Virus record (IMG/VR): IMGVR_UViG_3300044898_000038
Coordinates: 1-54,706 of that record
Reading direction: 5' to 3' (one strand)
Source: a virus
Lineage: Duplodnaviria > Caudoviricetes
DNA length: 54,706 bases
The notes below the pieces were generated by a model. That model worked only from the letters and a program-made list of their open reading frames with translations, was not told the origin of the DNA and searched no databases. This document shows positions 1-54,706 of this stretch, piece after piece. A program made the position numbers and the translations under genes. Positions within the stretch are counted from its first letter, which is position 1. Every line of letters begins with the position of its first letter.

Positions 1-130
1 CCATCCATTGAAACGCGCTGGCCTGCAGCGTGAACGGCCAAACAAAAATCTCGATCGCCAGCAGCACCATCGAAATGGACATGACCCATTCGAAGAGCCT
101 GCCGTCAAGATAGTAGGAGACGCGGTTCAT
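1..130 (-). CDS. Membrane protein of lysis region, truncated by window edge
   Basis: ATG at 130 overlaps the TGA of the upstream ORF (ATGA). Reads MNRVSYYLDGRLFEWVMSISMVLLAIEIFVWPF..., hydrophobic. Confidence 0.55.
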   Translation of the reverse strand, partial: MNRVSYYLDGRLFEWVMSISMVLLAIEIFVWPFTLQASAFQWM

Positions 131-645
131 TTTGCCGCCGTCACCTTCATCGGCTGCGGCTGCACCGCCAGCGTCGCCGCCATCTGCTGCTGGCCGCGCA
201 GCATCATCCGGTCGCCAAACCAGAAGCCGATGATGGCGCCGAACATGGCCTGCGTTTCGGTTGGCCAAAGCAGCTTGACCAGCTGTCCGAGGTCATAGCC
301 GGTGTTCACCGCGTAGATGAACAGAAAAACTTCCATCACGAACCAAAGGCAGAAAAAGGCCAAGGTAAGGAAGGGCCGAATAAATACGGCCAGCGCGTCA
401 ATCCACTTGATACCGCTAGCCCCGCCACCAAAATCATAAATATGGTCTGCCTGTCGAATGTCAGCCTGAGCACCAGCGAGATCAACCTGTAACGCCATGC
501 CGTCCTTAGCAGCCTGGATGTCGAGCTGTTTAAGAGCGAGTTGCTGGACATTGTTCGCTTTCAAAGTGAAATAGCCAATGATGGCCGGCACCATGCCGGC
601 CAGAGCACCGAGGATTGCGGGGAGTGCGGCGATAGCGGCGATCAT
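127..645 (-). CDS. Putative holin (3TM/GTA-holin-like)
   Basis: Several TM segments, IRP and GFWFGDR motifs typical of 3TM holins, downstream of the endolysin. Confidence 0.65.
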   Translation of the reverse strand: MIAAIAALPAILGALAGMVPAIIGYFTLKANNVQQLALKQLDIQAAKDGMALQVDLAGAQADIRQADHIYDFGGGASGIKWIDALAVFIRPFLTLAFFCLWFVMEVFLFIYAVNTGYDLGQLVKLLWPTETQAMFGAIIGFWFGDRMMLRGQQQMAATLAVQPQPMKVTAAK

Positions 646-953
646 GCGAGCACCAAATAAGCTTTGGAGACGGCGCCCACGAGCAGGAAGCCGACTAGGA
701 TGACAGGGGCGGACGGCACTTTGCTCGCCATGTTCTCAATGGTGGCGTCCTTCGAGGTGGAGCCTGACGAAGATCCCATCCAATAGGCCACGACGGTCGT
801 GAAATTCGTCGCGAGCGAACCGAGCAGGATCGACAGGATTTCCGGAATGGGATTGCCGTCGAGTTTGCGCGTCATATAGATCACGGTGACCGCGATGAAA
901 CCGATGACGACGAGAATCGACACCAGCACGCGGCCCCAATCGCTCATTCTCAT
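642..953 (-). CDS. Putative holin / lysis membrane protein
   Basis: Start reassigned to MRMSD (GGGGA RBS upstream). 2-3 TM segments and a VAYWMGSSSGS..KD motif. Confidence 0.65.
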   Translation of the reverse strand: MRMSDWGRVLVSILVVIGFIAVTVIYMTRKLDGNPIPEILSILLGSLATNFTTVVAYWMGSSSGSTSKDATIENMASKVPSAPVILVGFLLVGAVSKAYLVLA

Positions 954-954
954 C

Positions 955-1914
955 TTAAGTCCCCTTCGGTTTGAAAAGATTGGCAACCCGACCCCAGAAT
1001 GTCGGCGCGAGATCGACTCGCACCTGGCCGGGCGGCGGCAGTTTGATTTCAGGCAGCTTCGGGATGACTGGTACTTCCGCCAGCGCGGCCTTGATCGCCG
1101 CGATCGTCGCAGGCCCTGCGAGGCCGTCGACGGTCAGACCTTTGCTTGTCTGGAACGCGCGGACGGCCGTGCGCGTGCCCGCCCCGTTGACACCGTCCAC
1201 ATCCAAGACCGGCGTTGTGCCGAGCTTGTTGAGCGACGTCTGCAGCCAGACGGCATCAAGGACGTCAGCCGATGGCGTCAGAGGCACCGCATTGATGTCT
1301 GGCACGATCGACGGCGACGCATCGAATTTGATCGTCGGGTCGAGTGCCATGATTGCGAGAATGAGGCCCGCAACACCCAGCTGCTTGTCGGTGACGTTTT
1401 CGATCGGGCCATGATCGACCAAGACCTTGCCACCAGGCCCTGTCGGCGGATCGTAGATCGTGGTGCCGGACCAAACGTAAGGCGACGGTCTATTTCCGTT
1501 GGCGTATTTCAGGCCGTTGTAACGCTCCTCATTGGTCAACAATCCGGCGATCGACCAATCCGTCAGGCGCGCGGCGTAGGGTGCACAGTTCACAAGCGCA
1601 TCGACCGCGCCGTCTTCAAAGGCGGTTGGCCCAAGGAACGGCCCGCGGCCGGCCGGGACGTGCGTGGTGGCGTGGCTGAGCGGATCGCCCTGCCCAAGGT
1701 TGGTTGAAAAATCCTGATTGGACTCACGGTAGTGCGCGCAGGCGATGAACAGCCAGCCTACTTCCGGCATCCCGGCGCGCTTGGTGATACTGGAATAGCG
1801 GGCCTTGTTCGCGAACGCCTTTGCGGCAGGTTTCGCAAAATCAGGCCCGCGCGTTAGTTTGGCATCTGCCCAGCGCTTCGCATTCGCTGCTTTGAGCGCG
1901 ACTAGATCGGTCAT
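955..1914 (-). CDS. Endolysin: lysozyme-family catalytic domain plus C-terminal peptidoglycan-binding domain
   Basis: HYRES...GQGDPL...ERYNG...SPYVWSGT lysozyme-like motifs. LQxxLNxLG...VDGxxGxxTxxAVRAFQxxxGLxVDGxAGPxT is a PG_binding_1 pattern. Confidence 0.85.
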   Translation of the reverse strand: MTDLVALKAANAKRWADAKLTRGPDFAKPAAKAFANKARYSSITKRAGMPEVGWLFIACAHYRESNQDFSTNLGQGDPLSHATTHVPAGRGPFLGPTAFEDGAVDALVNCAPYAARLTDWSIAGLLTNEERYNGLKYANGNRPSPYVWSGTTIYDPPTGPGGKVLVDHGPIENVTDKQLGVAGLILAIMALDPTIKFDASPSIVPDINAVPLTPSADVLDAVWLQTSLNKLGTTPVLDVDGVNGAGTRTAVRAFQTSKGLTVDGLAGPATIAAIKAALAEVPVIPKLPEIKLPPPGQVRVDLAPTFWGRVANLFKPKGT

Positions 1915-1974
1915 GATTGTGGGGTTCCATGGTGGAAGGCAGAACAGAAAAAGGAGGCCCTTACCCTTCACAGC

Positions 1975-2000
1975 AAAAACGCCGCCCCGAAGGGGCGGCG
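1975..2000 (-). terminator. Intrinsic terminator between fibre genes and lysis cassette
   Basis: Minus strand CGCCGCCCC-TTC-GGGGCGGCG followed by TTTTT. Confidence 0.8.
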
Positions 2001-2027
2001 GCTGTTCGCGTAAAAAAAAGCGATAGA

Positions 2028-2285
2028 TCAGTCTTTCTTCTCTTCACTGGCGGGCACCTTCGCCTCCAACTCCTTCACGCGAGCAAGAGCCCGCGAAAGA
2101 TCGAAGGCAACCCCATCGGCGCGCGCCTGGTGGGCGGCGGCCATGTCAAGCGCCTGATTGCGCTGCGCCTGCAACACCGGGATAAGGCGCTGCAACAACG
2201 CCGGGTCGGGCTGCTCCGCCTGCTGAGCCGATGCGCAGGGCGCAAGCAAGACGAGGGCGACTGCGATGGCGGTATGGCGGATCAT
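2028..2285 (-). CDS. Small coiled-coil protein with signal peptide (possible fibre chaperone)
   Basis: MIRHTAIAVALVLLAPCASA|QQ, then an amphipathic helix. ATGA overlap with the fibre gene. Confidence 0.7.
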   Translation of the reverse strand: MIRHTAIAVALVLLAPCASAQQAEQPDPALLQRLIPVLQAQRNQALDMAAAHQARADGVAFDLSRALARVKELEAKVPASEEKKD

Positions 2286-4846
2286 GCGTACTTTCTCCTT
2301 TGATCGGGAATATTGTCGTTGGCGCCGACGCGCCAGTTAGTGCCGTCGCAGACAACCGGAACATTGGTTGATCCGCCTGCGGCGACGACGGCTCCGATGC
2401 CAGCCGTGTAAGACGCGGCATTTGAATCGGTCACGAAGTACCTGGCGGCCTTCGCGGCGGCATTGCACGTCGGCAGGCTCCCCACCGCGACGGCGCCGGA
2501 CTGCAAGTAGCGATTGGCGAGAATGACGCCGATACCGCCATCCGTCGTGGAGCCGACCGACAGACCGCCGCTCGGATTGGCGCGCATGGCCTCGGCGATC
2601 GTCGACGAGCCGATCGGCGTGGTGAACACGCGCCAGAGCGTCCCGCGGTTCGCTCCGTAGTTTTCGGCCGTCACGAACTGGAAGTTCGCCCCGAAGCTGT
2701 AGGCGGAGCCGTCCCAGCCGTAGGGCACGATCGAGCCGAGTACCTCCCCGGACAAGACGGCCGTCTTGCTGGCAAGCGTGCCGTCCGCCCTTCGCATCGC
2801 GACGCGAGGCGCGCCGCCAAACGCGTCCATCGTCACCCACCCGTCGGTGGCATCGGCGCTGACCAGGTGCAGCAGGGCGGTGGGGCCGACCGGTGCAACG
2901 GTCGCTCCGGCGTTGGCGTTGACAGTCAGCAGGGCGTCCGGCGCGACGTTGGGGCCGATATTGAACAGCCCGCCAGTTGTAATGCGAAAGCGTTCCACCT
3001 GACTTCCGGTCAGGCCGATAATCGCATCTGTCGTGCCGGCGCCGGATGTGCTCTGCAGCGTCAGCGTAGATGCCGCGCCAGAGCCGCCTGTATGCAAGGG
3101 CGAAAGGAGGGACGTCCCGAAATAACCCGTGCGTGGCCGCGTCGCGCCAGATGCGCCAATATCGATCGTGTTGTCAGTCGAAAACAGAATCGCGCCCGTC
3201 ATCGTGCCCCCAGCCAAGGGCAATTTCAGCGCATCGTTGCCGTTGATTTTCTGTAACGCGCTCAGAATCGAATCTGCGGCCGAAACGGTTCCCGGGCCGC
3301 TCGTGTAGCCCGTGAGAACCTTTGTGATCACTGCCGCGTTGTTGATTGTCGGGTTTGGGTATGTGCCGCCAAGATCGCCACCTGCCGCACCGGTCGGCGC
3401 GGCGCCAGTAATGGCAACGGGCGCGCAAGCCGTGGCTAAGCCCTTCCCGTTCAGCGTGATCTGCGCCACATGCGTGGCGTCGCCGCACGTTCCGACATTT
3501 GAGTTCACGGTCGCAAGCGTGGTCGCGAGCGCTCCTCCGGCCGTTGTTATGTCTCCCGCCAGAGCCGGCAATTGCGATGCGAGAAGAGTACCCGAAATAT
3601 TGCTGAACGATGGCTGCGCCTTGCTGATTACCCCGGCCGTGCTGATCGCGGTCAAGAACTGGTTGCTCGCCCCCGCGTCTGCAACAACCGTGGTGCCTAC
3701 TACGCCATTCGAATCCTTGTCGTGAAAGCGCAGGCTGGTCGAATCGAACCAAGCCCAGGTCTGGCCCACCGCGGGTGCGGCCGGCGCGGCGTTCAATAAT
3801 CCCGCCAAGAAACCGATCCCCGTGTAGGTGTCAGCTTCTGATGCTTGAGTGGCGATGGTTCCAAGGCCGGCGATCGTGCCGGGAAGGCTTCCGGGCAATA
3901 CCGGAAAACCGGTGATGACGCCGCCGTTATGAATCAAGTATTTTGATCCGGTCGCTGACCCGACAAACGTCACGCCTGGCGCCGCCGACGTAGCGATCAA
4001 CCCCTTCGTGACTCCGGCGAAGAATGCAGAGAATACCGGCGTTCCTATAAGGGTAACCGTGATGCCCGGCGTCACATTGATTACCGATCCCGCGATCGGA
4101 ACATGCCAGTGGAAGATGCCCCCTCCGGTTATTGTATAGCTGTTCGCGATATAGACCGTGCCAGGGCCCGTAAGTAAGCCGGATGGAGTGGCTACCCACC
4201 CGGCCTGAATATGCCCACCCGCAGCGGCGCCATAGGTGACCCCACCTTGAATGATTGTCCCTCCATTATAGGCTGAGAGACAGTTACCCTTGGTGCCAGT
4301 CGTCGAAAGCGTCAGATTGCCGCCTCCGACTGTCAGACTTGCGCCTTGCGTTGCTGAAATTGCATCGGCATCGGTCGTTGTGATCGATGCTCCAGCAGTG
4401 GATGTGACGATGACGGATCCTGGACCTCCTATGGTTGAGTTCCCCGCACCGACAAACGTACCCGCTGCCAGTATCCCTGAAGTAAAGCTGCCCGTCAGGT
4501 CGATGGTGACCGTGAATCCATTGAGGTCGATGGCCTTGAGCAGATAGCTGACCGGTTTTTGAGGCGTCGCAAATGCGCACGCGCGAGGTATTGCGCCCGT
4601 TCCCGGATCGTTAACATTGGTAAGACCGGTGCAGTTTGTATCGCTGCCGGCCACGCGCACATAGTAGGTACGGGCGGCCGATATTCTTTCGCGCGCGAGA
4701 GACGGCACGGCCGGACCTTGAGCCGTCCCGAAATTGCCCCACACTTGGCCGGGTGCAAGCTGGCCCACGCCTTGCGCCAGAGCGGCGGGCATTAACAGGG
4801 AGGAGGCCAGAACGGCTCCCGTGAGTAGTGATTTGATTTTGATCAT
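2282..4846 (-). CDS. Long tail-fibre/adhesin-like protein with N-terminal signal peptide
   Basis: G/T/A-rich. TYYVRxxGSD beta-helix-type start, AGGDLGGTYPNPT and LPLAGGTMTG fibre repeats, C-terminal LPxC...VTD...VPVVCDGTNW module. Confidence 0.8.
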   Translation of the reverse strand: MIKIKSLLTGAVLASSLLMPAALAQGVGQLAPGQVWGNFGTAQGPAVPSLARERISAARTYYVRVAGSDTNCTGLTNVNDPGTGAIPRACAFATPQKPVSYLLKAIDLNGFTVTIDLTGSFTSGILAAGTFVGAGNSTIGGPGSVIVTSTAGASITTTDADAISATQGASLTVGGGNLTLSTTGTKGNCLSAYNGGTIIQGGVTYGAAAGGHIQAGWVATPSGLLTGPGTVYIANSYTITGGGIFHWHVPIAGSVINVTPGITVTLIGTPVFSAFFAGVTKGLIATSAAPGVTFVGSATGSKYLIHNGGVITGFPVLPGSLPGTIAGLGTIATQASEADTYTGIGFLAGLLNAAPAAPAVGQTWAWFDSTSLRFHDKDSNGVVGTTVVADAGASNQFLTAISTAGVISKAQPSFSNISGTLLASQLPALAGDITTAGGALATTLATVNSNVGTCGDATHVAQITLNGKGLATACAPVAITGAAPTGAAGGDLGGTYPNPTINNAAVITKVLTGYTSGPGTVSAADSILSALQKINGNDALKLPLAGGTMTGAILFSTDNTIDIGASGATRPRTGYFGTSLLSPLHTGGSGAASTLTLQSTSGAGTTDAIIGLTGSQVERFRITTGGLFNIGPNVAPDALLTVNANAGATVAPVGPTALLHLVSADATDGWVTMDAFGGAPRVAMRRADGTLASKTAVLSGEVLGSIVPYGWDGSAYSFGANFQFVTAENYGANRGTLWRVFTTPIGSSTIAEAMRANPSGGLSVGSTTDGGIGVILANRYLQSGAVAVGSLPTCNAAAKAARYFVTDSNAASYTAGIGAVVAAGGSTNVPVVCDGTNWRVGANDNIPDQRRKYA

Positions 4847-5397
4847 GGTGCGATCACATATTTTGCAGTGGCAGGATAAAGCTTGAAGCCGCCGTAACTG
4901 GCGGCGATGAGCAGCGGGTTGAGACCTTCGATGGTTTCAACTCCGTTGGGGATGATGGAAATGTTGTGGCCGGCGGTGGCGGCGTTGCCGGTGATATCCT
5001 TGACCTCGAGCGCACGGCCAAGCCGCGCGGCAGCGGGCTGCAGGTTGATAACGACCGGCCCGCCTGAGGAATCGACGAACAGCACACCGTCTGTCAGCAG
5101 CACGGAATAAGGCGACTGCGCAAAGGTGACCTGCGTCGGAATATCTGCCGTCAGCGCCTGCAACGCCGCGTCCAATGCTTCCATCGTCGCCAGCCGTCGC
5201 GAGGTATCGCCAAGCGGCGGCGTAGGCGCCGTCGGCTCATTGAGAAAATCGGGGCTATCGATTGGCGCGGCGCCGACAACCTCGTGGGCATCGTCGCCGT
5301 TCCAATTCGACGGCAGCAGCTCGCCGGCTGCAGCGGCCTCTTCGCTGTCCTCAAGATCGACCTGCCGCCTGTGGCGGACGATAACCTCACCTGCCAT
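4843..5397 (-). CDS. Tail fibre adaptor-like protein
   Basis: APIDSPxFxxEPTAPTP..D.S.RLAT fibre repeat, plus a C-terminal VDSSGGPVVINL...VKDxxGNA module shared with 6586-7458. Confidence 0.7.
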   Translation of the reverse strand: MAGEVIVRHRRQVDLEDSEEAAAAGELLPSNWNGDDAHEVVGAAPIDSPDFLNEPTAPTPPLGDTSRRLATMEALDAALQALTADIPTQVTFAQSPYSVLLTDGVLFVDSSGGPVVINLQPAAARLGRALEVKDITGNAATAGHNISIIPNGVETIEGLNPLLIAASYGGFKLYPATAKYVIAP

Positions 5398-5413
5398 GGT
5401 TGAATAAATCCGT

Positions 5414-6589
5414 TCAGAACTTGATGCCGCGGCGGCCGATCGAGATCGGATTGAGCACCGGAAATGCCGTGCCGGTGCCCATATTGCCCGTGGTGCCGCC
5501 TCCCGTCGTGCCGCCTCCCGTGGTGCCGGTGCCCGTCGTGCCGGTGCCCGTGGTGCCGCCTCCCGTGGTGCCGGTGCCCGTGGTGCCGGTGCCGGTCGTG
5601 CCGGTGCCCGTCGTGCCAGTCACGCTTATTGTCCCGCCGTCCAGCGCCAGCGAGAACGCGCCTCCATTGTTGGAGCCCTGAGAGATTTTTGTGGCGACTG
5701 AGGATCCGGTCTGCGCAAACCCCTGTACCGGTACGGACAGCGCATTCTGGTTGAAACTGCTTGAGACCGACAGCGACGGAACGCTCAGTCCCGGAACACT
5801 CAGTCCAGGTACACTCAGTCCAGGTACACTCAGTCCAGAAACGCTCAGCGACGGAATACTCAGGCCCGGAACACTCAGTCCAGCGACGCTGAGACCGCTT
5901 GCAGGCAGATAAGTCGTGGAGATACTCCGGCTCTGCGAGCCGCACAGCCCGATAACGGTCGCATCGCAGCCACTGCCTGCCGATGTAATGACGTTCGCCG
6001 TGGCCGCGCCCTGATTGTCGAGCGCGACAAAGGCGCGTCCATTCGAGATCGGCAATCCGAACGTTGTCGCACCATCACAAATGCCGTAGCTGGTGCTGAC
6101 GACGGAAAACAGCGCCGCATAGAGTGTACGCGAGACGCAGCTACCGTCTTCGATCATGACACCGCGCGGCGTCGCGCTGCCGCGAAACTCGACGGTGCGT
6201 CCGATCGGCGTCATGTCGATCGGACCGACGATTTCTATGGTCGAACCGTTGTACATCACCGTCATAGTGACGCCGGCCTGCAGCTCGCCCCCGGAGAGCG
6301 GCTGCAACCCGATACTGGTTGGTCGCCGCACCGCTATCGGTGAGAGCCCGCCGATCGCTATCGTCGCGGGCCCCGTGTTGTCCGTGGCCGGAACGTAGCG
6401 CAGCGGCACGCCCAGCACATTGCTGAGGCTCTGCACATTGCGGATCGCGATCGTCTGTGCGTTGGCCGATCCACCCCCGGCGCCGCCCCAGGTGCTCTGC
6501 GCCTCGAATGCAAGCGCGCTATTGACGAGCGCGAACAGCAGCCCGCACAGCAAGGCAAAGCGTGCGGAGACTTTCCGAAAATTCATCAT
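5414..6589 (-). CDS. Tail collar-domain fibre protein with signal peptide and pentapeptide repeats
   Basis: PIG...F.G...P.G....DGS.VSRT.YAALF...YG..DG.TTF.LP is the phage tail collar motif. Confidence 0.85.
   Translation of the reverse strand: MMNFRKVSARFALLCGLLFALVNSALAFEAQSTWGGAGGGSANAQTIAIRNVQSLSNVLGVPLRYVPATDNTGPATIAIGGLSPIAVRRPTSIGLQPLSGGELQAGVTMTVMYNGSTIEIVGPIDMTPIGRTVEFRGSATPRGVMIEDGSCVSRTLYAALFSVVSTSYGICDGATTFGLPISNGRAFVALDNQGAATANVITSAGSGCDATVIGLCGSQSRSISTTYLPASGLSVAGLSVPGLSIPSLSVSGLSVPGLSVPGLSVPGLSVPSLSVSSSFNQNALSVPVQGFAQTGSSVATKISQGSNNGGAFSLALDGGTISVTGTTGTGTTGTGTTGTGTTGGGTTGTGTTGTGTTGGGTTGGGTTGNMGTGTAFPVLNPISIGRRGIKF
5489..5623 (-). repeat. 15-bp tandem repeat x9 encoding G(T/G)GTT-type units
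   Basis: Counted directly in DNA and protein. Confidence 0.9.
5768..5902 (-). repeat. 15-bp tandem repeat x9 encoding VPGLS-type units
   Basis: Counted directly in DNA and protein. Confidence 0.9.
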
Positions 6590-7458
6590 GTCGAACGGCT
6601 CCAGATGCGGGTGACGCCATCGGTGTAAAAGCGAAACGTTGTGCTTTGAAAATCGCGGTCCATCACAAAGTTGGCGGCGCTCGCAATGGTTTCGCCGGCC
6701 GGCGCCACGACCGTCGCGTTGGCGGCTTGCAGATTGCCGGCGACGTCTTCGATGATCACGATCTGGCCGTTGCTGGCGCCTGCCGGGAGATTGATCGTCA
6801 TCGCCGCGACGCCAGCGGTGCGGAACAGCGCAATCGCGCGTTGCTGCAAAGTCAGGTTGAGTGTCGAACTGGAGGTCACGATCTCGGCCGCATTACTGAA
6901 CGCCGCCGGCATGTCGACGAGTTGAAAATTGCTGCCGTCAAACTCGAACGTTGAAATTCCAGCCCCAATTAGATCGCGCCGCTGAAGTCCCGTGTTATCC
7001 TTGCGGATAATGGTGTTATTGCCGAGCCCGTTGAAGTTGATGGTAGCAGCACCTGTGTTGTCATGCGCAACGCCCACGCTGATGCGCATACCGACCTTGT
7101 ATTCCAGCACAGGCGGAGACAGATTGACCACCAGATGGTTCGGAGCGCCGATGTCAAAGCCGAACGATGGCTGACCGCGTTGAATCAGTTGCTGGATCGC
7201 CCGCAACGCCATCGTGTCGTCGGAATTATCTTCGGTGACGATGTTCGCCAGCGCGGCAGTCTGCCCGTTGCCGCGGATCAGCGCACGTAACTGGCCAAGC
7301 AAGCCGTTCATAAATCCTGCGTTGATACCCGTGCCGTCACCGGCGCCGGGCGATGAACAGTCTTTGCCGTAGGTATCGGCACCGCTGAACACGCGGCTGT
7401 CAGCGGGTCGCGTGACAACGACGTTCGGGGCGTTGCTGCCAAATCCAAGCAGGTCCAT
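6586..7458 (-). CDS. Baseplate-anchored tail fibre protein (Mu gp49-like position)
   Basis: Follows the gp48-like gene. G.GT.I.A.F.N...L..LI anchor motif and a DNTGAATINFNGLG module. Confidence 0.75.
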   Translation of the reverse strand: MDLLGFGSNAPNVVVTRPADSRVFSGADTYGKDCSSPGAGDGTGINAGFMNGLLGQLRALIRGNGQTAALANIVTEDNSDDTMALRAIQQLIQRGQPSFGFDIGAPNHLVVNLSPPVLEYKVGMRISVGVAHDNTGAATINFNGLGNNTIIRKDNTGLQRRDLIGAGISTFEFDGSNFQLVDMPAAFSNAAEIVTSSSTLNLTLQQRAIALFRTAGVAAMTINLPAGASNGQIVIIEDVAGNLQAANATVVAPAGETIASAANFVMDRDFQSTTFRFYTDGVTRIWSRST

Positions 7459-7467
7459 GATGTTCCT

Positions 7468-8166
7468 TTAGGCGGTTCGGTAGACGACGGCGACGTGGGC
7501 ATGCACGATGCGATCAAGCAGGCAGACCAGCGGTGAAAAATCAGGATCGCAGTTAAGGGTGTTGCCGAGCTGGAACGCACCCAGCTGCGGTCTGGTTTCG
7601 ATCTGACCCTGAAACGCCGGGCTATTCTCAAGATCAACGATGACGCGGATGGTGGCGGCGCCGCCCTCTCCGCCAAGCCCAACATTTCCCAACTGAAATG
7701 TGCCGATCTGGAAACAGATCGCGCTAAACAACTGCTCACACGCGATCGACCAGCCGGCGCGCGCCGCGACCTCCAGATAGTAGACACAGTCGGTGCCACC
7801 GAGTGCCGATACCTTGGCGCAGAGATCGGGAAACGGATCGCAGGCATCGGGCAGTCCGTATTCTTCAAGCCATAGATCGCGGGTTTGGCTCTGCGTCACG
7901 CACCAAAACTCAAGCCGCAGCGCGCACAGCAGTTGTGTCAGCTGGTAGAAATAATCCGCCACTGCCGACCAGAACGCATGCATCCCGCTCAATGGTCGAT
8001 CGAGCGTCTGGAACAGGCCAGGCTGTGCGAACCTCGGCTGCGCCATCGTCACAGTGTAGGCCTGCCCGGCCGGCTCGTTGCTCTGCCAGGCGTTGCCGCG
8101 CGGCAGCAGCATCAAGAGCTGGCGAAAAATCTGCAGCTTGCTCGGACAGCGGAACGCAGCTCTCAT
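7468..8166 (-). CDS. Baseplate wedge protein (Mu gp48/DUF2313-like)
   Basis: LLPRGNAW and W.EEYGLPD.C motifs, C-terminal ..HAHV.V. Start reassigned by ATGA overlap. Confidence 0.85.
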   Translation of the reverse strand: MRAAFRCPSKLQIFRQLLMLLPRGNAWQSNEPAGQAYTVTMAQPRFAQPGLFQTLDRPLSGMHAFWSAVADYFYQLTQLLCALRLEFWCVTQSQTRDLWLEEYGLPDACDPFPDLCAKVSALGGTDCVYYLEVAARAGWSIACEQLFSAICFQIGTFQLGNVGLGGEGGAATIRVIVDLENSPAFQGQIETRPQLGAFQLGNTLNCDPDFSPLVCLLDRIVHAHVAVVYRTA

Positions 8167-9290
8167 GTAAAGCTCACCGGCCCCAATGTTGCAACTTCCC
8201 CGGTCGACAGCGCTATGTCGCCTGCCGGCGCAAGCAGCACATGACGTTTTTGGCCCGCCGCATTCGAGATCGCCTGTCCTATCCATTCCCGTGAGAACGA
8301 TTGCCCGGTCGCCAGATAAGGCATGCCGTCATGCTCGGTATCGTTGCCAGCGACAGCGGACAGCCGCCGGAACGCCGCTCCAAGCTCGGCGATGATCGCC
8401 TGCTGCACCGCTGTGGTATTCGGCGAAAGAGCATTGATGATGACCGGCACCGGCACCGCGATCGGCGCCGCAACCGTGACCGACGCACCGGCCGGCGCCA
8501 CCATGTCGATATAGTCCTGCACCCGCGCGATATCCGCGACGGACGGGACGCCGTCGGCGTAGCGATCGTCCATCATCACAAACACGCGCACCGTGCCGGC
8601 GCCGATCCAGCGCCGCTCGACATAGACGCGAGTGACGCCCGATACCGACGACGCCCACAGCACGTAATCGGCCGGCGCGCCGCCGTGCGGCGGGTTTCGC
8701 TTGCGAAACAGTATCCTGCCGCGGAACGTCGACAGGTCTGAGGTGAATGGCTCACCGTCGTCTTCGACATCATCCCCAGCGACAATACCGTCGGTGCCTA
8801 CCACTGCCGTCGCCACACCTGTGACACCTGAAGTAATCGCCAGCGGCGTTGCCGCGATGGCGTTGCCGGCCTTGCCATCCACTGCGGCAATGACATCGAC
8901 GTCGAGCGTTCCGGCACCGCCCAGTGATGTTGCGGCCGATGCGAGATAGCGAAACCCGTCGCCACGGGTGAAAACCGCGCCGTTATCGACGCTAACGGCC
9001 GCAGGCGCCGTCAACGTCACCCTGCCGGACGCCGGCGCTGCCGGTCGTTTGGTGAGGCCAACTTCCGCGCCGTGCAGCACGAGGTTTTCGCCATCCGCCG
9101 TCAGCGCGAATTTCTGCCGCGAGATATAGCTGGCAAACCCCATGATTTCCGAACCGACGCCGGCCATCACCTTCGCGGCGACGGCCATGTTGTTCGGCCA
9201 TATCCATGCGTCGCTGCCCTTCAGATAGCTGCGCAGCGATTTGCGCGCTATCTCCGCCAGCGCGGCCAGGTTCGGAAGCGCAAAGCTCAT
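8163..9290 (-). CDS. Baseplate J-like protein (Mu gp47)
   Basis: G.D.EDD...R.R....R.PPHGGA..DY..WA..V.GV.R motif. Confidence 0.92.
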   Translation of the reverse strand: MSFALPNLAALAEIARKSLRSYLKGSDAWIWPNNMAVAAKVMAGVGSEIMGFASYISRQKFALTADGENLVLHGAEVGLTKRPAAPASGRVTLTAPAAVSVDNGAVFTRGDGFRYLASAATSLGGAGTLDVDVIAAVDGKAGNAIAATPLAITSGVTGVATAVVGTDGIVAGDDVEDDGEPFTSDLSTFRGRILFRKRNPPHGGAPADYVLWASSVSGVTRVYVERRWIGAGTVRVFVMMDDRYADGVPSVADIARVQDYIDMVAPAGASVTVAAPIAVPVPVIINALSPNTTAVQQAIIAELGAAFRRLSAVAGNDTEHDGMPYLATGQSFSREWIGQAISNAAGQKRHVLLAPAGDIALSTGEVATLGPVSFT

Positions 9291-9835
9291 TGTAGTTGAT
9301 TCCAGATGTCATCGAACCTTCGATCAACCGCCAGCGATCCGTTACTGCGATAGACCTTGATCAGAAGATCGAGCCGTCCGATCGCAGGCTCGGCAATCGC
9401 CGTCACGTCGATGCGGGCGGCAACTCCCTGACGGATCAGCGTCTGCAACGCGTCCTTTGCCAGCGTTTCGGCCCAGCGCCGAATGTCTTCGGTCAACGGA
9501 GCGCGCGCCAGTACCCAGAGCAGCGAGCCCATCTCGGATTCTCCAAGATCGGTCCGGACATCGACGCCGTCCCCCCACCAACCCCGCAAGTCGTCGCCGT
9601 CGACATACTTCCGTAGCGGATGATCGATGGGCACGCGCTTGTCGGTAAACAACTGGATCACGATCGCGGTTTCCAGCGCCCTTGTTGCCGCAAGGCCGCC
9701 GCGGTTGAGAAGTTCTGATGCCGGCGCCAGCGCCCAATCGGCAAAACCGCGCGCGGCGTCCCAGATGCTGTCCCACAACAGCTGCGGCTGCGGATCATTG
9801 CCCTCATTGATCCGAATGCGAGGCGCCGCCATCAC
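9287..9835 (-). CDS. Baseplate protein (Mu gp46-like)
   Basis: L.TA..I.LFTD.R...RGWWGD...GS.LW.L.R motif. Confidence 0.92.
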   Translation of the reverse strand: MMAAPRIRINEGNDPQPQLLWDSIWDAARGFADWALAPASELLNRGGLAATRALETAIVIQLFTDKRVPIDHPLRKYVDGDDLRGWWGDGVDVRTDLGESEMGSLLWVLARAPLTEDIRRWAETLAKDALQTLIRQGVAARIDVTAIAEPAIGRLDLLIKVYRSNGSLAVDRRFDDIWNQLQ

Positions 9836-10302
9836 GCGATCTTTGCAAACACGTTCACGGAAACGCCGGTAGCGGTGCGAACCGGCTGATAGGCACCATC
9901 CGTTCCATCTCCGCCAAGATAGAGGTTCTGTCCCGCTGCTGGCGAAACGGTAATCCCGCCCTCGTTCGCCTTTATGACGATGCCGTTGCTTCCCTTGGCG
10001 AAGATCACATTGCCCTTGTCGTCATAGAGCACGGCCGTGCCGGTCGGCAGGTTGGCTTGGCGATAGTCCTTGTGCTCCCCGCCGATCGCCATCGCGCGGC
10101 TCAATCCGCCGCCTGCCGCGAGCATCAGAAAGTCCGCGCCGACCGGCGGCGATGAAGCAAAACCGAATTCCATCACCCGCGGCACCTTGCGCGGGCGATC
10201 CGACTTCAGCGCTGACAGGTCGAGCAACTGCTGCGAACCGGAATCATCGAGGCTGAGCAGCCGCGCGCGGCGCAGCATCAGCCGCACTTCGTGCTGGTCC
10301 AT
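9832..10302 (-). CDS. Baseplate spike protein (Mu gp45-like)
   Basis: DDSG..Q...FGFAS.PP.GA...GG...L..G..VLYDD.G motif. Confidence 0.88.
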   Translation of the reverse strand: MDQHEVRLMLRRARLLSLDDSGSQQLLDLSALKSDRPRKVPRVMEFGFASSPPVGADFLMLAAGGGLSRAMAIGGEHKDYRQANLPTGTAVLYDDKGNVIFAKGSNGIVIKANEGGITVSPAAGQNLYLGGDGTDGAYQPVRTATGVSVNVFAKIA

Positions 10303-10303
10303 T

Positions 10304-11365
10304 TTATTCCGGTTCGCTGTCGTCGAGATCGTTGTCGTCACTCGACTTGTTGCCCTTGCCCTTGTCGCCGTCATAGGCGCGCGGATCGACCAATCCGAGC
10401 GAGGTCAGCGATCCGCCCTTTGAGTCTTGCGAGAAGTCCGCGCTTTCGATCAGCATATCCTGGGCGATCCCTAAGGTTTCGCTCTCGGTCCAGATCAGGC
10501 GGCCAGGCTCAAACACAGTTCCGGCTTCGTCCCGACACCCCTGTATCGTGACGTCACAACCCAGCGCATAGCCGGCGGCGCGATCTCGGCGCGTAGCAGC
10601 ACGGCCTTTCGCTCGCGCCTTGCTGCTGGTTTCCTTTTGCACGATGATGAGAGGCCGAAACCGCCGCACCTTGCCGTCGTTGGCAACCGCCTCAATCTCC
10701 AGCGCTTCCGCGCCGTGACCGGTCACGCTCTGGCCGCGCACGATGTATTTCGAATGCCGGTTGCACGCGTTATGGTCCCCCTCCGCTTCAATGATGTTGA
10801 CGCCCTCATAAAGCCCGCCGGCGTGCCGGCGCGTGCCGGCCTTGGTGACCAGGACATTGCCCGCGGCCGTCCCGGTCAGCGTCTTGTTTTGGTCGCGGCA
10901 TAACTCCTCCACTACCGTGAAGATCGTCTTTCCCTGCGCCAGCGAATAGGCCTCTACTTTCTCCAGCGTTTGATCGGTCTCGAACCTTGCAGCGATGCCC
11001 GCAGCGATGGCATTCCCGATATCAACCGCCGTCATGTTTTCGAAGTCGCCGCTATCGTGAACCGCGCTGCAGTCAACAAGATCGCAAGACTTCGATCTCC
11101 CGATGATGACGATTTCCGTCTCGTCCTCTCCAAGCTTCGGGCGCCGTCGATCCACATAACCATCGAGCAGAAGATCGTCATTGGCGAATATCTTCAGTTC
11201 CACACCCAGCGCGAACCTTGCATGCGTCGCAGCGGCACCGAGTTCGTTGGCAGCCTTCAGGCTATAACTGCGGCACGCTTCATCAAACGCCGAACGCACC
11301 TTCACCTGCTCCCAGGCCGTGAAAACGTCGCCGCCGACCTCTACCCTGATTTGCTCGGCTCCCAT
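10304..11365 (-). CDS. Baseplate hub / tail protein (Mu gp44/P-like)
   Basis: GRSK..DLVDCSA and R.SKYIV.GQ motifs. Confidence 0.9.
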   Translation of the reverse strand: MGAEQIRVEVGGDVFTAWEQVKVRSAFDEACRSYSLKAANELGAAATHARFALGVELKIFANDDLLLDGYVDRRRPKLGEDETEIVIIGRSKSCDLVDCSAVHDSGDFENMTAVDIGNAIAAGIAARFETDQTLEKVEAYSLAQGKTIFTVVEELCRDQNKTLTGTAAGNVLVTKAGTRRHAGGLYEGVNIIEAEGDHNACNRHSKYIVRGQSVTGHGAEALEIEAVANDGKVRRFRPLIIVQKETSSKARAKGRAATRRDRAAGYALGCDVTIQGCRDEAGTVFEPGRLIWTESETLGIAQDMLIESADFSQDSKGGSLTSLGLVDPRAYDGDKGKGNKSSDDNDLDDSEPE

Positions 11366-12579
11366 CAGATGGCCAGCGCCTCGATCTCGAGGGGCATGAA
11401 GCTCGGATGCGCGACATTGTTGCGCGCTACAATTTCATCGGCGCGCGACGGGTCCGTGTAGAGCCGCCATGCCCATGCCAGCGAAGGCATCGCGAGATTC
11501 GAACTTGCAGAAATGACCGGCGCCAGAGTTGTGATCTTCTGGCTGAGATAAGCGACGGCGGTACCACGCAATTCCTGCACGGCGTCGATCACCTCACCAT
11601 GAGTCATGTCGAGACCGGAAATCTCCGCATCGAACAGTTCGGTCAAATCGGCGCGCAGCGTTATCCCCGCCGGCCGATCCGAAATCGTATTATCGCGAGC
11701 CACCGATTCAGCCGCGACGGTCAAAGCCGCCATGCGAGCGGCGCGGCGCACGGCATTGCCGTTAGCAACGGCCTGTTGCGCCGAAGTAGTACCGGCTTGA
11801 TCGACCGGCCCATCAGGCAGCGTATCCAGCAGCGGCAGCAAGGCCGCCCGTGCGGCCGGCGCTGCAATTCCATCACCGAGCGCGCGGGCAATGCTGGCGA
11901 CCCGCAGCCCCAATGTGGGGTCGACACCGGTCAGGCGATGGATCAGATCAGGCGCGTCATCGTGCAGCGCCTGGATGGCCGGACGCTGCACAGCACTTAC
12001 GGCGGTATCAACCGGCGCAGTCGTGCGGATTGATTCAAACAGTGCTGCAACGTCCCGCACAGCCTCGACGCCGGCGAGAATGACATAGTCCGGTTGCCCC
12101 ATCGCGACCACGCTATCGATGCAAAAATCTGCTATGGCCGACTGCACGACATCCGCGGCGACAAACACAAGATTGGCCAGCGACAATACCGACGGCTGCG
12201 CCTGGCGCGATCCGTCGCGCACGAATTCCAGCTCGATCGCGATGTAGCCGTGCTTGTCCCCCTTCCGGTTACGCTTGAACGTGAGGCATTGCACCTCGAT
12301 CGGTCCGTGCGACGGCAACACCAGGGTCCCTGCATCCGGCTGAGCACATATCTCGATGATCGCGCCAGCGTCCACATCGGCGGCATCGGAGGCGACATAG
12401 GCCGTGACACTGAATTCGCGCTTGTCCTCACCAAGATCCTCAATAAACGGATCGTCACGGCCGGGGAACTGATGCACGGCCTTGCGGCGACCGCCCTTTT
12501 CGGCATCGGATTCAACCTGAAACGGCACGCCCTTATAGGACGCCGGCCAAAGTGTCTTGAGCCAGTTGCGCGCGAGCAT
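11365..12579 (-). CDS. DNA circularization protein (Mu gp43/N-like)
   Basis: ASYKGVPF.V...GGRR..VH.FP.RD.P..EDLG N-terminus and LY.DP.RADEI..RN...HP.F.P C-terminus. Confidence 0.92.
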   Translation of the reverse strand: MLARNWLKTLWPASYKGVPFQVESDAEKGGRRKAVHQFPGRDDPFIEDLGEDKREFSVTAYVASDAADVDAGAIIEICAQPDAGTLVLPSHGPIEVQCLTFKRNRKGDKHGYIAIELEFVRDGSRQAQPSVLSLANLVFVAADVVQSAIADFCIDSVVAMGQPDYVILAGVEAVRDVAALFESIRTTAPVDTAVSAVQRPAIQALHDDAPDLIHRLTGVDPTLGLRVASIARALGDGIAAPAARAALLPLLDTLPDGPVDQAGTTSAQQAVANGNAVRRAARMAALTVAAESVARDNTISDRPAGITLRADLTELFDAEISGLDMTHGEVIDAVQELRGTAVAYLSQKITTLAPVISASSNLAMPSLAWAWRLYTDPSRADEIVARNNVAHPSFMPLEIEALAI

Positions 12580-12580
12580 A

Positions 12581-15043
12581 CTACCAAACCCCATTCGCGC
12601 CAGGCTGCGCATCCGGAGAAGACTTTCCGACGCTGCCGGGACCGTTGATCATCAGCGACATGCTGGACGTCGACTCCTTGACGATGTCTTTTACTTCGGA
12701 GCGCAGCTTGTCGTTATCGAACGTCACAACGACTTCCACCTTGCTGTTCACAGTCGCTTCACCGGATATCTTGCCGTCGCCCCAGACCCCTGAAGCGCCA
12801 CCGCTCGAACTCGGATGCAAAATGCTCGCGGCAAATGCCGCGTCGGGCGCCATTGCACCCAGCATCGGATTGTCCGTGAGCGCCTTGGCAAGCTCGGGAT
12901 TGTTCTTGAACTTGTCCCACGAAAACCATGTCGCTGCCGCACCTCCGGCGATGATACCGGCCAGCGCACTGCCCGTCGCGACTGCACCGCCTGCTGCAGC
13001 CGATGCTGCGGCCTTGCCAGCGCCGTCAATAACCGAGCCGCCGCCGATCCGCGCCGCCGCTGCCGTCAGTGCGGCAGCCGATGAATCCAGCGCGACCGCG
13101 GACGCTGAGAGCCCAAATCCGCCCATCAACTTACTGGTCAACCAGGTTGCGCCGCCGATCATTCCACCGCCAACCGCAAGCGCGCCTCCCGCCACCACGG
13201 GCTTTGGAAGGTTCGATATCCAGTCCATCGCGTTGCCAAGACCTTCGAACGCCGGCTTCAAGGTGCCTTCCCAAGCCTGCCCGATCGAGAGCGTGAGGTT
13301 TTCGACCGAGCCTTTGAGCCGCTCGAACGAGCCGCCAAGGCCTGCCATGATCTCGTCGGCCTTGCGCTTGGCGAAGTCCGGATCGTCCCCGACTTTTTTC
13401 AGATCGTTGCGCGCGGCGACATATTCGTCGCGCTGCCGTTGCGTGATGGCGCCCTTGCCGCCGTGTTTGGCGGTGAAGAATTCGTTGAGCTGCGCCAGCG
13501 TCATGTCCGACGACATGATCTTGTCGAGCAGCGCTTCGACATCGACCGATGCCGCGGATACCTTGTGGAATGTGCCCGCGCTCCGCGCTATCTTCTGCCG
13601 GTCCGATGCGCGCATCGAGCCGTCTTTTTTCTTGCCAAACAGCGGATCGACCGCTTCGGTGACGGCTTGCGTAAAGGCGCCGCGATCGCCGATGACGCTG
13701 GAATCGGACAAGGCCTTCTGCAACGCCTCGCGGACGGCCGGCGTAAAGCCGATACCGAGATCCTGCTTGAACTGATTTTCCAGCCGGCCAACGTCGAGAT
13801 TGCCGGGCATCGTGACATAGTCGCTGTAGTTGATGCCTGCCGCATTGAGCGCGGCGCGACCACCCTTGGTCGGCGCCACCAGCTTGGAGGCCGCGGCGCG
13901 CACGAACACGCCGGCCTCATCGCCGCGCAATCCGCCGCGGCGCGCTAAGGCAGCCAGCGACAAAAGGCTTTCCGGCGTCAATCCCGCGGCCGTACCGCTG
14001 GCGACCGCGAATTTGATGAACCCCTGCACGTCTTCGTCGCTCATGCCGCCGAGCTTGGCCATCTTCACCAGCTGGTTGGTGGCCTTGTTGGCCTCCTTGA
14101 GCGCCTTTTCCTTTGTCGAGATGTCCTTGTTGGTTGTCTGCAGATAGGAGCGGATCGCCTCCGCCGAGGTCGCGAGGTCACCCTCCATCACAAGCGCATA
14201 ATTCTTGACGTTTTCCAGAATGCCTTCGGCAACTTCGGCCTTGAGCCTCCCGGTCAGGTTGGACGGCAGTCCCTGCATCGCCTTGGTCTGCGCTTTTACC
14301 ACGTCGAGATTGGTGAACTGAGTGTCCTGTCCGATCTTCTTCGCCTGCGGCGTCAAAATGTTAGCCTGATCCTCGGCCGAAATGTCGGTGAACTCGCGCT
14401 GCTTGCGCGATGCGATATCGAACTCGGCCGCCGCAACGACCGCGCTGGTGGAGAGCATCTTGACCTTGTGCGCGGCGATCATTCCCGCCCCGGCGATCGC
14501 ACCGGTCCGCGCCATGCGATCGGCTACAGCCGCGCGGCGCTCTTGCCGCGTCTTTTGCTTGTCCATCGCCGCGTTGGTGGCAAGAACGGCAGCGCGAAGC
14601 CGTTCTTGATGCAAAGTGGCATCCTTGATAGGCACGCCGAGCTGTTCAAGCGCTCGGCGGTCCGCAAACACAGCGGCTCTTTGCGTTTCATAAGACTTCG
14701 ACGCCTGATCGACCGCACGGCCCAGCCGACGCTGCTCAGCCTCGCCAGCGGCTCGGTTTGGCGCAGCGATCGTCATCATCGTCTTGTGGTGCCGGTCAAC
14801 CGCAGCCGCAGCGTCCTGCAATCTCTTGCGCGACGCCTCAAACACGCCGCGCGTGTTGGCATAGCGGTCGATCGCCGCCATCTGCGACTGCACTTTCTCC
14901 AGCGACTTCGACATACGGTCGACACCGGCGGCCATTTTTCCTGACTTGCCGATCGCGTCGACGCGTTTTGCGATGCTGTCAAACATCGCACCCGTCTTAT
15001 CATCGCCAGAAATAACGAGCTTGGATTCAATAATCCGGTTCAA
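12581..15043 (-). CDS. Tail tape measure protein
   Basis: Long Ala-rich helical protein after the chaperone. TTG start at 15043 with GGGAG RBS. Confidence 0.9.
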   Translation of the reverse strand: MNRIIESKLVISGDDKTGAMFDSIAKRVDAIGKSGKMAAGVDRMSKSLEKVQSQMAAIDRYANTRGVFEASRKRLQDAAAAVDRHHKTMMTIAAPNRAAGEAEQRRLGRAVDQASKSYETQRAAVFADRRALEQLGVPIKDATLHQERLRAAVLATNAAMDKQKTRQERRAAVADRMARTGAIAGAGMIAAHKVKMLSTSAVVAAAEFDIASRKQREFTDISAEDQANILTPQAKKIGQDTQFTNLDVVKAQTKAMQGLPSNLTGRLKAEVAEGILENVKNYALVMEGDLATSAEAIRSYLQTTNKDISTKEKALKEANKATNQLVKMAKLGGMSDEDVQGFIKFAVASGTAAGLTPESLLSLAALARRGGLRGDEAGVFVRAAASKLVAPTKGGRAALNAAGINYSDYVTMPGNLDVGRLENQFKQDLGIGFTPAVREALQKALSDSSVIGDRGAFTQAVTEAVDPLFGKKKDGSMRASDRQKIARSAGTFHKVSAASVDVEALLDKIMSSDMTLAQLNEFFTAKHGGKGAITQRQRDEYVAARNDLKKVGDDPDFAKRKADEIMAGLGGSFERLKGSVENLTLSIGQAWEGTLKPAFEGLGNAMDWISNLPKPVVAGGALAVGGGMIGGATWLTSKLMGGFGLSASAVALDSSAAALTAAAARIGGGSVIDGAGKAAASAAAGGAVATGSALAGIIAGGAAATWFSWDKFKNNPELAKALTDNPMLGAMAPDAAFAASILHPSSSGGASGVWGDGKISGEATVNSKVEVVVTFDNDKLRSEVKDIVKESTSSMSLMINGPGSVGKSSPDAQPGANGVW

Positions 15044-15047
15044 ACGA

Positions 15048-15227
15048 CTATCTCCCGCGCGGCCTTGGACGCTTCGACCACGCCACCGCGCGACCATGCC
15101 AGTAAATCAGATCAGAAATCGTCAGCGCGCCTATTTCTTTGAAGCTGTTTTGCCCGACGCCGGCAAACGCGAGTTCGTCCGCTAGCTCGCGGAGTCCTCG
15201 CTCTCCTCGACGTCGAGAGGGAAAAAA
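15048..15227 (-). other. Programmed -1 frameshift site (T TTT TTC at 15227-15221) and extension ORF of the tail chaperone
   Basis: The -1 frame is open to TAG at 15050-15048 and encodes ...ELADELAF...EIGALTISDLIYWHGRA..., resembling the P2 E' tail. Confidence 0.8.
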
Positions 15228-15511
15228 TTTATGATTGCCTTTTTCACCCTCCGGGCCGCATTCATGTCGGCCTGACTCAGCAGTGCCGGATCAGGAGGTT
15301 CGACGAGACAGAGATCGATGAATTCGCAGATAACGTCGTTGTTCGGAACCCTGAACGGAATTCCGGCCGGCGAGAGCGCCCACATATAAGGGTCTTCGCG
15401 GCGCTTAACCTCGTCGAAGGTCGGCTCTCGGAGCACAATGGCGTTATAGGTGGTGCCGTTAGGACCCTTGATCGGCGCTTTCAACCGGATCGAGACGTTC
15501 TCACCCATCAC
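15182..15511 (-). CDS. Tail assembly chaperone (P2 E / Mu gp41-like)
   Basis: I.L..PI....LREPT motif, lies between tube and tape measure. Confidence 0.85.
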   Translation of the reverse strand: MMGENVSIRLKAPIKGPNGTTYNAIVLREPTFDEVKRREDPYMWALSPAGIPFRVPNNDVICEFIDLCLVEPPDPALLSQADMNAARRVKKAIINFFPLDVEESEDSAS

Positions 15512-15900
15512 ACAGTCTCATAGCTGTCGTAAGCGATCTCGAGGCCGGAGAGTTCGCCGGTTGACAGGTTCTGCGCCGGGTCGCCGGTAAAGAACGCCCC
15601 GGTCATCAGGTGCTGCTTGCCTCGATTGTCGATCTCCGTGAAGGTCACCGGCAGATCGGTGATCAGCAGCAGCCGCTCATCCCATTTCATCCGCGAGCCG
15701 TCCGGCGCGGTCAGCACGGTGTTGGCGTCGAAGGTGATCGACGCCTTTCGCGGCTTTGGCGTCACGGTTCGATAGAGCGAGCCGTCGGCGTTTGAGCCTG
15801 CTTCGACCGAAATATTCGAGGCATTGAGGTTGGTTTCGCCGCGCGCGGAATAGGGCACGCCGGCGATCACGATCGACACGCGCCCGCTAGTGGTGGTCAT
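15508..15900 (-). CDS. Tail tube protein (Mu gpM-like)
   Basis: 130 aa immediately after the sheath gene. Confidence 0.8.
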   Translation of the reverse strand: MTTTSGRVSIVIAGVPYSARGETNLNASNISVEAGSNADGSLYRTVTPKPRKASITFDANTVLTAPDGSRMKWDERLLLITDLPVTFTEIDNRGKQHLMTGAFFTGDPAQNLSTGELSGLEIAYDSYETV

Positions 15901-15960
15901 GGAGAACTCCTGTCTGGTTCAATCGCGAAAAGAAAAAGCGGAGCGGTTTTGCGGCGAGCG

Positions 15961-17457
15961 CTATGCCGGGAACTGCAGGAACGTCGTCACGTTGCCCGCG
16001 AAGATGCGCAACTGGTTGATCACGTCGACAGGCAGATATGCGTTGACGCGCTCAGGATCGGCCGACTGCTCCAGCACCAAACTCTGTGCGAACAGCGACG
16101 AGTTCTCCACCAAGCCTCCGCGCTCGAGTTCCTTGTAGACATGGACGCACTCGGCCTTGAGCATTGCTAGCGTGACGATGCCAGCCTTGTTGCTTGGGTT
16201 GTCAGCTGACAGCGCAGGACGCGGGTACGTTTGCGCGATCCGCTGTCGCAAATAACGAACGAAGTAAACCATCTGAGCGCGCGTATCGACGTCAAGCCAG
16301 GTGATATCCGGTTGGCCCGCGGCATTGGTCTGGTAGGTGGTGATCAGGCGGTCAATCCGCACCGTGCCGTCCGGATCGACGGTGAATCCGGAGATGCCAT
16401 CCTGATAGAGTTGCTGGCGCTGGTTTTTGGTGAACCAGTTGATGCGCGACTTCGGCGGTTTGACACCCACCAGTTCCAGCGTCTGCAGCGGCCGGCTGAT
16501 CTCGACCGCCTGGTCAACTGTGCCGCCAAGGTTTTTTGCCTTCGCGGTAGCGGCACAAATCGCCGCGGCCCATACCCAGGGCGGCGACGACGATTCCACC
16601 ACACCCATGATTTCCGCGTTCGGATCGTTGCGCGCGGCTCCCGCCGCGGCAAGGTTGCCGAACGTATCGAACAGCGCGGTGATATAGTTGCCGTAGGTTT
16701 GCTGCATCGGCGACCAGCGGTCCGCCAGAAACGCCTGGATAGCGTTAAGCGAGGTCGTGTCGGCATAGGGTGCAGCGATCCAGTCGTATTCCTGATCGCC
16801 CAAGGCCGCGAGGCCCGTGGCGAGCGATGGCACCAGCGTGCCCGCCGTCGGTGCGGCGATGGTGAGGTACTGCGCCAGCGCCCCTTCGTTGCCGAGCAGA
16901 TCCTTGTCGACAGCGATGGCGTTACCGAGTGCGCCGACATTGCGCGCGGTCAGCGACACGACGTTGGCCGCGACCGATGCGATGACCGGGAACGACAGCG
17001 CACGGCCGAACTTGACATAGCCCTTGTTGATCGCAGCGCTGAGATTGGTCGCGACGTCGGAATTGGCATCGGTGGCCGCGACCGCAACCGACACCGGCTC
17101 GCCCTGGATGTAAATGGTGACTGCGCCGACACTGCCGAGAATGCCAACGCCGACCGTGACCGTCTTGATCGCGGCCACACCGCCGGGATCGGCCAGCGGC
17201 AGCGCCCAGATTTCCCCGAGCGCAAAGCCCTGCCGGGCATACAGCGCCATATCGGACAGCATCGAGCCCGCGCCGAACATCACGGTCGGATCGCCGTCGA
17301 CACGGATCGGCGCGTTGGCAGGCGCGGTGCCTGCGCCGGTTTTCTGGCCGATCAGCAGCATGCGGCTGGCAGCAAGATAAGGCGACTGCCCCGCGTTGAT
17401 CTCGAAATAGGCAAAGGGCACGCGGATGTTCGAGGGGATCTGGTTGAAGGTGACCAT
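15961..17457 (-). CDS. Contractile tail sheath protein (Mu gpL-like)
   Basis: F..IP.N.RVP..Y.E, LLIGQK, FGAGSML, ITTYQ.N..G..D, D.INQLR.FA motifs. Confidence 0.95.
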   Translation of the reverse strand: MVTFNQIPSNIRVPFAYFEINAGQSPYLAASRMLLIGQKTGAGTAPANAPIRVDGDPTVMFGAGSMLSDMALYARQGFALGEIWALPLADPGGVAAIKTVTVGVGILGSVGAVTIYIQGEPVSVAVAATDANSDVATNLSAAINKGYVKFGRALSFPVIASVAANVVSLTARNVGALGNAIAVDKDLLGNEGALAQYLTIAAPTAGTLVPSLATGLAALGDQEYDWIAAPYADTTSLNAIQAFLADRWSPMQQTYGNYITALFDTFGNLAAAGAARNDPNAEIMGVVESSSPPWVWAAAICAATAKAKNLGGTVDQAVEISRPLQTLELVGVKPPKSRINWFTKNQRQQLYQDGISGFTVDPDGTVRIDRLITTYQTNAAGQPDITWLDVDTRAQMVYFVRYLRQRIAQTYPRPALSADNPSNKAGIVTLAMLKAECVHVYKELERGGLVENSSLFAQSLVLEQSADPERVNAYLPVDVINQLRIFAGNVTTFLQFPA

Positions 17458-17463
17458 CGGCGT

Positions 17464-17697
17464 TTAGTCCTTTGAGCTGGGCGCAACGGCGGCGGTCTTG
17501 TCCGGCGCAGGCGCAGGTTTCGGATTTTCGGAAGAAGCTTTCGGCGGATCACTCTCGATGACGTCGCCGCCGATGATCAGCCGCTCGTAATAAACGTCGC
17601 GCGGCACCAGCGCCCCGGAATCGGACATCACCTGGCCGCCCCGTTCCGGCTGGCGGATGCGGGCACCCTTGCTCGGCTTGACGTAAACCGTGTCCAT
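17464..17697 (-). CDS. DUF2635 / Mu gp38-like protein
   Basis: VKP..G..IR.P...G..VP...YY.R....GDV motif upstream of the sheath. Confidence 0.85.
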   Translation of the reverse strand: MDTVYVKPSKGARIRQPERGGQVMSDSGALVPRDVYYERLIIGGDVIESDPPKASSENPKPAPAPDKTAAVAPSSKD

Positions 17698-17712
17698 CGC
17701 TGATCTCTCTTG

Positions 17713-18483
17713 TTAGACTTGTGGAAGGTCGACCGTGACAACGACTTCGCGGTCGTCGGGAAGTTCGGTTTGGATCGCGTCGCCGGCGTCGGCGCGGAAG
17801 TCCAAGCCTTCAAGGGCTACGCCCGCCGTGATCTGCGTCAGCTTGGCGGCCAGGGCAGCGCAGGTGACGCCGCCGGATGAATCCACTGGCAACAATTTCG
17901 CGACCGAGCGCAACGGTTCCGGCAACGCATCAAGGCCAACCGGCGCCGGTGCATTGGCATCGAGCACCTCGATCGCATCGTCGTTGACCCGGCAGCGCAG
18001 CGTCAGCAGCCGCGAGGCGATCTTGACGCCATCGTCGGTCGCGGCGCGATGACAGGCGCGATGCGCAATGCGCGCTAATTGACGAAACTTGACCGCGAAC
18101 GGCGAGAGCCCGATCGCCAGCTCGCGGATGGTCTGGAATTCCAGAAAATCCAGCGACGCCTCTAACCGTGCATCGGTGTCCGGCGCTTCGACGACATAGA
18201 CAGACGCCTGCGGATCGTTCGGGTCGACATACTGCACGCGCGACGCGATGGCCATTTCGATATTGAGGTCGATCATACGATCGAATGGCGGCCCGCCATT
18301 CTGCTCTGAAAACGCCTCTCCGTCGTCGTCGTCGCAAATCACCATGATGACCGGCAGGCCATCCTCCGGAACGCTTTCCGGTGCAAGATCAGCCAGGCGG
18401 CTGTCGTCGACGCGATCGTCGGCGATCGTCCTGCCCAACAAGGCAGCAACCGTGGCCAGGCGCAGCGCAGTGCGGGCCAGCAT
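17713..18483 (-). CDS. Putative tail completion/neck protein
   Basis: Position between head-tail joining gene and sheath; no clear motif. Confidence 0.55.
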   Translation of the reverse strand: MLARTALRLATVAALLGRTIADDRVDDSRLADLAPESVPEDGLPVIMVICDDDDGEAFSEQNGGPPFDRMIDLNIEMAIASRVQYVDPNDPQASVYVVEAPDTDARLEASLDFLEFQTIRELAIGLSPFAVKFRQLARIAHRACHRAATDDGVKIASRLLTLRCRVNDDAIEVLDANAPAPVGLDALPEPLRSVAKLLPVDSSGGVTCAALAAKLTQITAGVALEGLDFRADAGDAIQTELPDDREVVVTVDLPQV

Positions 18484-18484
18484 C

Positions 18485-18886
18485 TCAGGCGGTCTTTCCG
18501 GTCAGAAAGAATAAGGTGCGCGCGACGCCATCTGGCATCGGGCGCGCGATCTCATATTGAACGCCGGTCTTGAGGCGGGTGACGCGGTCACCCATGACCA
18601 CGGCCCATCGCAGCCTGGCGTTGTCGACCGACACGAACGGTTCGGTGACGACATGACGTTGTGCCTCGTTGTTCGCCGTCCCGCGCGCGCGCGGAAAGGC
18701 GGATTTTGCCGGATCGACATAGCCGCCTACGGCATCGAATTTCGGCCGCGCGATATCCAGCACCTTCGGCGATCCGCGATCGACGCCCGCCTTCATACCG
18801 ATGAAGGTGAACGTCTCGCCGTAGATCGTATCGACCGCCGCCGATGTCATCGCGGCGGCGGTCTCGAAGGGCGTTGGCATGATCAA
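18485..18886 (-). CDS. Head-tail joining protein (lambda FII-like)
   Basis: Position after capsid; GD.V......Y.I....PDG motif. Confidence 0.65.
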   Translation of the reverse strand: MIMPTPFETAAAMTSAAVDTIYGETFTFIGMKAGVDRGSPKVLDIARPKFDAVGGYVDPAKSAFPRARGTANNEAQRHVVTEPFVSVDNARLRWAVVMGDRVTRLKTGVQYEIARPMPDGVARTLFFLTGKTA

Positions 18887-18896
18887 TCCTTTTTCA

Positions 18897-18920
18897 AGCC
18901 TGCGCCAATTGGCGCAGGCT
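18897..18920. other. Perfect 24-bp palindrome after the capsid gene (possible mRNA-stabilising hairpin or attenuator)
   Basis: AGCCTGCGCC-AATT-GGCGCAGGCT, with no U-tract on the minus strand. Confidence 0.5.
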
Positions 18921-18937
18921 CGCCCGCGCGCGTAGCG

Positions 18938-19954
18938 TCAGGTCAGTTTGCCCTTGACCAAGGCCTTCGGCCGCGTGCACAGCGATAGCGCGTTCATCTG
19001 GCTGTCAAGGTTGACGCCCTTGTCGTTTTCCATGAGGTACTGCTTCATGTAGATGCGCTGGCCGATGGTGTTGACCGTCTCGACATAGTCGGCGGGCGCA
19101 AAATAGGTCCGAAAAAGGTTCGGAACGCCAAGCGGGAAGATGTGACATTTGCTGGCGTTGATGAACCCCGTGCCACCAACGGCGCCGCGGTAATTTTCCC
19201 ACACGATGCCGCCGAACTCGAAGGATCCGAAGGACATCCCGTTCAAGACATACGCCTTGCGCAGTTCTGCGGCCGCCGGATTGTTCAGGAACGTGGCACG
19301 AACTTCCGGATGCGCCAGCAGCGCATCGAAAAAATCATCGCCGCACAGCGCATGCAGGCCGGCGAACGGGATACCCCCAAGATTGTTCGAGACTTCGCGG
19401 ATGACGGCAGCAACTGCCTTGCGCAACACACCCGAAGCGGGATTTGCGGCGTCGAGATTGAAGTCGATCTCGGCATCTTGTGCGATGCCAAAAGCCGCAA
19501 ACAGGTCGGTCGTGGTCCCGTCGGCATAGGTGATCAAGCCGATCACCGCGCCGATGCGCTGATATTCCAGTGTCACTTCATGGGAGGGGCGATGGATACC
19601 GATGCGATCGGCAACCACTCCCATCACGGTTTGGAGCTGATTTTCCGTGCCCCAGGCGCGCACCCCCTGCACTTCATCGGCATAGATGGCGTCATTGATC
19701 TCGAAGTGAGGCACAACGAACGGTCGCGCGGTCGCCTTGTTTTTGCCGAGCGTGTTGCCGGGACCGCCGCGCGGCGTCGGCGGAATGAGGAGCAGGTTGC
19801 CGTCCTTTTCCTCCAGCACGATGGTGGTGGTGGTCACGCCCCGTTCGTTGAACAGACCCATTTGACCAAGCCGGCCGGGTGCGAACAGCGGTTTGTTGAT
19901 CGCGTCGGTGAGACTAACCACGCCGAACGCATTGCTATTAAAAATGTCCAACAT
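18938..19954 (-). CDS. Major capsid protein (lambda gpE family)
   Basis: DIF...AF...SLT.AIN start, RGGPG, FAPAD..ETVNT.G, CTRP..L end. Confidence 0.93.
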   Translation of the reverse strand: MLDIFNSNAFGVVSLTDAINKPLFAPGRLGQMGLFNERGVTTTTIVLEEKDGNLLLIPPTPRGGPGNTLGKNKATARPFVVPHFEINDAIYADEVQGVRAWGTENQLQTVMGVVADRIGIHRPSHEVTLEYQRIGAVIGLITYADGTTTDLFAAFGIAQDAEIDFNLDAANPASGVLRKAVAAVIREVSNNLGGIPFAGLHALCGDDFFDALLAHPEVRATFLNNPAAAELRKAYVLNGMSFGSFEFGGIVWENYRGAVGGTGFINASKCHIFPLGVPNLFRTYFAPADYVETVNTIGQRIYMKQYLMENDKGVNLDSQMNALSLCTRPKALVKGKLT

Positions 19955-20010
19955 GGTTCGTTGGTCCTTCCGTTTGATTGAGGGGGAAATGAGTGAGAAT
20001 TGCCCGCTTT

Positions 20011-20676
20011 TTAGCGGACCATGATCATTCGTTTGCGCAACTGCTCGATGGCCTCCGCCTTTTGCGGATCGGTGATGCCAGCCGGCCATTCGATGCACTT
20101 GCCGTTAACTTCGGCGGCGCGGACGATGGCGGCGATCTTGGTCGTGGTCGCTCCGTCATTGACGATCGGATAGATCGCAATGCCGGCAGCGTTCTGCGAA
20201 CCATCCGCGCCGGCCGGATTGAGCGCGCCGTAAGTCAGATCGCCAGGCGTCTCGATCCCGATACGAACCTTGAAACTATCGCCGGCAATGAAATCCGCCG
20301 CACCATCGGCGATGGTGAGCTTGATTTCCTTATTGAAGGCGACGGCAACGGTAAGAGGACCGATCTCGCGGCCATCCGGCGTTTGAACGCTGAACGTGCC
20401 CGCGTTCGCCGCAGGGACAGTGCAGGTCAACAGATAGTCGCCGTCGACTGCGCCCTGGCCCGTCGCCGGATTTGCCAGCGTCGCCACGCCGTTGCCGGTA
20501 TTGGCGCCGATGATGATCGAGGAGGTTTCACCGGCCACGATCGGCGCCGCGCCGAGCACGGTGCCGACGAGAATGGTCTGCGAAATTCCGATCAGCACGT
20601 TCTCGCGCGAACCATGACCGTCCAGTTCGGAGAGGATGAATTCGCCCGGGTGCCGGGCCTCGGTGAAGGTTGTCAT
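20011..20676 (-). CDS. Head decoration protein (gpD-like) with inserted domain
   Basis: EF.LSE..G..SRE...GTVLG and P...DGSQ.A.GI...R.AEV....WP motifs. Confidence 0.85.
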   Translation of the reverse strand: MTTFTEARHPGEFILSELDGHGSRENVLIGISQTILVGTVLGAAPIVAGETSSIIIGANTGNGVATLANPATGQGAVDGDYLLTCTVPAANAGTFSVQTPDGREIGPLTVAVAFNKEIKLTIADGAADFIAGDSFKVRIGIETPGDLTYGALNPAGADGSQNAAGIAIYPIVNDGATTTKIAAIVRAAEVNGKCIEWPAGITDPQKAEAIEQLRKRMIMVR

Positions 20677-20726
20677 GTCTCAGGATCCGTTCGTTGAGGA
20701 GGGGAGAAAGAAGGTAAAAAATCGAT

Positions 20727-21188
20727 TCACGCGATTTTCATTCCACGTTTCGACAGCACGTTGTCCCAAGCCGCACCGGTAGCGGCAGCATCCATCTGCT
20801 GGCCGGCGTTTTCATCCGCAGCGAGCTTGGGATCCGGCACGGAGCCATCGAGGCGCGACTGCGACTGTCCTTTCGGCGCGGCCTTGAGCATCGCGCCCGC
20901 GGCTTCGACACTCATTTCACTGTCGAAAGCGAGATGGTGAGCCATGCCCTCACGGCCCTTGGCCTCGACGTGGCCGAGAATGGCTTTCGCTCGCGTGTTG
21001 GCCGCCGCAGTGGCGTCGGTGCCGATCTTGGTGGCGTCATTGCTGGCCTTGAGAAGGCCGGCCCTTTCCCCTTCGGCCATCGCCGCTGTGATGGCGTTGT
21101 TCAACACATCGCGCGATACGGAATCCCTTGAATCAGCATTGATGCCTACGGCCGCCAGCACGGCGGCAATCCCGGTTAGTACGGTCAT
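20727..21188 (-). CDS. Putative capsid scaffolding protein
   Basis: Ala-rich; R..AIL...EAKGRE..A..LA....MS.E.A...L..AP; lies between protease and decoration genes. Confidence 0.7.
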   Translation of the reverse strand: MTVLTGIAAVLAAVGINADSRDSVSRDVLNNAITAAMAEGERAGLLKASNDATKIGTDATAAANTRAKAILGHVEAKGREGMAHHLAFDSEMSVEAAGAMLKAAPKGQSQSRLDGSVPDPKLAADENAGQQMDAAATGAAWDNVLSKRGMKIA

Positions 21189-21226
21189 TGCAGTCTCCTT
21201 CGAATGGGGGCGCGAAGCCCCGGTGG

Positions 21227-22150
21227 TTAGTGGATCAGCGAAACAAACTGCTCGAACGCTTCTGACGGCCGCGCGACGCCGTCGACCAGTCCCGCCCTGA
21301 CAGCATCTTCACCCGTGAAAGCGTCGGCTTCGGTCGCCAGCGCTGCGGCTTTTGTCAGGCGCGATCCGCGAAACTGCGCAACGGTTTCGGCGAAGTGGTC
21401 GCGCATCCGGTCAACGCGATCCTGCATCTTGGCGCGGACCTCGTCCGGCAACGGGCCGAACGGATGCCCGGATCCCTTGTGCTTGCCGCTGCCGATGATC
21501 GTCACCTTCGATCCGGCTTTTTCCAGCTTTGCCGAGTGATCGATGTGCATCGTCATGGCACCGATCGAGCCAGCGCCGCCCATGTCGGGAATCACGATCT
21601 GGCGCTGCGCAGCAGCCATCAGATAGCCGGCCGAATAGGCAAAATCGTTGAGTATTGCCAGTGTGGGCATAACCTTCGAAAGTTCGAACATCATCTGTGA
21701 CGTATCGAACGCGCCGGCGGCCTCGCCGCCGAATGTGTCATACTCGAAAACAGCGGCGCGAACGGACGTATCGCGGCGGATGGCCTGAATCTTCGTCTGC
21801 ACACCCTGCAGCGACATTTCGCCGGACGATTGCCCCAGAAACGCGCCTTTGTGAACCAGCGTACCCTCGACCGGCACGATCGCGACCGGTCCGATGCGAT
21901 CGAAAATCTGATTTCCACGGCCGGCCTGCTCATAGGCGCGGCCAAGCCGATCGCCGAGCGTGCCAAGGCTCTCTGACACACGACCATTAGAGAATGCGAT
22001 GTGCTCGACAGGGATGACATCGCCGAACTCGACACCACCTTCGACGATACGGCCGCCAAGGCCGGTCAAAATCGCAACTGCCTTCGACGCATCGATCAAC
22101 AACGGCGTGTTGAACATTCGCGAGGCGATGTGCGGCATCAGCATCGTCAT
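21227..22150 (-). CDS. S49 family capsid maturation protease (lambda gpC-like)
   Basis: GTLVHK, DT.GGE, AYSAGY, GSIG, G.HK..G.P motifs. Confidence 0.92.
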   Translation of the reverse strand: MTMLMPHIASRMFNTPLLIDASKAVAILTGLGGRIVEGGVEFGDVIPVEHIAFSNGRVSESLGTLGDRLGRAYEQAGRGNQIFDRIGPVAIVPVEGTLVHKGAFLGQSSGEMSLQGVQTKIQAIRRDTSVRAAVFEYDTFGGEAAGAFDTSQMMFELSKVMPTLAILNDFAYSAGYLMAAAQRQIVIPDMGGAGSIGAMTMHIDHSAKLEKAGSKVTIIGSGKHKGSGHPFGPLPDEVRAKMQDRVDRMRDHFAETVAQFRGSRLTKAAALATEADAFTGEDAVRAGLVDGVARPSEAFEQFVSLIH

Positions 22151-23778
22151 TGACCCGGCCTCTTGTCAGCCACTGCGTCCGCGGCATCGTTGCCGGCGTC
22201 GCTCGGATCCGGCAGAAGCCCGGAGCCGGCCGAAAGTGTCCGCGTCAAACCGCGCTCCTTGAGCATCGCTTCTTCGCGTGCGATCTGATCGAGGGTTTCT
22301 TCGAGATCGCCGCCCTGGTCGGCGCATTCCGTCTCCAGTGTCGCGGTCATGTTTCCCATGCGAAGCCCCGCGCCCTGCGCTTCCTTGACCGGATCGACAT
22401 AACCTCGACCGGGGCCGATCCATCGCCCGCGAAGATAAGCACCGGGCACGTCCCAAAAATCGGGAAGGCCCTTCGGAACGGCAATGTAACCACGTTCGAA
22501 GGCTTCCTCGATCACGGCAAGGCGAATTGGATCGGCGACCTGTTCGGTAAAGGCCGAGAAGATCGTCATGATGTGACGCCAGACTTCATTGAGCGCGGCG
22601 CGAGCCGACGAATAATTCACCATCGACCAATCCATCGACAGCTGCTCGTAGGAAACGCCGAGCGCCGAAGCGATCGATTGCAGGAATGCAGACTGGAATT
22701 TCGGAAACGAGACCGTGCTGCGCGTCGCGTTGTTGATCTGGATTTCATCGCCGACCGGCATCACGGGAATCCGGACGCCGTTGAGCATCGCCGGATTCTT
22801 CTCATAATAAGCGAGGCGACCGTCGGCGAAGGTAGTCGATTGCGGCGTGAACGCCTGGTTGACGGCGTCGACCGGCAGCGACGACTTGACGAAGGCCGCG
22901 AACAGCGCATTCACCATCGCCGATGCCAGTTCGGTATCGGCGAACTTGCCGATCATTCGCATGCGCTGCATCAGCGCCGCGAACGGCGTGATGGCGCGTG
23001 CCTGATCTTCGCGATCGGGCTCGAAGCCGTGAATGAAAACCGGCCGGCCCCAGCTCGTGCTGCGAGGAATCCGCGTCCATGTCAGGGCGTTCGGCCGGAT
23101 ATCATACCAGTCGCTCGGATGGCCGTTGCGGACGTGGTACGCGATCGGCTCGCCATCGTCGTCGAACTCGACGCCGGCGCGCATCGTCGCCGTCGTGGCG
23201 GCGCCATTTGGTTGCGAAAGGCGATCGGGATCAATGGCGCGGACGCAGGTGGAATACCGGCCCCTGCTTTTCCATCCGAGTGAAGCTGTCGTTTCGCCGT
23301 TGATGACCCATGTCCGGCACAGCAGCCGAAACATCCCGTTCATCGAGAGCCGGCGTTGCGCATCGCAGCGGCGCAGCGGATCATTGGCGAAGGTGCGCCA
23401 TTCGGCTTCCATCGCTTCGCCAAGGTCGCGCGCGATCTTTGCGTCTTTCTTTTTCGATGGGCTCAAGCCGAGCGCCCTCATGTCGGGCTTCGACGACGAT
23501 CGCAGTCCGGCGCCGATCAGCATGTCGACCAGCTTCGCCACGCCGGCCACGGCGTGCGGGTCGTTGCGAACGAGATCGCGGACCCGCGCAATCGAAAGAT
23601 CCCGGTTCGGAAGAATGGCGGAATCCGCCGATGCGCCGAACGGCCGCCAGGCGGCCATTTCTTGCGAATGATAAGACCCCGACCGGTATGCCGTCGGCCA
23701 GAACGCTTCCGCCCGTATGCCGGCGATGTAAGACGCCGGCACCGGCGTGCCACTAGAATCAAGGACCGCAGTCGTCAT
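22147..23778 (-). CDS. Portal protein (lambda family)
   Basis: R.RDLVRND, GVEFD..G.P.AY, YEQLS.D...NYSSARA, VDP.KE motifs. Confidence 0.95.
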   Translation of the reverse strand: MTTAVLDSSGTPVPASYIAGIRAEAFWPTAYRSGSYHSQEMAAWRPFGASADSAILPNRDLSIARVRDLVRNDPHAVAGVAKLVDMLIGAGLRSSSKPDMRALGLSPSKKKDAKIARDLGEAMEAEWRTFANDPLRRCDAQRRLSMNGMFRLLCRTWVINGETTASLGWKSRGRYSTCVRAIDPDRLSQPNGAATTATMRAGVEFDDDGEPIAYHVRNGHPSDWYDIRPNALTWTRIPRSTSWGRPVFIHGFEPDREDQARAITPFAALMQRMRMIGKFADTELASAMVNALFAAFVKSSLPVDAVNQAFTPQSTTFADGRLAYYEKNPAMLNGVRIPVMPVGDEIQINNATRSTVSFPKFQSAFLQSIASALGVSYEQLSMDWSMVNYSSARAALNEVWRHIMTIFSAFTEQVADPIRLAVIEEAFERGYIAVPKGLPDFWDVPGAYLRGRWIGPGRGYVDPVKEAQGAGLRMGNMTATLETECADQGGDLEETLDQIAREEAMLKERGLTRTLSAGSGLLPDPSDAGNDAADAVADKRPGQ

Positions 23779-23797
23779 GCTGTTTCAGATTTCCAAA

Positions 23798-24013
23798 TTA
23801 GAAGATGAAGCCGACGGCGCCGCGCGCCGAACGCCCCGCAACCTTCGCCTCGAGCTCGGCAATATAGGCATCAAGCCGATCGGCATTCGCCGCCGTGAAC
23901 TTGGTACGCTGCTGGCCGCCGGCGCCGCCGAAGTCGCATTCGACGATGCCCTGCCCCATCAACAGCGCGTGGCGCGCTGCGCGGGCAGCGTCGAGCATGT
24001 CCTGGTCAGTCAT
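23798..24013 (-). CDS. Head-tail joining protein gpW-like
   Basis: L..AR.A.H.L..G.......FT.AN...L..YI.ELE motif. Confidence 0.88.
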   Translation of the reverse strand: MTDQDMLDAARAARHALLMGQGIVECDFGGAGGQQRTKFTAANADRLDAYIAELEAKVAGRSARGAVGFIF

Positions 24014-24459
24014 GACAGCGGGCCGGTTTGAAGATCGAGCGACATCAGAACATCGGCACCGCTCAACCCTCCAAACGTCGCGAGCCGCTTGAACCCCCAA
24101 TTCTTGGAGTAGAAATCCGGAACGGTCGTTGCGAGTATTACGTGCTCGGCAACCGCATGGAGGTCTGCGAGACACTGATCAACCAGAGCTCGGCCAATCC
24201 CGGCTTTCTGTTTCGTGAGTTCAACATTCACCCAGGAGAGGCTGAAGGTTCCATAGGCGAGCCAGTTGGCTACGTAGCCAGCGCAGCCGACAAGAGCATC
24301 GCCTTCAACGGCAGAATAGAAGAACGGCCGGAACGGATACGGCATGAACGCGGTCAGCACTTCCGCCGAAAAATGCTCGGCCATTTGCCGCGAATAATTT
24401 TGCGAAACAATCCGCGACAGCATCGGAATATCGCTCTCGATTGTTCGGCGGATCAGCAT
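24010..24459 (-). CDS. GNAT-family acetyltransferase
   Basis: V....QKAGIGRALV acetyl-CoA motif A and FY...GF motif. Overlaps both neighbouring genes. Confidence 0.85.
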   Translation of the reverse strand: MLIRRTIESDIPMLSRIVSQNYSRQMAEHFSAEVLTAFMPYPFRPFFYSAVEGDALVGCAGYVANWLAYGTFSLSWVNVELTKQKAGIGRALVDQCLADLHAVAEHVILATTVPDFYSKNWGFKRLATFGGLSGADVLMSLDLQTGPLS

Positions 24460-26489
24460 CAAATTCCCCTGTTCATTTCCGCAAGCCGCGCCCACGGATC
24501 ATCTTTCGGCACTTCGATCGGTATCTCGCCCGTCACCATGTCGGCGCCGCGCTGGAACGCGCGCGGCGTGAACAGGTCCGGCGTGCGCAAGTCTTCCGGA
24601 ATGCCGCGCTCGGCTGCGAGCCGGGCCCAGTCGTCCGAGGTGAAGCTCGCAAAATACGCATCGAGCGACGCCATGTTGTAGATGCGGCAATCCAGCCAGT
24701 GATTGTCGGCGCCGGCGCGGACGGTCCAGACCTGCAGCTTGCGCTTCTTCTTGCCCTTGCCGGTCTTTTCGTCGGCAAGGAATTCCGACGTGATCTGCTT
24801 GAAGTAGGCTTCGTCCTGAAAGTTTCCGAAGTGGCAGTAGCCCATCGGATAGACCAGGCTGGAACCTTCCGCCTTCGCAACAAGGGCCAGATATGTGTAG
24901 AACGTGCTCTTCAGCGGCCAGGTGCCGACATAACGGACCGTGGCACCGCCCTTGAATATCTTGCCGCGGTAGTCGACGTCCGTCGGCGTCGCCGTCGAGA
25001 GCGGCGGCCGGGCCCAGCCGTCGCGGCCGATGATCGCCTGCGTGCCGGCATGCAGCCGGGTCCAGGTCTTGACCGCGCCGGTATTGTAGTTGGCATCGAC
25101 CGAAAACGTATCGGGGCGCCGCAGTTGCCCGTAAGCGTCCGGCCACGACCGGTGATAGAGCGCCGTCAACTCCAAGAACGCGCCGGCGTCGTGATCCGTG
25201 GTGGCGCCTTCGATGTAGCCGTAGTCGATCACCCAGCTTTCGCGGTTCGGCGCGACCGCCAGTGCCTCCCAATAGATGCCGCGCTTCTGCACGTCGGCTG
25301 CGATCGCCAGCAGCAGCGCGCCGGGCGGGATGTGTCCGCGCCGATAGTCCTCGCGGCGCTCGAACAGCCGCATATGGTCCGGCGCATCGCCGCGGAAGCG
25401 GTAGGCGAGCCCCATTTTCAGGGTCGAATAGTCTTTTTTCGCGGTCTCACTCTTGCGCGAGCCCAGCCAGTCTTCCGCGAGCGCCTCATAGGACATCATC
25501 AGCGAGATGAAGGCGTCGATATGGAAGCCCGGCTGGCGCCTCAGGTCGTCGAGAACGCTGGCGATCCATTTTCCGGCGCGGACCGCGTCGACACGCTCGG
25601 TTTCCGAGACGCCGTGGCCGCAATCACACCGATAAACTGACCGGTGCGGGTGTTTTTCGTCGATCAGGAAGTTATCGAAGCGATGGACGAACAGTTTTAG
25701 GCATTCCGGGCACAGACAATTCCAGAAGCGCTGATCCGAGCGCTCGAACTTCAGCGTAATGCGACAATGGCCCTCGGTGTCGCCGCTCGGATCGCCGGTG
25801 TCGACTTCCGGCGTCGAGATATTCAGGATTTTGAAGTTCTTGCGGCGCCGGAACGCCGTGAAGCGGCCTTTGAACAGGGTGTCCGGATCCCCAGTCCCCG
25901 GGATGTTCTCCCATTTGGAAAATTCGTCGCGAATTCCCTTCTTCGCGGTCTTACCACTCAGGTCCATCTTGGAATGAGCGTTCGCCAGCCACAGCCGTCC
26001 GCCGGCGAACACCTTTTCCATCGTGGTCGACCCAGCCATGGTGCGGGCCATCGGATAGATGATCGGCGGCTTGTTACCGCCGACGCCATCGCAGCCGATA
26101 TGCTTCTGCCAGGCATCGATCAGCGGCTGCAGTTTTGCGTTGTTGATGTCCCGGAGGAAGTCGATCCCAGGGCATGCATACAACGTATTACACGGCTCGC
26201 AGCGGGCGATGAACAACCCCCACGCCAATGCCAGTATTGACGCGCCCGATTGCTCGGATTTCCGGATGCTTACTTCGGTGCACGGATAATCATCGTCGAG
26301 GCAGCGAGCTATGTCGACTAGGTAGGGAGCGCCATCGGCGTTCCAGAGATCGCCGGCATTGGGCCCGTCGATCAAGATTATGTTCTTTGGCAGCCAATCC
26401 GCAAAACTGATCTCTTCGCGCGGCGACAGTGACGCATCGAACAGCGCGGCGAGCGTATCAAGGGCCGATTGCAGAAACTGAACAGTCAC
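24459..26489 (-). CDS. Terminase large subunit (lambda gpA family)
   Basis: KSEQSGAS Walker A variant, DE Walker B, ISTP, SDQR...CP.C, DVQ, NHWLDC.IY motifs. GTG start. Confidence 0.95.
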   Translation of the reverse strand: MTVQFLQSALDTLAALFDASLSPREEISFADWLPKNIILIDGPNAGDLWNADGAPYLVDIARCLDDDYPCTEVSIRKSEQSGASILALAWGLFIARCEPCNTLYACPGIDFLRDINNAKLQPLIDAWQKHIGCDGVGGNKPPIIYPMARTMAGSTTMEKVFAGGRLWLANAHSKMDLSGKTAKKGIRDEFSKWENIPGTGDPDTLFKGRFTAFRRRKNFKILNISTPEVDTGDPSGDTEGHCRITLKFERSDQRFWNCLCPECLKLFVHRFDNFLIDEKHPHRSVYRCDCGHGVSETERVDAVRAGKWIASVLDDLRRQPGFHIDAFISLMMSYEALAEDWLGSRKSETAKKDYSTLKMGLAYRFRGDAPDHMRLFERREDYRRGHIPPGALLLAIAADVQKRGIYWEALAVAPNRESWVIDYGYIEGATTDHDAGAFLELTALYHRSWPDAYGQLRRPDTFSVDANYNTGAVKTWTRLHAGTQAIIGRDGWARPPLSTATPTDVDYRGKIFKGGATVRYVGTWPLKSTFYTYLALVAKAEGSSLVYPMGYCHFGNFQDEAYFKQITSEFLADEKTGKGKKKRKLQVWTVRAGADNHWLDCRIYNMASLDAYFASFTSDDWARLAAERGIPEDLRTPDLFTPRAFQRGADMVTGEIPIEVPKDDPWARLAEMNRGI

Positions 26490-26498
26490 ACAACGCCG

Positions 26499-27149
26499 TC
26501 ACTGTGTCGTTTCGGACAGCAACATCTCGGATTGCAGTTGCATTCCAGCCGCATCCGACGTCGCGCGGGCTCTTGCAGCGAAAGCCATGTTCTTCGTCGC
26601 CTTAACGACCTCCTCGCGCTGAGCGCGCGTGATCCGTTTCAAGGCTGCGCGCATCCCGTTATCTCCTTCCTTGATCGCGATGGCGGTGAGCTCGGAATCC
26701 CTTGCGAGCAATCCGTCGATAATAGCGCCGATCCGGGCAGCCAAGCTTTCCCCAATCGGCTCGAACTCGGCAACCGGCAGCAGGTTGCCCCGCGCACGCT
26801 CAAGCTCGATGAACTTCAGATCAGCCGAATAGGCCTTTTCGCGGGTCTGCTCGTCACGAAAGCGCCCATCGGGTGGCGCGCGCTGTGCATCCGTGGCGCT
26901 CGGGTTGGCCGCGGCCTTGGTAGCTGCACCCTGCTCTCTGGCCCCGTCGCCAACCGCGCCGATCGCGGTGTCGTATTGCGCCAGGTTGATAAGCTTCTGC
27001 TTGCCCGTGCCAGGCTTAACCGTCAGGCGGCCGGCTTCGACCAGCCTTGTGACCTTTTCCGAGATGGTGGACTTGCCGACGCGCTTTTTCGCCGCGAGTT
27101 CGGTGACCGAAAGCCACAGCCCAGCGTCAAGTTCGGTGTGTTCGGGCAT
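26499..27149 (-). CDS. Terminase small subunit (Nu1-like)
   Basis: N-terminal HTH (SVTELA...VGKSTIS) and ELE..RG.LLP motif, directly upstream of TerL. Confidence 0.85.
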   Translation of the reverse strand: MPEHTELDAGLWLSVTELAAKKRVGKSTISEKVTRLVEAGRLTVKPGTGKQKLINLAQYDTAIGAVGDGAREQGAATKAAANPSATDAQRAPPDGRFRDEQTREKAYSADLKFIELERARGNLLPVAEFEPIGESLAARIGAIIDGLLARDSELTAIAIKEGDNGMRAALKRITRAQREEVVKATKNMAFAARARATSDAAGMQLQSEMLLSETTQ

Positions 27150-27254
27150 GTCCTGTTCGGGTGTTCGGCATGTTCGGTCAGTTTCAAAACCCGTCCAACT
27201 GGAAAACCCCGGCGAGCATTTATGCCCGAGGGTGTAAGTCGCGGGGAAGGACCC
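27131..27254 (-). promoter_or_regulatory. Putative cos packaging site (cosQ-like GGGTCCT, cosN-like dyad, repeated binding sites)
   Basis: Minus-strand GGGTCCT at 27254-27248, dyad CGGGCAT-AA-ATGCTCG at 27228-27213 followed by GGGGTTTTCC, and five (T)GTTCGG repeats at 27131-27177. Confidence 0.65.
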
Positions 27255-27280
27255 GCTCAGTTCCACCTGTTGCTCGTTGG

Positions 27281-27856
27281 TCAGTGACCTCGGAGGGTGT
27301 CGGTAATAGCCCGCTCGACTTGCAGCGGCAGGTCGGCCGTGATCAGCGCGTCGAAGGCGGCCAGCGTCCGGCCTTGCAGCATCTCGGTCGGGATGTAGAC
27401 GCCGGACCGGCCGCCTTCGATCGGCAACCGGCCCTTGCCCCGACGAATGAACACGTTGCCGTCCATCCCCTTGCCCTTGCCGCGACTGTCGAAGCGCACG
27501 CGCTTCGGGAAGCGGCCGGCCTTCATGAAGGTGTGTGGTACAACGATCCGCTTGCCGAGCGGTGCAGCACTGACACCCGCTCTGGTCTCGCGCGCCTTGA
27601 AGAAGCGCAGGTTGATGTTGCCGCCGCGGGTCTTAAGGGCGAAGCTAAGGTTACGCTCGCTGGCCCGATACGACTTCACAGCCCGCTTGATGGTCTTGCG
27701 CTGCAAGCCAGTTTGATCCGTCAACGCCCGAACTACCTGCGTGACGGCTTTGGCGCCGGTACGGTTGAGCGCCCGCATCGCCACCTTTGGCATCGCCCGG
27801 CGCAAATCGACCAGCCGCTCGATCTGCTCAATGCTCAACGAGCGGCTGAAATTCAT
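27281..27856 (-). CDS. Minor tail/neck protein (lambda gpZ-like)
   Basis: RALNRT, basic composition, VF.R.GK.RLPI motif. Confidence 0.75.
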   Translation of the reverse strand: MNFSRSLSIEQIERLVDLRRAMPKVAMRALNRTGAKAVTQVVRALTDQTGLQRKTIKRAVKSYRASERNLSFALKTRGGNINLRFFKARETRAGVSAAPLGKRIVVPHTFMKAGRFPKRVRFDSRGKGKGMDGNVFIRRGKGRLPIEGGRSGVYIPTEMLQGRTLAAFDALITADLPLQVERAITDTLRGH

Positions 27857-28038
27857 CGGATACCGCGGCCCAGCGTCATGCGCACCAGAGACAGCCTTGC
27901 ACGAGCCTGAAATGCCGCGTCCTCAATCAAGCTACGGGCAACGAAGCGAACATTATCCACAGCTGCGCCGGAATCACCGCGTCCGACTGCCGACGCGGCG
28001 CGCTGAAGGGCAATCTTGCGTTCAGCGCAGCGGCACAT
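27853..28038 (-). CDS. Small hypothetical protein
   Basis: MCRCAERK..., ATGA overlap with the downstream gene. Confidence 0.4.
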   Translation of the reverse strand: MCRCAERKIALQRAASAVGRGDSGAAVDNVRFVARSLIEDAAFQARARLSLVRMTLGRGIR

Positions 28039-28050
28039 CGTGAAAATCCG

Positions 28051-28155
28051 AAAAGGGCCGCTTGCGGAGGGCATCCAAACAAGCGGCCCCAAGTCTAGGG
28101 AGGAAACGCCCAAGGAGGGCTGCGATAGTGCCAAGGCGCCTATCGCATACCCTAT
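28051..28155 (-). ncRNA. suhB/MmgR (alpha-r8, BjrC2)-like small RNA
   Basis: 5' hairpin TGCGATAG...CTATCGCA, core GCCCTCCTTGGGCGTTTCCTCCCTAGACTT, terminator GGGCCGCTTG...CAAGCGGCCC-TTTT. Family recognised from memory of the core motif. Confidence 0.75.
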
Positions 28156-28157
28156 GC

Positions 28158-28193
28158 AAACAGAAACGCCCGACAGGTCGAGCCTGCCGGGCG
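28158..28193 (-). terminator. Intrinsic terminator T2 in late leader
   Basis: CGCCCGGCAGG-CTCGA-CCTGTCGGGCG-TTTCTGTTT. Confidence 0.75.
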
Positions 28194-28307
28194 CTGGTTC
28201 CAGATTATGAGGAGGATGCTTACTTCATGGCCGGTCTCCGGCGTAATGACGTTCTGTGGTGAACGACGCGTCACGGCCTTTGCAGGCCCTGTACCCTATA
28301 GACATGC

Positions 28308-28334
28308 AAAAGCCCCGGACGCTGCCGGGGCTTT
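28308..28334 (-). terminator. Intrinsic terminator T1 after nusG-like gene
   Basis: AAA-GCCCCGG-CAGCGT-CCGGGGC-TTTT. Confidence 0.75.
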
Positions 28335-28367
28335 GGTTGCAGGCTTCGCACAACGCATGACGGGTGC

Positions 28368-28400
28368 GTGATCTTGCCGTGACGCTTGCGTGACGCTTGC
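28368..28400. repeat. Three tandem 11-bp repeats
   Basis: GTGATCTTGCC, GTGACGCTTGC, GTGACGCTTGC directly after the nusG-like stop codon. Confidence 0.7.
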
Positions 28401-28401
28401 T

Positions 28402-29088
28402 TTAGGAGAACTTTTCGAGAGACCGCATCGCGATGGTGGCAGGAGTGACGCGTCCGAACAGGTTCACTCCTACAGTTGCGCACATTGAGTCGTCAAGTTC
28501 CGAAAGCACGCCTGTGTTAATCTGCTGTTGAAGCTTGTGCGGTAGCTCTTCAAGCACGCCTGTGAAGCCCTTGAAGGCGCCGTCGTTGATCAGCACGCTC
28601 TCGCCAATCGCGAAGATGTCCTTAACCGCCGTCGAAGCCGGGATGATGCCGTCCTGTTCCAAACTGCGCAGATGCCCGATGTAAGCGTCATCGACCACGA
28701 CGGGCCGCTCCGCTGTACAGTGCAGCCCATAGACCCCCGCGAAGTCGAACAGTTCGTGGCAGCGCGGGTTGCGGAGATCGAAGCGGATGAAGGGATAGCT
28801 CGGAAAGACGGCCATCAACTTCGGCCTGCGGACTTCAGCACCCGCTCCGCGCTGCGATGGCGTGAGTTCCCGCTTCGGGACAAGGCGCATGACCAGCGTC
28901 TTTGGGTAATAGACCTCGTAACCGAAGGGTTTTAGGAAATCGGTAACCGCAGCTTCGGCTCCGGAACGCGCTTGCAGCAGATACCATGCCACACCGTCCC
29001 GCCTTCCTAACCGAGGCCCACGCGGCCAGGGACAAGCCGCGCCTTCAATCATTTCAGGTACTTCGAAACTTTCCACTGCCATCAGCAT
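28402..29088 (-). CDS. NusG-family transcription antiterminator (NGN + KOW)
   Basis: WYLLQ..SG.E, VFPSY.FIRF NGN motifs; GE.V.I.DG.F.GF.G KOW motif; V.LFGR.TP end. Confidence 0.9.
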   Translation of the reverse strand: MLMAVESFEVPEMIEGAACPWPRGPRLGRRDGVAWYLLQARSGAEAAVTDFLKPFGYEVYYPKTLVMRLVPKRELTPSQRGAGAEVRRPKLMAVFPSYPFIRFDLRNPRCHELFDFAGVYGLHCTAERPVVVDDAYIGHLRSLEQDGIIPASTAVKDIFAIGESVLINDGAFKGFTGVLEELPHKLQQQINTGVLSELDDSMCATVGVNLFGRVTPATIAMRSLEKFS

Positions 29089-29110
29089 CTTCCCTCACCC
29101 TCTCTTGTGT

Positions 29111-29536
29111 TCACTTGAAGTCTTCCTGCAAATCTTCTTCGGTCATCAGCGGCGGATCGGCGCCGGCCGGGTAAAGCTTGCCCTCGACGGACGGCGGCCA
29201 AGGCCAGGGCGCGCGGGATCCTGCATGCAGGTGTTGGCGAACCACGCCCGCGTCAAAGACGCCGCGAAGGAAGTCTTCCCACGAGCCTGCCTGCTGATAG
29301 GTAAGCGTTACCCAGTCGGACTGTGGTGGAGCCTTCGCAAACGCCGTCAGTTGTTCCGTCATCCGTTTGGTGAAGCTCACACCCTCCGCGCGGCGGAAAA
29401 TGATGAAGAAAGCCCGCGTGCGGCCAACGATGTCGTGAAGCACGCGGATCGCCTTGGCCTCATCGCTGTCGTGTCCGTAAACGGGAAGGCCCGTCTCAAT
29501 GACCGGACGCGGCTTCTGTTTGTGCTTGCGTCTCAT
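29111..29536 (-). CDS. Hypothetical phage protein
   Basis: Translationally coupled ORF in the early-right operon. Confidence 0.6.
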   Translation of the reverse strand: MRRKHKQKPRPVIETGLPVYGHDSDEAKAIRVLHDIVGRTRAFFIIFRRAEGVSFTKRMTEQLTAFAKAPPQSDWVTLTYQQAGSWEDFLRGVFDAGVVRQHLHAGSRAPWPWPPSVEGKLYPAGADPPLMTEEDLQEDFK

Positions 29537-30150
29537 GCCCGCCTCGCCTGATCTTCAAGGCGCACCGGAGCCGAGAGCAGTGCAGTGACGTTGTCGAGTG
29601 CCTTCCGGTATGGCTTCACGATTTGCTTGATGAACTGATAGACCTCCGCGTCGTTCGGACACCAACTGAGGCTCAACTTCTTGCCATTGAGCACAGCTTC
29701 GCCGCAGTGAATGTCATTGCAGCCCTGCTCGATCGCCCAAAGCGGGAATGTTTTCAGGATATGGCGCAATCCATTGAGGTTTGCAGCGGCGGCCTCGTCA
29801 TCGTCATGACGCAGAGATTTGATTCCCCCGAACATCAGCGACATCGCTTCAATCGCCTTGTCTTGTTCAGATGGCGTGAACGGTGCACAGCCTATTTCCA
29901 GTTCGCGGCGCCGACGTTCCACGACCGCGCGCTCGCCTTCCGTCAGCGCCCGCGCGATCGTCGTTGGCACGCCGTATTCGTCGCGGTTCCGCCAAAGCCT
30001 GCTGATGTCATAGTCCGCCGCATAATCGATTATGGCAGGCCTAACTGCCGTCGACGCGACCGCCGGAAGATTGGCCGAGCCTTGCCGCGATGCGAGCGTA
30101 GGCATTGCCCTTTCCCGTTGATGATCGATGACCGCTAGCTGCTTGAACAT
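29533..30150 (-). CDS. Replication-associated protein (lambda P-like position)
   Basis: Follows the initiator; L..FP.WAI..GC....W.P..AE motif. Start uncertain. Confidence 0.55.
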   Translation of the reverse strand: MFKQLAVIDHQRERAMPTLASRQGSANLPAVASTAVRPAIIDYAADYDISRLWRNRDEYGVPTTIARALTEGERAVVERRRRELEIGCAPFTPSEQDKAIEAMSLMFGGIKSLRHDDDEAAAANLNGLRHILKTFPLWAIEQGCNDIHCGEAVLNGKKLSLSWCPNDAEVYQFIKQIVKPYRKALDNVTALLSAPVRLEDQARRA

Positions 30151-30925
30151 TGGATATCTCCGGAACGGGACGGCTTTGGCGCGCGATCTCTTCGGCGATC
30201 GCGTTTTCGAAATACTGGACGGATTTTGCTGGCGGACCGGTGTTGCGCGCCACGACGCCGCGGACCGCAGCGACGATTATTTCGGCAGGCCAGCCGGTGT
30301 TGAGCCAGGTCTGCACGCGCATCGGGGCGCCGCACCAACCGGGAGGCCAGAACTTCGGATCGTGGCCTGCGATCACAAGCAATCGTTCTGCCAAATCCAT
30401 TGCGAGCTTTTCGACCAACGGTCGCGCGCACGCATCATCAGCAACAGCAACTGGTTCAACTGACGGTTCACTTTGGGGGTTGCCGCAGTGATACCCCCGG
30501 GGTGTCAGATCAGCACCCCCGGGGTTGCTAATCTGCTCAGGGGGGGATGCTGGCTGACACCCCCCCTCACCCCCATCTTCGTCCGCTGATTCAGCGTCAT
30601 TTTCGGTCGTTTCGCTAGCCTTCAAGGCCTGCGTTCGGCGCATGACTTCATCGGCCGTCAAGGCCAAATCCAGCCTTATTTCATCGGTCGTTTGCGAGCC
30701 GTCCTCGCGATATCGCTCGAACACTCCAAGCACCCGAAGATCGACAAGGAACTTCATCCGCCGGTTGATCGTGGCGCGCGACTGCGAGCTCTTCGATGCG
30801 ATCAGGTCGCGCGACGGCCACGCGATGCCTTCATCGTCGGCATTGTCGGCTATCGCGAGCAGCGCGATTTTGGCGCGCGGTTCCAGCGGCAGGCCGAACG
30901 CCCATGTCATAGCCTTAATGCTCAA
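30041..30925 (-). CDS. Replication initiator with N-terminal winged HTH
   Basis: S..AM.WA...K..LL.IAD.AD..G.AWPS...IA.....SR.TI.R motif. TTG start inferred. Confidence 0.8.
   Translation of the reverse strand: MSIKAMTWAFGLPLEPRAKIALLAIADNADDEGIAWPSRDLIASKSSQSRATINRRMKFLVDLRVLGVFERYREDGSQTTDEIRLDLALTADEVMRRTQALKASETTENDAESADEDGGEGGCQPASPPEQISNPGGADLTPRGYHCGNPQSEPSVEPVAVADDACARPLVEKLAMDLAERLLVIAGHDPKFWPPGWCGAPMRVQTWLNTGWPAEIIVAAVRGVVARNTGPPAKSVQYFENAIAEEIARQSRPVPEISNVQAASGHRSSTGKGNAYARIAARLGQSSGGRVDGS
30476..30564. repeat. Iteron-like repeats, putative replication origin inside the initiator gene
   Basis: Four units with 22-23 bp period, mostly GGGG-N12-14-ACCCCC. Confidence 0.6.
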
Positions 30926-31039
30926 CCTGCACCTGTGGACAACTCGTAAAACGGGGACAACCGCACCCCAAACCACCCTTGCGAGGCGACGAAGGGACGG
31001 CCGTGTGAGAGGATGGGACTGTGGAAAAGGCTGCGGTCA

Positions 31040-32833
31040 TCAGAACGGCTCCGCGTCGTCGTCAAGAGCCGGGACATTCGGATTGTCGGGATCGATGCCT
31101 GCCCGTTCCAGGTACGCCCGCGCCAAAGCCTTCATTCGGGATTCATCGGTCTGCGCTGCGATGACGCCGCGCTTCGGGTCGACGATGCCGTGCGCCTGCG
31201 AAGCCTTGAGGCCTTGAACGGACGCGACCGCCGGATCGCTGCCGCCGTCGGCGAGAAAGAACAATTCCGTTATTGGATCCTGCCGGTCATGCGGGCGTAG
31301 CCGGCCGGCGAGCTGCTTGTGCACCTCTTTCGACCAATCGAGTTCGCCATGCGCCACGGTCGCGCAGCGATGCTGCAGTCCGTCCAGGCCTGCGCCGGAA
31401 CGCAGCGACATGATGATCAGGTCGGTTTCCCCCGACATGAACGCGGCCTTGGCCGCATCCTTTTGTTTCGGACTTTCCGTGCCCGTGTACATCACGGGAT
31501 TGTAGGCTGCGAGTTCCTTAAGCCAGATGTCGTACACGTCGCGATGCCAGCCGCCGAGAATGACGGGCGTCTTGGCGTCGAGCAGGATTTTGATATAGGC
31601 CGCGACGTGGCGGGCCTTCGCAACGCCCGTCACACGGCGGGCAAACATATCGAGTTCGCGCGCGGCCTGCCCGCGCTCGGTGAAGCTGCCCTGCAGCACC
31701 TTGATCGCGAGGCTGCGGGCGAAGGCCTCATCGGCTTCGGCGACCTCGTTGTCATAAGGCACGTCGATGATGAGCCGGTTCGACGGAGGGCCTTTGCCGA
31801 TCTCGCGCAAGAGCAGGTTGAGGTCATACAGATGCGCGCCGAGCGCCGGAGCATCCTTGACGATCATCTTGCCGTCGTCGGAGACGCACCACTCGCGGAT
31901 GAATTCTTCCTTGGAGCCGAGCGCGCCGGGATCGATGAAATCGACCACATGCCACATCTCGCCGCCGTAGCCGAAGATCGGCGTTGCCGAGAGGCCCATG
32001 CGCAAGGCCGCGTTGTTTGCGAAAAGTCTTGCGGCGCGGCCCTTTTCCGTCTCGACGCCGTGACGAAGCGACTGCACCTCATCGAAGATCACAGACCGAA
32101 AGCGCCCGGTCGCCGCGACATCGGACCAGCCTGCGATCTTCGAATAAGAGAAGATGTAGATATCCCGGTCCGGCAGGGTGTAGGGCGTGGTGCTGGCGAC
32201 GATGTGCGCCGACATCGTCGTAAACTTTTTCACGAATTCGTCGTACCACTGGTTGACGACGTGGACTTCACAGATCACGGCGGCCGGCAGGAAGCGGTCG
32301 TCCATCACGGCCGCGAGCGCCGCAAGCGTCTTTCCCAAGCCGACGTCGTCGGCGATGATCAGTCGGCCAAGCTTCTTGGCGATCTCGCAGGCGCGAGCCT
32401 GGTTCGGTCGAAGTGCCACACCTTCGCGCAGCCGCGGCAGGATCGTGGACGGTTGCCAGTCCGGCAGAAACACCCGCTCGATCTCGCTTCGGGTCGTCTC
32501 AAATCGCACCCGGCCGTCGCACAGCATCTGCCGGTCCGCCGGCGACATCACAAGCGGATAGCGGCCTAAAAACCATTCCAGTTCCGCGCGCGATTCGTCG
32601 CTGTCGGCAAATCCGAACAGACCCACCTGCGTCAACGATATCCGCGGGAAGATGCGCTTGACCCGGATTGCGACCTGAGGCTCGAGGCCGGAGATGATCC
32701 AGCGCTTCTGTTCCGGCTGATAGGCGAGCTTGCCATAGGTCCGCTCGACAGCCTCTTCATTGCGCCACGCGAGATCGAGCGCCGCCTTAATGAGCGGCGA
32801 GTTCCAGAAATCTTCGTCCTGGGTGACTGCCAT
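31040..32833 (-). CDS. SNF2-family helicase/ATPase
   Basis: IIADDVGLGKT, DEVQ, LSATP, GLDGLQ, Q..GRL. Confidence 0.9.
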   Translation of the reverse strand: MAVTQDEDFWNSPLIKAALDLAWRNEEAVERTYGKLAYQPEQKRWIISGLEPQVAIRVKRIFPRISLTQVGLFGFADSDESRAELEWFLGRYPLVMSPADRQMLCDGRVRFETTRSEIERVFLPDWQPSTILPRLREGVALRPNQARACEIAKKLGRLIIADDVGLGKTLAALAAVMDDRFLPAAVICEVHVVNQWYDEFVKKFTTMSAHIVASTTPYTLPDRDIYIFSYSKIAGWSDVAATGRFRSVIFDEVQSLRHGVETEKGRAARLFANNAALRMGLSATPIFGYGGEMWHVVDFIDPGALGSKEEFIREWCVSDDGKMIVKDAPALGAHLYDLNLLLREIGKGPPSNRLIIDVPYDNEVAEADEAFARSLAIKVLQGSFTERGQAARELDMFARRVTGVAKARHVAAYIKILLDAKTPVILGGWHRDVYDIWLKELAAYNPVMYTGTESPKQKDAAKAAFMSGETDLIIMSLRSGAGLDGLQHRCATVAHGELDWSKEVHKQLAGRLRPHDRQDPITELFFLADGGSDPAVASVQGLKASQAHGIVDPKRGVIAAQTDESRMKALARAYLERAGIDPDNPNVPALDDDAEPF

Positions 32834-32835
32834 GT

Positions 32836-33210
32836 TCACACCCAACCCCTGCCCAAATGCGCGACGGAAACCGGCTTGCCGCACATCGGTGACGGCAGAG
32901 CCATCGGGACGTTGGTCGCAAGCACCAATTCATGAACGGCGGCATGGCCGCAGTAACGCTCGACCTGCCGGAAGATGTCGCGCCGGTTGCCTTTGATCTT
33001 GATCTCGATCGCCACGCCTTCGATCGGCGGCTCGGCCTGGTTCAAAATGAGGAAATCAACGATATCGCCGGGCGCCAGCCGATGCTCACGCCGGAAGTAC
33101 AGGCCATCCGCTGACAGCACGGTCGCGATCTGTTCCTGCAACTGCTTTTCATCCGACAGCGACAGGCGATGCGAGGTGAGCAGGTGGACGATGCGGGCAC
33201 GAAGTGGCAT
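32836..33210 (-). CDS. Putative PD-(D/E)xK nuclease
   Basis: E..LQ...RE..L...IVDF...AIEIK...QV.RY pattern. Confidence 0.6.
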   Translation of the reverse strand: MPLRARIVHLLTSHRLSLSDEKQLQEQIATVLSADGLYFRREHRLAPGDIVDFLILNQAEPPIEGVAIEIKIKGNRRDIFRQVERYCGHAAVHELVLATNVPMALPSPMCGKPVSVAHLGRGWV

Positions 33211-33492
33211 TCACACCATCCCCAGCGCCTGCATATACGTCTCCAGGATGGTTTCCTGTTCCTGCCGCTCGTTGGCGTCCTGCTTGCGCAGGCGCACGAT
33301 GGTGCGCAGCGCCTTGACGTCGAAGCCGTTGCCCTTGGCCTCCGCGTAGACGTCGCGGATATCGTCCGAGATGGTTTTGCGCTCTTCGTCGAGGCGCTCG
33401 ATCCGCTCGATGATGGACTTGAGCTGATCCTTGGCGAACTTCGTGGCCCGCTGATCATTCGCAGCGGCAGACGATTCAACGCGCGCGAGCAT
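33211..33492 (-). CDS. gapR: GapR (DUF2312) nucleoid-associated DNA-binding protein
   Basis: [40 protein letters not shown]...LETY..ALGM. Confidence 0.93.
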
Positions 33493-33552
33493 GGCGCTTC
33501 TCCGTTTCGGTTTGAATTTTGGGGACGCAACAGACGCAACGAACAACACAGA

Positions 33553-33759
33553 TCAGCGCGGCACGATCTCCCAGCCGGCGTCACGGATCGCCTTCAGCAC
33601 GGTCGCCACGATGAGGCCGTCCGGATCAATCAAGCCGCCCGGTTTCCACTCTGTGACGGACAGCGCGATTGCGACGGCTTCTGCGGGCTCGACCAGCGGA
33701 CCGGCGCGCGGCTTGCGGGCGTCGACCGCGGCTTGATCGATGGTGAGGGTGTCAGGCAT
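33553..33759 (-). CDS. Hypothetical phage protein
   Basis: Coupled short ORF. Confidence 0.55.
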   Translation of the reverse strand: MPDTLTIDQAAVDARKPRAGPLVEPAEAVAIALSVTEWKPGGLIDPDGLIVATVLKAIRDAGWEIVPR

Positions 33760-34109
33760 TAAAGAACTTTCGGATACCCGATCTCGAGCGACTTCGAATT
33801 GAACACCTCGCGCGCGGCTTCCTCTATCGTGAAGCCGCCCGCGCGAGCCATCAAATCGAGATAGACGAACGTGTCGCCGACCTCGCGCTTAAGCTTCGCG
33901 CGCAGTTCAGCTTCCGTTTCCTTATTGCCCTTCACGCCGTCGCGCACGCGGTTCAGCTTTTTGACGATATTGGCCGCCTCGCCCAGCTCGCCAAGCGTGG
34001 CCGTCATCCAGTCCGACAGGGACCATCCTGTCAGTGGATGATTGAAGCCCTTCGGGTCTTCGCATCGCGCGAAGTTCGCGGCACTGAAATCTGCAAACGT
34101 GATCGACAT
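33759..34109 (-). CDS. MazG-like nucleotide pyrophosphohydrolase
   Basis: GELGEAANIVKK...EVGD...YL motif; GGAGG RBS before MSITF. Confidence 0.82.
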   Translation of the reverse strand: MSITFADFSAANFARCEDPKGFNHPLTGWSLSDWMTATLGELGEAANIVKKLNRVRDGVKGNKETEAELRAKLKREVGDTFVYLDLMARAGGFTIEEAAREVFNSKSLEIGYPKVL

Positions 34110-34120
34110 TTTCACCTCCA

Positions 34121-34255
34121 TTAGAGCATCACTCCCAAAAAAAGCCCGGCCGCGCAGGCGGCGGCAAGCACCTGTACTGTCGTCGGAGTGAGCATTGCGG
34201 CGACGACTGGCCCATGGCCGTAACTGCGAAACTGCCTGTAGCGAGCGCGCATCAT
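34121..34255 (-). CDS. Small membrane protein (44 aa)
   Basis: MMRARYRQF...VLAAACAAGLFLGVML; ATGA overlap; below ORF-track cutoff. Confidence 0.45.
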   Translation of the reverse strand: MMRARYRQFRSYGHGPVVAAMLTPTTVQVLAAACAAGLFLGVML

Positions 34256-34590
34256 CGCGATCTCCAATCCGGAAACGGCCGCTCAATCTCGCGATCCCAC
34301 CATCGTTTGCGGAGACCCCGAAAGCCGGGAACGGGCTGCTCAATGGTGCAGGCTACTGCGCCGCCCTTGCGCACGATCGCGCCGCCCCAGATGCCGGTAA
34401 CAGGTGCCCAACCGCGTAACTTACCGTGCGCCACGACGTAGAATCGGTCGCCGGGCTTAATCAGCGAGAGATAGCTATGGTTCGTAAACCAGCCCCACTC
34501 TTCGCCGGTCTCAGGCTCGCCCGCGGCATCGCCTTCTGCGATCCACTCTTCCCAAAAATCCTTCGGGCACGTTCCTACAAGATCGGTCAT
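34252..34590 (-). CDS. Hypothetical protein, possibly PUA/ASCH/EVE-like fold
   Basis: Trp-rich; PGDRFYVV..G.LRG motif and PGFRG.R end. Confidence 0.55.
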   Translation of the reverse strand: MTDLVGTCPKDFWEEWIAEGDAAGEPETGEEWGWFTNHSYLSLIKPGDRFYVVAHGKLRGWAPVTGIWGGAIVRKGGAVACTIEQPVPGFRGLRKRWWDREIERPFPDWRSR

Positions 34591-34697
34591 GGCCACCCCA
34601 CTGCGACATGAGAAACGAAAGCGAGATAGGCGATGAAGCCGAGGGCTAAAATCGAGCCTGATGCGCGCCGCGAGAGGGCTTTGAGGGTATCGGTCAT
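34587..34697 (-). CDS. Small membrane protein (36 aa)
   Basis: MTDTLKALSRRASGSILALGFIAYLAFVSHVAVGWP; overlap with next start. Confidence 0.45.
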   Translation of the reverse strand: MTDTLKALSRRASGSILALGFIAYLAFVSHVAVGWP

Positions 34698-34713
34698 GAC
34701 GCCTCAATCTCCA

Positions 34714-37700
34714 TCATGTCCGTTGGGGGGGGGTATTGACGGCATCGAACGTCGCCAGGTCGAACAGCTGCGGCGTTGTCATCTTTTCTTCGGCGATCCG
34801 GAGATAATGAACGCCATCAAGAAAATACTTGCTGTTGAGCTCGACAGCTGCACCCCGCCGTCCTTTAAGGATCGCGCGATATGGCACGGTCATGATCCCG
34901 CCGAAGGGGTCGTAAATCAGATCACCCTCGTTGGAGTATCGATCAATCAGCCGGTCTACCGTGTCGAATTGCAGCGGGCATATGTGCTTTTCGCGACCCT
35001 TGGCCGCCTGGTACATGTTCAGCGTGCGCATCCGGTCGACATCGTCCCAGATATCCGGATGCCAGGAGCCCGGCGCGAGACACATGAACTTGGTTGGTAG
35101 CCGACCGCGACGCTCGAGCTCTTCCCCGATCCGAACATGCTCTTCATAGTCGTAGATCACATTCCGCGTGGAGTTCGGAAACAGCCGCGACATCGTTTCC
35201 GGGCCCAGCGCAAGCAATTCGTCCATGGTCAACACGCGGTTGCCGCTCGATCGCCAGAACGCGTGCGCATCAATCTGCCAGCGTGCGCGGGAATAACCGG
35301 TACCCGGGATGATCGGAAGCTTCTTGTCGAACGACACGGCATTGCCCTCGGCGTCGGTGCACATCGGCTTTTGTTTGGTGACGCGAATATCAGCCCAGCC
35401 GCGGCTCTTGTCGGTTTGCGGCTTGCGGAAGAGCAATACCTTTTCCGGGCAGCCGACGCCCATGGTGGTGGAATCTTCCGCGTTCTTGCTCCATCCGAGC
35501 CGGTAATTGCCGGCGTTTTCGGTGACCACGTCGGTCAGGATTGATATCTCGCCGCAATACTGAAAGCCGTGGGCGCGATAGTGCATGATGGCTTCGCAGT
35601 GGAACGGGTAGACCGTTGGAACGCCCTCACCGGTGACGCTGCCGAATTCAATCTCGTCCTTGACATGGATGCAGGCCATCCGGCCGGGCTTCAGCATCCG
35701 CAGCAATTCAGCGGTGAGAAAATCCATTTGGCCCCAAAAGTGGCCGGCATCTTCGGTATGGCCGAAGTCGTTGTAGCTTTCAGCGTATTCGTATTTCTGC
35801 AGGAACGGAATCGAGGTGATGATCTGGTCGACCGAGTTGGCTACCCAACCCTTAGCCTCCGCGACGGTGTCATTGTTGACGGCGATAAACCTCTCACCTC
35901 TGATCTCGACGCGCTTCACGCCGATCGAGCGCGCCAGCGCGTCGCGCATCGGCAAAGTGTTGAGACCGTGCGCACGGATGATCGCGATCATCCGCGTGCG
36001 CATCTCGGTATCCTGCGCCAGCTTGCGTTCCAACGCCGCGCGGCCCTCGCGCTGATCTTCCGAATAGATCATGTGCGCCTTGACCGGCTTGGTTTGACCG
36101 TAGCGCTGCAGCCGCTTGATCGCCTGATACCAGAGTTCGAACTTATAGCCGTCGCCGGGCATGCCGACGAAGATCATCATATTACAGTGATACTGGAAAT
36201 TCGATCCGAGCCCCGACAGGATAGGCTTGGTGCCAAAGTCTTTGATCAACCCCTCTTCGAATTCGATGAGGCGCTTTTCGCGGGTGTCCAAGTCCATCCC
36301 GGATCCGGTGATGGTGACGATGCCGGGGACTGCGGATTCTAGCGCCAAACGCTCGGCTTCAAGGTCATGCCACCACAGGCAATGTTCGTCCGGCGTCTCC
36401 GCCTTGATTGCAACGGCCTTTGCCACACGCGCCGACAGACTGTCGCGACGAGAAGAAGCCGCCGCAGAAAGTCCCTGCGCAGCGTTCCGGAACAGGATGC
36501 CCTGCCCGTCACGGTCAGGCGAGGCCTTAGAGTGGTCTGCCGCTACCTCATGCCAGACCACCTCGACCGGCGGAAGATCATAACCTTCGTCGGAATAACC
36601 AAGGTCTGACGGCCGCTGCACGAACGCGGCCCACGAGTGTACCCACATCCAGAATTCATTGACCATATGCGGGTAGAGCGTGAGATTTCCCGCCTGTTCC
36701 GTATCGCGCTGAAAGAAACGTGTCAGCGCTTGACCGGTGTCCATCACACCGAGGAAGCCGGCATAATGGATTAGCTCCTTGAAGCGGTTCGGCGCCGGCG
36801 TCGCGGTTGCGACCAGCTTGAACGGCACTTTAGAAAAGAGAGGCAAGAATTCCTGAAATGTCTTGCTGCCATAGGAGCGTAGCACGCTGGCTTCATCTAG
36901 CGAGGTGGCGGCAAACAGGTTTGGGTCAAGCTTGCCGTCGCGGATCGGCTCGTAATTCGTCAGATAGTGCTCACAGCCGGCGACCATCTGATCTGGATGT
37001 TCGATGTATCTGGCATTGATACCGAGCGCGGCAGCATCCTTGATGAAGGAAACTGCCATATCGAGCTTCTGTTCGGCTTCATTGATAAAGCCGTGACGGC
37101 AGCCGAGCGGCAACACATTGAGTGTCGGGCCGCCAGTATGCTTGCCGAGCCGCCTTGCCCATTCCAGCTGCATCGCTGTCTTGTGCAGGCCGCATTCGGC
37201 GAAGATCGCGGCGCAGCCGAGCCGGAGCGCCCACACGACGATGTCCTTGTTGAAATCCTTCAGCCAGGGGTGCAGCGAGGCGCGCTCGATTTCAATGCCG
37301 CGGTACGGCGTGCTTACGATCTTGTCTTCGAGGAAGGCGTCATAGGACGGCCATTCGATTGCGAGGTCGTCGTCATCGGAAAGGGGTGCGGCACTCTCTC
37401 CGGCTGAAAGTTCCGCAGGCGCACACGCTTCACACCTCACATCGGCAACGGAGCCTGCGCCAATTGGCGCACCCTGTTGCGTTCGTGCTTGTATGCCGGC
37501 GAGATACTCATCACGCAAAGACGAACCCGCGCCATCAGGGGACAGTGACGGCACGGGCTCTGATCGCAGCTGCGGGGAAACATCTGCGATGTTGGATGCG
37601 CCCGCACCTTCGAGGGCCAAGGAAGAAGATGCGGGCGCCGGCGCGGACGCTAGCCGTTCCATGCCGTTGGTGATTGTTTCTGACGGGCCGGACGCTACGC

Positions 37701-38733
37701 CGGCTGCCTGCTTTTCTTGCGAAGCTCCGCTTGATAGGCCCGCCGCTCGCGTCTGTTCCCGTGATGGTTCGGAACCACTTTGTTCTGTCGCGCCATCATC
37801 TCCTGCTCTCGCTCCTGAGACGCCTTCATCGAGGCTATCAGGTCTTCCTGTTTCTGGTTGCAGATGTTGCGAAGCATTTCCATTGTCGATGATCTCCTCT
37901 GTTAGCTTACGTCGTGGTTTTTTCGGCTTTGCAATTGGTTGTCCGCGCCCGTCGACCTTCTCCGGCAGATGATCGAACTTCTGCAGGTGCGCCTCGATCG
38001 CGGCGTCCATGCGCTCGTGGTCGCCGCCAGGGAAAACGAAGATGTGCCCGCAGCTGCAGGTGCCGACCGTCTTGACGGCACCGGCCAATACCGGGTTGGT
38101 CATGGAGAACGTGTGGCCGGCCGGATAGACCTTGCGCGCACGATGTGCGGTGACCAGTTCGGCGACGATCGGGTCTGACGGAGCGGGCGAGACGCCATTC
38201 TCGCATTGTGTGGCCGCTATAACGGGCGCCAAAGAGCCGACACCATCGGGCATCCTACGCGCCGCTGCGCTGTGATCGCTGCTTACCCCTTCTATTTCGC
38301 AGGCCGTTTGCGTTGACACTGCCGAAGTCATGGCAGGCGGTACGGGGCACGCTCCGTCAGATTTCCCTTCCGGCTTAATGCTCAACGCCCATTCGATTAC
38401 CCGACCGCCAAGGCCTTCGCCCCAGTGAATGCCTTCATCTTCCTTGGCGCGGATGTATTTGCGGGCTTTGCGGATCAGGCCTGCGATGGCGTGACGCATA
38501 GCGTCTTCACGCGGAAAGAAACGGACACTCTCGACATGGAACGGATGCACAAGCCACGATCCATCCTCGAGCTCGAGTACGCCGAACCGCGCCGCCGGCG
38601 AACGGTCGCGATCGTAAAAGAACATCTCGCCCTGCTCGTCGCGGAAGGCGAGCCCTCCGATGCCGAGCGGAGGCTCGCCGGCGGCGTTGCGGAGGATGGG
38701 GGTTGCGGGTGTGGTGCGGGCGGGAGCGTTCAT
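34714..38733 (-). CDS. SF2/SNF2-like helicase fused to N4/N6 DNA methyltransferase, with long N-terminal extension
   Basis: FAECGLHKT, LDEAS, TATPAPN helicase motifs; TSIPF (motif IV), HICPLQ, DPFGG (motif I) beta-class MTase. Confidence 0.88.
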   Translation of the reverse strand: MNAPARTTPATPILRNAAGEPPLGIGGLAFRDEQGEMFFYDRDRSPAARFGVLELEDGSWLVHPFHVESVRFFPREDAMRHAIAGLIRKARKYIRAKEDEGIHWGEGLGGRVIEWALSIKPEGKSDGACPVPPAMTSAVSTQTACEIEGVSSDHSAAARRMPDGVGSLAPVIAATQCENGVSPAPSDPIVAELVTAHRARKVYPAGHTFSMTNPVLAGAVKTVGTCSCGHIFVFPGGDHERMDAAIEAHLQKFDHLPEKVDGRGQPIAKPKKPRRKLTEEIIDNGNASQHLQPETGRPDSLDEGVSGARAGDDGATEQSGSEPSREQTRAAGLSSGASQEKQAAGVASGPSETITNGMERLASAPAPASSSLALEGAGASNIADVSPQLRSEPVPSLSPDGAGSSLRDEYLAGIQARTQQGAPIGAGSVADVRCEACAPAELSAGESAAPLSDDDDLAIEWPSYDAFLEDKIVSTPYRGIEIERASLHPWLKDFNKDIVVWALRLGCAAIFAECGLHKTAMQLEWARRLGKHTGGPTLNVLPLGCRHGFINEAEQKLDMAVSFIKDAAALGINARYIEHPDQMVAGCEHYLTNYEPIRDGKLDPNLFAATSLDEASVLRSYGSKTFQEFLPLFSKVPFKLVATATPAPNRFKELIHYAGFLGVMDTGQALTRFFQRDTEQAGNLTLYPHMVNEFWMWVHSWAAFVQRPSDLGYSDEGYDLPPVEVVWHEVAADHSKASPDRDGQGILFRNAAQGLSAAASSRRDSLSARVAKAVAIKAETPDEHCLWWHDLEAERLALESAVPGIVTITGSGMDLDTREKRLIEFEEGLIKDFGTKPILSGLGSNFQYHCNMMIFVGMPGDGYKFELWYQAIKRLQRYGQTKPVKAHMIYSEDQREGRAALERKLAQDTEMRTRMIAIIRAHGLNTLPMRDALARSIGVKRVEIRGERFIAVNNDTVAEAKGWVANSVDQIITSIPFLQKYEYAESYNDFGHTEDAGHFWGQMDFLTAELLRMLKPGRMACIHVKDEIEFGSVTGEGVPTVYPFHCEAIMHYRAHGFQYCGEISILTDVVTENAGNYRLGWSKNAEDSTTMGVGCPEKVLLFRKPQTDKSRGWADIRVTKQKPMCTDAEGNAVSFDKKLPIIPGTGYSRARWQIDAHAFWRSSGNRVLTMDELLALGPETMSRLFPNSTRNVIYDYEEHVRIGEELERRGRLPTKFMCLAPGSWHPDIWDDVDRMRTLNMYQAAKGREKHICPLQFDTVDRLIDRYSNEGDLIYDPFGGIMTVPYRAILKGRRGAAVELNSKYFLDGVHYLRIAEEKMTTPQLFDLATFDAVNTPPQRT

Positions 38734-39437
38734 GTGCAGCCCGGTCCGCCGCCGAGAGCGTTTTCCAGTACAAGGCGGGCATTATGCCCAGCCGAACGCG
38801 CTGGGTGACCCAGTACACGTTCCGCCGCTAGGTCGCAGGCCTGCGCCATCGCGATGCGAAGACGCTGGATTTCACTCTCCGCATTGACCGCACGCGTCAT
38901 CTGCTCTTCGCAGCGCGCTGCCATTTCCATGGCGTCATCTTTCCACGTAACGCGCCACAGCGGCTTGTCGCAGTTCGGACAATTGTCGCCAGCGTCATCG
39001 CGCGCCGTGACCGCCCCGTCGCTTGCGTTGAGGTTCATTTGCGAGAGCACAAATTTGCATTTCGGGCAGCGCCATTGACCGGGTACGAATACTTGATCGG
39101 CCGGCGGCTGCTCGCCCTTCACGAGCGCAGCGACAAAGGCCGGCTCACGATACGGGTGAAGATCGGCCGAAGGCGGATATCGACCCGGCGGAACTATATC
39201 TTGCCGCGCGAGACTGCCCCGCATGATGTCGAATACGTTCTCATCATGCTTGCCGTGACGTTCGAACAGAACAACCACCTGATAGTAGGCATCCGCCTTT
39301 CTCAGGCGATGGTGCACGGCCAGCGGCTTGTCTTTGGCCGCCCAATGCTCCGCTTGATGCATCAGGCTACCGATTTCGCGCCGATAGTATGCGCCGACCA
39401 GCGATGCCATATCGGATGCGAAAACGCTGTCGTTCAT
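38730..39437 (-). CDS. Zinc-ribbon-containing hypothetical protein
   Basis: CPKC...CPNC. Confidence 0.65.
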   Translation of the reverse strand: MNDSVFASDMASLVGAYYRREIGSLMHQAEHWAAKDKPLAVHHRLRKADAYYQVVVLFERHGKHDENVFDIMRGSLARQDIVPPGRYPPSADLHPYREPAFVAALVKGEQPPADQVFVPGQWRCPKCKFVLSQMNLNASDGAVTARDDAGDNCPNCDKPLWRVTWKDDAMEMAARCEEQMTRAVNAESEIQRLRIAMAQACDLAAERVLGHPARSAGHNARLVLENALGGGPGCT

Positions 39438-39808
39438 TGCATCGGCCCCGTCGCAAGCGAAACCGACCGCACGCCGCCACCCTGCCCCGCAAGCCGCTGA
39501 TCGAGCGCGCTGCGGCCCGGCAGCGGGTCTCCGAAGAATTCGGCCGTGATACTGCGATGCTGCGGGCGCGTGTTGCGGATTGCTTTGGCTAACGCGGTTG
39601 CGTGCTGGCGCTGAATGCGTTGCTTCGAAAGCTGCTCAGGCGTGCCACCGCGTTTCAGGAAATGGTACTGCACCTTGCAGGCCCAACGCGTGCGCTGAAG
39701 GCGCACGCCGATGGCGCCCCACTCTTCGCCCTTGTCGCCGGCGGCGGTCAGCGCGGCGTTCTCTTCGGCGGTCCAGAGTTCGCCCCTGCGTTCCAATCCG
39801 TCGATCAT
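39434..39808 (-). CDS. Myb/SANT-like HTH protein
   Basis: WT.EE...L......W..I...L.RT..AC; GDP.PGRSAL tail. Confidence 0.6.
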   Translation of the reverse strand: MIDGLERRGELWTAEENAALTAAGDKGEEWGAIGVRLQRTRWACKVQYHFLKRGGTPEQLSKQRIQRQHATALAKAIRNTRPQHRSITAEFFGDPLPGRSALDQRLAGQGGGVRSVSLATGPMQ

Positions 39809-42027
39809 TCCGCTGCCTCCATGAACTGAGGCGCGGGCTTAAGGTCGCGCGGGGCGTAGTTCGCTTTGACCAGAGCCGCCGCCATGGGCGGGCAAACGCT
39901 GTTGCCGCATTTGGAGACCTGTTCGGTCTTGGTGATCGGAGAGCCGTCAGGCTTGCGGTCGATGATGTAGCTGTCGGGGAAGCCTTGGGCACGGAACAAC
40001 TCGCGCGGGGTGAGCATGCGCATGCCAATGTCGGTGATGACGTAGGTTTCACCCTCGATATCTACCGTGCACAGACCGAACCTGTCTTTCGCTGTGGCCG
40101 TGTGGAGCGGTTCTTCGAGGCGCGGGTCCTGATCAACGCCGTAATATTTCGTCAGGAACGCCCGCGTCTCCGCGATGTGGCCACCCTGCGCCGTAGCCGT
40201 GGGCGCAGGCGCGTCGATTTCACTGTCGCGCCGGTCGCTGCCTTTGAGAACAGTGAGTCCCGCAGAGACCACGGCTTGCGTGCTACCCTTGCCGACGATG
40301 GTCGAAACAGGTTCGCGCGCATCGTGGCCCGGCTCGAGATAGTTGTGCTGCGCCATGAACGCCGCGACCAGGTGCATATGCGCGCCGCCGGAGGTGATCG
40401 TGTGCGTCGGCTTGTTGGCTTCGTTGAACGGCTTCTGCGCGTTGCGCATCGTCATCAGATGCGGAGCGACAAGGCCGATGGGCGCAGCGCCGCCCGCGCG
40501 CTTGATGAAGCTGTTTGCTGTAACTGTGGGCGCGGGCTCATCCATGCCGCTGCCGACACTGTTGGCGCGGAATTTTGTCAGGTGTGGCGCGATCAATCCG
40601 TGCTTGACGCCGCCCGCCACGGCGGTCCCCAGCGGCTTATCCAGCCCGGGCACGCGCGGCTCTTGCCCTGCGCGCTCGCCATAGCCGGTTTGGATCAACG
40701 TCGGGACGATGATCTGATTTTGATCCTTGTTCGACGCTGTGACCGTGTGCAGCGGATCGTCCACGGGACGCACGCTACCGCCCTGCTGCGCGGCGCTGAT
40801 GAAAGGCGTGATCAGCGCGTGATCCGGAGACGCCAGCACGGTGCCGTGGGGATCCTGCAGCGAATGCGTCCCCTGCCCGCGCTTCTTGCCGTTCTTGTCG
40901 ACGTCGCCATGCGCTGTGCGCGCCAGGTACGGCGCGACCAATACGCTATCCGCCTTCGCCGTCAGGGTCTGCGCCGGCTGATCTGCGGCGCGTGGTTCGG
41001 TCTGCGCCATCCTGCCGCCGACGCCGGTCACGAACGGCGTCACGACGGCCTTTTCGCCTCGGTGTGCGGCGGTCACTGTCGCCAGCGGATCGTCAACGGC
41101 TTGAGCCTGCCCTTCGCCATGATGCGTCAGATTGACGATGAACGGCTTTGCCGCATCGAGCACGTAGCGCTTCACGCCTTTTGCGATCCGCGCCATCGTC
41201 GCGGGCTGCAGCGGTCGCACGGCGCGCAAGCCGTACTTTTCCATGATCTCTTCTGCGGTGTCGAAGATCGAAGGGCATGGCAAAGACCAGTCGATGATTT
41301 CCGCAGCCGTGCGCCAGGGCTTTAGCCGCCCCGATTTCACGGCGTCCGACTTCGGATCACCATGCGTCGGCATCGGCCAGATAATCGGTTCGCCATCACG
41401 GCGCGCGATCAGGAACAGCCGCTTGCGGATCGTCGGCGCGCCGTAGTCGCAAGCGCGCAGCTCGCGCCACTCGACGACATAGCCGAGCCGTTCCAGTTCG
41501 CCGATCCAGCGCTTGAAAGTATGCCCCTTCTGAATCGGGCACGGCTTGTTGTCGGCGCCGAGCGGTCCCCACGTCTGGAATTCTTCCACGTTCTCGACGA
41601 TGATTATGCGAGGGGCAACGACGTTGGCCCAATGAACCACTACCCATGCAAGGCCGCGTATCTTTTTCTCGACGGGCTTTCCGCCCTTGGCTTTGGAGAA
41701 GTGCTTGCAGTCCGGCGAAAACCATCCGAGCCCTACGGGCCTCCCGCGTGTTGCTTTGCGCGGATGCACTTCCCAGATTTCAGACTGGATATGCTCGGTC
41801 TCAGGGTGGTTGACCTCATGCATCGCGAGTGCGATTTTGTCATGATTGATAGCGACCGCCGGAGATCGTCCAAGCGCTCCCTCAAGGCCGGTTGACGTTC
41901 CACCTCCTCCCGCGAATCCGTCGATCTCAATCTCTTCGAGAAACCCCAGCTGAAGGAATCGCTTCAAAGCGGCTTCGCTGAGCACGGTCGCAAGTTCGGA
42001 GTAGAGGATATCGGGAACGGACGGCAT
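39805..42027 (-). CDS. C5 cytosine DNA methyltransferase with internal repeat expansion
   Basis: FAGGGG (I), SPDC (IV), ENV (VI), R.RLF (VIII), RMLTPRE..RAQGF, GNSV (X). Confidence 0.93.
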   Translation of the reverse strand: MPSVPDILYSELATVLSEAALKRFLQLGFLEEIEIDGFAGGGGTSTGLEGALGRSPAVAINHDKIALAMHEVNHPETEHIQSEIWEVHPRKATRGRPVGLGWFSPDCKHFSKAKGGKPVEKKIRGLAWVVVHWANVVAPRIIIVENVEEFQTWGPLGADNKPCPIQKGHTFKRWIGELERLGYVVEWRELRACDYGAPTIRKRLFLIARRDGEPIIWPMPTHGDPKSDAVKSGRLKPWRTAAEIIDWSLPCPSIFDTAEEIMEKYGLRAVRPLQPATMARIAKGVKRYVLDAAKPFIVNLTHHGEGQAQAVDDPLATVTAAHRGEKAVVTPFVTGVGGRMAQTEPRAADQPAQTLTAKADSVLVAPYLARTAHGDVDKNGKKRGQGTHSLQDPHGTVLASPDHALITPFISAAQQGGSVRPVDDPLHTVTASNKDQNQIIVPTLIQTGYGERAGQEPRVPGLDKPLGTAVAGGVKHGLIAPHLTKFRANSVGSGMDEPAPTVTANSFIKRAGGAAPIGLVAPHLMTMRNAQKPFNEANKPTHTITSGGAHMHLVAAFMAQHNYLEPGHDAREPVSTIVGKGSTQAVVSAGLTVLKGSDRRDSEIDAPAPTATAQGGHIAETRAFLTKYYGVDQDPRLEEPLHTATAKDRFGLCTVDIEGETYVITDIGMRMLTPRELFRAQGFPDSYIIDRKPDGSPITKTEQVSKCGNSVCPPMAAALVKANYAPRDLKPAPQFMEAAE

Positions 42028-42281
42028 CACTCCGCAGCCTCGCGCATCATCCCGACGCCGCCGAAATGCCATTCGACCGGATAACCTGCGACCTGTTGAG
42101 GCCTGGGCAAGCTCCACTGCGCCTCAGCGCAGCCGGCATAGACGTGGAGTTCGCCGTCTCCGAGCGCGATGGTGAAGCTGCCGGAGGGCGCGCCGTGGGT
42201 TTCGATAATGTCCATTAGCCAGCGGGCGCCGAACTCGAGTTCGTCGCGCTTCAGCGCCGCGCGCGGGCGGGAGAAGTTCAT
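42027..42281 (-). CDS. Hypothetical phage protein
   Basis: Coupled ORF starting MNFSRP. Confidence 0.55.
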   Translation of the reverse strand: MNFSRPRAALKRDELEFGARWLMDIIETHGAPSGSFTIALGDGELHVYAGCAEAQWSLPRPQQVAGYPVEWHFGGVGMMREAAE

Positions 42282-42835
42282 CAGAACGACCTCCGCTTTG
42301 TCTTGCGGGAGCGGTCGAATCTCTCGCCTTCGGAGATGATGAGGGCTGCAGACTTCACCCAATTGCGGCGCTCATCCGTCGTGATTTTCATCCAGGCGCG
42401 GTCCCAAGGCCAGAAAACGCTCCCGGTGAAATACAACAACGCCCCGAGCTTGCGAGGATCAGGAATCGTGGCCTGTCGAGTGCCCAGCGCGTATACGGCG
42501 CCTGCCGCAGCGAGCTCGCCCTTCTCGTGCGCGTCATCGTGCGCCGCGTCGAAACCTTCGACTTCTTTCTGCCGGAAGCACTCCGCAATTACGGCTTGTA
42601 CAAATGGCGATAGTGGCCTTCGAATATGCAGCGCCTCGAACACCCGCCGCATCACGAACTGTCGCGCCAGCGACACGACCGTCATGATCGCGGCAAAGGC
42701 CAGGTTCATCTCGATCGGGATGTTGACGCCGAGCAGGATGGGCAGAACCAGCCACTGCACGAACAGCGAGAGGAAGAAGCCGGCCGCCGTCGATAGCGTG
42801 GTTTCCAGCAGGGACATGAATCGGGTCTGTTTCAT
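42281..42835 (-). CDS. Two-TM domain fused to conserved phage helical domain
   Basis: Hydrophobic N-half; AE..RQ...EG....HDD.H..GELA.A...WPW...VK.AALI..E.ER.DR C-half. Confidence 0.65.
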   Translation of the reverse strand: MKQTRFMSLLETTLSTAAGFFLSLFVQWLVLPILLGVNIPIEMNLAFAAIMTVVSLARQFVMRRVFEALHIRRPLSPFVQAVIAECFRQKEVEGFDAAHDDAHEKGELAAAGAVYALGTRQATIPDPRKLGALLYFTGSVFWPWDRAWMKITTDERRNWVKSAALIISEGERFDRSRKTKRRSF

Positions 42836-44349
42836 TCGGCGGCCTCCCGCGCTGGAACTTGCAGCCCGTGATTTCCCCACACCTCCCATAGCGGCCAGCG
42901 CGCCTTGAAGGCAGCAGGATCGTCGACGCGCCCGAACATCTCGAGCTTCGGCACGCCCTCGAAATACCGGTCCAGCATCTCGCGGACGATGTCGTTCGGC
43001 TTTTCGGAATGCACGCCCTTGACGGCATCGATGATGGACAGCGCCTGCTTGCCTTCGAGCGGCGCCGGCACGTCGCCGCGGCAACCGACAAGCAGCAGTT
43101 CATGGCAGTCGCGAAACCAGAAGCCCGTTCCCTGGTGCAGGTTGCCGTTGGCGGCGCGCTTGGCCCAAATTTGATGCGTGCGATATCGTCCCTCGCCGAC
43201 CGGCGGCAGGATCCGTCCGTCGGGTCCGCGCAGCAGCAGGCCTTGCTCGTCGCGGCGGCGGGCGCTGGCAAAGCCCCACTCCGTCATCAGGTCGAGTTGA
43301 TCCTGCAGGGAGTTGGCCCACGCCCACATCACCATCACGGAATTTGGTTTTGCGCGGGCAAGAATTTGGTCTCGCATGTTGGCGAGAAAATCGAATCCTT
43401 CCGTCCTGTAGTGATTTTCCGGGGACTTCTCCATGCCGGTATCGTCCGACCATGCGACGAACTCGCGGGGGATGTCGACGTAAAACAGGCCGACAGTTTC
43501 GCCGCCGGAAAGCAGTGGCGTGGCGTCCGGATCGCGCATCTTGTCGAGACGTTTTTGCCGACTGACCTTTTGCTTTTCAGTCCGGTTTTTTTTGGCGACT
43601 TCCTTGACGATCTTAGGGTCGGCGGCGGCGATGATCTTTTTCTGCTCTTCGATCGGAAGGGTAGCGATCTCCATCGCGTCATTGACCGTCACGGTTCCGC
43701 GCTGTACCGCACCCTGCAATTCTGGCGCGCCCTTATCGAGTACGACCGCATAGCGCTGCACGGTACTTCGGCTCACCCCGTACATGTTGGCAGCATCGGT
43801 CTGCGACATGATCGTCGCTGGAATATCTTTGCCTTCCGACGACGTCGGCTCGCCCGCCAGTGGCAGGATAGGTGCTTCACGTGAAGCACCTATCGTAAAC
43901 CTATTTGCACCAAGAGGCAGACGCGCTACGCGTGCGGCGTAGTCTGCGAGCTGTCCGATCGTTAGATGACGACGCTCGATATTCTCTGCCTTGAGATATT
44001 GCAGCAGATCGTAATCGGTCCCCTCGAATACGAGGCAGTCGATTGGCTTTTTGAGCTCAATAAGATCGCGCGCCCGGTTGCGGCCGTCAGCCAGCAAGCC
44101 GCGATGGAGAAGGGCGGGATGAATTTGTCTTTCGGAAAGCGACGCCCGAAACGCCGGACGCTGTTCTTCCGCCATCATCGGCAAAAGGTTGGCGAAAGGA
44201 TGGATATATTTGAAGCCGGGAAAGCCCTTGGGCAAGGTGCCTGCGAGATGCGCCGCGAACTCTGGTGACGCAAACTCCTGGGCAAGGCCATCGTATTTGC
44301 CTTGATCGCCCCGCATCAGCGTCATGCTGGATATAATGCGCCCGCCCAT
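42832..44349 (-). CDS. ParB-like domain fused to MT-A70-family adenine methyltransferase
   Basis: HP.A...P.M...DGRNR...N..RRHL (ParB-like); G.GFWFR..HELLLVG.RG, HS.KP, LEMFGR, W..WGN (MT-A70). Confidence 0.85.
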   Translation of the reverse strand: MGGRIISSMTLMRGDQGKYDGLAQEFASPEFAAHLAGTLPKGFPGFKYIHPFANLLPMMAEEQRPAFRASLSERQIHPALLHRGLLADGRNRARDLIELKKPIDCLVFEGTDYDLLQYLKAENIERRHLTIGQLADYAARVARLPLGANRFTIGASREAPILPLAGEPTSSEGKDIPATIMSQTDAANMYGVSRSTVQRYAVVLDKGAPELQGAVQRGTVTVNDAMEIATLPIEEQKKIIAAADPKIVKEVAKKNRTEKQKVSRQKRLDKMRDPDATPLLSGGETVGLFYVDIPREFVAWSDDTGMEKSPENHYRTEGFDFLANMRDQILARAKPNSVMVMWAWANSLQDQLDLMTEWGFASARRRDEQGLLLRGPDGRILPPVGEGRYRTHQIWAKRAANGNLHQGTGFWFRDCHELLLVGCRGDVPAPLEGKQALSIIDAVKGVHSEKPNDIVREMLDRYFEGVPKLEMFGRVDDPAAFKARWPLWEVWGNHGLQVPAREAAE

Positions 44350-44354
44350 CGCCC

Positions 44355-44543
44355 TCACCCAAACCGCTTGTGAACGATGCGCTCTGCCGGCGAGCGGGTG
44401 AGATGCGACCACACTGAGGCTGCAAGCATCAGCGCCAGGATCACGGCAAGGGATCCTGCCCAGAGCGACAGCTCAGGCTGGGCTTGGCCGAACATGTCGG
44501 CTAGTCCGTCGAGATCGAATGCGAGGCCGATCGAAGCCATCAT
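44355..44543 (-). CDS. Small membrane protein
   Basis: One TM segment; coupled ORF. Confidence 0.5.
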   Translation of the reverse strand: MMASIGLAFDLDGLADMFGQAQPELSLWAGSLAVILALMLAASVWSHLTRSPAERIVHKRFG

Positions 44544-44896
44544 GGGATTGATCCTCCGTCGCGATGATCGGAATCGTCGCCGTCGAATTCATCGTCGGCG
44601 CCGTGGTCGCGATACGGGATCGCGGGCGTGTAAGATCGCTCCGCGTAGTTCATGACGGTCTTTTCGTCCGTGACGGTGTAGGAGAAGATCGAAGAGCCTC
44701 CGTAGTAGTGGCTGGACCAGCTCACTTCACCCGGCGCTGTGATCTTCGGAACGTCGATGCGCAGCATCTTGGCGCCGAAGCGTTCTTCCTCGCGGGCCTT
44801 TCCGACGTGGCGGCGATGGCCAAATATCTCGACAATGGCCCATTCCCAGCCTTCGGCTTCTGGCGCCGGCACATTCGCTTCGGTTTGTTCGGACAT
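44540..44896 (-). CDS. Conserved phage hypothetical protein
   Basis: WAIVE.FGHRR..G...E.E.FG..MLRIDVP...YGG.SIF motif. Confidence 0.7.
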   Translation of the reverse strand: MSEQTEANVPAPEAEGWEWAIVEIFGHRRHVGKAREEERFGAKMLRIDVPKITAPGEVSWSSHYYGGSSIFSYTVTDEKTVMNYAERSYTPAIPYRDHGADDEFDGDDSDHRDGGSIP

Positions 44897-45007
44897 CGGA
44901 CGCGGTCCATTTTTGAGACAAGAGTTCTCACGCCCGGAAATGACCGGACGCGCGCGAAGGCTGAAAACGCAAGGGAAGCAACTGGAACTGGATGCGAGGC
45001 GGTTAGG

Positions 45008-45130
45008 CTACTGCCGGCGGACCCCGCGTGTTTGGTTTCTGGGCTGGATCATCGCCGACGCTATCAGGAGCGCCGCGGTGAGACCGAGCAGGACGGGCGA
45101 GATGGCGACGAGGAGGCTAAACAGTCTCAT
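45008..45130 (-). CDS. Small membrane protein (40 aa)
   Basis: MRLFSLLVAISPVLLGLTAALLIASAMIQ...; GGAG RBS and ATGA overlap. Confidence 0.45.
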   Translation of the reverse strand: MRLFSLLVAISPVLLGLTAALLIASAMIQPRNQTRGVRRQ

Positions 45131-45312
45131 GCTGCGCTCCGATCAGCCGATGATGGCGCGGCAGCGACGCGAACTTTGCCAAGGTCGAAGTCGTAGAACA
45201 TCTGCCCGCGATTAAAGGCGGGCAGCGGACCGGTCGATTGCCTGATCTTCAAAAGGCTTCGCACGATGTCGGGATCGGCGCCGGGCATGGTGTTGATTGG
45301 CGCTGCGGTCAT
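45127..45312 (-). CDS. Hypothetical protein flanked by 28-bp direct repeats
   Basis: GGAG RBS; repeats at 45127-45154 and 45309-45336. Confidence 0.5.
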   Translation of the reverse strand: MTAAPINTMPGADPDIVRSLLKIRQSTGPLPAFNRGQMFYDFDLGKVRVAAAPSSADRSAA

Positions 45313-45324
45313 GCGGCGCTCCGA

Positions 45325-45570
45325 TCAACCGATGATCTCGGCATAGACCGCAAGGGCTGCGCGGGCGTTCGGCTTGCGTTTGCCTTCGCAGAGAAAAATG
45401 GCGTGGCGCTTCGTGCATTCAGCGCGCTTGGCGAGCGTGGCGATCGGTTCGTCAGGCCATAGCGCCCATACGGCGCGACCGAATTGCGAAAGTTTTTTAC
45501 GCGGCGGGAGAACAATTGTTCCGATGTTCTCACTGGACCGGCGGCGGCGCCGCACGTTTGATTCCCCCAT
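45325..45570 (-). CDS. HTH regulator (CII-like position)
   Basis: LA.RA.CT.R.A.....G.R.P HTH-like pattern downstream of cro. Confidence 0.55.
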   Translation of the reverse strand: MGESNVRRRRRSSENIGTIVLPPRKKLSQFGRAVWALWPDEPIATLAKRAECTKRHAIFLCEGKRKPNARAALAVYAEIIG

Positions 45571-45599
45571 GACACAACCCCTACGCGACTGGACGCCCG

Positions 45600-45764
45600 A
45601 TGAAAAACCCGGTGCTGCTTGCAATCCTTGCTGCCCTGCTTGTCGCCGCAACGCTCGGCGTCATGCTGCTGTGGCCGGAACTGTATCTCTGCGACCGCAG
45701 CAAGCCGGCAGGCCCGGCCATCGGCCAGGTGCAAAGGATCATGGGGTGTACCGGCCGGGGGTAG
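45600..45764 (+). CDS. Possible small membrane protein, antisense to the early operon
   Basis: MKNPVLLAILAALLVAATLGVMLLWP... (54 aa); weak RBS. Confidence 0.3.
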   Translation: MKNPVLLAILAALLVAATLGVMLLWPELYLCDRSKPAGPAIGQVQRIMGCTGRG

Positions 45765-46027
45765 GCTCGGTTGAACACCCCGATCGCTACGTTTTCCCGG
45801 TTGTGCACGGTATGCTAAAACCGCCGCAACCAATGCGAGAGGCGGGAGAAGTTCCCTGCTGCAGCGCGAAACCGGCGAAAATATTTCTATGTTGCCAATG
45901 GCTTGTTCCGTGCAATGCTGGTTCCATCCAAGAGTATGCAGGGAGGAACGTGGCAGATGCGCGGACTCCAAGGACGTGGTGCCAATCAATGCACCCAAAG
46001 CGCGACGATTATTCAGTTTCCGAGGCG

Positions 46028-46252
46028 TCATGTGCGGGCCTCTTCGGTCACGGCCTCTTTGAAACCAAAAACCGACGGCGAAGCTTCCTTTCCCAAGGCG
46101 GCCAGGGCTTCGCGGACAACCATAAAACTGCCCTTAGAAATCCTGCCGCGCACACGCCAGTTGCTGACCGCGGTCGTCCCGACGCCGCACAACGCAGCCA
46201 CCTTTGAGGGGCCGCCCAGCGCTTCAAACACATCATCAATCGAATCAAGCAT
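46028..46252 (-). CDS. Cro-like repressor
   Basis: LGG.SKVA..CGV...AVSNW..RG.I HTH; divergent from cI. Confidence 0.88.
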   Translation of the reverse strand: MLDSIDDVFEALGGPSKVAALCGVGTTAVSNWRVRGRISKGSFMVVREALAALGKEASPSVFGFKEAVTEEART

Positions 46253-46340
46253 GGACCTGTCATATTCACGATTTGTGGATTCGTCAACTAATCACGCCTC
46301 GGAAATAGCCACGCCCTGTGAACAATGGCTAAATTCTCCA
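46253..46340. promoter_or_regulatory. OR region: PR/PRM promoters and operators
   Basis: Minus TTGACG-N17-TATGAC ends 6 nt before the cro ATG; plus TAAATT ends 5 nt before the cI ATG. Operators TTCAC-N5-GTGGA (46265-46279) and GCCAC-N5-GTGAA (46308-46322). Confidence 0.75.
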
Positions 46341-46676
46341 ATGATTTCAGACAGAGATTTCCGCACGGCTGTGGGCGAACGGCTGAAGAGGCTACGTTTG
46401 GCCTTGGGCCGGTCGCAGGCAGACATTGCCAAAAAACTTGGGGTAGGCGCCACGGCAGTGTCAAATTACGAGAACGGGACCCGCGCCGTCGATCCTTATG
46501 ACGCGTTTAAGCTAAAAATTTCATATGGAGCGCCGCTGGAATGGCTTTACGGCGGGGACGAATCAGCTCTCCCGCCACATCTAGCTGAAAAGCTTGATCT
46601 ACCAACCAAGCCTCGCGGTGTAAGCCAGCCTGCGGCCACCACGGCGCCGCGCAGAAAGGCCACACGCCGGGCCTAA
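46341..46676 (+). CDS. CI-like XRE-family repressor (HTH only)
   Basis: GERLK.LR..LG.SQ..IA..LGV...AVSNYE.G.R...LEWL..G; 111 aa. Confidence 0.9.
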   Translation: MISDRDFRTAVGERLKRLRLALGRSQADIAKKLGVGATAVSNYENGTRAVDPYDAFKLKISYGAPLEWLYGGDESALPPHLAEKLDLPTKPRGVSQPAATTAPRRKATRRA

Positions 46677-46750
46677 TTCACATATCGTGGAGTTTGTGTT
46701 GACAACTCCACGTTATGTGAACTAGATTTGTTCCACGTGAAACACGTGGA
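46677..46750 (+). promoter_or_regulatory. OL region: PL promoter, operators and hairpin
   Basis: TTGACA (46699-46704) with TAGATT 18 nt downstream. Operators at 46677-46691 and 46707-46721; inverted repeat TCCACGTG-AAA-CACGTGGA. Confidence 0.75.
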
Positions 46751-46761
46751 GCGGTCTAGTG

Positions 46762-47487
46762 TCAATCCAGCGGACATTCCTTGGCGAGGTCCTTGAACGC
46801 GGGGCGTGCGCCGAATGTCTTGAAAACGATGGTCTGACTTACCCCTTTTGCGTTTTCAATCCGGACCGCCGCTTCCCGGCCATCCCGCATCGCCCTGACC
46901 GTCGACTTCTCGGTAAACACCTGGATCACACGATTGTCGATTGCGACGCCGACGGCTTCCACAATCGGCTGCGTATCGATGCGGAACTTCAGTTTGAACG
47001 CATCGCCGGTCTGCAAGGGCTTTTGATCGGGGCCGGCTTCGATCATCGCAATCGACAGTTCCTTTTGGATGCATCGGACCGCCAGAACAATGCCTTGGTC
47101 GACCGCCGCTGCGACAAACGTCCCGCCGTCTCCGAAGCGATCCAATTTTGCGGAAACCATCCATCTGCCAATGATGCGACCTTCATAGTCCGCCAATGCC
47201 GGCTCGGCCCGCGCAGGTTCGGCTACGGCAGCCGGCTTGGGCGGGACAGCCACGGGTGCGACCGCCGGCGGCTTTGGCTGCACTTGCTGGCGCAGCCTGC
47301 GATTACGGGCGTTGGTATCGGCATCGAGAACCTGACAATCCGACATTGTCGCGGGAAAGTTGCCCTTCGCCCGGATTTCTCCGCCCTGTGGGCACTCCTC
47401 CTCACCGCGATAGCCTCGTCGGGGATCCTGTGCCCAAGCGGATGTTGCGGCGCACAGCAGCGCCGCCGCGATAACAGCCCGTTTCAT
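46762..47487 (-). CDS. Exported protein (moron), unknown function
   Basis: Signal peptide MKRAVIAAALLCAATSAWA|Q, Pro-rich linker, beta-rich C-domain; opposite strand to neighbours. Confidence 0.75.
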   Translation of the reverse strand: MKRAVIAAALLCAATSAWAQDPRRGYRGEEECPQGGEIRAKGNFPATMSDCQVLDADTNARNRRLRQQVQPKPPAVAPVAVPPKPAAVAEPARAEPALADYEGRIIGRWMVSAKLDRFGDGGTFVAAAVDQGIVLAVRCIQKELSIAMIEAGPDQKPLQTGDAFKLKFRIDTQPIVEAVGVAIDNRVIQVFTEKSTVRAMRDGREAAVRIENAKGVSQTIVFKTFGARPAFKDLAKECPLD

Positions 47488-47565
47488 CTCGCCCCTCCCG
47501 GCCACAGCCGGTCGCATCCTGCCACTGCCGCAACCTTAATTCCAGCGTCCACCCGGAGTATCGTC

Positions 47566-48000
47566 ATGCGTAAATCCCCTGCCCCTTCGACCGTCGTCCC
47601 CTTCACCCCGGGCGTTAGCCGGTCCTATGACCGGCGCCCGCTGCCGAAGGTGTTCGTTGAGTTCACTTGCATCGTGCTGGTCAAACATCACGAAACGGCA
47701 AAGGCCGTGCTGGTCTCAACCGCTGGCGACGCCGTCGGCGCCGTGTGGGTCCCCAAGGCGATGCTCGGGTTGGATAAGACCGACCGGGGCCGGTTTCTGG
47801 TTGCGACCGTATCGAAGGCGTTCGCAGGCCAGAAGCGGCTCGACGTCGGGCATTTGAAGCTTGAGTGGACCGACCAGCTTACGCCGGAAGAACGCACCCA
47901 GCTCAAGAGCGCCGAAGAACTCGCACGCCGCACCCGTCAGCGGTTCAACGGCTATCGACCCTCAACGCTGTCCCATTTCGGAAGGAACGAGTTCGCATGA
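47566..48000 (+). CDS. Hypothetical phage protein
   Basis: GGAG RBS; ET.KA.LV......VW.PK motif. Confidence 0.65.
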   Translation: MRKSPAPSTVVPFTPGVSRSYDRRPLPKVFVEFTCIVLVKHHETAKAVLVSTAGDAVGAVWVPKAMLGLDKTDRGRFLVATVSKAFAGQKRLDVGHLKLEWTDQLTPEERTQLKSAEELARRTRQRFNGYRPSTLSHFGRNEFA

Positions 48001-48470
48001 GCCAGGCTCATCAAGATTATTGCAACGCGAATTACCGCCCCGAGGACATTCCCGGCGCCGACGATACCGCGCCCGTCGCGCCGCGTTTCCAGCACAGCCC
48101 GCAAATGTACGTTGGCGTCTCGCAAAGCGGACGGATCATTCACATAGGCATCGCCAAGAGGGACGATTTCGACCGGATCGATCTGCCCTGCGAGGATTGC
48201 GGCGAAAATGAAAACGGCCACGTCCTGATTAAGACGCTTGGCGAGATCGGCGTGGCCGGGCAGCCGAGTATCATTTTCCAGTACTGGATCAAAAGCCGCA
48301 CGATAGAGGCTTTCAGAGCCGACCGGATAAAGGAGGACGGCCAGAAGGGCATGGAGTGGTGGAACGGCCTCTCCGATGACGACCGCAAGCAATGGGCGGC
48401 AAAGGCCGGGAATACTGGACGCGCTGCCGACGCATGGGAAGCCTACAAGCGGCAGAAGGCGGGGAGCTAA
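47997..48470 (+). CDS. Hypothetical phage protein
   Basis: ATGA overlap; G..WWN.L....R..W C-terminal motif. Confidence 0.6.
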   Translation: MSQAHQDYCNANYRPEDIPGADDTAPVAPRFQHSPQMYVGVSQSGRIIHIGIAKRDDFDRIDLPCEDCGENENGHVLIKTLGEIGVAGQPSIIFQYWIKSRTIEAFRADRIKEDGQKGMEWWNGLSDDDRKQWAAKAGNTGRAADAWEAYKRQKAGS

Positions 48471-48473
48471 GCC

Positions 48474-48695
48474 ATGGGCTTCCATCGCCAAGGCCAACCC
48501 GCAGCCCTCGATCGCGCCGGCCTCACGGCCGTGGTTGCCCGCTTCGTTGCGGAAGAACTCGACTTGCTTACCTGCACGCCGGCCGATCCCTTCGGCGTCG
48601 ATAACTCCTGCCCATTCAGCCCTTCCGGTCATGACTACATCGCCGCCTGCGGCGACGTGGTGTGCTGCCATTGCGGCAAGGTGGTGTGGTCGTGA
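48474..48695 (+). CDS. Small Cys/His-rich protein
   Basis: CP....GH......VVC.HCG. Confidence 0.55.
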   Translation: MGFHRQGQPAALDRAGLTAVVARFVAEELDLLTCTPADPFGVDNSCPFSPSGHDYIAACGDVVCCHCGKVVWS

Positions 48696-48964
48696 CCTTC
48701 GAAGAGTTTCAGCAAACCCGTAAACCCTGCGACGACATCGGTGCCGCCATTCAGTGCGACATGGGAGCGCCGGGCCCGGAGACGGGATTCCTTTACGGCG
48801 GGCTATACATTTCGACGCGTCAAGATTGGTGGTCGGAAGAGGCGAAAGCCCGTGGCGGCTATCACTTGATCCTAGAGCGCGACGAATATATTTCCGATGA
48901 TTTGGAATCGCTGGAACGCAAGCTTTACGAATGGGCCCTTTGCTACGGCGCGGTGTCGCAATGA
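48692..48964 (+). CDS. Hypothetical phage protein
   Basis: GTG start overlapping upstream TGA. Confidence 0.6.
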   Translation: MTFEEFQQTRKPCDDIGAAIQCDMGAPGPETGFLYGGLYISTRQDWWSEEAKARGGYHLILERDEYISDDLESLERKLYEWALCYGAVSQ

Positions 48965-49182
48965 CCTCGCACCTTCACCTCCGTATCATCGATAACCCGC
49001 TGGTCGACAACAAGACGTGGCGCACGGCAACACTGGAAGCGATGGTCGCCATCCTGATCCGCGATCAGACCTTCGGCAACGAACGCGACGCCATCCGCAG
49101 CTTGCGTGACGAAGGCTACGACATGGTCGAGATCATATGCACCATGCGTATCGGGTTTAGACATACAGCCCCCAAAGGTTGA
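48961..49182 (+). CDS. Hypothetical protein, C-terminus possibly altered by adjacent rearrangement
   Basis: ATGA overlap; abuts the IS remnant. Confidence 0.45.
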   Translation: MTSHLHLRIIDNPLVDNKTWRTATLEAMVAILIRDQTFGNERDAIRSLRDEGYDMVEIICTMRIGFRHTAPKG

Positions 49183-49291
49183 TAGATGAAACCGTGGCTA
49201 GAAGGCGAACCAGAAGAATGCGACGGCTCCGCATGGGACCGCCTGCCGCCGCTTGTGCGCGCCTCAATCATGGTGGCTCGCCATCGTCGGC

Positions 49292-49441
49292 GCCAGCCCG
49301 AAACACCTTGGCCGCTACGTCGATGAGTTCGCGTTCCGCCTCAATGAGGGCAACGTGGCCCATCACACGCTGGCACGGCTCGGTAGCTTCATTGACGGCG
49401 TTGCGGGCAAGCGCCTGACTTACAAAGCCCTGATCGCATAG
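49292..49441 (+). pseudogene. IS1595-family (ISXO2-like DDE) transposase C-terminal remnant
   Basis: SPKHL.RYV.EF.FR.N...GKRLTY..L is the IS1595 transposase C-terminus; the rest is absent. Confidence 0.8.
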
Positions 49442-49450
49442 GAGAGCACC

Positions 49451-50146
49451 ATGACGCTGACAGAATATCTCGACGGAATGCAGGCGGCATCGACCGCCGC
49501 CGAATTGGAGGCTGCGATTCAGGCCAACCGTCGCGCCAAACCGCCCTTCAAACACTCGTTCAATGGCCCGACATGGGGTCGCATTTGCAATGTGCGCAAA
49601 GAAGCTGGCAGACGCATCGTCGCTGCGCACCCGAATGGAAAGTTCGTCCCGCGCCTCGGGCCACGCCATCTGCTGACGGTCTGTGGCGAGACGTACAGCG
49701 TCGGATACGGCCAGAACTCCACAGGCGTTCGCTATTGCTGGCACTACGCCAAGGAATGGTTTTACGATGTTCTGGCCAAGCACGGCTTCAGCAAACGCGC
49801 CGCCTCCCAAATCTGGGACTCGGCGTTCGACTATCCTCACCGCGCTCTTGGCGTCGTCGCCGACGCGCTCGCGGGGAAAATACCTGATCCTCGTTTCAAT
49901 CGGCTGATCCCGCACGGCCGTAGCTACACGACTGGGAATCCTGTGTGCGTCCATCGCCACACAGAAGCGAAGGAACGAGCGCATCGCCCATGCAAATGTG
50001 GAAACGGTTGGCTCTGGGATTGGGGCGCGGGATGGGACGGCAGCCATTCCTTTATAAACTGGCATTGCGACCGCTGCCCGCGCGTCTACACCGAATACGT
50101 CAGCAATGACCGCCTGACCGAAATCAGGCAACGCAAGGTCGCGTGA
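49451..50146 (+). CDS. IS passenger protein with C-terminal Cys motifs, unknown function
   Basis: GGAG RBS; CKC...CDRC. Confidence 0.75.
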   Translation: MTLTEYLDGMQAASTAAELEAAIQANRRAKPPFKHSFNGPTWGRICNVRKEAGRRIVAAHPNGKFVPRLGPRHLLTVCGETYSVGYGQNSTGVRYCWHYAKEWFYDVLAKHGFSKRAASQIWDSAFDYPHRALGVVADALAGKIPDPRFNRLIPHGRSYTTGNPVCVHRHTEAKERAHRPCKCGNGWLWDWGAGWDGSHSFINWHCDRCPRVYTEYVSNDRLTEIRQRKVA

Positions 50147-50147
50147 C

Positions 50148-50270
50148 ATGCGCACTCCAAAAGTTCTCGACGCCATCGCGGACAAAGTTCTGCGATACCG
50201 CCCCAAGCCCAAGACAACTCCCGCGCGCCGTCGCAAGCGCGCGGCGGTCAAGCGGGAAAAGTCAAAATGA
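50148..50270 (+). CDS. Small basic ORF at IS end
   Basis: MRTPKVLDAIADKVLRYRPKPK... Confidence 0.5.
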   Translation: MRTPKVLDAIADKVLRYRPKPKTTPARRRKRAAVKREKSK

Positions 50271-50285
50271 GGGGAAAAGGGAGTC

Positions 50286-50900
50286 ATGTATATAATTCCC
50301 TTTCGAAACGACGTTGCAGAGCACGAGTTGATGATTGTCAGCGAGACAGGCCTGTATCGTCACCTCACGCTCAAAAAACATGAGTCGTTTCACTATGGCT
50401 TCCACATCACGACTTGGCCGGGATATCTCGCGATCAGCGGGGACGCCGGCTGCTATGTCTTTGCCCGCCTGCCGGACATGTTCCAGTTCTTTCGCGGCGA
50501 CCGGATCAATCCGTCCTACTGGTCGGAGAAGGTGCAGGCGACGGACCGACACGGCGGGGTGCACGAATTTTCTGAAGATAAGTTTCACCAGGCCATCAAG
50601 AGCGACTTCGACGACTGGCACTTCGACAGCGACGAAGATCGGACCAAGGCATGGGCAGAACTTCAGGAATCCGACCTGTCTGATGATAGCGCCCCGGAAT
50701 CGCTGACGGCCGCTATCCATGCCGCGATGAACTACAAGTGCCCGGTCTCCAAGAACAGCTTCAGCGACTTCTGGGACCATCACATCGAGGACTACACGTT
50801 CCGTTTCGTGTGGTGCTGCCATGCGATCCAGTGGGCGATCACCAAATACGACGCCGCGAAAGCGCCGAAGGCTGTGGCTGCACCGGCGGAAGCGGGCTGA
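50286..50900 (+). CDS. Conserved phage protein with N-terminus supplied by the IS end
   Basis: F..DVA.H......GLYRH...ITTWPG.L.ISGD.G.YVF.R..DMF.FFR...INP.YW.EK motif; first 5 codons lie inside the IS terminal repeat. Confidence 0.7.
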   Translation: MYIIPFRNDVAEHELMIVSETGLYRHLTLKKHESFHYGFHITTWPGYLAISGDAGCYVFARLPDMFQFFRGDRINPSYWSEKVQATDRHGGVHEFSEDKFHQAIKSDFDDWHFDSDEDRTKAWAELQESDLSDDSAPESLTAAIHAAMNYKCPVSKNSFSDFWDHHIEDYTFRFVWCCHAIQWAITKYDAAKAPKAVAAPAEAG

Positions 50901-50902
50901 GA

Positions 50903-51142
50903 ATGACCCGCCCCGCCACCATCCCGCCCGGCCTATGGCCGCCCCGAATGGGTGTGGAAATGTCGGCTGGCTATTGCGGCGAGCGCTCGGCTGAAACATT
51001 CTTGCGCGGGGTGCGGGCCGGAACCTATCCGGCGCCGCGGATCAAGTGCGGGCGGCGCCAGATATGGTGGAAAGAGGACCTGGACAGGACCGGTATCCCC
51101 GGCGCAAGCGAAACCGCGGCGGACGTCGCGGCGGATTTGTGA
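50903..51142 (+). CDS. Putative excisionase (AlpA/MerR-like HTH)
   Basis: A.Y.G.....F...V..G.YP.P......W...DLD, directly before the integrase. Confidence 0.75.
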   Translation: MTRPATIPPGLWPPRMGVEMSAGYCGERSAETFLRGVRAGTYPAPRIKCGRRQIWWKEDLDRTGIPGASETAADVAADL

Positions 51143-51144
51143 CC

Positions 51145-52467
51145 ATGGAACGCCCGCTGCCGCGTTTCGTGACCTCGAAGGATGTCGCCGGCCGGCCGCG
51201 CTACTACTGGACCCTGCCGACCTATTACCGCGAGCTCGGCTGCACCTTGCACAAGGAACACGAAACCGCCTTGGGCGCCGATTACGATGTCGCGTGCGGT
51301 GAAGATGGCAAGGGCGGCCGGGCGGCGACGTTAAACGGGCTGTTCGACGATTGGGACCGCGCCAGGCTGGGCGAGCCGCCGCTGCCGAAGCTCGAGGTCA
51401 AGGTCGGCACGGTCGATTGGTTGTTCAAAACCTACAAAGGGTCGAACGACTGGAAAGAGCGAATTTCAGCCCGGACCTCGAACGACCACCAGAACACAAT
51501 GCAGCTGGTGCAGGACCTCCCGCGCAAGTCCGGCATCCGCATCGGCGACACGATGATCACCTCCATCACGCCGGAAGTCGCTGACAAGCTTTACGCCAAG
51601 GTCCGCGAAACACCGGTCCGCAAGGGCAAGACCGAACGGCCGCGCACGGCGGAGAAGGTCGTCGCGGTCTGCCGGCATGCGTGGAAAGTGGTGCATCGGC
51701 TGCACCCGGGCCTGTTCATCCAGGGATCCTCCGTCGGCGAAGAGCCTATCTGGAATCCATGGGAGGGCGTTGCGATGCGCCGGCGCCGCAAGGCGACCAA
51801 GCCCGCCGCGACCCGCGATCAGGTTTACGCCTTCGCGTGGGGCGCCATAGAGGCAGGCTTCCCTGAGCCGGCCGCAGCTGCGGTTATCTGTTTTGAATGG
51901 CTGCAGCGCCCTGAGAATGTGCTGGCGGGCTACGTGACGTGGACTGGTTACCGCGGCAAGGAACACCCGACAAAAATCCGTGTGGAGCACCAAAAGACCG
52001 GCGAGATGATCCTGCACCCGCTCGAGGAAACCAAAGGCGAAACCCGCACGCTGTTTTACGAGGAAGCGGAAGAAGTCCTCTCGCATCTGCCCAAGATCGG
52101 CGTCGGCTTGATCATGCGGCCGGGACCGAAGGGCGCCCGGCAGTGGAACGTGCACACCATGGACCGCCTCGTCCGGATGCTGCGGGAAAAGCTGAGCCTG
52201 CCGTCGACCTTTACCATGGACGCCTGCCGGCACGGCGGCATGACCGAGCTCGAGGAAGCGGAACTGACCGACGGCCAGGGCCGCGCGCTATCGGCGCATC
52301 GCTCGAAGGCGTATGATGGCTATGCGAAGCGCACCGAGAAGCGGGCGCTGGCGGCGACGCGGAAACGGTACGCTCACAAGGTAGCGATGGAGAAGCAGGA
52401 TGACGGCGACGGCAGAGAAATTAAAGCCAAACGAGTACCGCTGCGCGGTGTGCCGGAACGTCTTTGA
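51145..52467 (+). CDS. int: Tyrosine recombinase integrase
   Basis: Catalytic R (QRP), K (KTG), DxxRH, H (SAH), Y (GYAK); next to the att junction. Confidence 0.85.
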   Translation: MERPLPRFVTSKDVAGRPRYYWTLPTYYRELGCTLHKEHETALGADYDVACGEDGKGGRAATLNGLFDDWDRARLGEPPLPKLEVKVGTVDWLFKTYKGSNDWKERISARTSNDHQNTMQLVQDLPRKSGIRIGDTMITSITPEVADKLYAKVRETPVRKGKTERPRTAEKVVAVCRHAWKVVHRLHPGLFIQGSSVGEEPIWNPWEGVAMRRRRKATKPAATRDQVYAFAWGAIEAGFPEPAAAAVICFEWLQRPENVLAGYVTWTGYRGKEHPTKIRVEHQKTGEMILHPLEETKGETRTLFYEEAEEVLSHLPKIGVGLIMRPGPKGARQWNVHTMDRLVRMLREKLSLPSTFTMDACRHGGMTELEEAELTDGQGRALSAHRSKAYDGYAKRTEKRALAATRKRYAHKVAMEKQDDGDGREIKAKRVPLRGVPERL

Positions 52468-52603
52468 GAAGGGTCTTTCCGATGAAGAGGCCTTGGACCA
52501 GCTTTCCGACCGGTTCCCACTAAATTCGCCCGAAGAATGTTCGCTGGTCTGTGACGACTGCAACAACACGATCGTTGCGTGGTCTAATGAGCAACCTCAA
52601 TGA
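52400..52603 (+). CDS. Small Zn-finger-like protein
   Basis: CAVC...CDDC; overlaps the integrase 3' end. Confidence 0.5.
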   Translation: MTATAEKLKPNEYRCAVCRNVFEKGLSDEEALDQLSDRFPLNSPEECSLVCDDCNNTIVAWSNEQPQ

Positions 52604-52815
52604 CGGCTGTCGGTCGACATATCGATTGCATCGTTTGCGGCAGCACGGGAAGCGTTGATCCGTCTGAACGCGTTATTGATTGGTCAAGGCCAGAGGCCGG
52701 AAGGTCCCGAAACGACTTCGCTCCGCAGTTAGCGGTCTGCCCGTCCTGTAAGGGGACCGGCCGCGACAAAATTTCCGAAACTGCCTCTAACCCATTGACG
52801 GATCACACCCGCTAA
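52600..52815 (+). CDS. Small Zn-finger-like protein
   Basis: CIVCGSTG...CPSCKGTG (DnaJ-like CxxCxGxG). Confidence 0.5.
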   Translation: MTAVGRHIDCIVCGSTGSVDPSERVIDWSRPEAGRSRNDFAPQLAVCPSCKGTGRDKISETASNPLTDHTR

Positions 52816-52865
52816 ATTGGGCCAGTTTCAGAATTCCGATTGATCCTACTCGCGAACCACTCTGC

Positions 52866-52902
52866 TTTGCAGACCGTTGCGTAACCACTCCGCCACGTGG
52901 CC
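52866..52902 (-). tRNA. tRNA-Cys(GCA) 5' half only; prophage attachment junction
   Basis: GGCCACG-TG-GCGGAGTGGTTACGC-A-ACGGT-CTGCAAA, with no complementary ACCGT, T-arm or acceptor strand afterwards. Confidence 0.85.
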
Positions 52903-52954
52903 CCATGGCCGAACCTCATATACGCCGCGGCCGCGATAGGCAACCGAGGCCCGC

Positions 52955-53689
52955 TCAGGCCCGTTTGCGGCGGCGGTAATCGCGTTTTGGCTTCGGTTTT
53001 GGCGCGAGTTCCGGCATCACGGCTTGCGCCTCACGATATCTGGCCAGCATTCGCTCAAAACTGGCATTCAGAGTCGCCTCGATATCCGGGCGCTTTTCGA
53101 GGGCCGACAGCAGCATCGCCGCGGCCTCGATGGTCGACAGTCCGTCGCGGCGCGGTTCGCGGCGAAGTTTTCCGTAGAGCGAGGGTTTTGCAGGGCCGAG
53201 GATGACGCGCTGGCACTTCAGCATCCAGGCATTACGCCACCACAGCGCCTTGGCCTGGCTCCAGGTGCCGTCGAGCAGCACGATTCCTTCGATATCCTTC
53301 AAGATCGCACGCTGATTGTCCTCGACCTCGCCCTTGCGGTTGATGGCGACGACGTCGCGGTCGGTGTCCAAGTCTGCGACCTTCGCGGAGCCGAGATAGA
53401 GCACCGCCCAGCGCTGGGGATCATGGACCGGCCGTCCCAAGGCCTTGGACAGGCTCGGCCATGACAATCCGATTTTCAGCACTGCATTCTTGAAATGCAG
53501 CGCTGTGAGCCGCGCGGTGCCGAGCGCCCGGTCCTGCTCCTGCGGATGTTGCAAGATCAGCAGCGAAATGCGGCTCTCGATCGGCGTGATGCTGTCGCAG
53601 ATGCACAACGGCAAAGGCTTGTGACAATCCGGACAATCCGGAATCGCCTCGGCGACGTCGCCGGCGGCCGGTTCTGAGTGTTTTGACAT
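52955..53689 (-). CDS. DTW-domain tRNA-uridine aminocarboxypropyltransferase (host)
   Basis: CxxC....LC.C, ILQHP.E, LDGTW, LSTIEA motifs. Confidence 0.9.
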   Translation of the reverse strand: MSKHSEPAAGDVAEAIPDCPDCHKPLPLCICDSITPIESRISLLILQHPQEQDRALGTARLTALHFKNAVLKIGLSWPSLSKALGRPVHDPQRWAVLYLGSAKVADLDTDRDVVAINRKGEVEDNQRAILKDIEGIVLLDGTWSQAKALWWRNAWMLKCQRVILGPAKPSLYGKLRREPRRDGLSTIEAAAMLLSALEKRPDIEATLNASFERMLARYREAQAVMPELAPKPKPKRDYRRRKRA

Positions 53690-53735
53690 GGCTCGCTATA
53701 CGCTTCGCGTGCGCCGCCTTCAACAACTCCCGGGC

Positions 53736-54706
53736 TTATTCTGCCGGTGCGGCCGCCGGGACCGGCGCGGATCGCCGCCGCAGCCGGTCGATCAGCAGAT
53801 AGATCACCGGCGTCGTGTACAGCGTAAGAATCTGCGAAACGAACAGGCCGCCGATGATGGTGATGCCGAGCGGCCGGCGCAGTTCGGTGCCGGGGCCGGT
53901 GGCGATGACCAGCGGAATGCCGGCGAACAACGCCGCCATGGTGGTCATCAGAATGGGCCGAAACCGCGCGCTGCACGCCTCGAAAATCGCATCCGCCGAC
54001 GACAGGCCGCGATGCCGTTCGGCATCCAAGGCAAAATCCACGATCATGATGCCGTTTTTCTTGACGATGCCGATCAAGAGAATGATGCCGACGAACGCGA
54101 TGATGGTCAGCGGTGTGTTGGTGATCTGCAACGCCAACAGCGCGCCAAGGCCTGCCGACGGCAGCGTGGAAATGATGGTCAGCGGATGCGCGAGGCTCTC
54201 ATAAAGCACGCCGAGCACGATATACATCGCCACCAGCGCGCCGAGGATCAGCAGCGGCTGCCGTCCTGCGGTCTTGTTGAAATCGCCAGCGTTGCCGTCA
54301 AAGCTGCCGCGAATGCCTTCGGGCATGTGCAGCTCATCCACCGCGCGCTGGATATTGGTGGTGGCAACTTCCAGCGGCACGTCCGGCAGGATGTTGAAGG
54401 AAACCGTGGTGGAGGGAAACGATTGCGAGTGAAACACCGCCAGCGGCGACAACCCGCGCTGGTAGCGAACCACGGCCGACAGCGGCACCTGCGCGTTATT
54501 GGCGCCGGCAACGAAGATGCGTTCGAGATTGGAGGGGTCGCTCTGGAACTTCGGATCGATCTCCAGCACCACCATGTACTGGTTGCGCTGGGTATAGATG
54601 ATCGAGATCTGCCGCTGCGAAAACGCGTTGTTGAGCGCGTTGTCGATGTCCTGGACCCGGACGCCGAGGCTCGATGCCTTTTGCCGGTCGATCGCCAATG
54701 TCAGTT
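53736..54706 (-). CDS. RND efflux permease (MdtB/MdtC-like), 5' truncated by window (host)
   Basis: LGVLYES..HP.TI.STLP.AG.GA, GIVKKN.IM, RFRPILMTT, GLFVSQ.LTLYTTPV. Confidence 0.93.
   Translation of the reverse strand, partial: LTLAIDRQKASSLGVRVQDIDNALNNAFSQRQISIIYTQRNQYMVVLEIDPKFQSDPSNLERIFVAGANNAQVPLSAVVRYQRGLSPLAVFHSQSFPSTTVSFNILPDVPLEVATTNIQRAVDELHMPEGIRGSFDGNAGDFNKTAGRQPLLILGALVAMYIVLGVLYESLAHPLTIISTLPSAGLGALLALQITNTPLTIIAFVGIILLIGIVKKNGIMIVDFALDAERHRGLSSADAIFEACSARFRPILMTTMAALFAGIPLVIATGPGTELRRPLGITIIGGLFVSQILTLYTTPVIYLLIDRLRRRSAPVPAAAPAE

What the first reader, a model, noticed from the sequence alone, without database searches (positions are those of the whole stretch)
2028..6589. 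Tail-fibre-module proteins carry Sec signal peptides and Cys pairs: possible periplasm-matured fibres
Seen: three genes of the fibre cluster start with textbook signal peptides: MIKIKSLLTGAVLASSLLMPAALA|Q (854 aa), MMNFRKVSARFALLCGLLFALVNSALA|F (collar protein) and MIRHTAIAVALVLLAPCASA|Q (85 aa). Each ATG overlaps the upstream stop (ATGA), which supports these starts. The mature collar protein has 4 Cys in two local pairs, two within the collar motif (DGSCVSR...YGICDG); the long fibre has 7. The other two module genes (4843-5397, 6586-7458) have no signal peptide. Established: tailed-phage virions assemble in the cytoplasm, so fibres normally lack export signals. Inference: these subunits are exported, folded with disulfides in the periplasm and docked onto cytoplasmic adaptors at lysis. 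Alternatively they act on the lysogen surface as adhesins or receptor decoys.
Basis: partly seen in the sequence, partly recalled or inferred. Interest (0 to 1): 0.85.

Follow-up and report, generated by a model that had tools for sequence, protein, structure and literature searches.

The report
Phage tail fibres carrying export signals
A prophage encodes receptor-binding tail-fibre subunits that carry conserved secretion signals and disulfide-type cysteines, yet are predicted to dock onto fibre adaptors made in the cytoplasm, so the virus particle may only be completed when the cell lyses.

Summary
Three minus-strand genes start with Sec-type signal peptides (SPs): 5414-6589, 2282-4846 and 2028-2285. 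Each ATG overlaps the upstream stop as ATGA, and the Cys counts are as stated.

The SPs are conserved.
- 78 of 120 collar homologues carry one, with Ala at -1 in 63 of 75.
- 70 of those 78 keep at least 3 of 4 cysteines. 38 of 42 SP-less homologues have none, including a 45%-identical SP-less relative.

In 9 of 9 non-redundant contigs, across three baseplate types, the SP-collar gene overlaps the stop of an SP-less gene. That upstream gene ends in a conserved domain weakly like the CBA120 TSP4 / T4 gp10 adaptor domains.

A 3+3 complex model places the mature N-terminus (residues 28-34) on that domain. Score 0.93, best control 0.00.

The domains have virion-fibre folds. The 854-aa protein has a tailspike-like beta-helix.

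My best reading is two-piece fibres whose distal subunits mature in the periplasm and join at lysis (about 0.45). Export and virion incorporation are untested. No cultured relative was found.

The parts
6586..7458 (-). 290-aa SP-less proximal fibre/adaptor. The N-terminal part matches the baseplate type. The middle domain (131-181) resembles the collar protein's N-domain. The C-terminal domain (about 186-290) is conserved in all related loci.
   Evidence: The profile of this family weakly hits CBA120 TSP4-N (E 0.0046) and T4 gp10 (E 0.04-0.08). The predicted docking surface is residues 241-247, 259-270 and 290.
5414..6589 (-). 391-aa collar protein. It contains an SP (codons 1-27, nt 6509-6589), a fibre N-domain (28-125), a Collar domain with 4 conserved Cys, Ser/Thr/Gly-rich repeats and a conserved C-terminal strand.
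4843..5397 (-). 184-aa SP-less second adaptor. Residues 1-75 are conserved. The C-terminal domain resembles that of the 290-aa protein and comes in two types that go with the partner's mature N-terminus.
   Evidence: tail-fibre PHROGs; E 0.003 against the 290-aa C-terminal domain; alignment A2.
2282..4846 (-). 854-aa fibre/tailspike-like protein. It contains an SP (codons 1-24, nt 4775-4846), a right-handed beta-helix (54-335), a fibre repeat whose ends are Cys454 and Cys474, and a C-terminal domain with Cys794 and Cys833.
   Evidence: The same SP and mature N-terminus are present in L003.
2028..2285 (-). 85-aa protein consisting of an SP (codons 1-20, nt 2226-2285) and one long helix. It is the last gene of the operon and its function is open.
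   Evidence: AAGGAG box, ATGA overlap; one homologue, P0245; P0245 also has an SP. The gene is absent from L003.
1980..2000 (-). Intrinsic-terminator-like hairpin (9 G-C pairs followed by a T run) that closes the tail/fibre transcription unit.
   Evidence: No sigma-70-like promoter was found in 1800-8400 (0 found, against 2.0 +/- 1.4 in shuffles).
7468..9290 (-). Baseplate genes immediately upstream: a gpI/Mu gp48-like protein (7468-8286) and Baseplate_J (8163-9290).
   Evidence: PF04865, E 1.5e-53; phrog_203, phrog_6.
5485..5881 (-). Two 15-nt-period tandem repeat arrays inside the collar gene (5485-5617 and 5777-5881). They encode the TGTGT-type and GLSVP-type repeats.
   Evidence: The same repeats occur in the SP-less relative P0150.

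Best explanation
The fibre module encodes two two-piece receptor-binding fibres.

Each proximal piece (290 aa and 184 aa) has no signal peptide. It is made in the cytoplasm and is assumed to mount on the Mu-like baseplate. It ends in a small trimeric docking domain.

Each distal piece (the 391-aa collar protein and the 854-aa beta-helix fibre) is translated from a start that overlaps the stop of its adaptor, and it begins with a Sec/SPase-I signal peptide. The distal pieces are exported and the signal peptide is cut after Ala-x-Ala. The conserved cysteine pairs are oxidised in the periplasm.

Cleavage creates the conserved mature N-terminus, which is the surface that plugs onto the adaptor's docking domain. 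Adaptor and distal piece are then in different compartments, so they can only meet when holin lesions or lysis merge cytoplasm and periplasm. Fibre attachment would therefore be the last step of assembly, at or after lysis.

The 85-aa exported helical protein may be a periplasmic helper for the 854-aa protein.

Shown: sequence features, conservation, gene order, folds, and a modelled interface. Inferred: export, cleavage, disulfides, virion incorporation and timing.
For: (a) SP features.
- There is a positive n-region, a hydrophobic core and an Ala-x-Ala site.
- 78 of 120 collar homologues were flagged as SP-bearing.
- 75 of the 120 show the conserved mature-N-terminus motif. Among those, -1 is Ala in 63 and -3 is Ala in 51, and the median hydrophobic core is 16 residues.
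- The hydrophobic core varies in sequence while the residues right after the cut are conserved.

(b) Cysteines go with the SP.
- Of the 78 SP-flagged homologues, 63 have 4 of 4 Cys and 7 have 3 of 4.
- Of the 42 unflagged homologues, 38 have 0 of 4.
- P0150 is 45% identical over 326 residues, including the same repeats. It has a non-hydrophobic N-terminus with no SP and has A, G, I, V at the four Cys positions.

(c) Cassette.
- In 9 of 9 non-redundant contigs (the window, L003-L007, L084, L091, L093) the SP-collar start overlaps the stop of an SP-less gene. The overlap is ATGA in 8 and GTGA in 1.
- The C-terminal roughly 100 residues of that upstream gene are conserved while its N-terminus changes with three baseplate types.

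(d) Complex model.
- Adaptor residues 185-290 x3 were modelled with collar residues 28-130 x3. The score was 0.93 and the best of 3 controls scored 0.00.
- In the tool's calibration this mark was reached by 58 of 80 solved complexes and 2 of 110 mismatched pairs.
- The runs agree in at least 97% of contacts and the partner's pLDDT is at least 92.
- Contacts are at collar residues 28-29, 31-32, 34 and 50-59.

(e) Virion-fibre ancestry.
- The family profile hits the cyanophage A-1(L) tail fibre 8kec (E 1.7e-7) and the Pa193 gp47 tail fibre 9b45 (E 2.3e-6).
- Foldseek gives 9b45_2 at rmsd 2.3 A over 89 columns, and weaker rows for T4 gp37 and gp12.

(f) The adaptor domain profile weakly matches CBA120 TSP4-N and T4 gp10. 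Their XD domains are docking modules for other trimers (PMC8825819, abstract and passages).

(g) Second pair.
- The 184-aa C-terminal domain comes in two types. These go with two types of partner mature N-terminus in 4 of 4 loci where both are visible.
- The 854-aa residues 54-335 form a right-handed beta-helix, with Z 18.1 to 12 against glycosidases, lyases and phage tailspikes.

(h) The host flank holds an AcrB-family gene, so the host has a periplasm.
Against: - No experiment or proteome exists. No cultured phage has a full-length homologue.
- I recall no tailed phage known to export a virion protein, so the prior is low. Four literature searches found no precedent.
- The SP/Cys association is largely one clade and is phylogenetically confounded.
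- The complex model used my own shallow alignments (9 and 41 rows) and a 3+3 design unlike the tool's calibration. It may also pass from memory of gp10-gp12-like solved complexes. It supports binding but does not show it.
- The adaptor-domain match maps to TSP4 residues 108-174. From the linker positions quoted I read this as inside XD1. The authors say XD1 cannot dock trimers when it is internal.
- In L006 the docking domain itself carries an SP and has no baseplate-binding part. The pair can therefore exist wholly outside a virion.
- Most beta-helix-domain homologues have no SP: 124 of 150 were unflagged.
- A GTG at codon 27 of the 854-aa gene, just after the cut site, could give an SP-less form.
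- Joining only at lysis would have to compete with dilution.
Confidence: 0.45

Rival explanations
1. The proteins are exported but are not virion parts. These late-expressed, fibre-derived proteins would act in the envelope of the infected cell. They could bind or cut the receptor polysaccharide in the periplasm, or after release. This would keep progeny from sticking to debris or block superinfection. On this reading the phage's own receptor-binding proteins are the 290-aa and 184-aa proteins.
For: - The SPs and Cys are conserved.
- A receptor-binding protein and its receptor blocker are expected to travel as a cassette. T5 Llp and the Cor lipoproteins are recalled examples, not checked here.
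- The beta-helix fold is shared with the periplasmic depolymerase VexL (6fi2, Z 14.9).
- L006 has both partners with SPs and no baseplate-binding part.
Against: - The modelled, confident docking of the mature N-terminus onto the SP-less adaptor (0.93 against 0.00) has no role in this reading.
- The stop/start overlap with the adaptor in 9 of 9 loci suggests matched production.
- SP-less one-piece relatives such as P0150 look like ordinary fibres.
- No lipobox is present, and the proteins are far larger than known blockers.
- No internal promoter-like site was found.
Confidence: 0.3
2. The hydrophobic N-termini are not used for export during infection. The fibres would fold and assemble in the cytoplasm in the usual way, with the N-terminal helices buried in the junction or removed otherwise, or with an SP-less form made from an internal start. 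The cysteines would then be structural or bind metal.
For: - All known tailed-phage assembly is cytoplasmic (general knowledge).
- A GTG lies at codon 27 of the 854-aa gene.
- AlphaFold models the collar SP as a confident helix (pLDDT 86-92 for residues 1-20).
Against: - The family keeps a textbook SPase-I site: Ala at -1 in 63 of 75.
- The collar gene has no usable start between codons 13 and 52.
- The four Cys are lost exactly in the SP-less relatives.
- The modelled interface starts at residue 28. This leaves little room for three uncleaved helices. That point is inference and was not tested.
Confidence: 0.15
3. They are lysogenic-conversion adhesins shown on the lysogen's surface. On this reading they are moron-like genes expressed from the prophage.
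For: - They sit at the end of the tail operon, where morons often lie.
- Fibre-like, SP-bearing surface proteins are common in bacteria. Many DUF5907-repeat homologues have SPs.
Against: - The five genes are packed with overlaps or a 16-nt gap.
- No promoter-like site was found.
- There is a single terminator after the last gene.
- All 9 contexts are tail modules.
Confidence: 0.1

Closest known systems
T4 gp10-gp12 and the branched tailspike complex of CBA120 (TSP4 XD domains), and G7C gp66-gp63.1
   Same: A trimeric adaptor carrying small beta-domains serves as a dock for the N-terminus of a separate trimeric receptor-binding protein. The adaptor and the docked protein are adjacent genes. T4 gp12 also has a collar-type receptor domain. 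Basis: PMC8825819 abstract and passages, the weak profile match and fold rows for T4 gp12 and gp37.
   Different: In those systems every subunit is cytoplasmic and none has a signal peptide (recalled). Here the docked subunits carry conserved Sec signals and conserved Cys pairs. The sequence match to XD domains is weak (E 0.005-0.08). I read it as mapping to XD1 rather than to XD2/XD3, which are the docking domains.
Virion tail fibres of cyanophage A-1(L) (8kec) and Pseudomonas phage Pa193 gp47 (9b45)
   Same: The collar domain and the N-domain of the 391-aa protein match these solved fibres by profile and by fold.
   Different: The matches cover single domains only (TM scores 0.15-0.22 over the whole model). 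Those chains are parts of ordinary fibres. Whether they lack SPs was not checked here.
Phage-encoded exported proteins next to receptor-binding genes (T5 Llp, Cor of phi80/N15, lambda Lom/Bor) and lysis proteins that use Sec (spanins, SAR endolysins)
   Different: Those are small lipoproteins or membrane proteins with no fibre domains. The proteins here have no lipobox, are 391 and 854 aa long, and are built from virion-fibre and tailspike folds.
Tailspike depolymerases and periplasmic beta-helix depolymerases (for example VexL, 6fi2)
   Same: Residues 54-335 of the 854-aa protein form a right-handed parallel beta-helix. Z is 18.1 (5mqp), 16.7 (phage Andhra), 15.3 (Pam1 tailspike) and 14.9 (VexL).
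   Different: Only the fold is shared. Catalytic residues were not examined. The beta-helix sits directly after the SP, not after a particle-binding domain.

Membership tests
Sec-type (SPase I) signal peptide | Positively charged n-region, hydrophobic core of about 7-20 residues, and small residues at -3 and -1 | tested here: met
   Met for all three proteins by inspection and by my own heuristic. In the family, Ala is at -1 in 63 of 75, Ala is at -3 in 51 of 75, and the median core is 16 residues. SignalP was not available.
Sec-type (SPase I) signal peptide | Actual export and cleavage | not testable with these tools
   This needs reporter fusions or N-terminal sequencing.
Lipoprotein (SPase II) signal | Lipobox [LVI][ASTVI][GAS]C at the cut site | tested here: not met
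   The collar and 854-aa SPs have no Cys at the cut. The 85-aa protein has L-A-P-C, with Pro at -1, which does not fit (by inspection). The lipobox pattern is recalled.
Tat signal | Twin-arginine motif in the n-region | tested here: not met
   None of the three N-termini has an RR pair (by inspection).
Phage Tail Collar domain (PF07484) | Match above Pfam's gathering score | tested here: met
   E 1.1e-10, 41.8 bits against a cut-off of 24, over residues 130-184.
T4 gp10-like XD adaptor domain | Recognisable homology to XD domains of gp10 or TSP4 | tested here: inconclusive
   Profile A4 gives E 0.0046 to TSP4-N residues 108-174 and E 0.036-0.077 to T4 gp10 residues 74-138. No structure of this domain was predicted alone.
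T4 gp10-like XD adaptor domain | Docks the N-terminus of another trimer | tested here: inconclusive
   The complex model scored 0.93 against a best control of 0.00. This is a model only and may reflect likeness to solved complexes.
Tailspike / polysaccharide depolymerase | Right-handed parallel beta-helix | tested here: met
   The model has pLDDT 86.5. Z is 18.1 to 12.1 over about 200-240 aligned residues against beta-helix enzymes and tailspikes.
Tailspike / polysaccharide depolymerase | Catalytic residues or activity | not tested
   No active-site comparison was made.
Virion structural protein | Presence in purified particles | not testable with these tools
   No cultured relative with a proteome was found.
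Receptor-blocking lipoproteins (Cor/Llp type) | Small outer-membrane lipoprotein | tested here: not met
   There is no lipobox. The sizes are 391 and 854 aa, with fibre folds. The family definition is recalled.
Spanin (for the 85-aa protein) | An uncleaved N-terminal membrane anchor (i-spanin) or a lipobox (o-spanin), located in the lysis cassette | tested here: not met
   The protein has a cleavable-looking Ala-Ser-Ala site and no canonical lipobox. It lies before the operon terminator, not in the lysis cassette. The spanin definition is partly from PMC3556154 passages.

The most novel reading that the evidence does not exclude
A lineage of contractile-tailed prophages of diderm bacteria builds its virions in two compartments. 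Heads, tails and fibre adaptors assemble in the cytoplasm. The receptor-binding tips are secreted by Sec, trimmed by signal peptidase and disulfide-bonded in the periplasm. They snap onto the adaptors through their newly made N-termini only when the holin opens the inner membrane. This would be the first export-dependent step in tailed-phage morphogenesis. It would also be a way for phages to equip fibres with disulfides.
Probability: 0.4. Interest if true: 0.92.

Novelty: new variant of a known kind. Interest (0 to 1): 0.8.

Why it matters
Tailed-phage assembly is treated as purely cytoplasmic. If receptor-binding subunits are matured in the periplasm, several things change.
- It adds an assembly route.
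- It explains how fibres could gain disulfide stability.
- It makes the host's Sec, LepB and Dsb systems into host-range and burst-quality factors.
- It affects how fibres of such phages must be expressed for engineering: with export, not in the cytoplasm.
- It matters for annotation, because pipelines may discard SP-bearing proteins as non-structural.

If the proteins are instead exported decoys or receptor-destroying enzymes, that would be a new, large, fibre-derived class of such factors. Either way the cassette of an SP-less adaptor plus an SP-bearing partner is conserved across three baseplate types and gives a direct experimental handle.

Tried and rejected
- Gene-call artefact or downstream start. 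Rejected for the collar gene. It has no usable start between codons 13 and 52, and residues 28-51 are conserved as protein. Left open for the 854-aa gene, which has a GTG at codon 27.
- Lipoprotein or Tat signals. Not met.
- Spanin role for the 85-aa protein. It has the wrong position and no lipobox.
- Homologue searches for the 85-aa protein gave one hit. The Atlas search gave only generic long-helix look-alikes, with scores of 0.78 or less.
- Host or organism naming led nowhere. Two genome-contig scans found nothing. The cluster look-up gave no organism names. The genome search does not draw relatives for a virus record.
- The metagenome scan added only 5 loci.
- Cultured relatives. tblastn against 50,697 phage records gave only collar-domain matches, at most 41% query coverage among the 25 rows listed and none reaching 80%. 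It gave one partial hit for the 854-aa protein: Acidovorax phage AP1, a 364-aa SP-less fibre. It gave 4 weak hits for the 290-aa protein and none for the 184-aa protein.
- Foldseek on the beta-helix model gave no row at E <= 0.001. VIA-align found the fold.
- Cys pairs in the DUF5907-like repeat occur in 5 repeats, all in SP-flagged proteins. However, 131 repeats in SP-flagged proteins lack the pair, and 0 of 60 repeats in unflagged proteins have it. This is too weak to use.
- Literature. Searches (listings and abstract starts), plus passages of PMC3556154, PMC2628397, PMC2647930 and PMC5384007, gave no report of a signal peptide on a tailed-phage fibre. Supplements were not available.

Full report
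WHAT THE WINDOW IS. The window is an IMG/VR virus record of 54,706 bases that CheckV rates about 91% complete. It carries a lambda-type large terminase and portal and a Mu-like contractile tail, with a tape-measure candidate, Baseplate_J and a gpI-like wedge protein. A lysis cassette with a PG_binding_1 endolysin lies at the left end. At the right end are a DTW-domain gene and the C-terminal part of an AcrB-family pump. These are host genes, so this is a prophage of a diderm bacterium.

THE OBSERVATION. Five tightly packed genes lie on the minus strand between the baseplate genes and an intrinsic-terminator-like hairpin at 2000-1980.
- 6586-7458: 290 aa, no signal peptide (SP).
- 5414-6589: 391 aa, SP, Collar domain PF07484.
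- 4843-5397: 184 aa, no SP.
- 2282-4846: 854 aa, SP.
- 2028-2285: 85 aa, SP.

The three SP-bearing genes start with ATG inside ATGA, overlapping the upstream stop. A crude SP heuristic of my own flagged 7 of 58 called genes. By my reading of the N-termini printed, three of the other four flags look like false positives and one is a lysis membrane protein. No sigma-70-like promoter site was found in 1800-8400, against 2.0 +/- 1.4 in shuffles. This is consistent with one late transcription unit, although the host's promoters may not fit that consensus.

ARE THE SIGNAL PEPTIDES CONSERVED? Yes.
- Collar protein: 120 homologues were listed and 78 were flagged as SP-bearing.
- Mature N-terminus: 75 of the 120 have the conserved motif within the first 80 residues. 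Among those, -1 is Ala in 63 and -3 is Ala in 51, and the hydrophobic core has a median of 16 residues.
- Pattern of conservation: the hydrophobic core varies freely in sequence, while the residues directly after the cut are among the best conserved in the family. This is the pattern expected of a cleaved signal. It is not expected of a mis-called start.
- Downstream starts: the collar gene has no usable in-frame start between codon 13, inside the SP, and codon 52, inside a conserved domain.
- 854-aa protein: its closest N-terminal relative, in L003, keeps both the SP and the same mature N-terminus while its C-terminal part differs.
- 85-aa protein: its only homologue also has an SP.

CYSTEINES GO WITH THE SIGNAL. 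Of the 78 SP-flagged collar homologues, 63 have all four cysteines and 7 have three. One has two, two have one and five have none. Of the 42 unflagged homologues, 38 have none at these positions. The four exceptions have truncated or odd N-termini.

The most telling case is P0150. It is 45% identical over 326 residues, including the same Ser/Pro and Thr/Gly repeats. It starts with a non-hydrophobic N-terminus without an SP, and it has A, G, I, V where the window's protein has its four cysteines. This contrast is partly confounded by descent, because most SP-bearing members form one clade. Even so, it fits a domain that has adapted to fold in an oxidising compartment.

A side observation points the same way. 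A motif of the GD-N-S ... A-S-T-A-F-V type, found in the fibre-like proteins examined here, carries a cysteine pair when it sits directly after an SP cut. This was seen in 7 SP-flagged proteins plus P0277. It was not seen in 12 internal occurrences or in one early occurrence in an unflagged protein, P0299.

A CONSERVED CASSETTE. I collected 9 non-redundant contigs holding a family member with flanking sequence. They are the window, L003, L004, L005, L006, L007, L084 (identical to L092), L091 (identical to L086, and overlapped by L087) and L093.
- In all 9, the SP-collar start overlaps the stop of the upstream gene. The overlap is ATGA in 8 and GTGA in L006.
- In all 9, that upstream gene ends in the same domain of roughly 100 residues as the 290-aa protein.
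- The N-terminal parts of these upstream proteins differ and go with three different baseplate gene sets. That is the layout of an adaptor: a variable end for the particle and a constant end for a partner.
- Downstream there is a large fibre-like SP protein in 6 of the 9 contigs (854, 772, 977, 1115, 691 and 990 aa). It is probable in 2 more if an internal start is used (L007, L093). It is absent in L006.
- In the window's own group this second SP protein is preceded by the 184-aa SP-less protein. That protein's C-terminal domain resembles the 290-aa protein's (E 0.003).
- That domain occurs in two types, and these coincide with two types of partner mature N-terminus in 4 of 4 loci where both can be seen. 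Linkage alone could produce this.

WHAT THE DOMAINS ARE.
- Collar protein: the family profile hits two solved virion fibres. These are cyanophage A-1(L) (8kec, E 1.7e-7, collar part) and Pseudomonas phage Pa193 gp47 (9b45, E 2.3e-6, N-domain). The AlphaFold model is confident for the N-domain (pLDDT above 90 for residues 30-125) and moderate for the collar part. Foldseek returns the same two fibres, with 9b45_2 at rmsd 2.3 A over 89 columns, then weaker rows for T4 gp37 and gp12.
- Adaptor domain: its profile weakly matches the N-terminal assembly region of CBA120 tailspike 4 (E 0.0046) and T4 gp10 (E 0.036-0.077). Both proteins are platforms on which other trimeric receptor-binding proteins dock (PMC8825819, abstract and passages). 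I read the match as falling in XD1. The authors regard XD1 as a spacer when it is internal. Here the domain is terminal, so its far face is free.
- 854-aa protein: residues 54-335 fold as a right-handed parallel beta-helix (model pLDDT 86.5). Z is 18.1 to 12.1 against glycosidases, polysaccharide lyases and many phage tailspikes, and also against the periplasmic depolymerase VexL.
- Spread of the beta-helix domain: 1,893 library proteins match it at E <= 0.001. Among the 150 best, 26 were flagged SP-bearing and 124 were not, and the printed N-termini of many unflagged ones look like ordinary fibre starts. The one cultured-phage match, Acidovorax phage AP1, has the domain at the end of a 364-aa SP-less fibre that is followed by a fibre assembly gene.

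So the same receptor-side domains occur both on ordinary cytoplasmic fibres and behind signal peptides.

DOES THE EXPORTED PIECE BIND THE CYTOPLASMIC PIECE? I modelled three copies of the adaptor domain (residues 185-290, alignment A4, 9 rows) with three copies of the mature collar N-domain (residues 28-130, alignment A1, 41 rows).
- The score was 0.93 in each of three runs, and the best of three controls was 0.00.
- In the tool's calibration this mark was reached by 58 of 80 solved complexes and 2 of 110 mismatched pairs.
- The runs agree in at least 97% of their contacts, and the partner's pLDDT is at least 92.
- The interface uses collar residues 28-29, 31-32, 34 and 50-59. It therefore begins at the very residue that signal peptidase would expose. 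On the adaptor it uses residues 241-247, 259-270 and 290.

The caveats are real. My own alignments were used. The 3+3 design is unlike the calibration. Solved gp10-gp12-type complexes may be remembered by the model. The result supports binding and does not show it. It does explain why the first residues after the cut are so conserved. It also makes an uncleaved signal at that junction hard to accommodate, which is inference.

MECHANISM PROPOSED. The module encodes two two-piece fibres.
1. The proximal pieces, without SPs, are made in the cytoplasm and mount on the baseplate.
2. The distal pieces are co-translated from overlapping starts and exported by Sec.
3. They are trimmed after Ala-x-Ala and oxidised in the periplasm.
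4. Their new N-termini are the plugs for the adaptors.
5. The two can meet only when holin lesions or lysis merge the compartments, so fibre attachment is the last step.

As I recall, fibre or tailspike addition is a terminal, self-driven step that works in vitro for T4 and P22. This makes such a scheme physically possible, though dilution after lysis is a cost. I put about 0.85 on export being real, about 0.7 on adaptor binding, and about 0.45 on the whole chain.

RIVALS.
(1) Exported but not virion parts (0.3). These would be fibre-derived proteins that mask or cut the receptor in the envelope. L006 favours this, because there the docking domain itself has an SP and no baseplate-binding part. 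The VexL-like fold also favours it. The modelled docking and the stop/start coupling to the adaptor argue against it.
(2) Signals not used, with ordinary cytoplasmic assembly (0.15). A GTG at codon 27 of the 854-aa gene could give an SP-less form. The collar gene offers no such start, and the conserved cleavage site and the SP-linked cysteines argue against this reading.
(3) Lysogen-surface adhesins (0.1). The tight packing, the lack of promoter-like sites and the single terminator argue against it.

KNOWN OR NEW. Segmented and branched receptor-binding complexes with gp10-like adaptors are known. Exported phage late proteins are also known, such as spanins, SAR endolysins and small receptor-blocking lipoproteins (partly, otherwise recalled). 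I found no report of Sec signals on tailed-phage fibre subunits. That rests on four full-text searches (listings and abstract starts) and on passages of four papers. Supplements were closed, and subscription journals are not covered. No cultured phage in the 50,697-record collection has a full-length homologue, so no virion proteome bears on this.

I rate it a new variant of a known kind. If the two-compartment assembly is real, it would be a new route of tailed-phage morphogenesis.

LIMITS. No SignalP was available, there were no model coordinates for Cys distances, there is no host identity and there are no expression data. The gene calls in related loci come from my own simple caller and were checked by hand only around the cassette.

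Noticed in passing
L006:9540-10861: In this 15.8-kb viral contig the adaptor is reduced to an SP plus the conserved docking domain (126 aa). It is followed by an SP-collar gene with a GTGA overlap. A hub-like gene lies upstream, but no gpV/W/J/I-like genes are present. This may be a domesticated, fully exported version of the pair.
   Followed up: partly
window 6590-6603 and the equivalent sites in L003-L093: The invariant Trp-Ser near the C-terminus of the adaptor is encoded by TGGAG(C/T). This also places a GGAG Shine-Dalgarno-like box 10-14 nt before the collar start in 8 of 9 loci. L093 has TGGGG instead.
   Followed up: partly
window 4766-4768 (codon 27 of the 854-aa gene): An in-frame GTG lies two codons after the predicted cleavage site, with only a poorly spaced AAGG before it. 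It is a possible internal start for an SP-less isoform.
   Followed up: no
window 5485-5617 and 5777-5881: Two 15-nt-period tandem arrays in the collar gene encode Thr/Gly-rich and Gly-Leu-Ser-Val-Pro repeats. They are low-confidence in the model and are shared with the SP-less relative P0150. They could be length-variable spacers or sites of periplasmic glycosylation, which is speculation.
   Followed up: no
window 34714-44412: Three large genes in the early or accessory region carry DNA methyltransferase domains: N6_N4_Mtase in a 1339-aa protein, C-5 methylase in a 770-aa protein, and MT-A70 in a 526-aa protein.
   Followed up: no
window 52955-54704: Host flank with a DTW-domain gene and the last roughly 300 residues of an AcrB-family pump running off the contig end. 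By my estimate the prophage boundary lies near 52.5-53 kb. No integrase domain was found in the four nearby genes I scanned.
   Followed up: partly
proteins P0003, P0023, P0093, P0097, P0251, P0253, P0331, P0277: These are SP-bearing fibre-like proteins in which the mature N-terminus starts with a fibre motif of the GDNS...ASTAFV type, here bracketed by a Cys pair. Copies of the motif elsewhere (12 internal, one early in P0299) have no Cys. This suggests that SP plus disulfide at the docking end is a recurring design.
   Followed up: partly
L087:4498-5124 and L005:11489-12034: Further small SP-bearing genes (208 and 181 aa) lie downstream of the large SP fibre in related loci. They are in a position comparable to the window's 85-aa gene, but I did not test them for similarity to it.
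   Followed up: no
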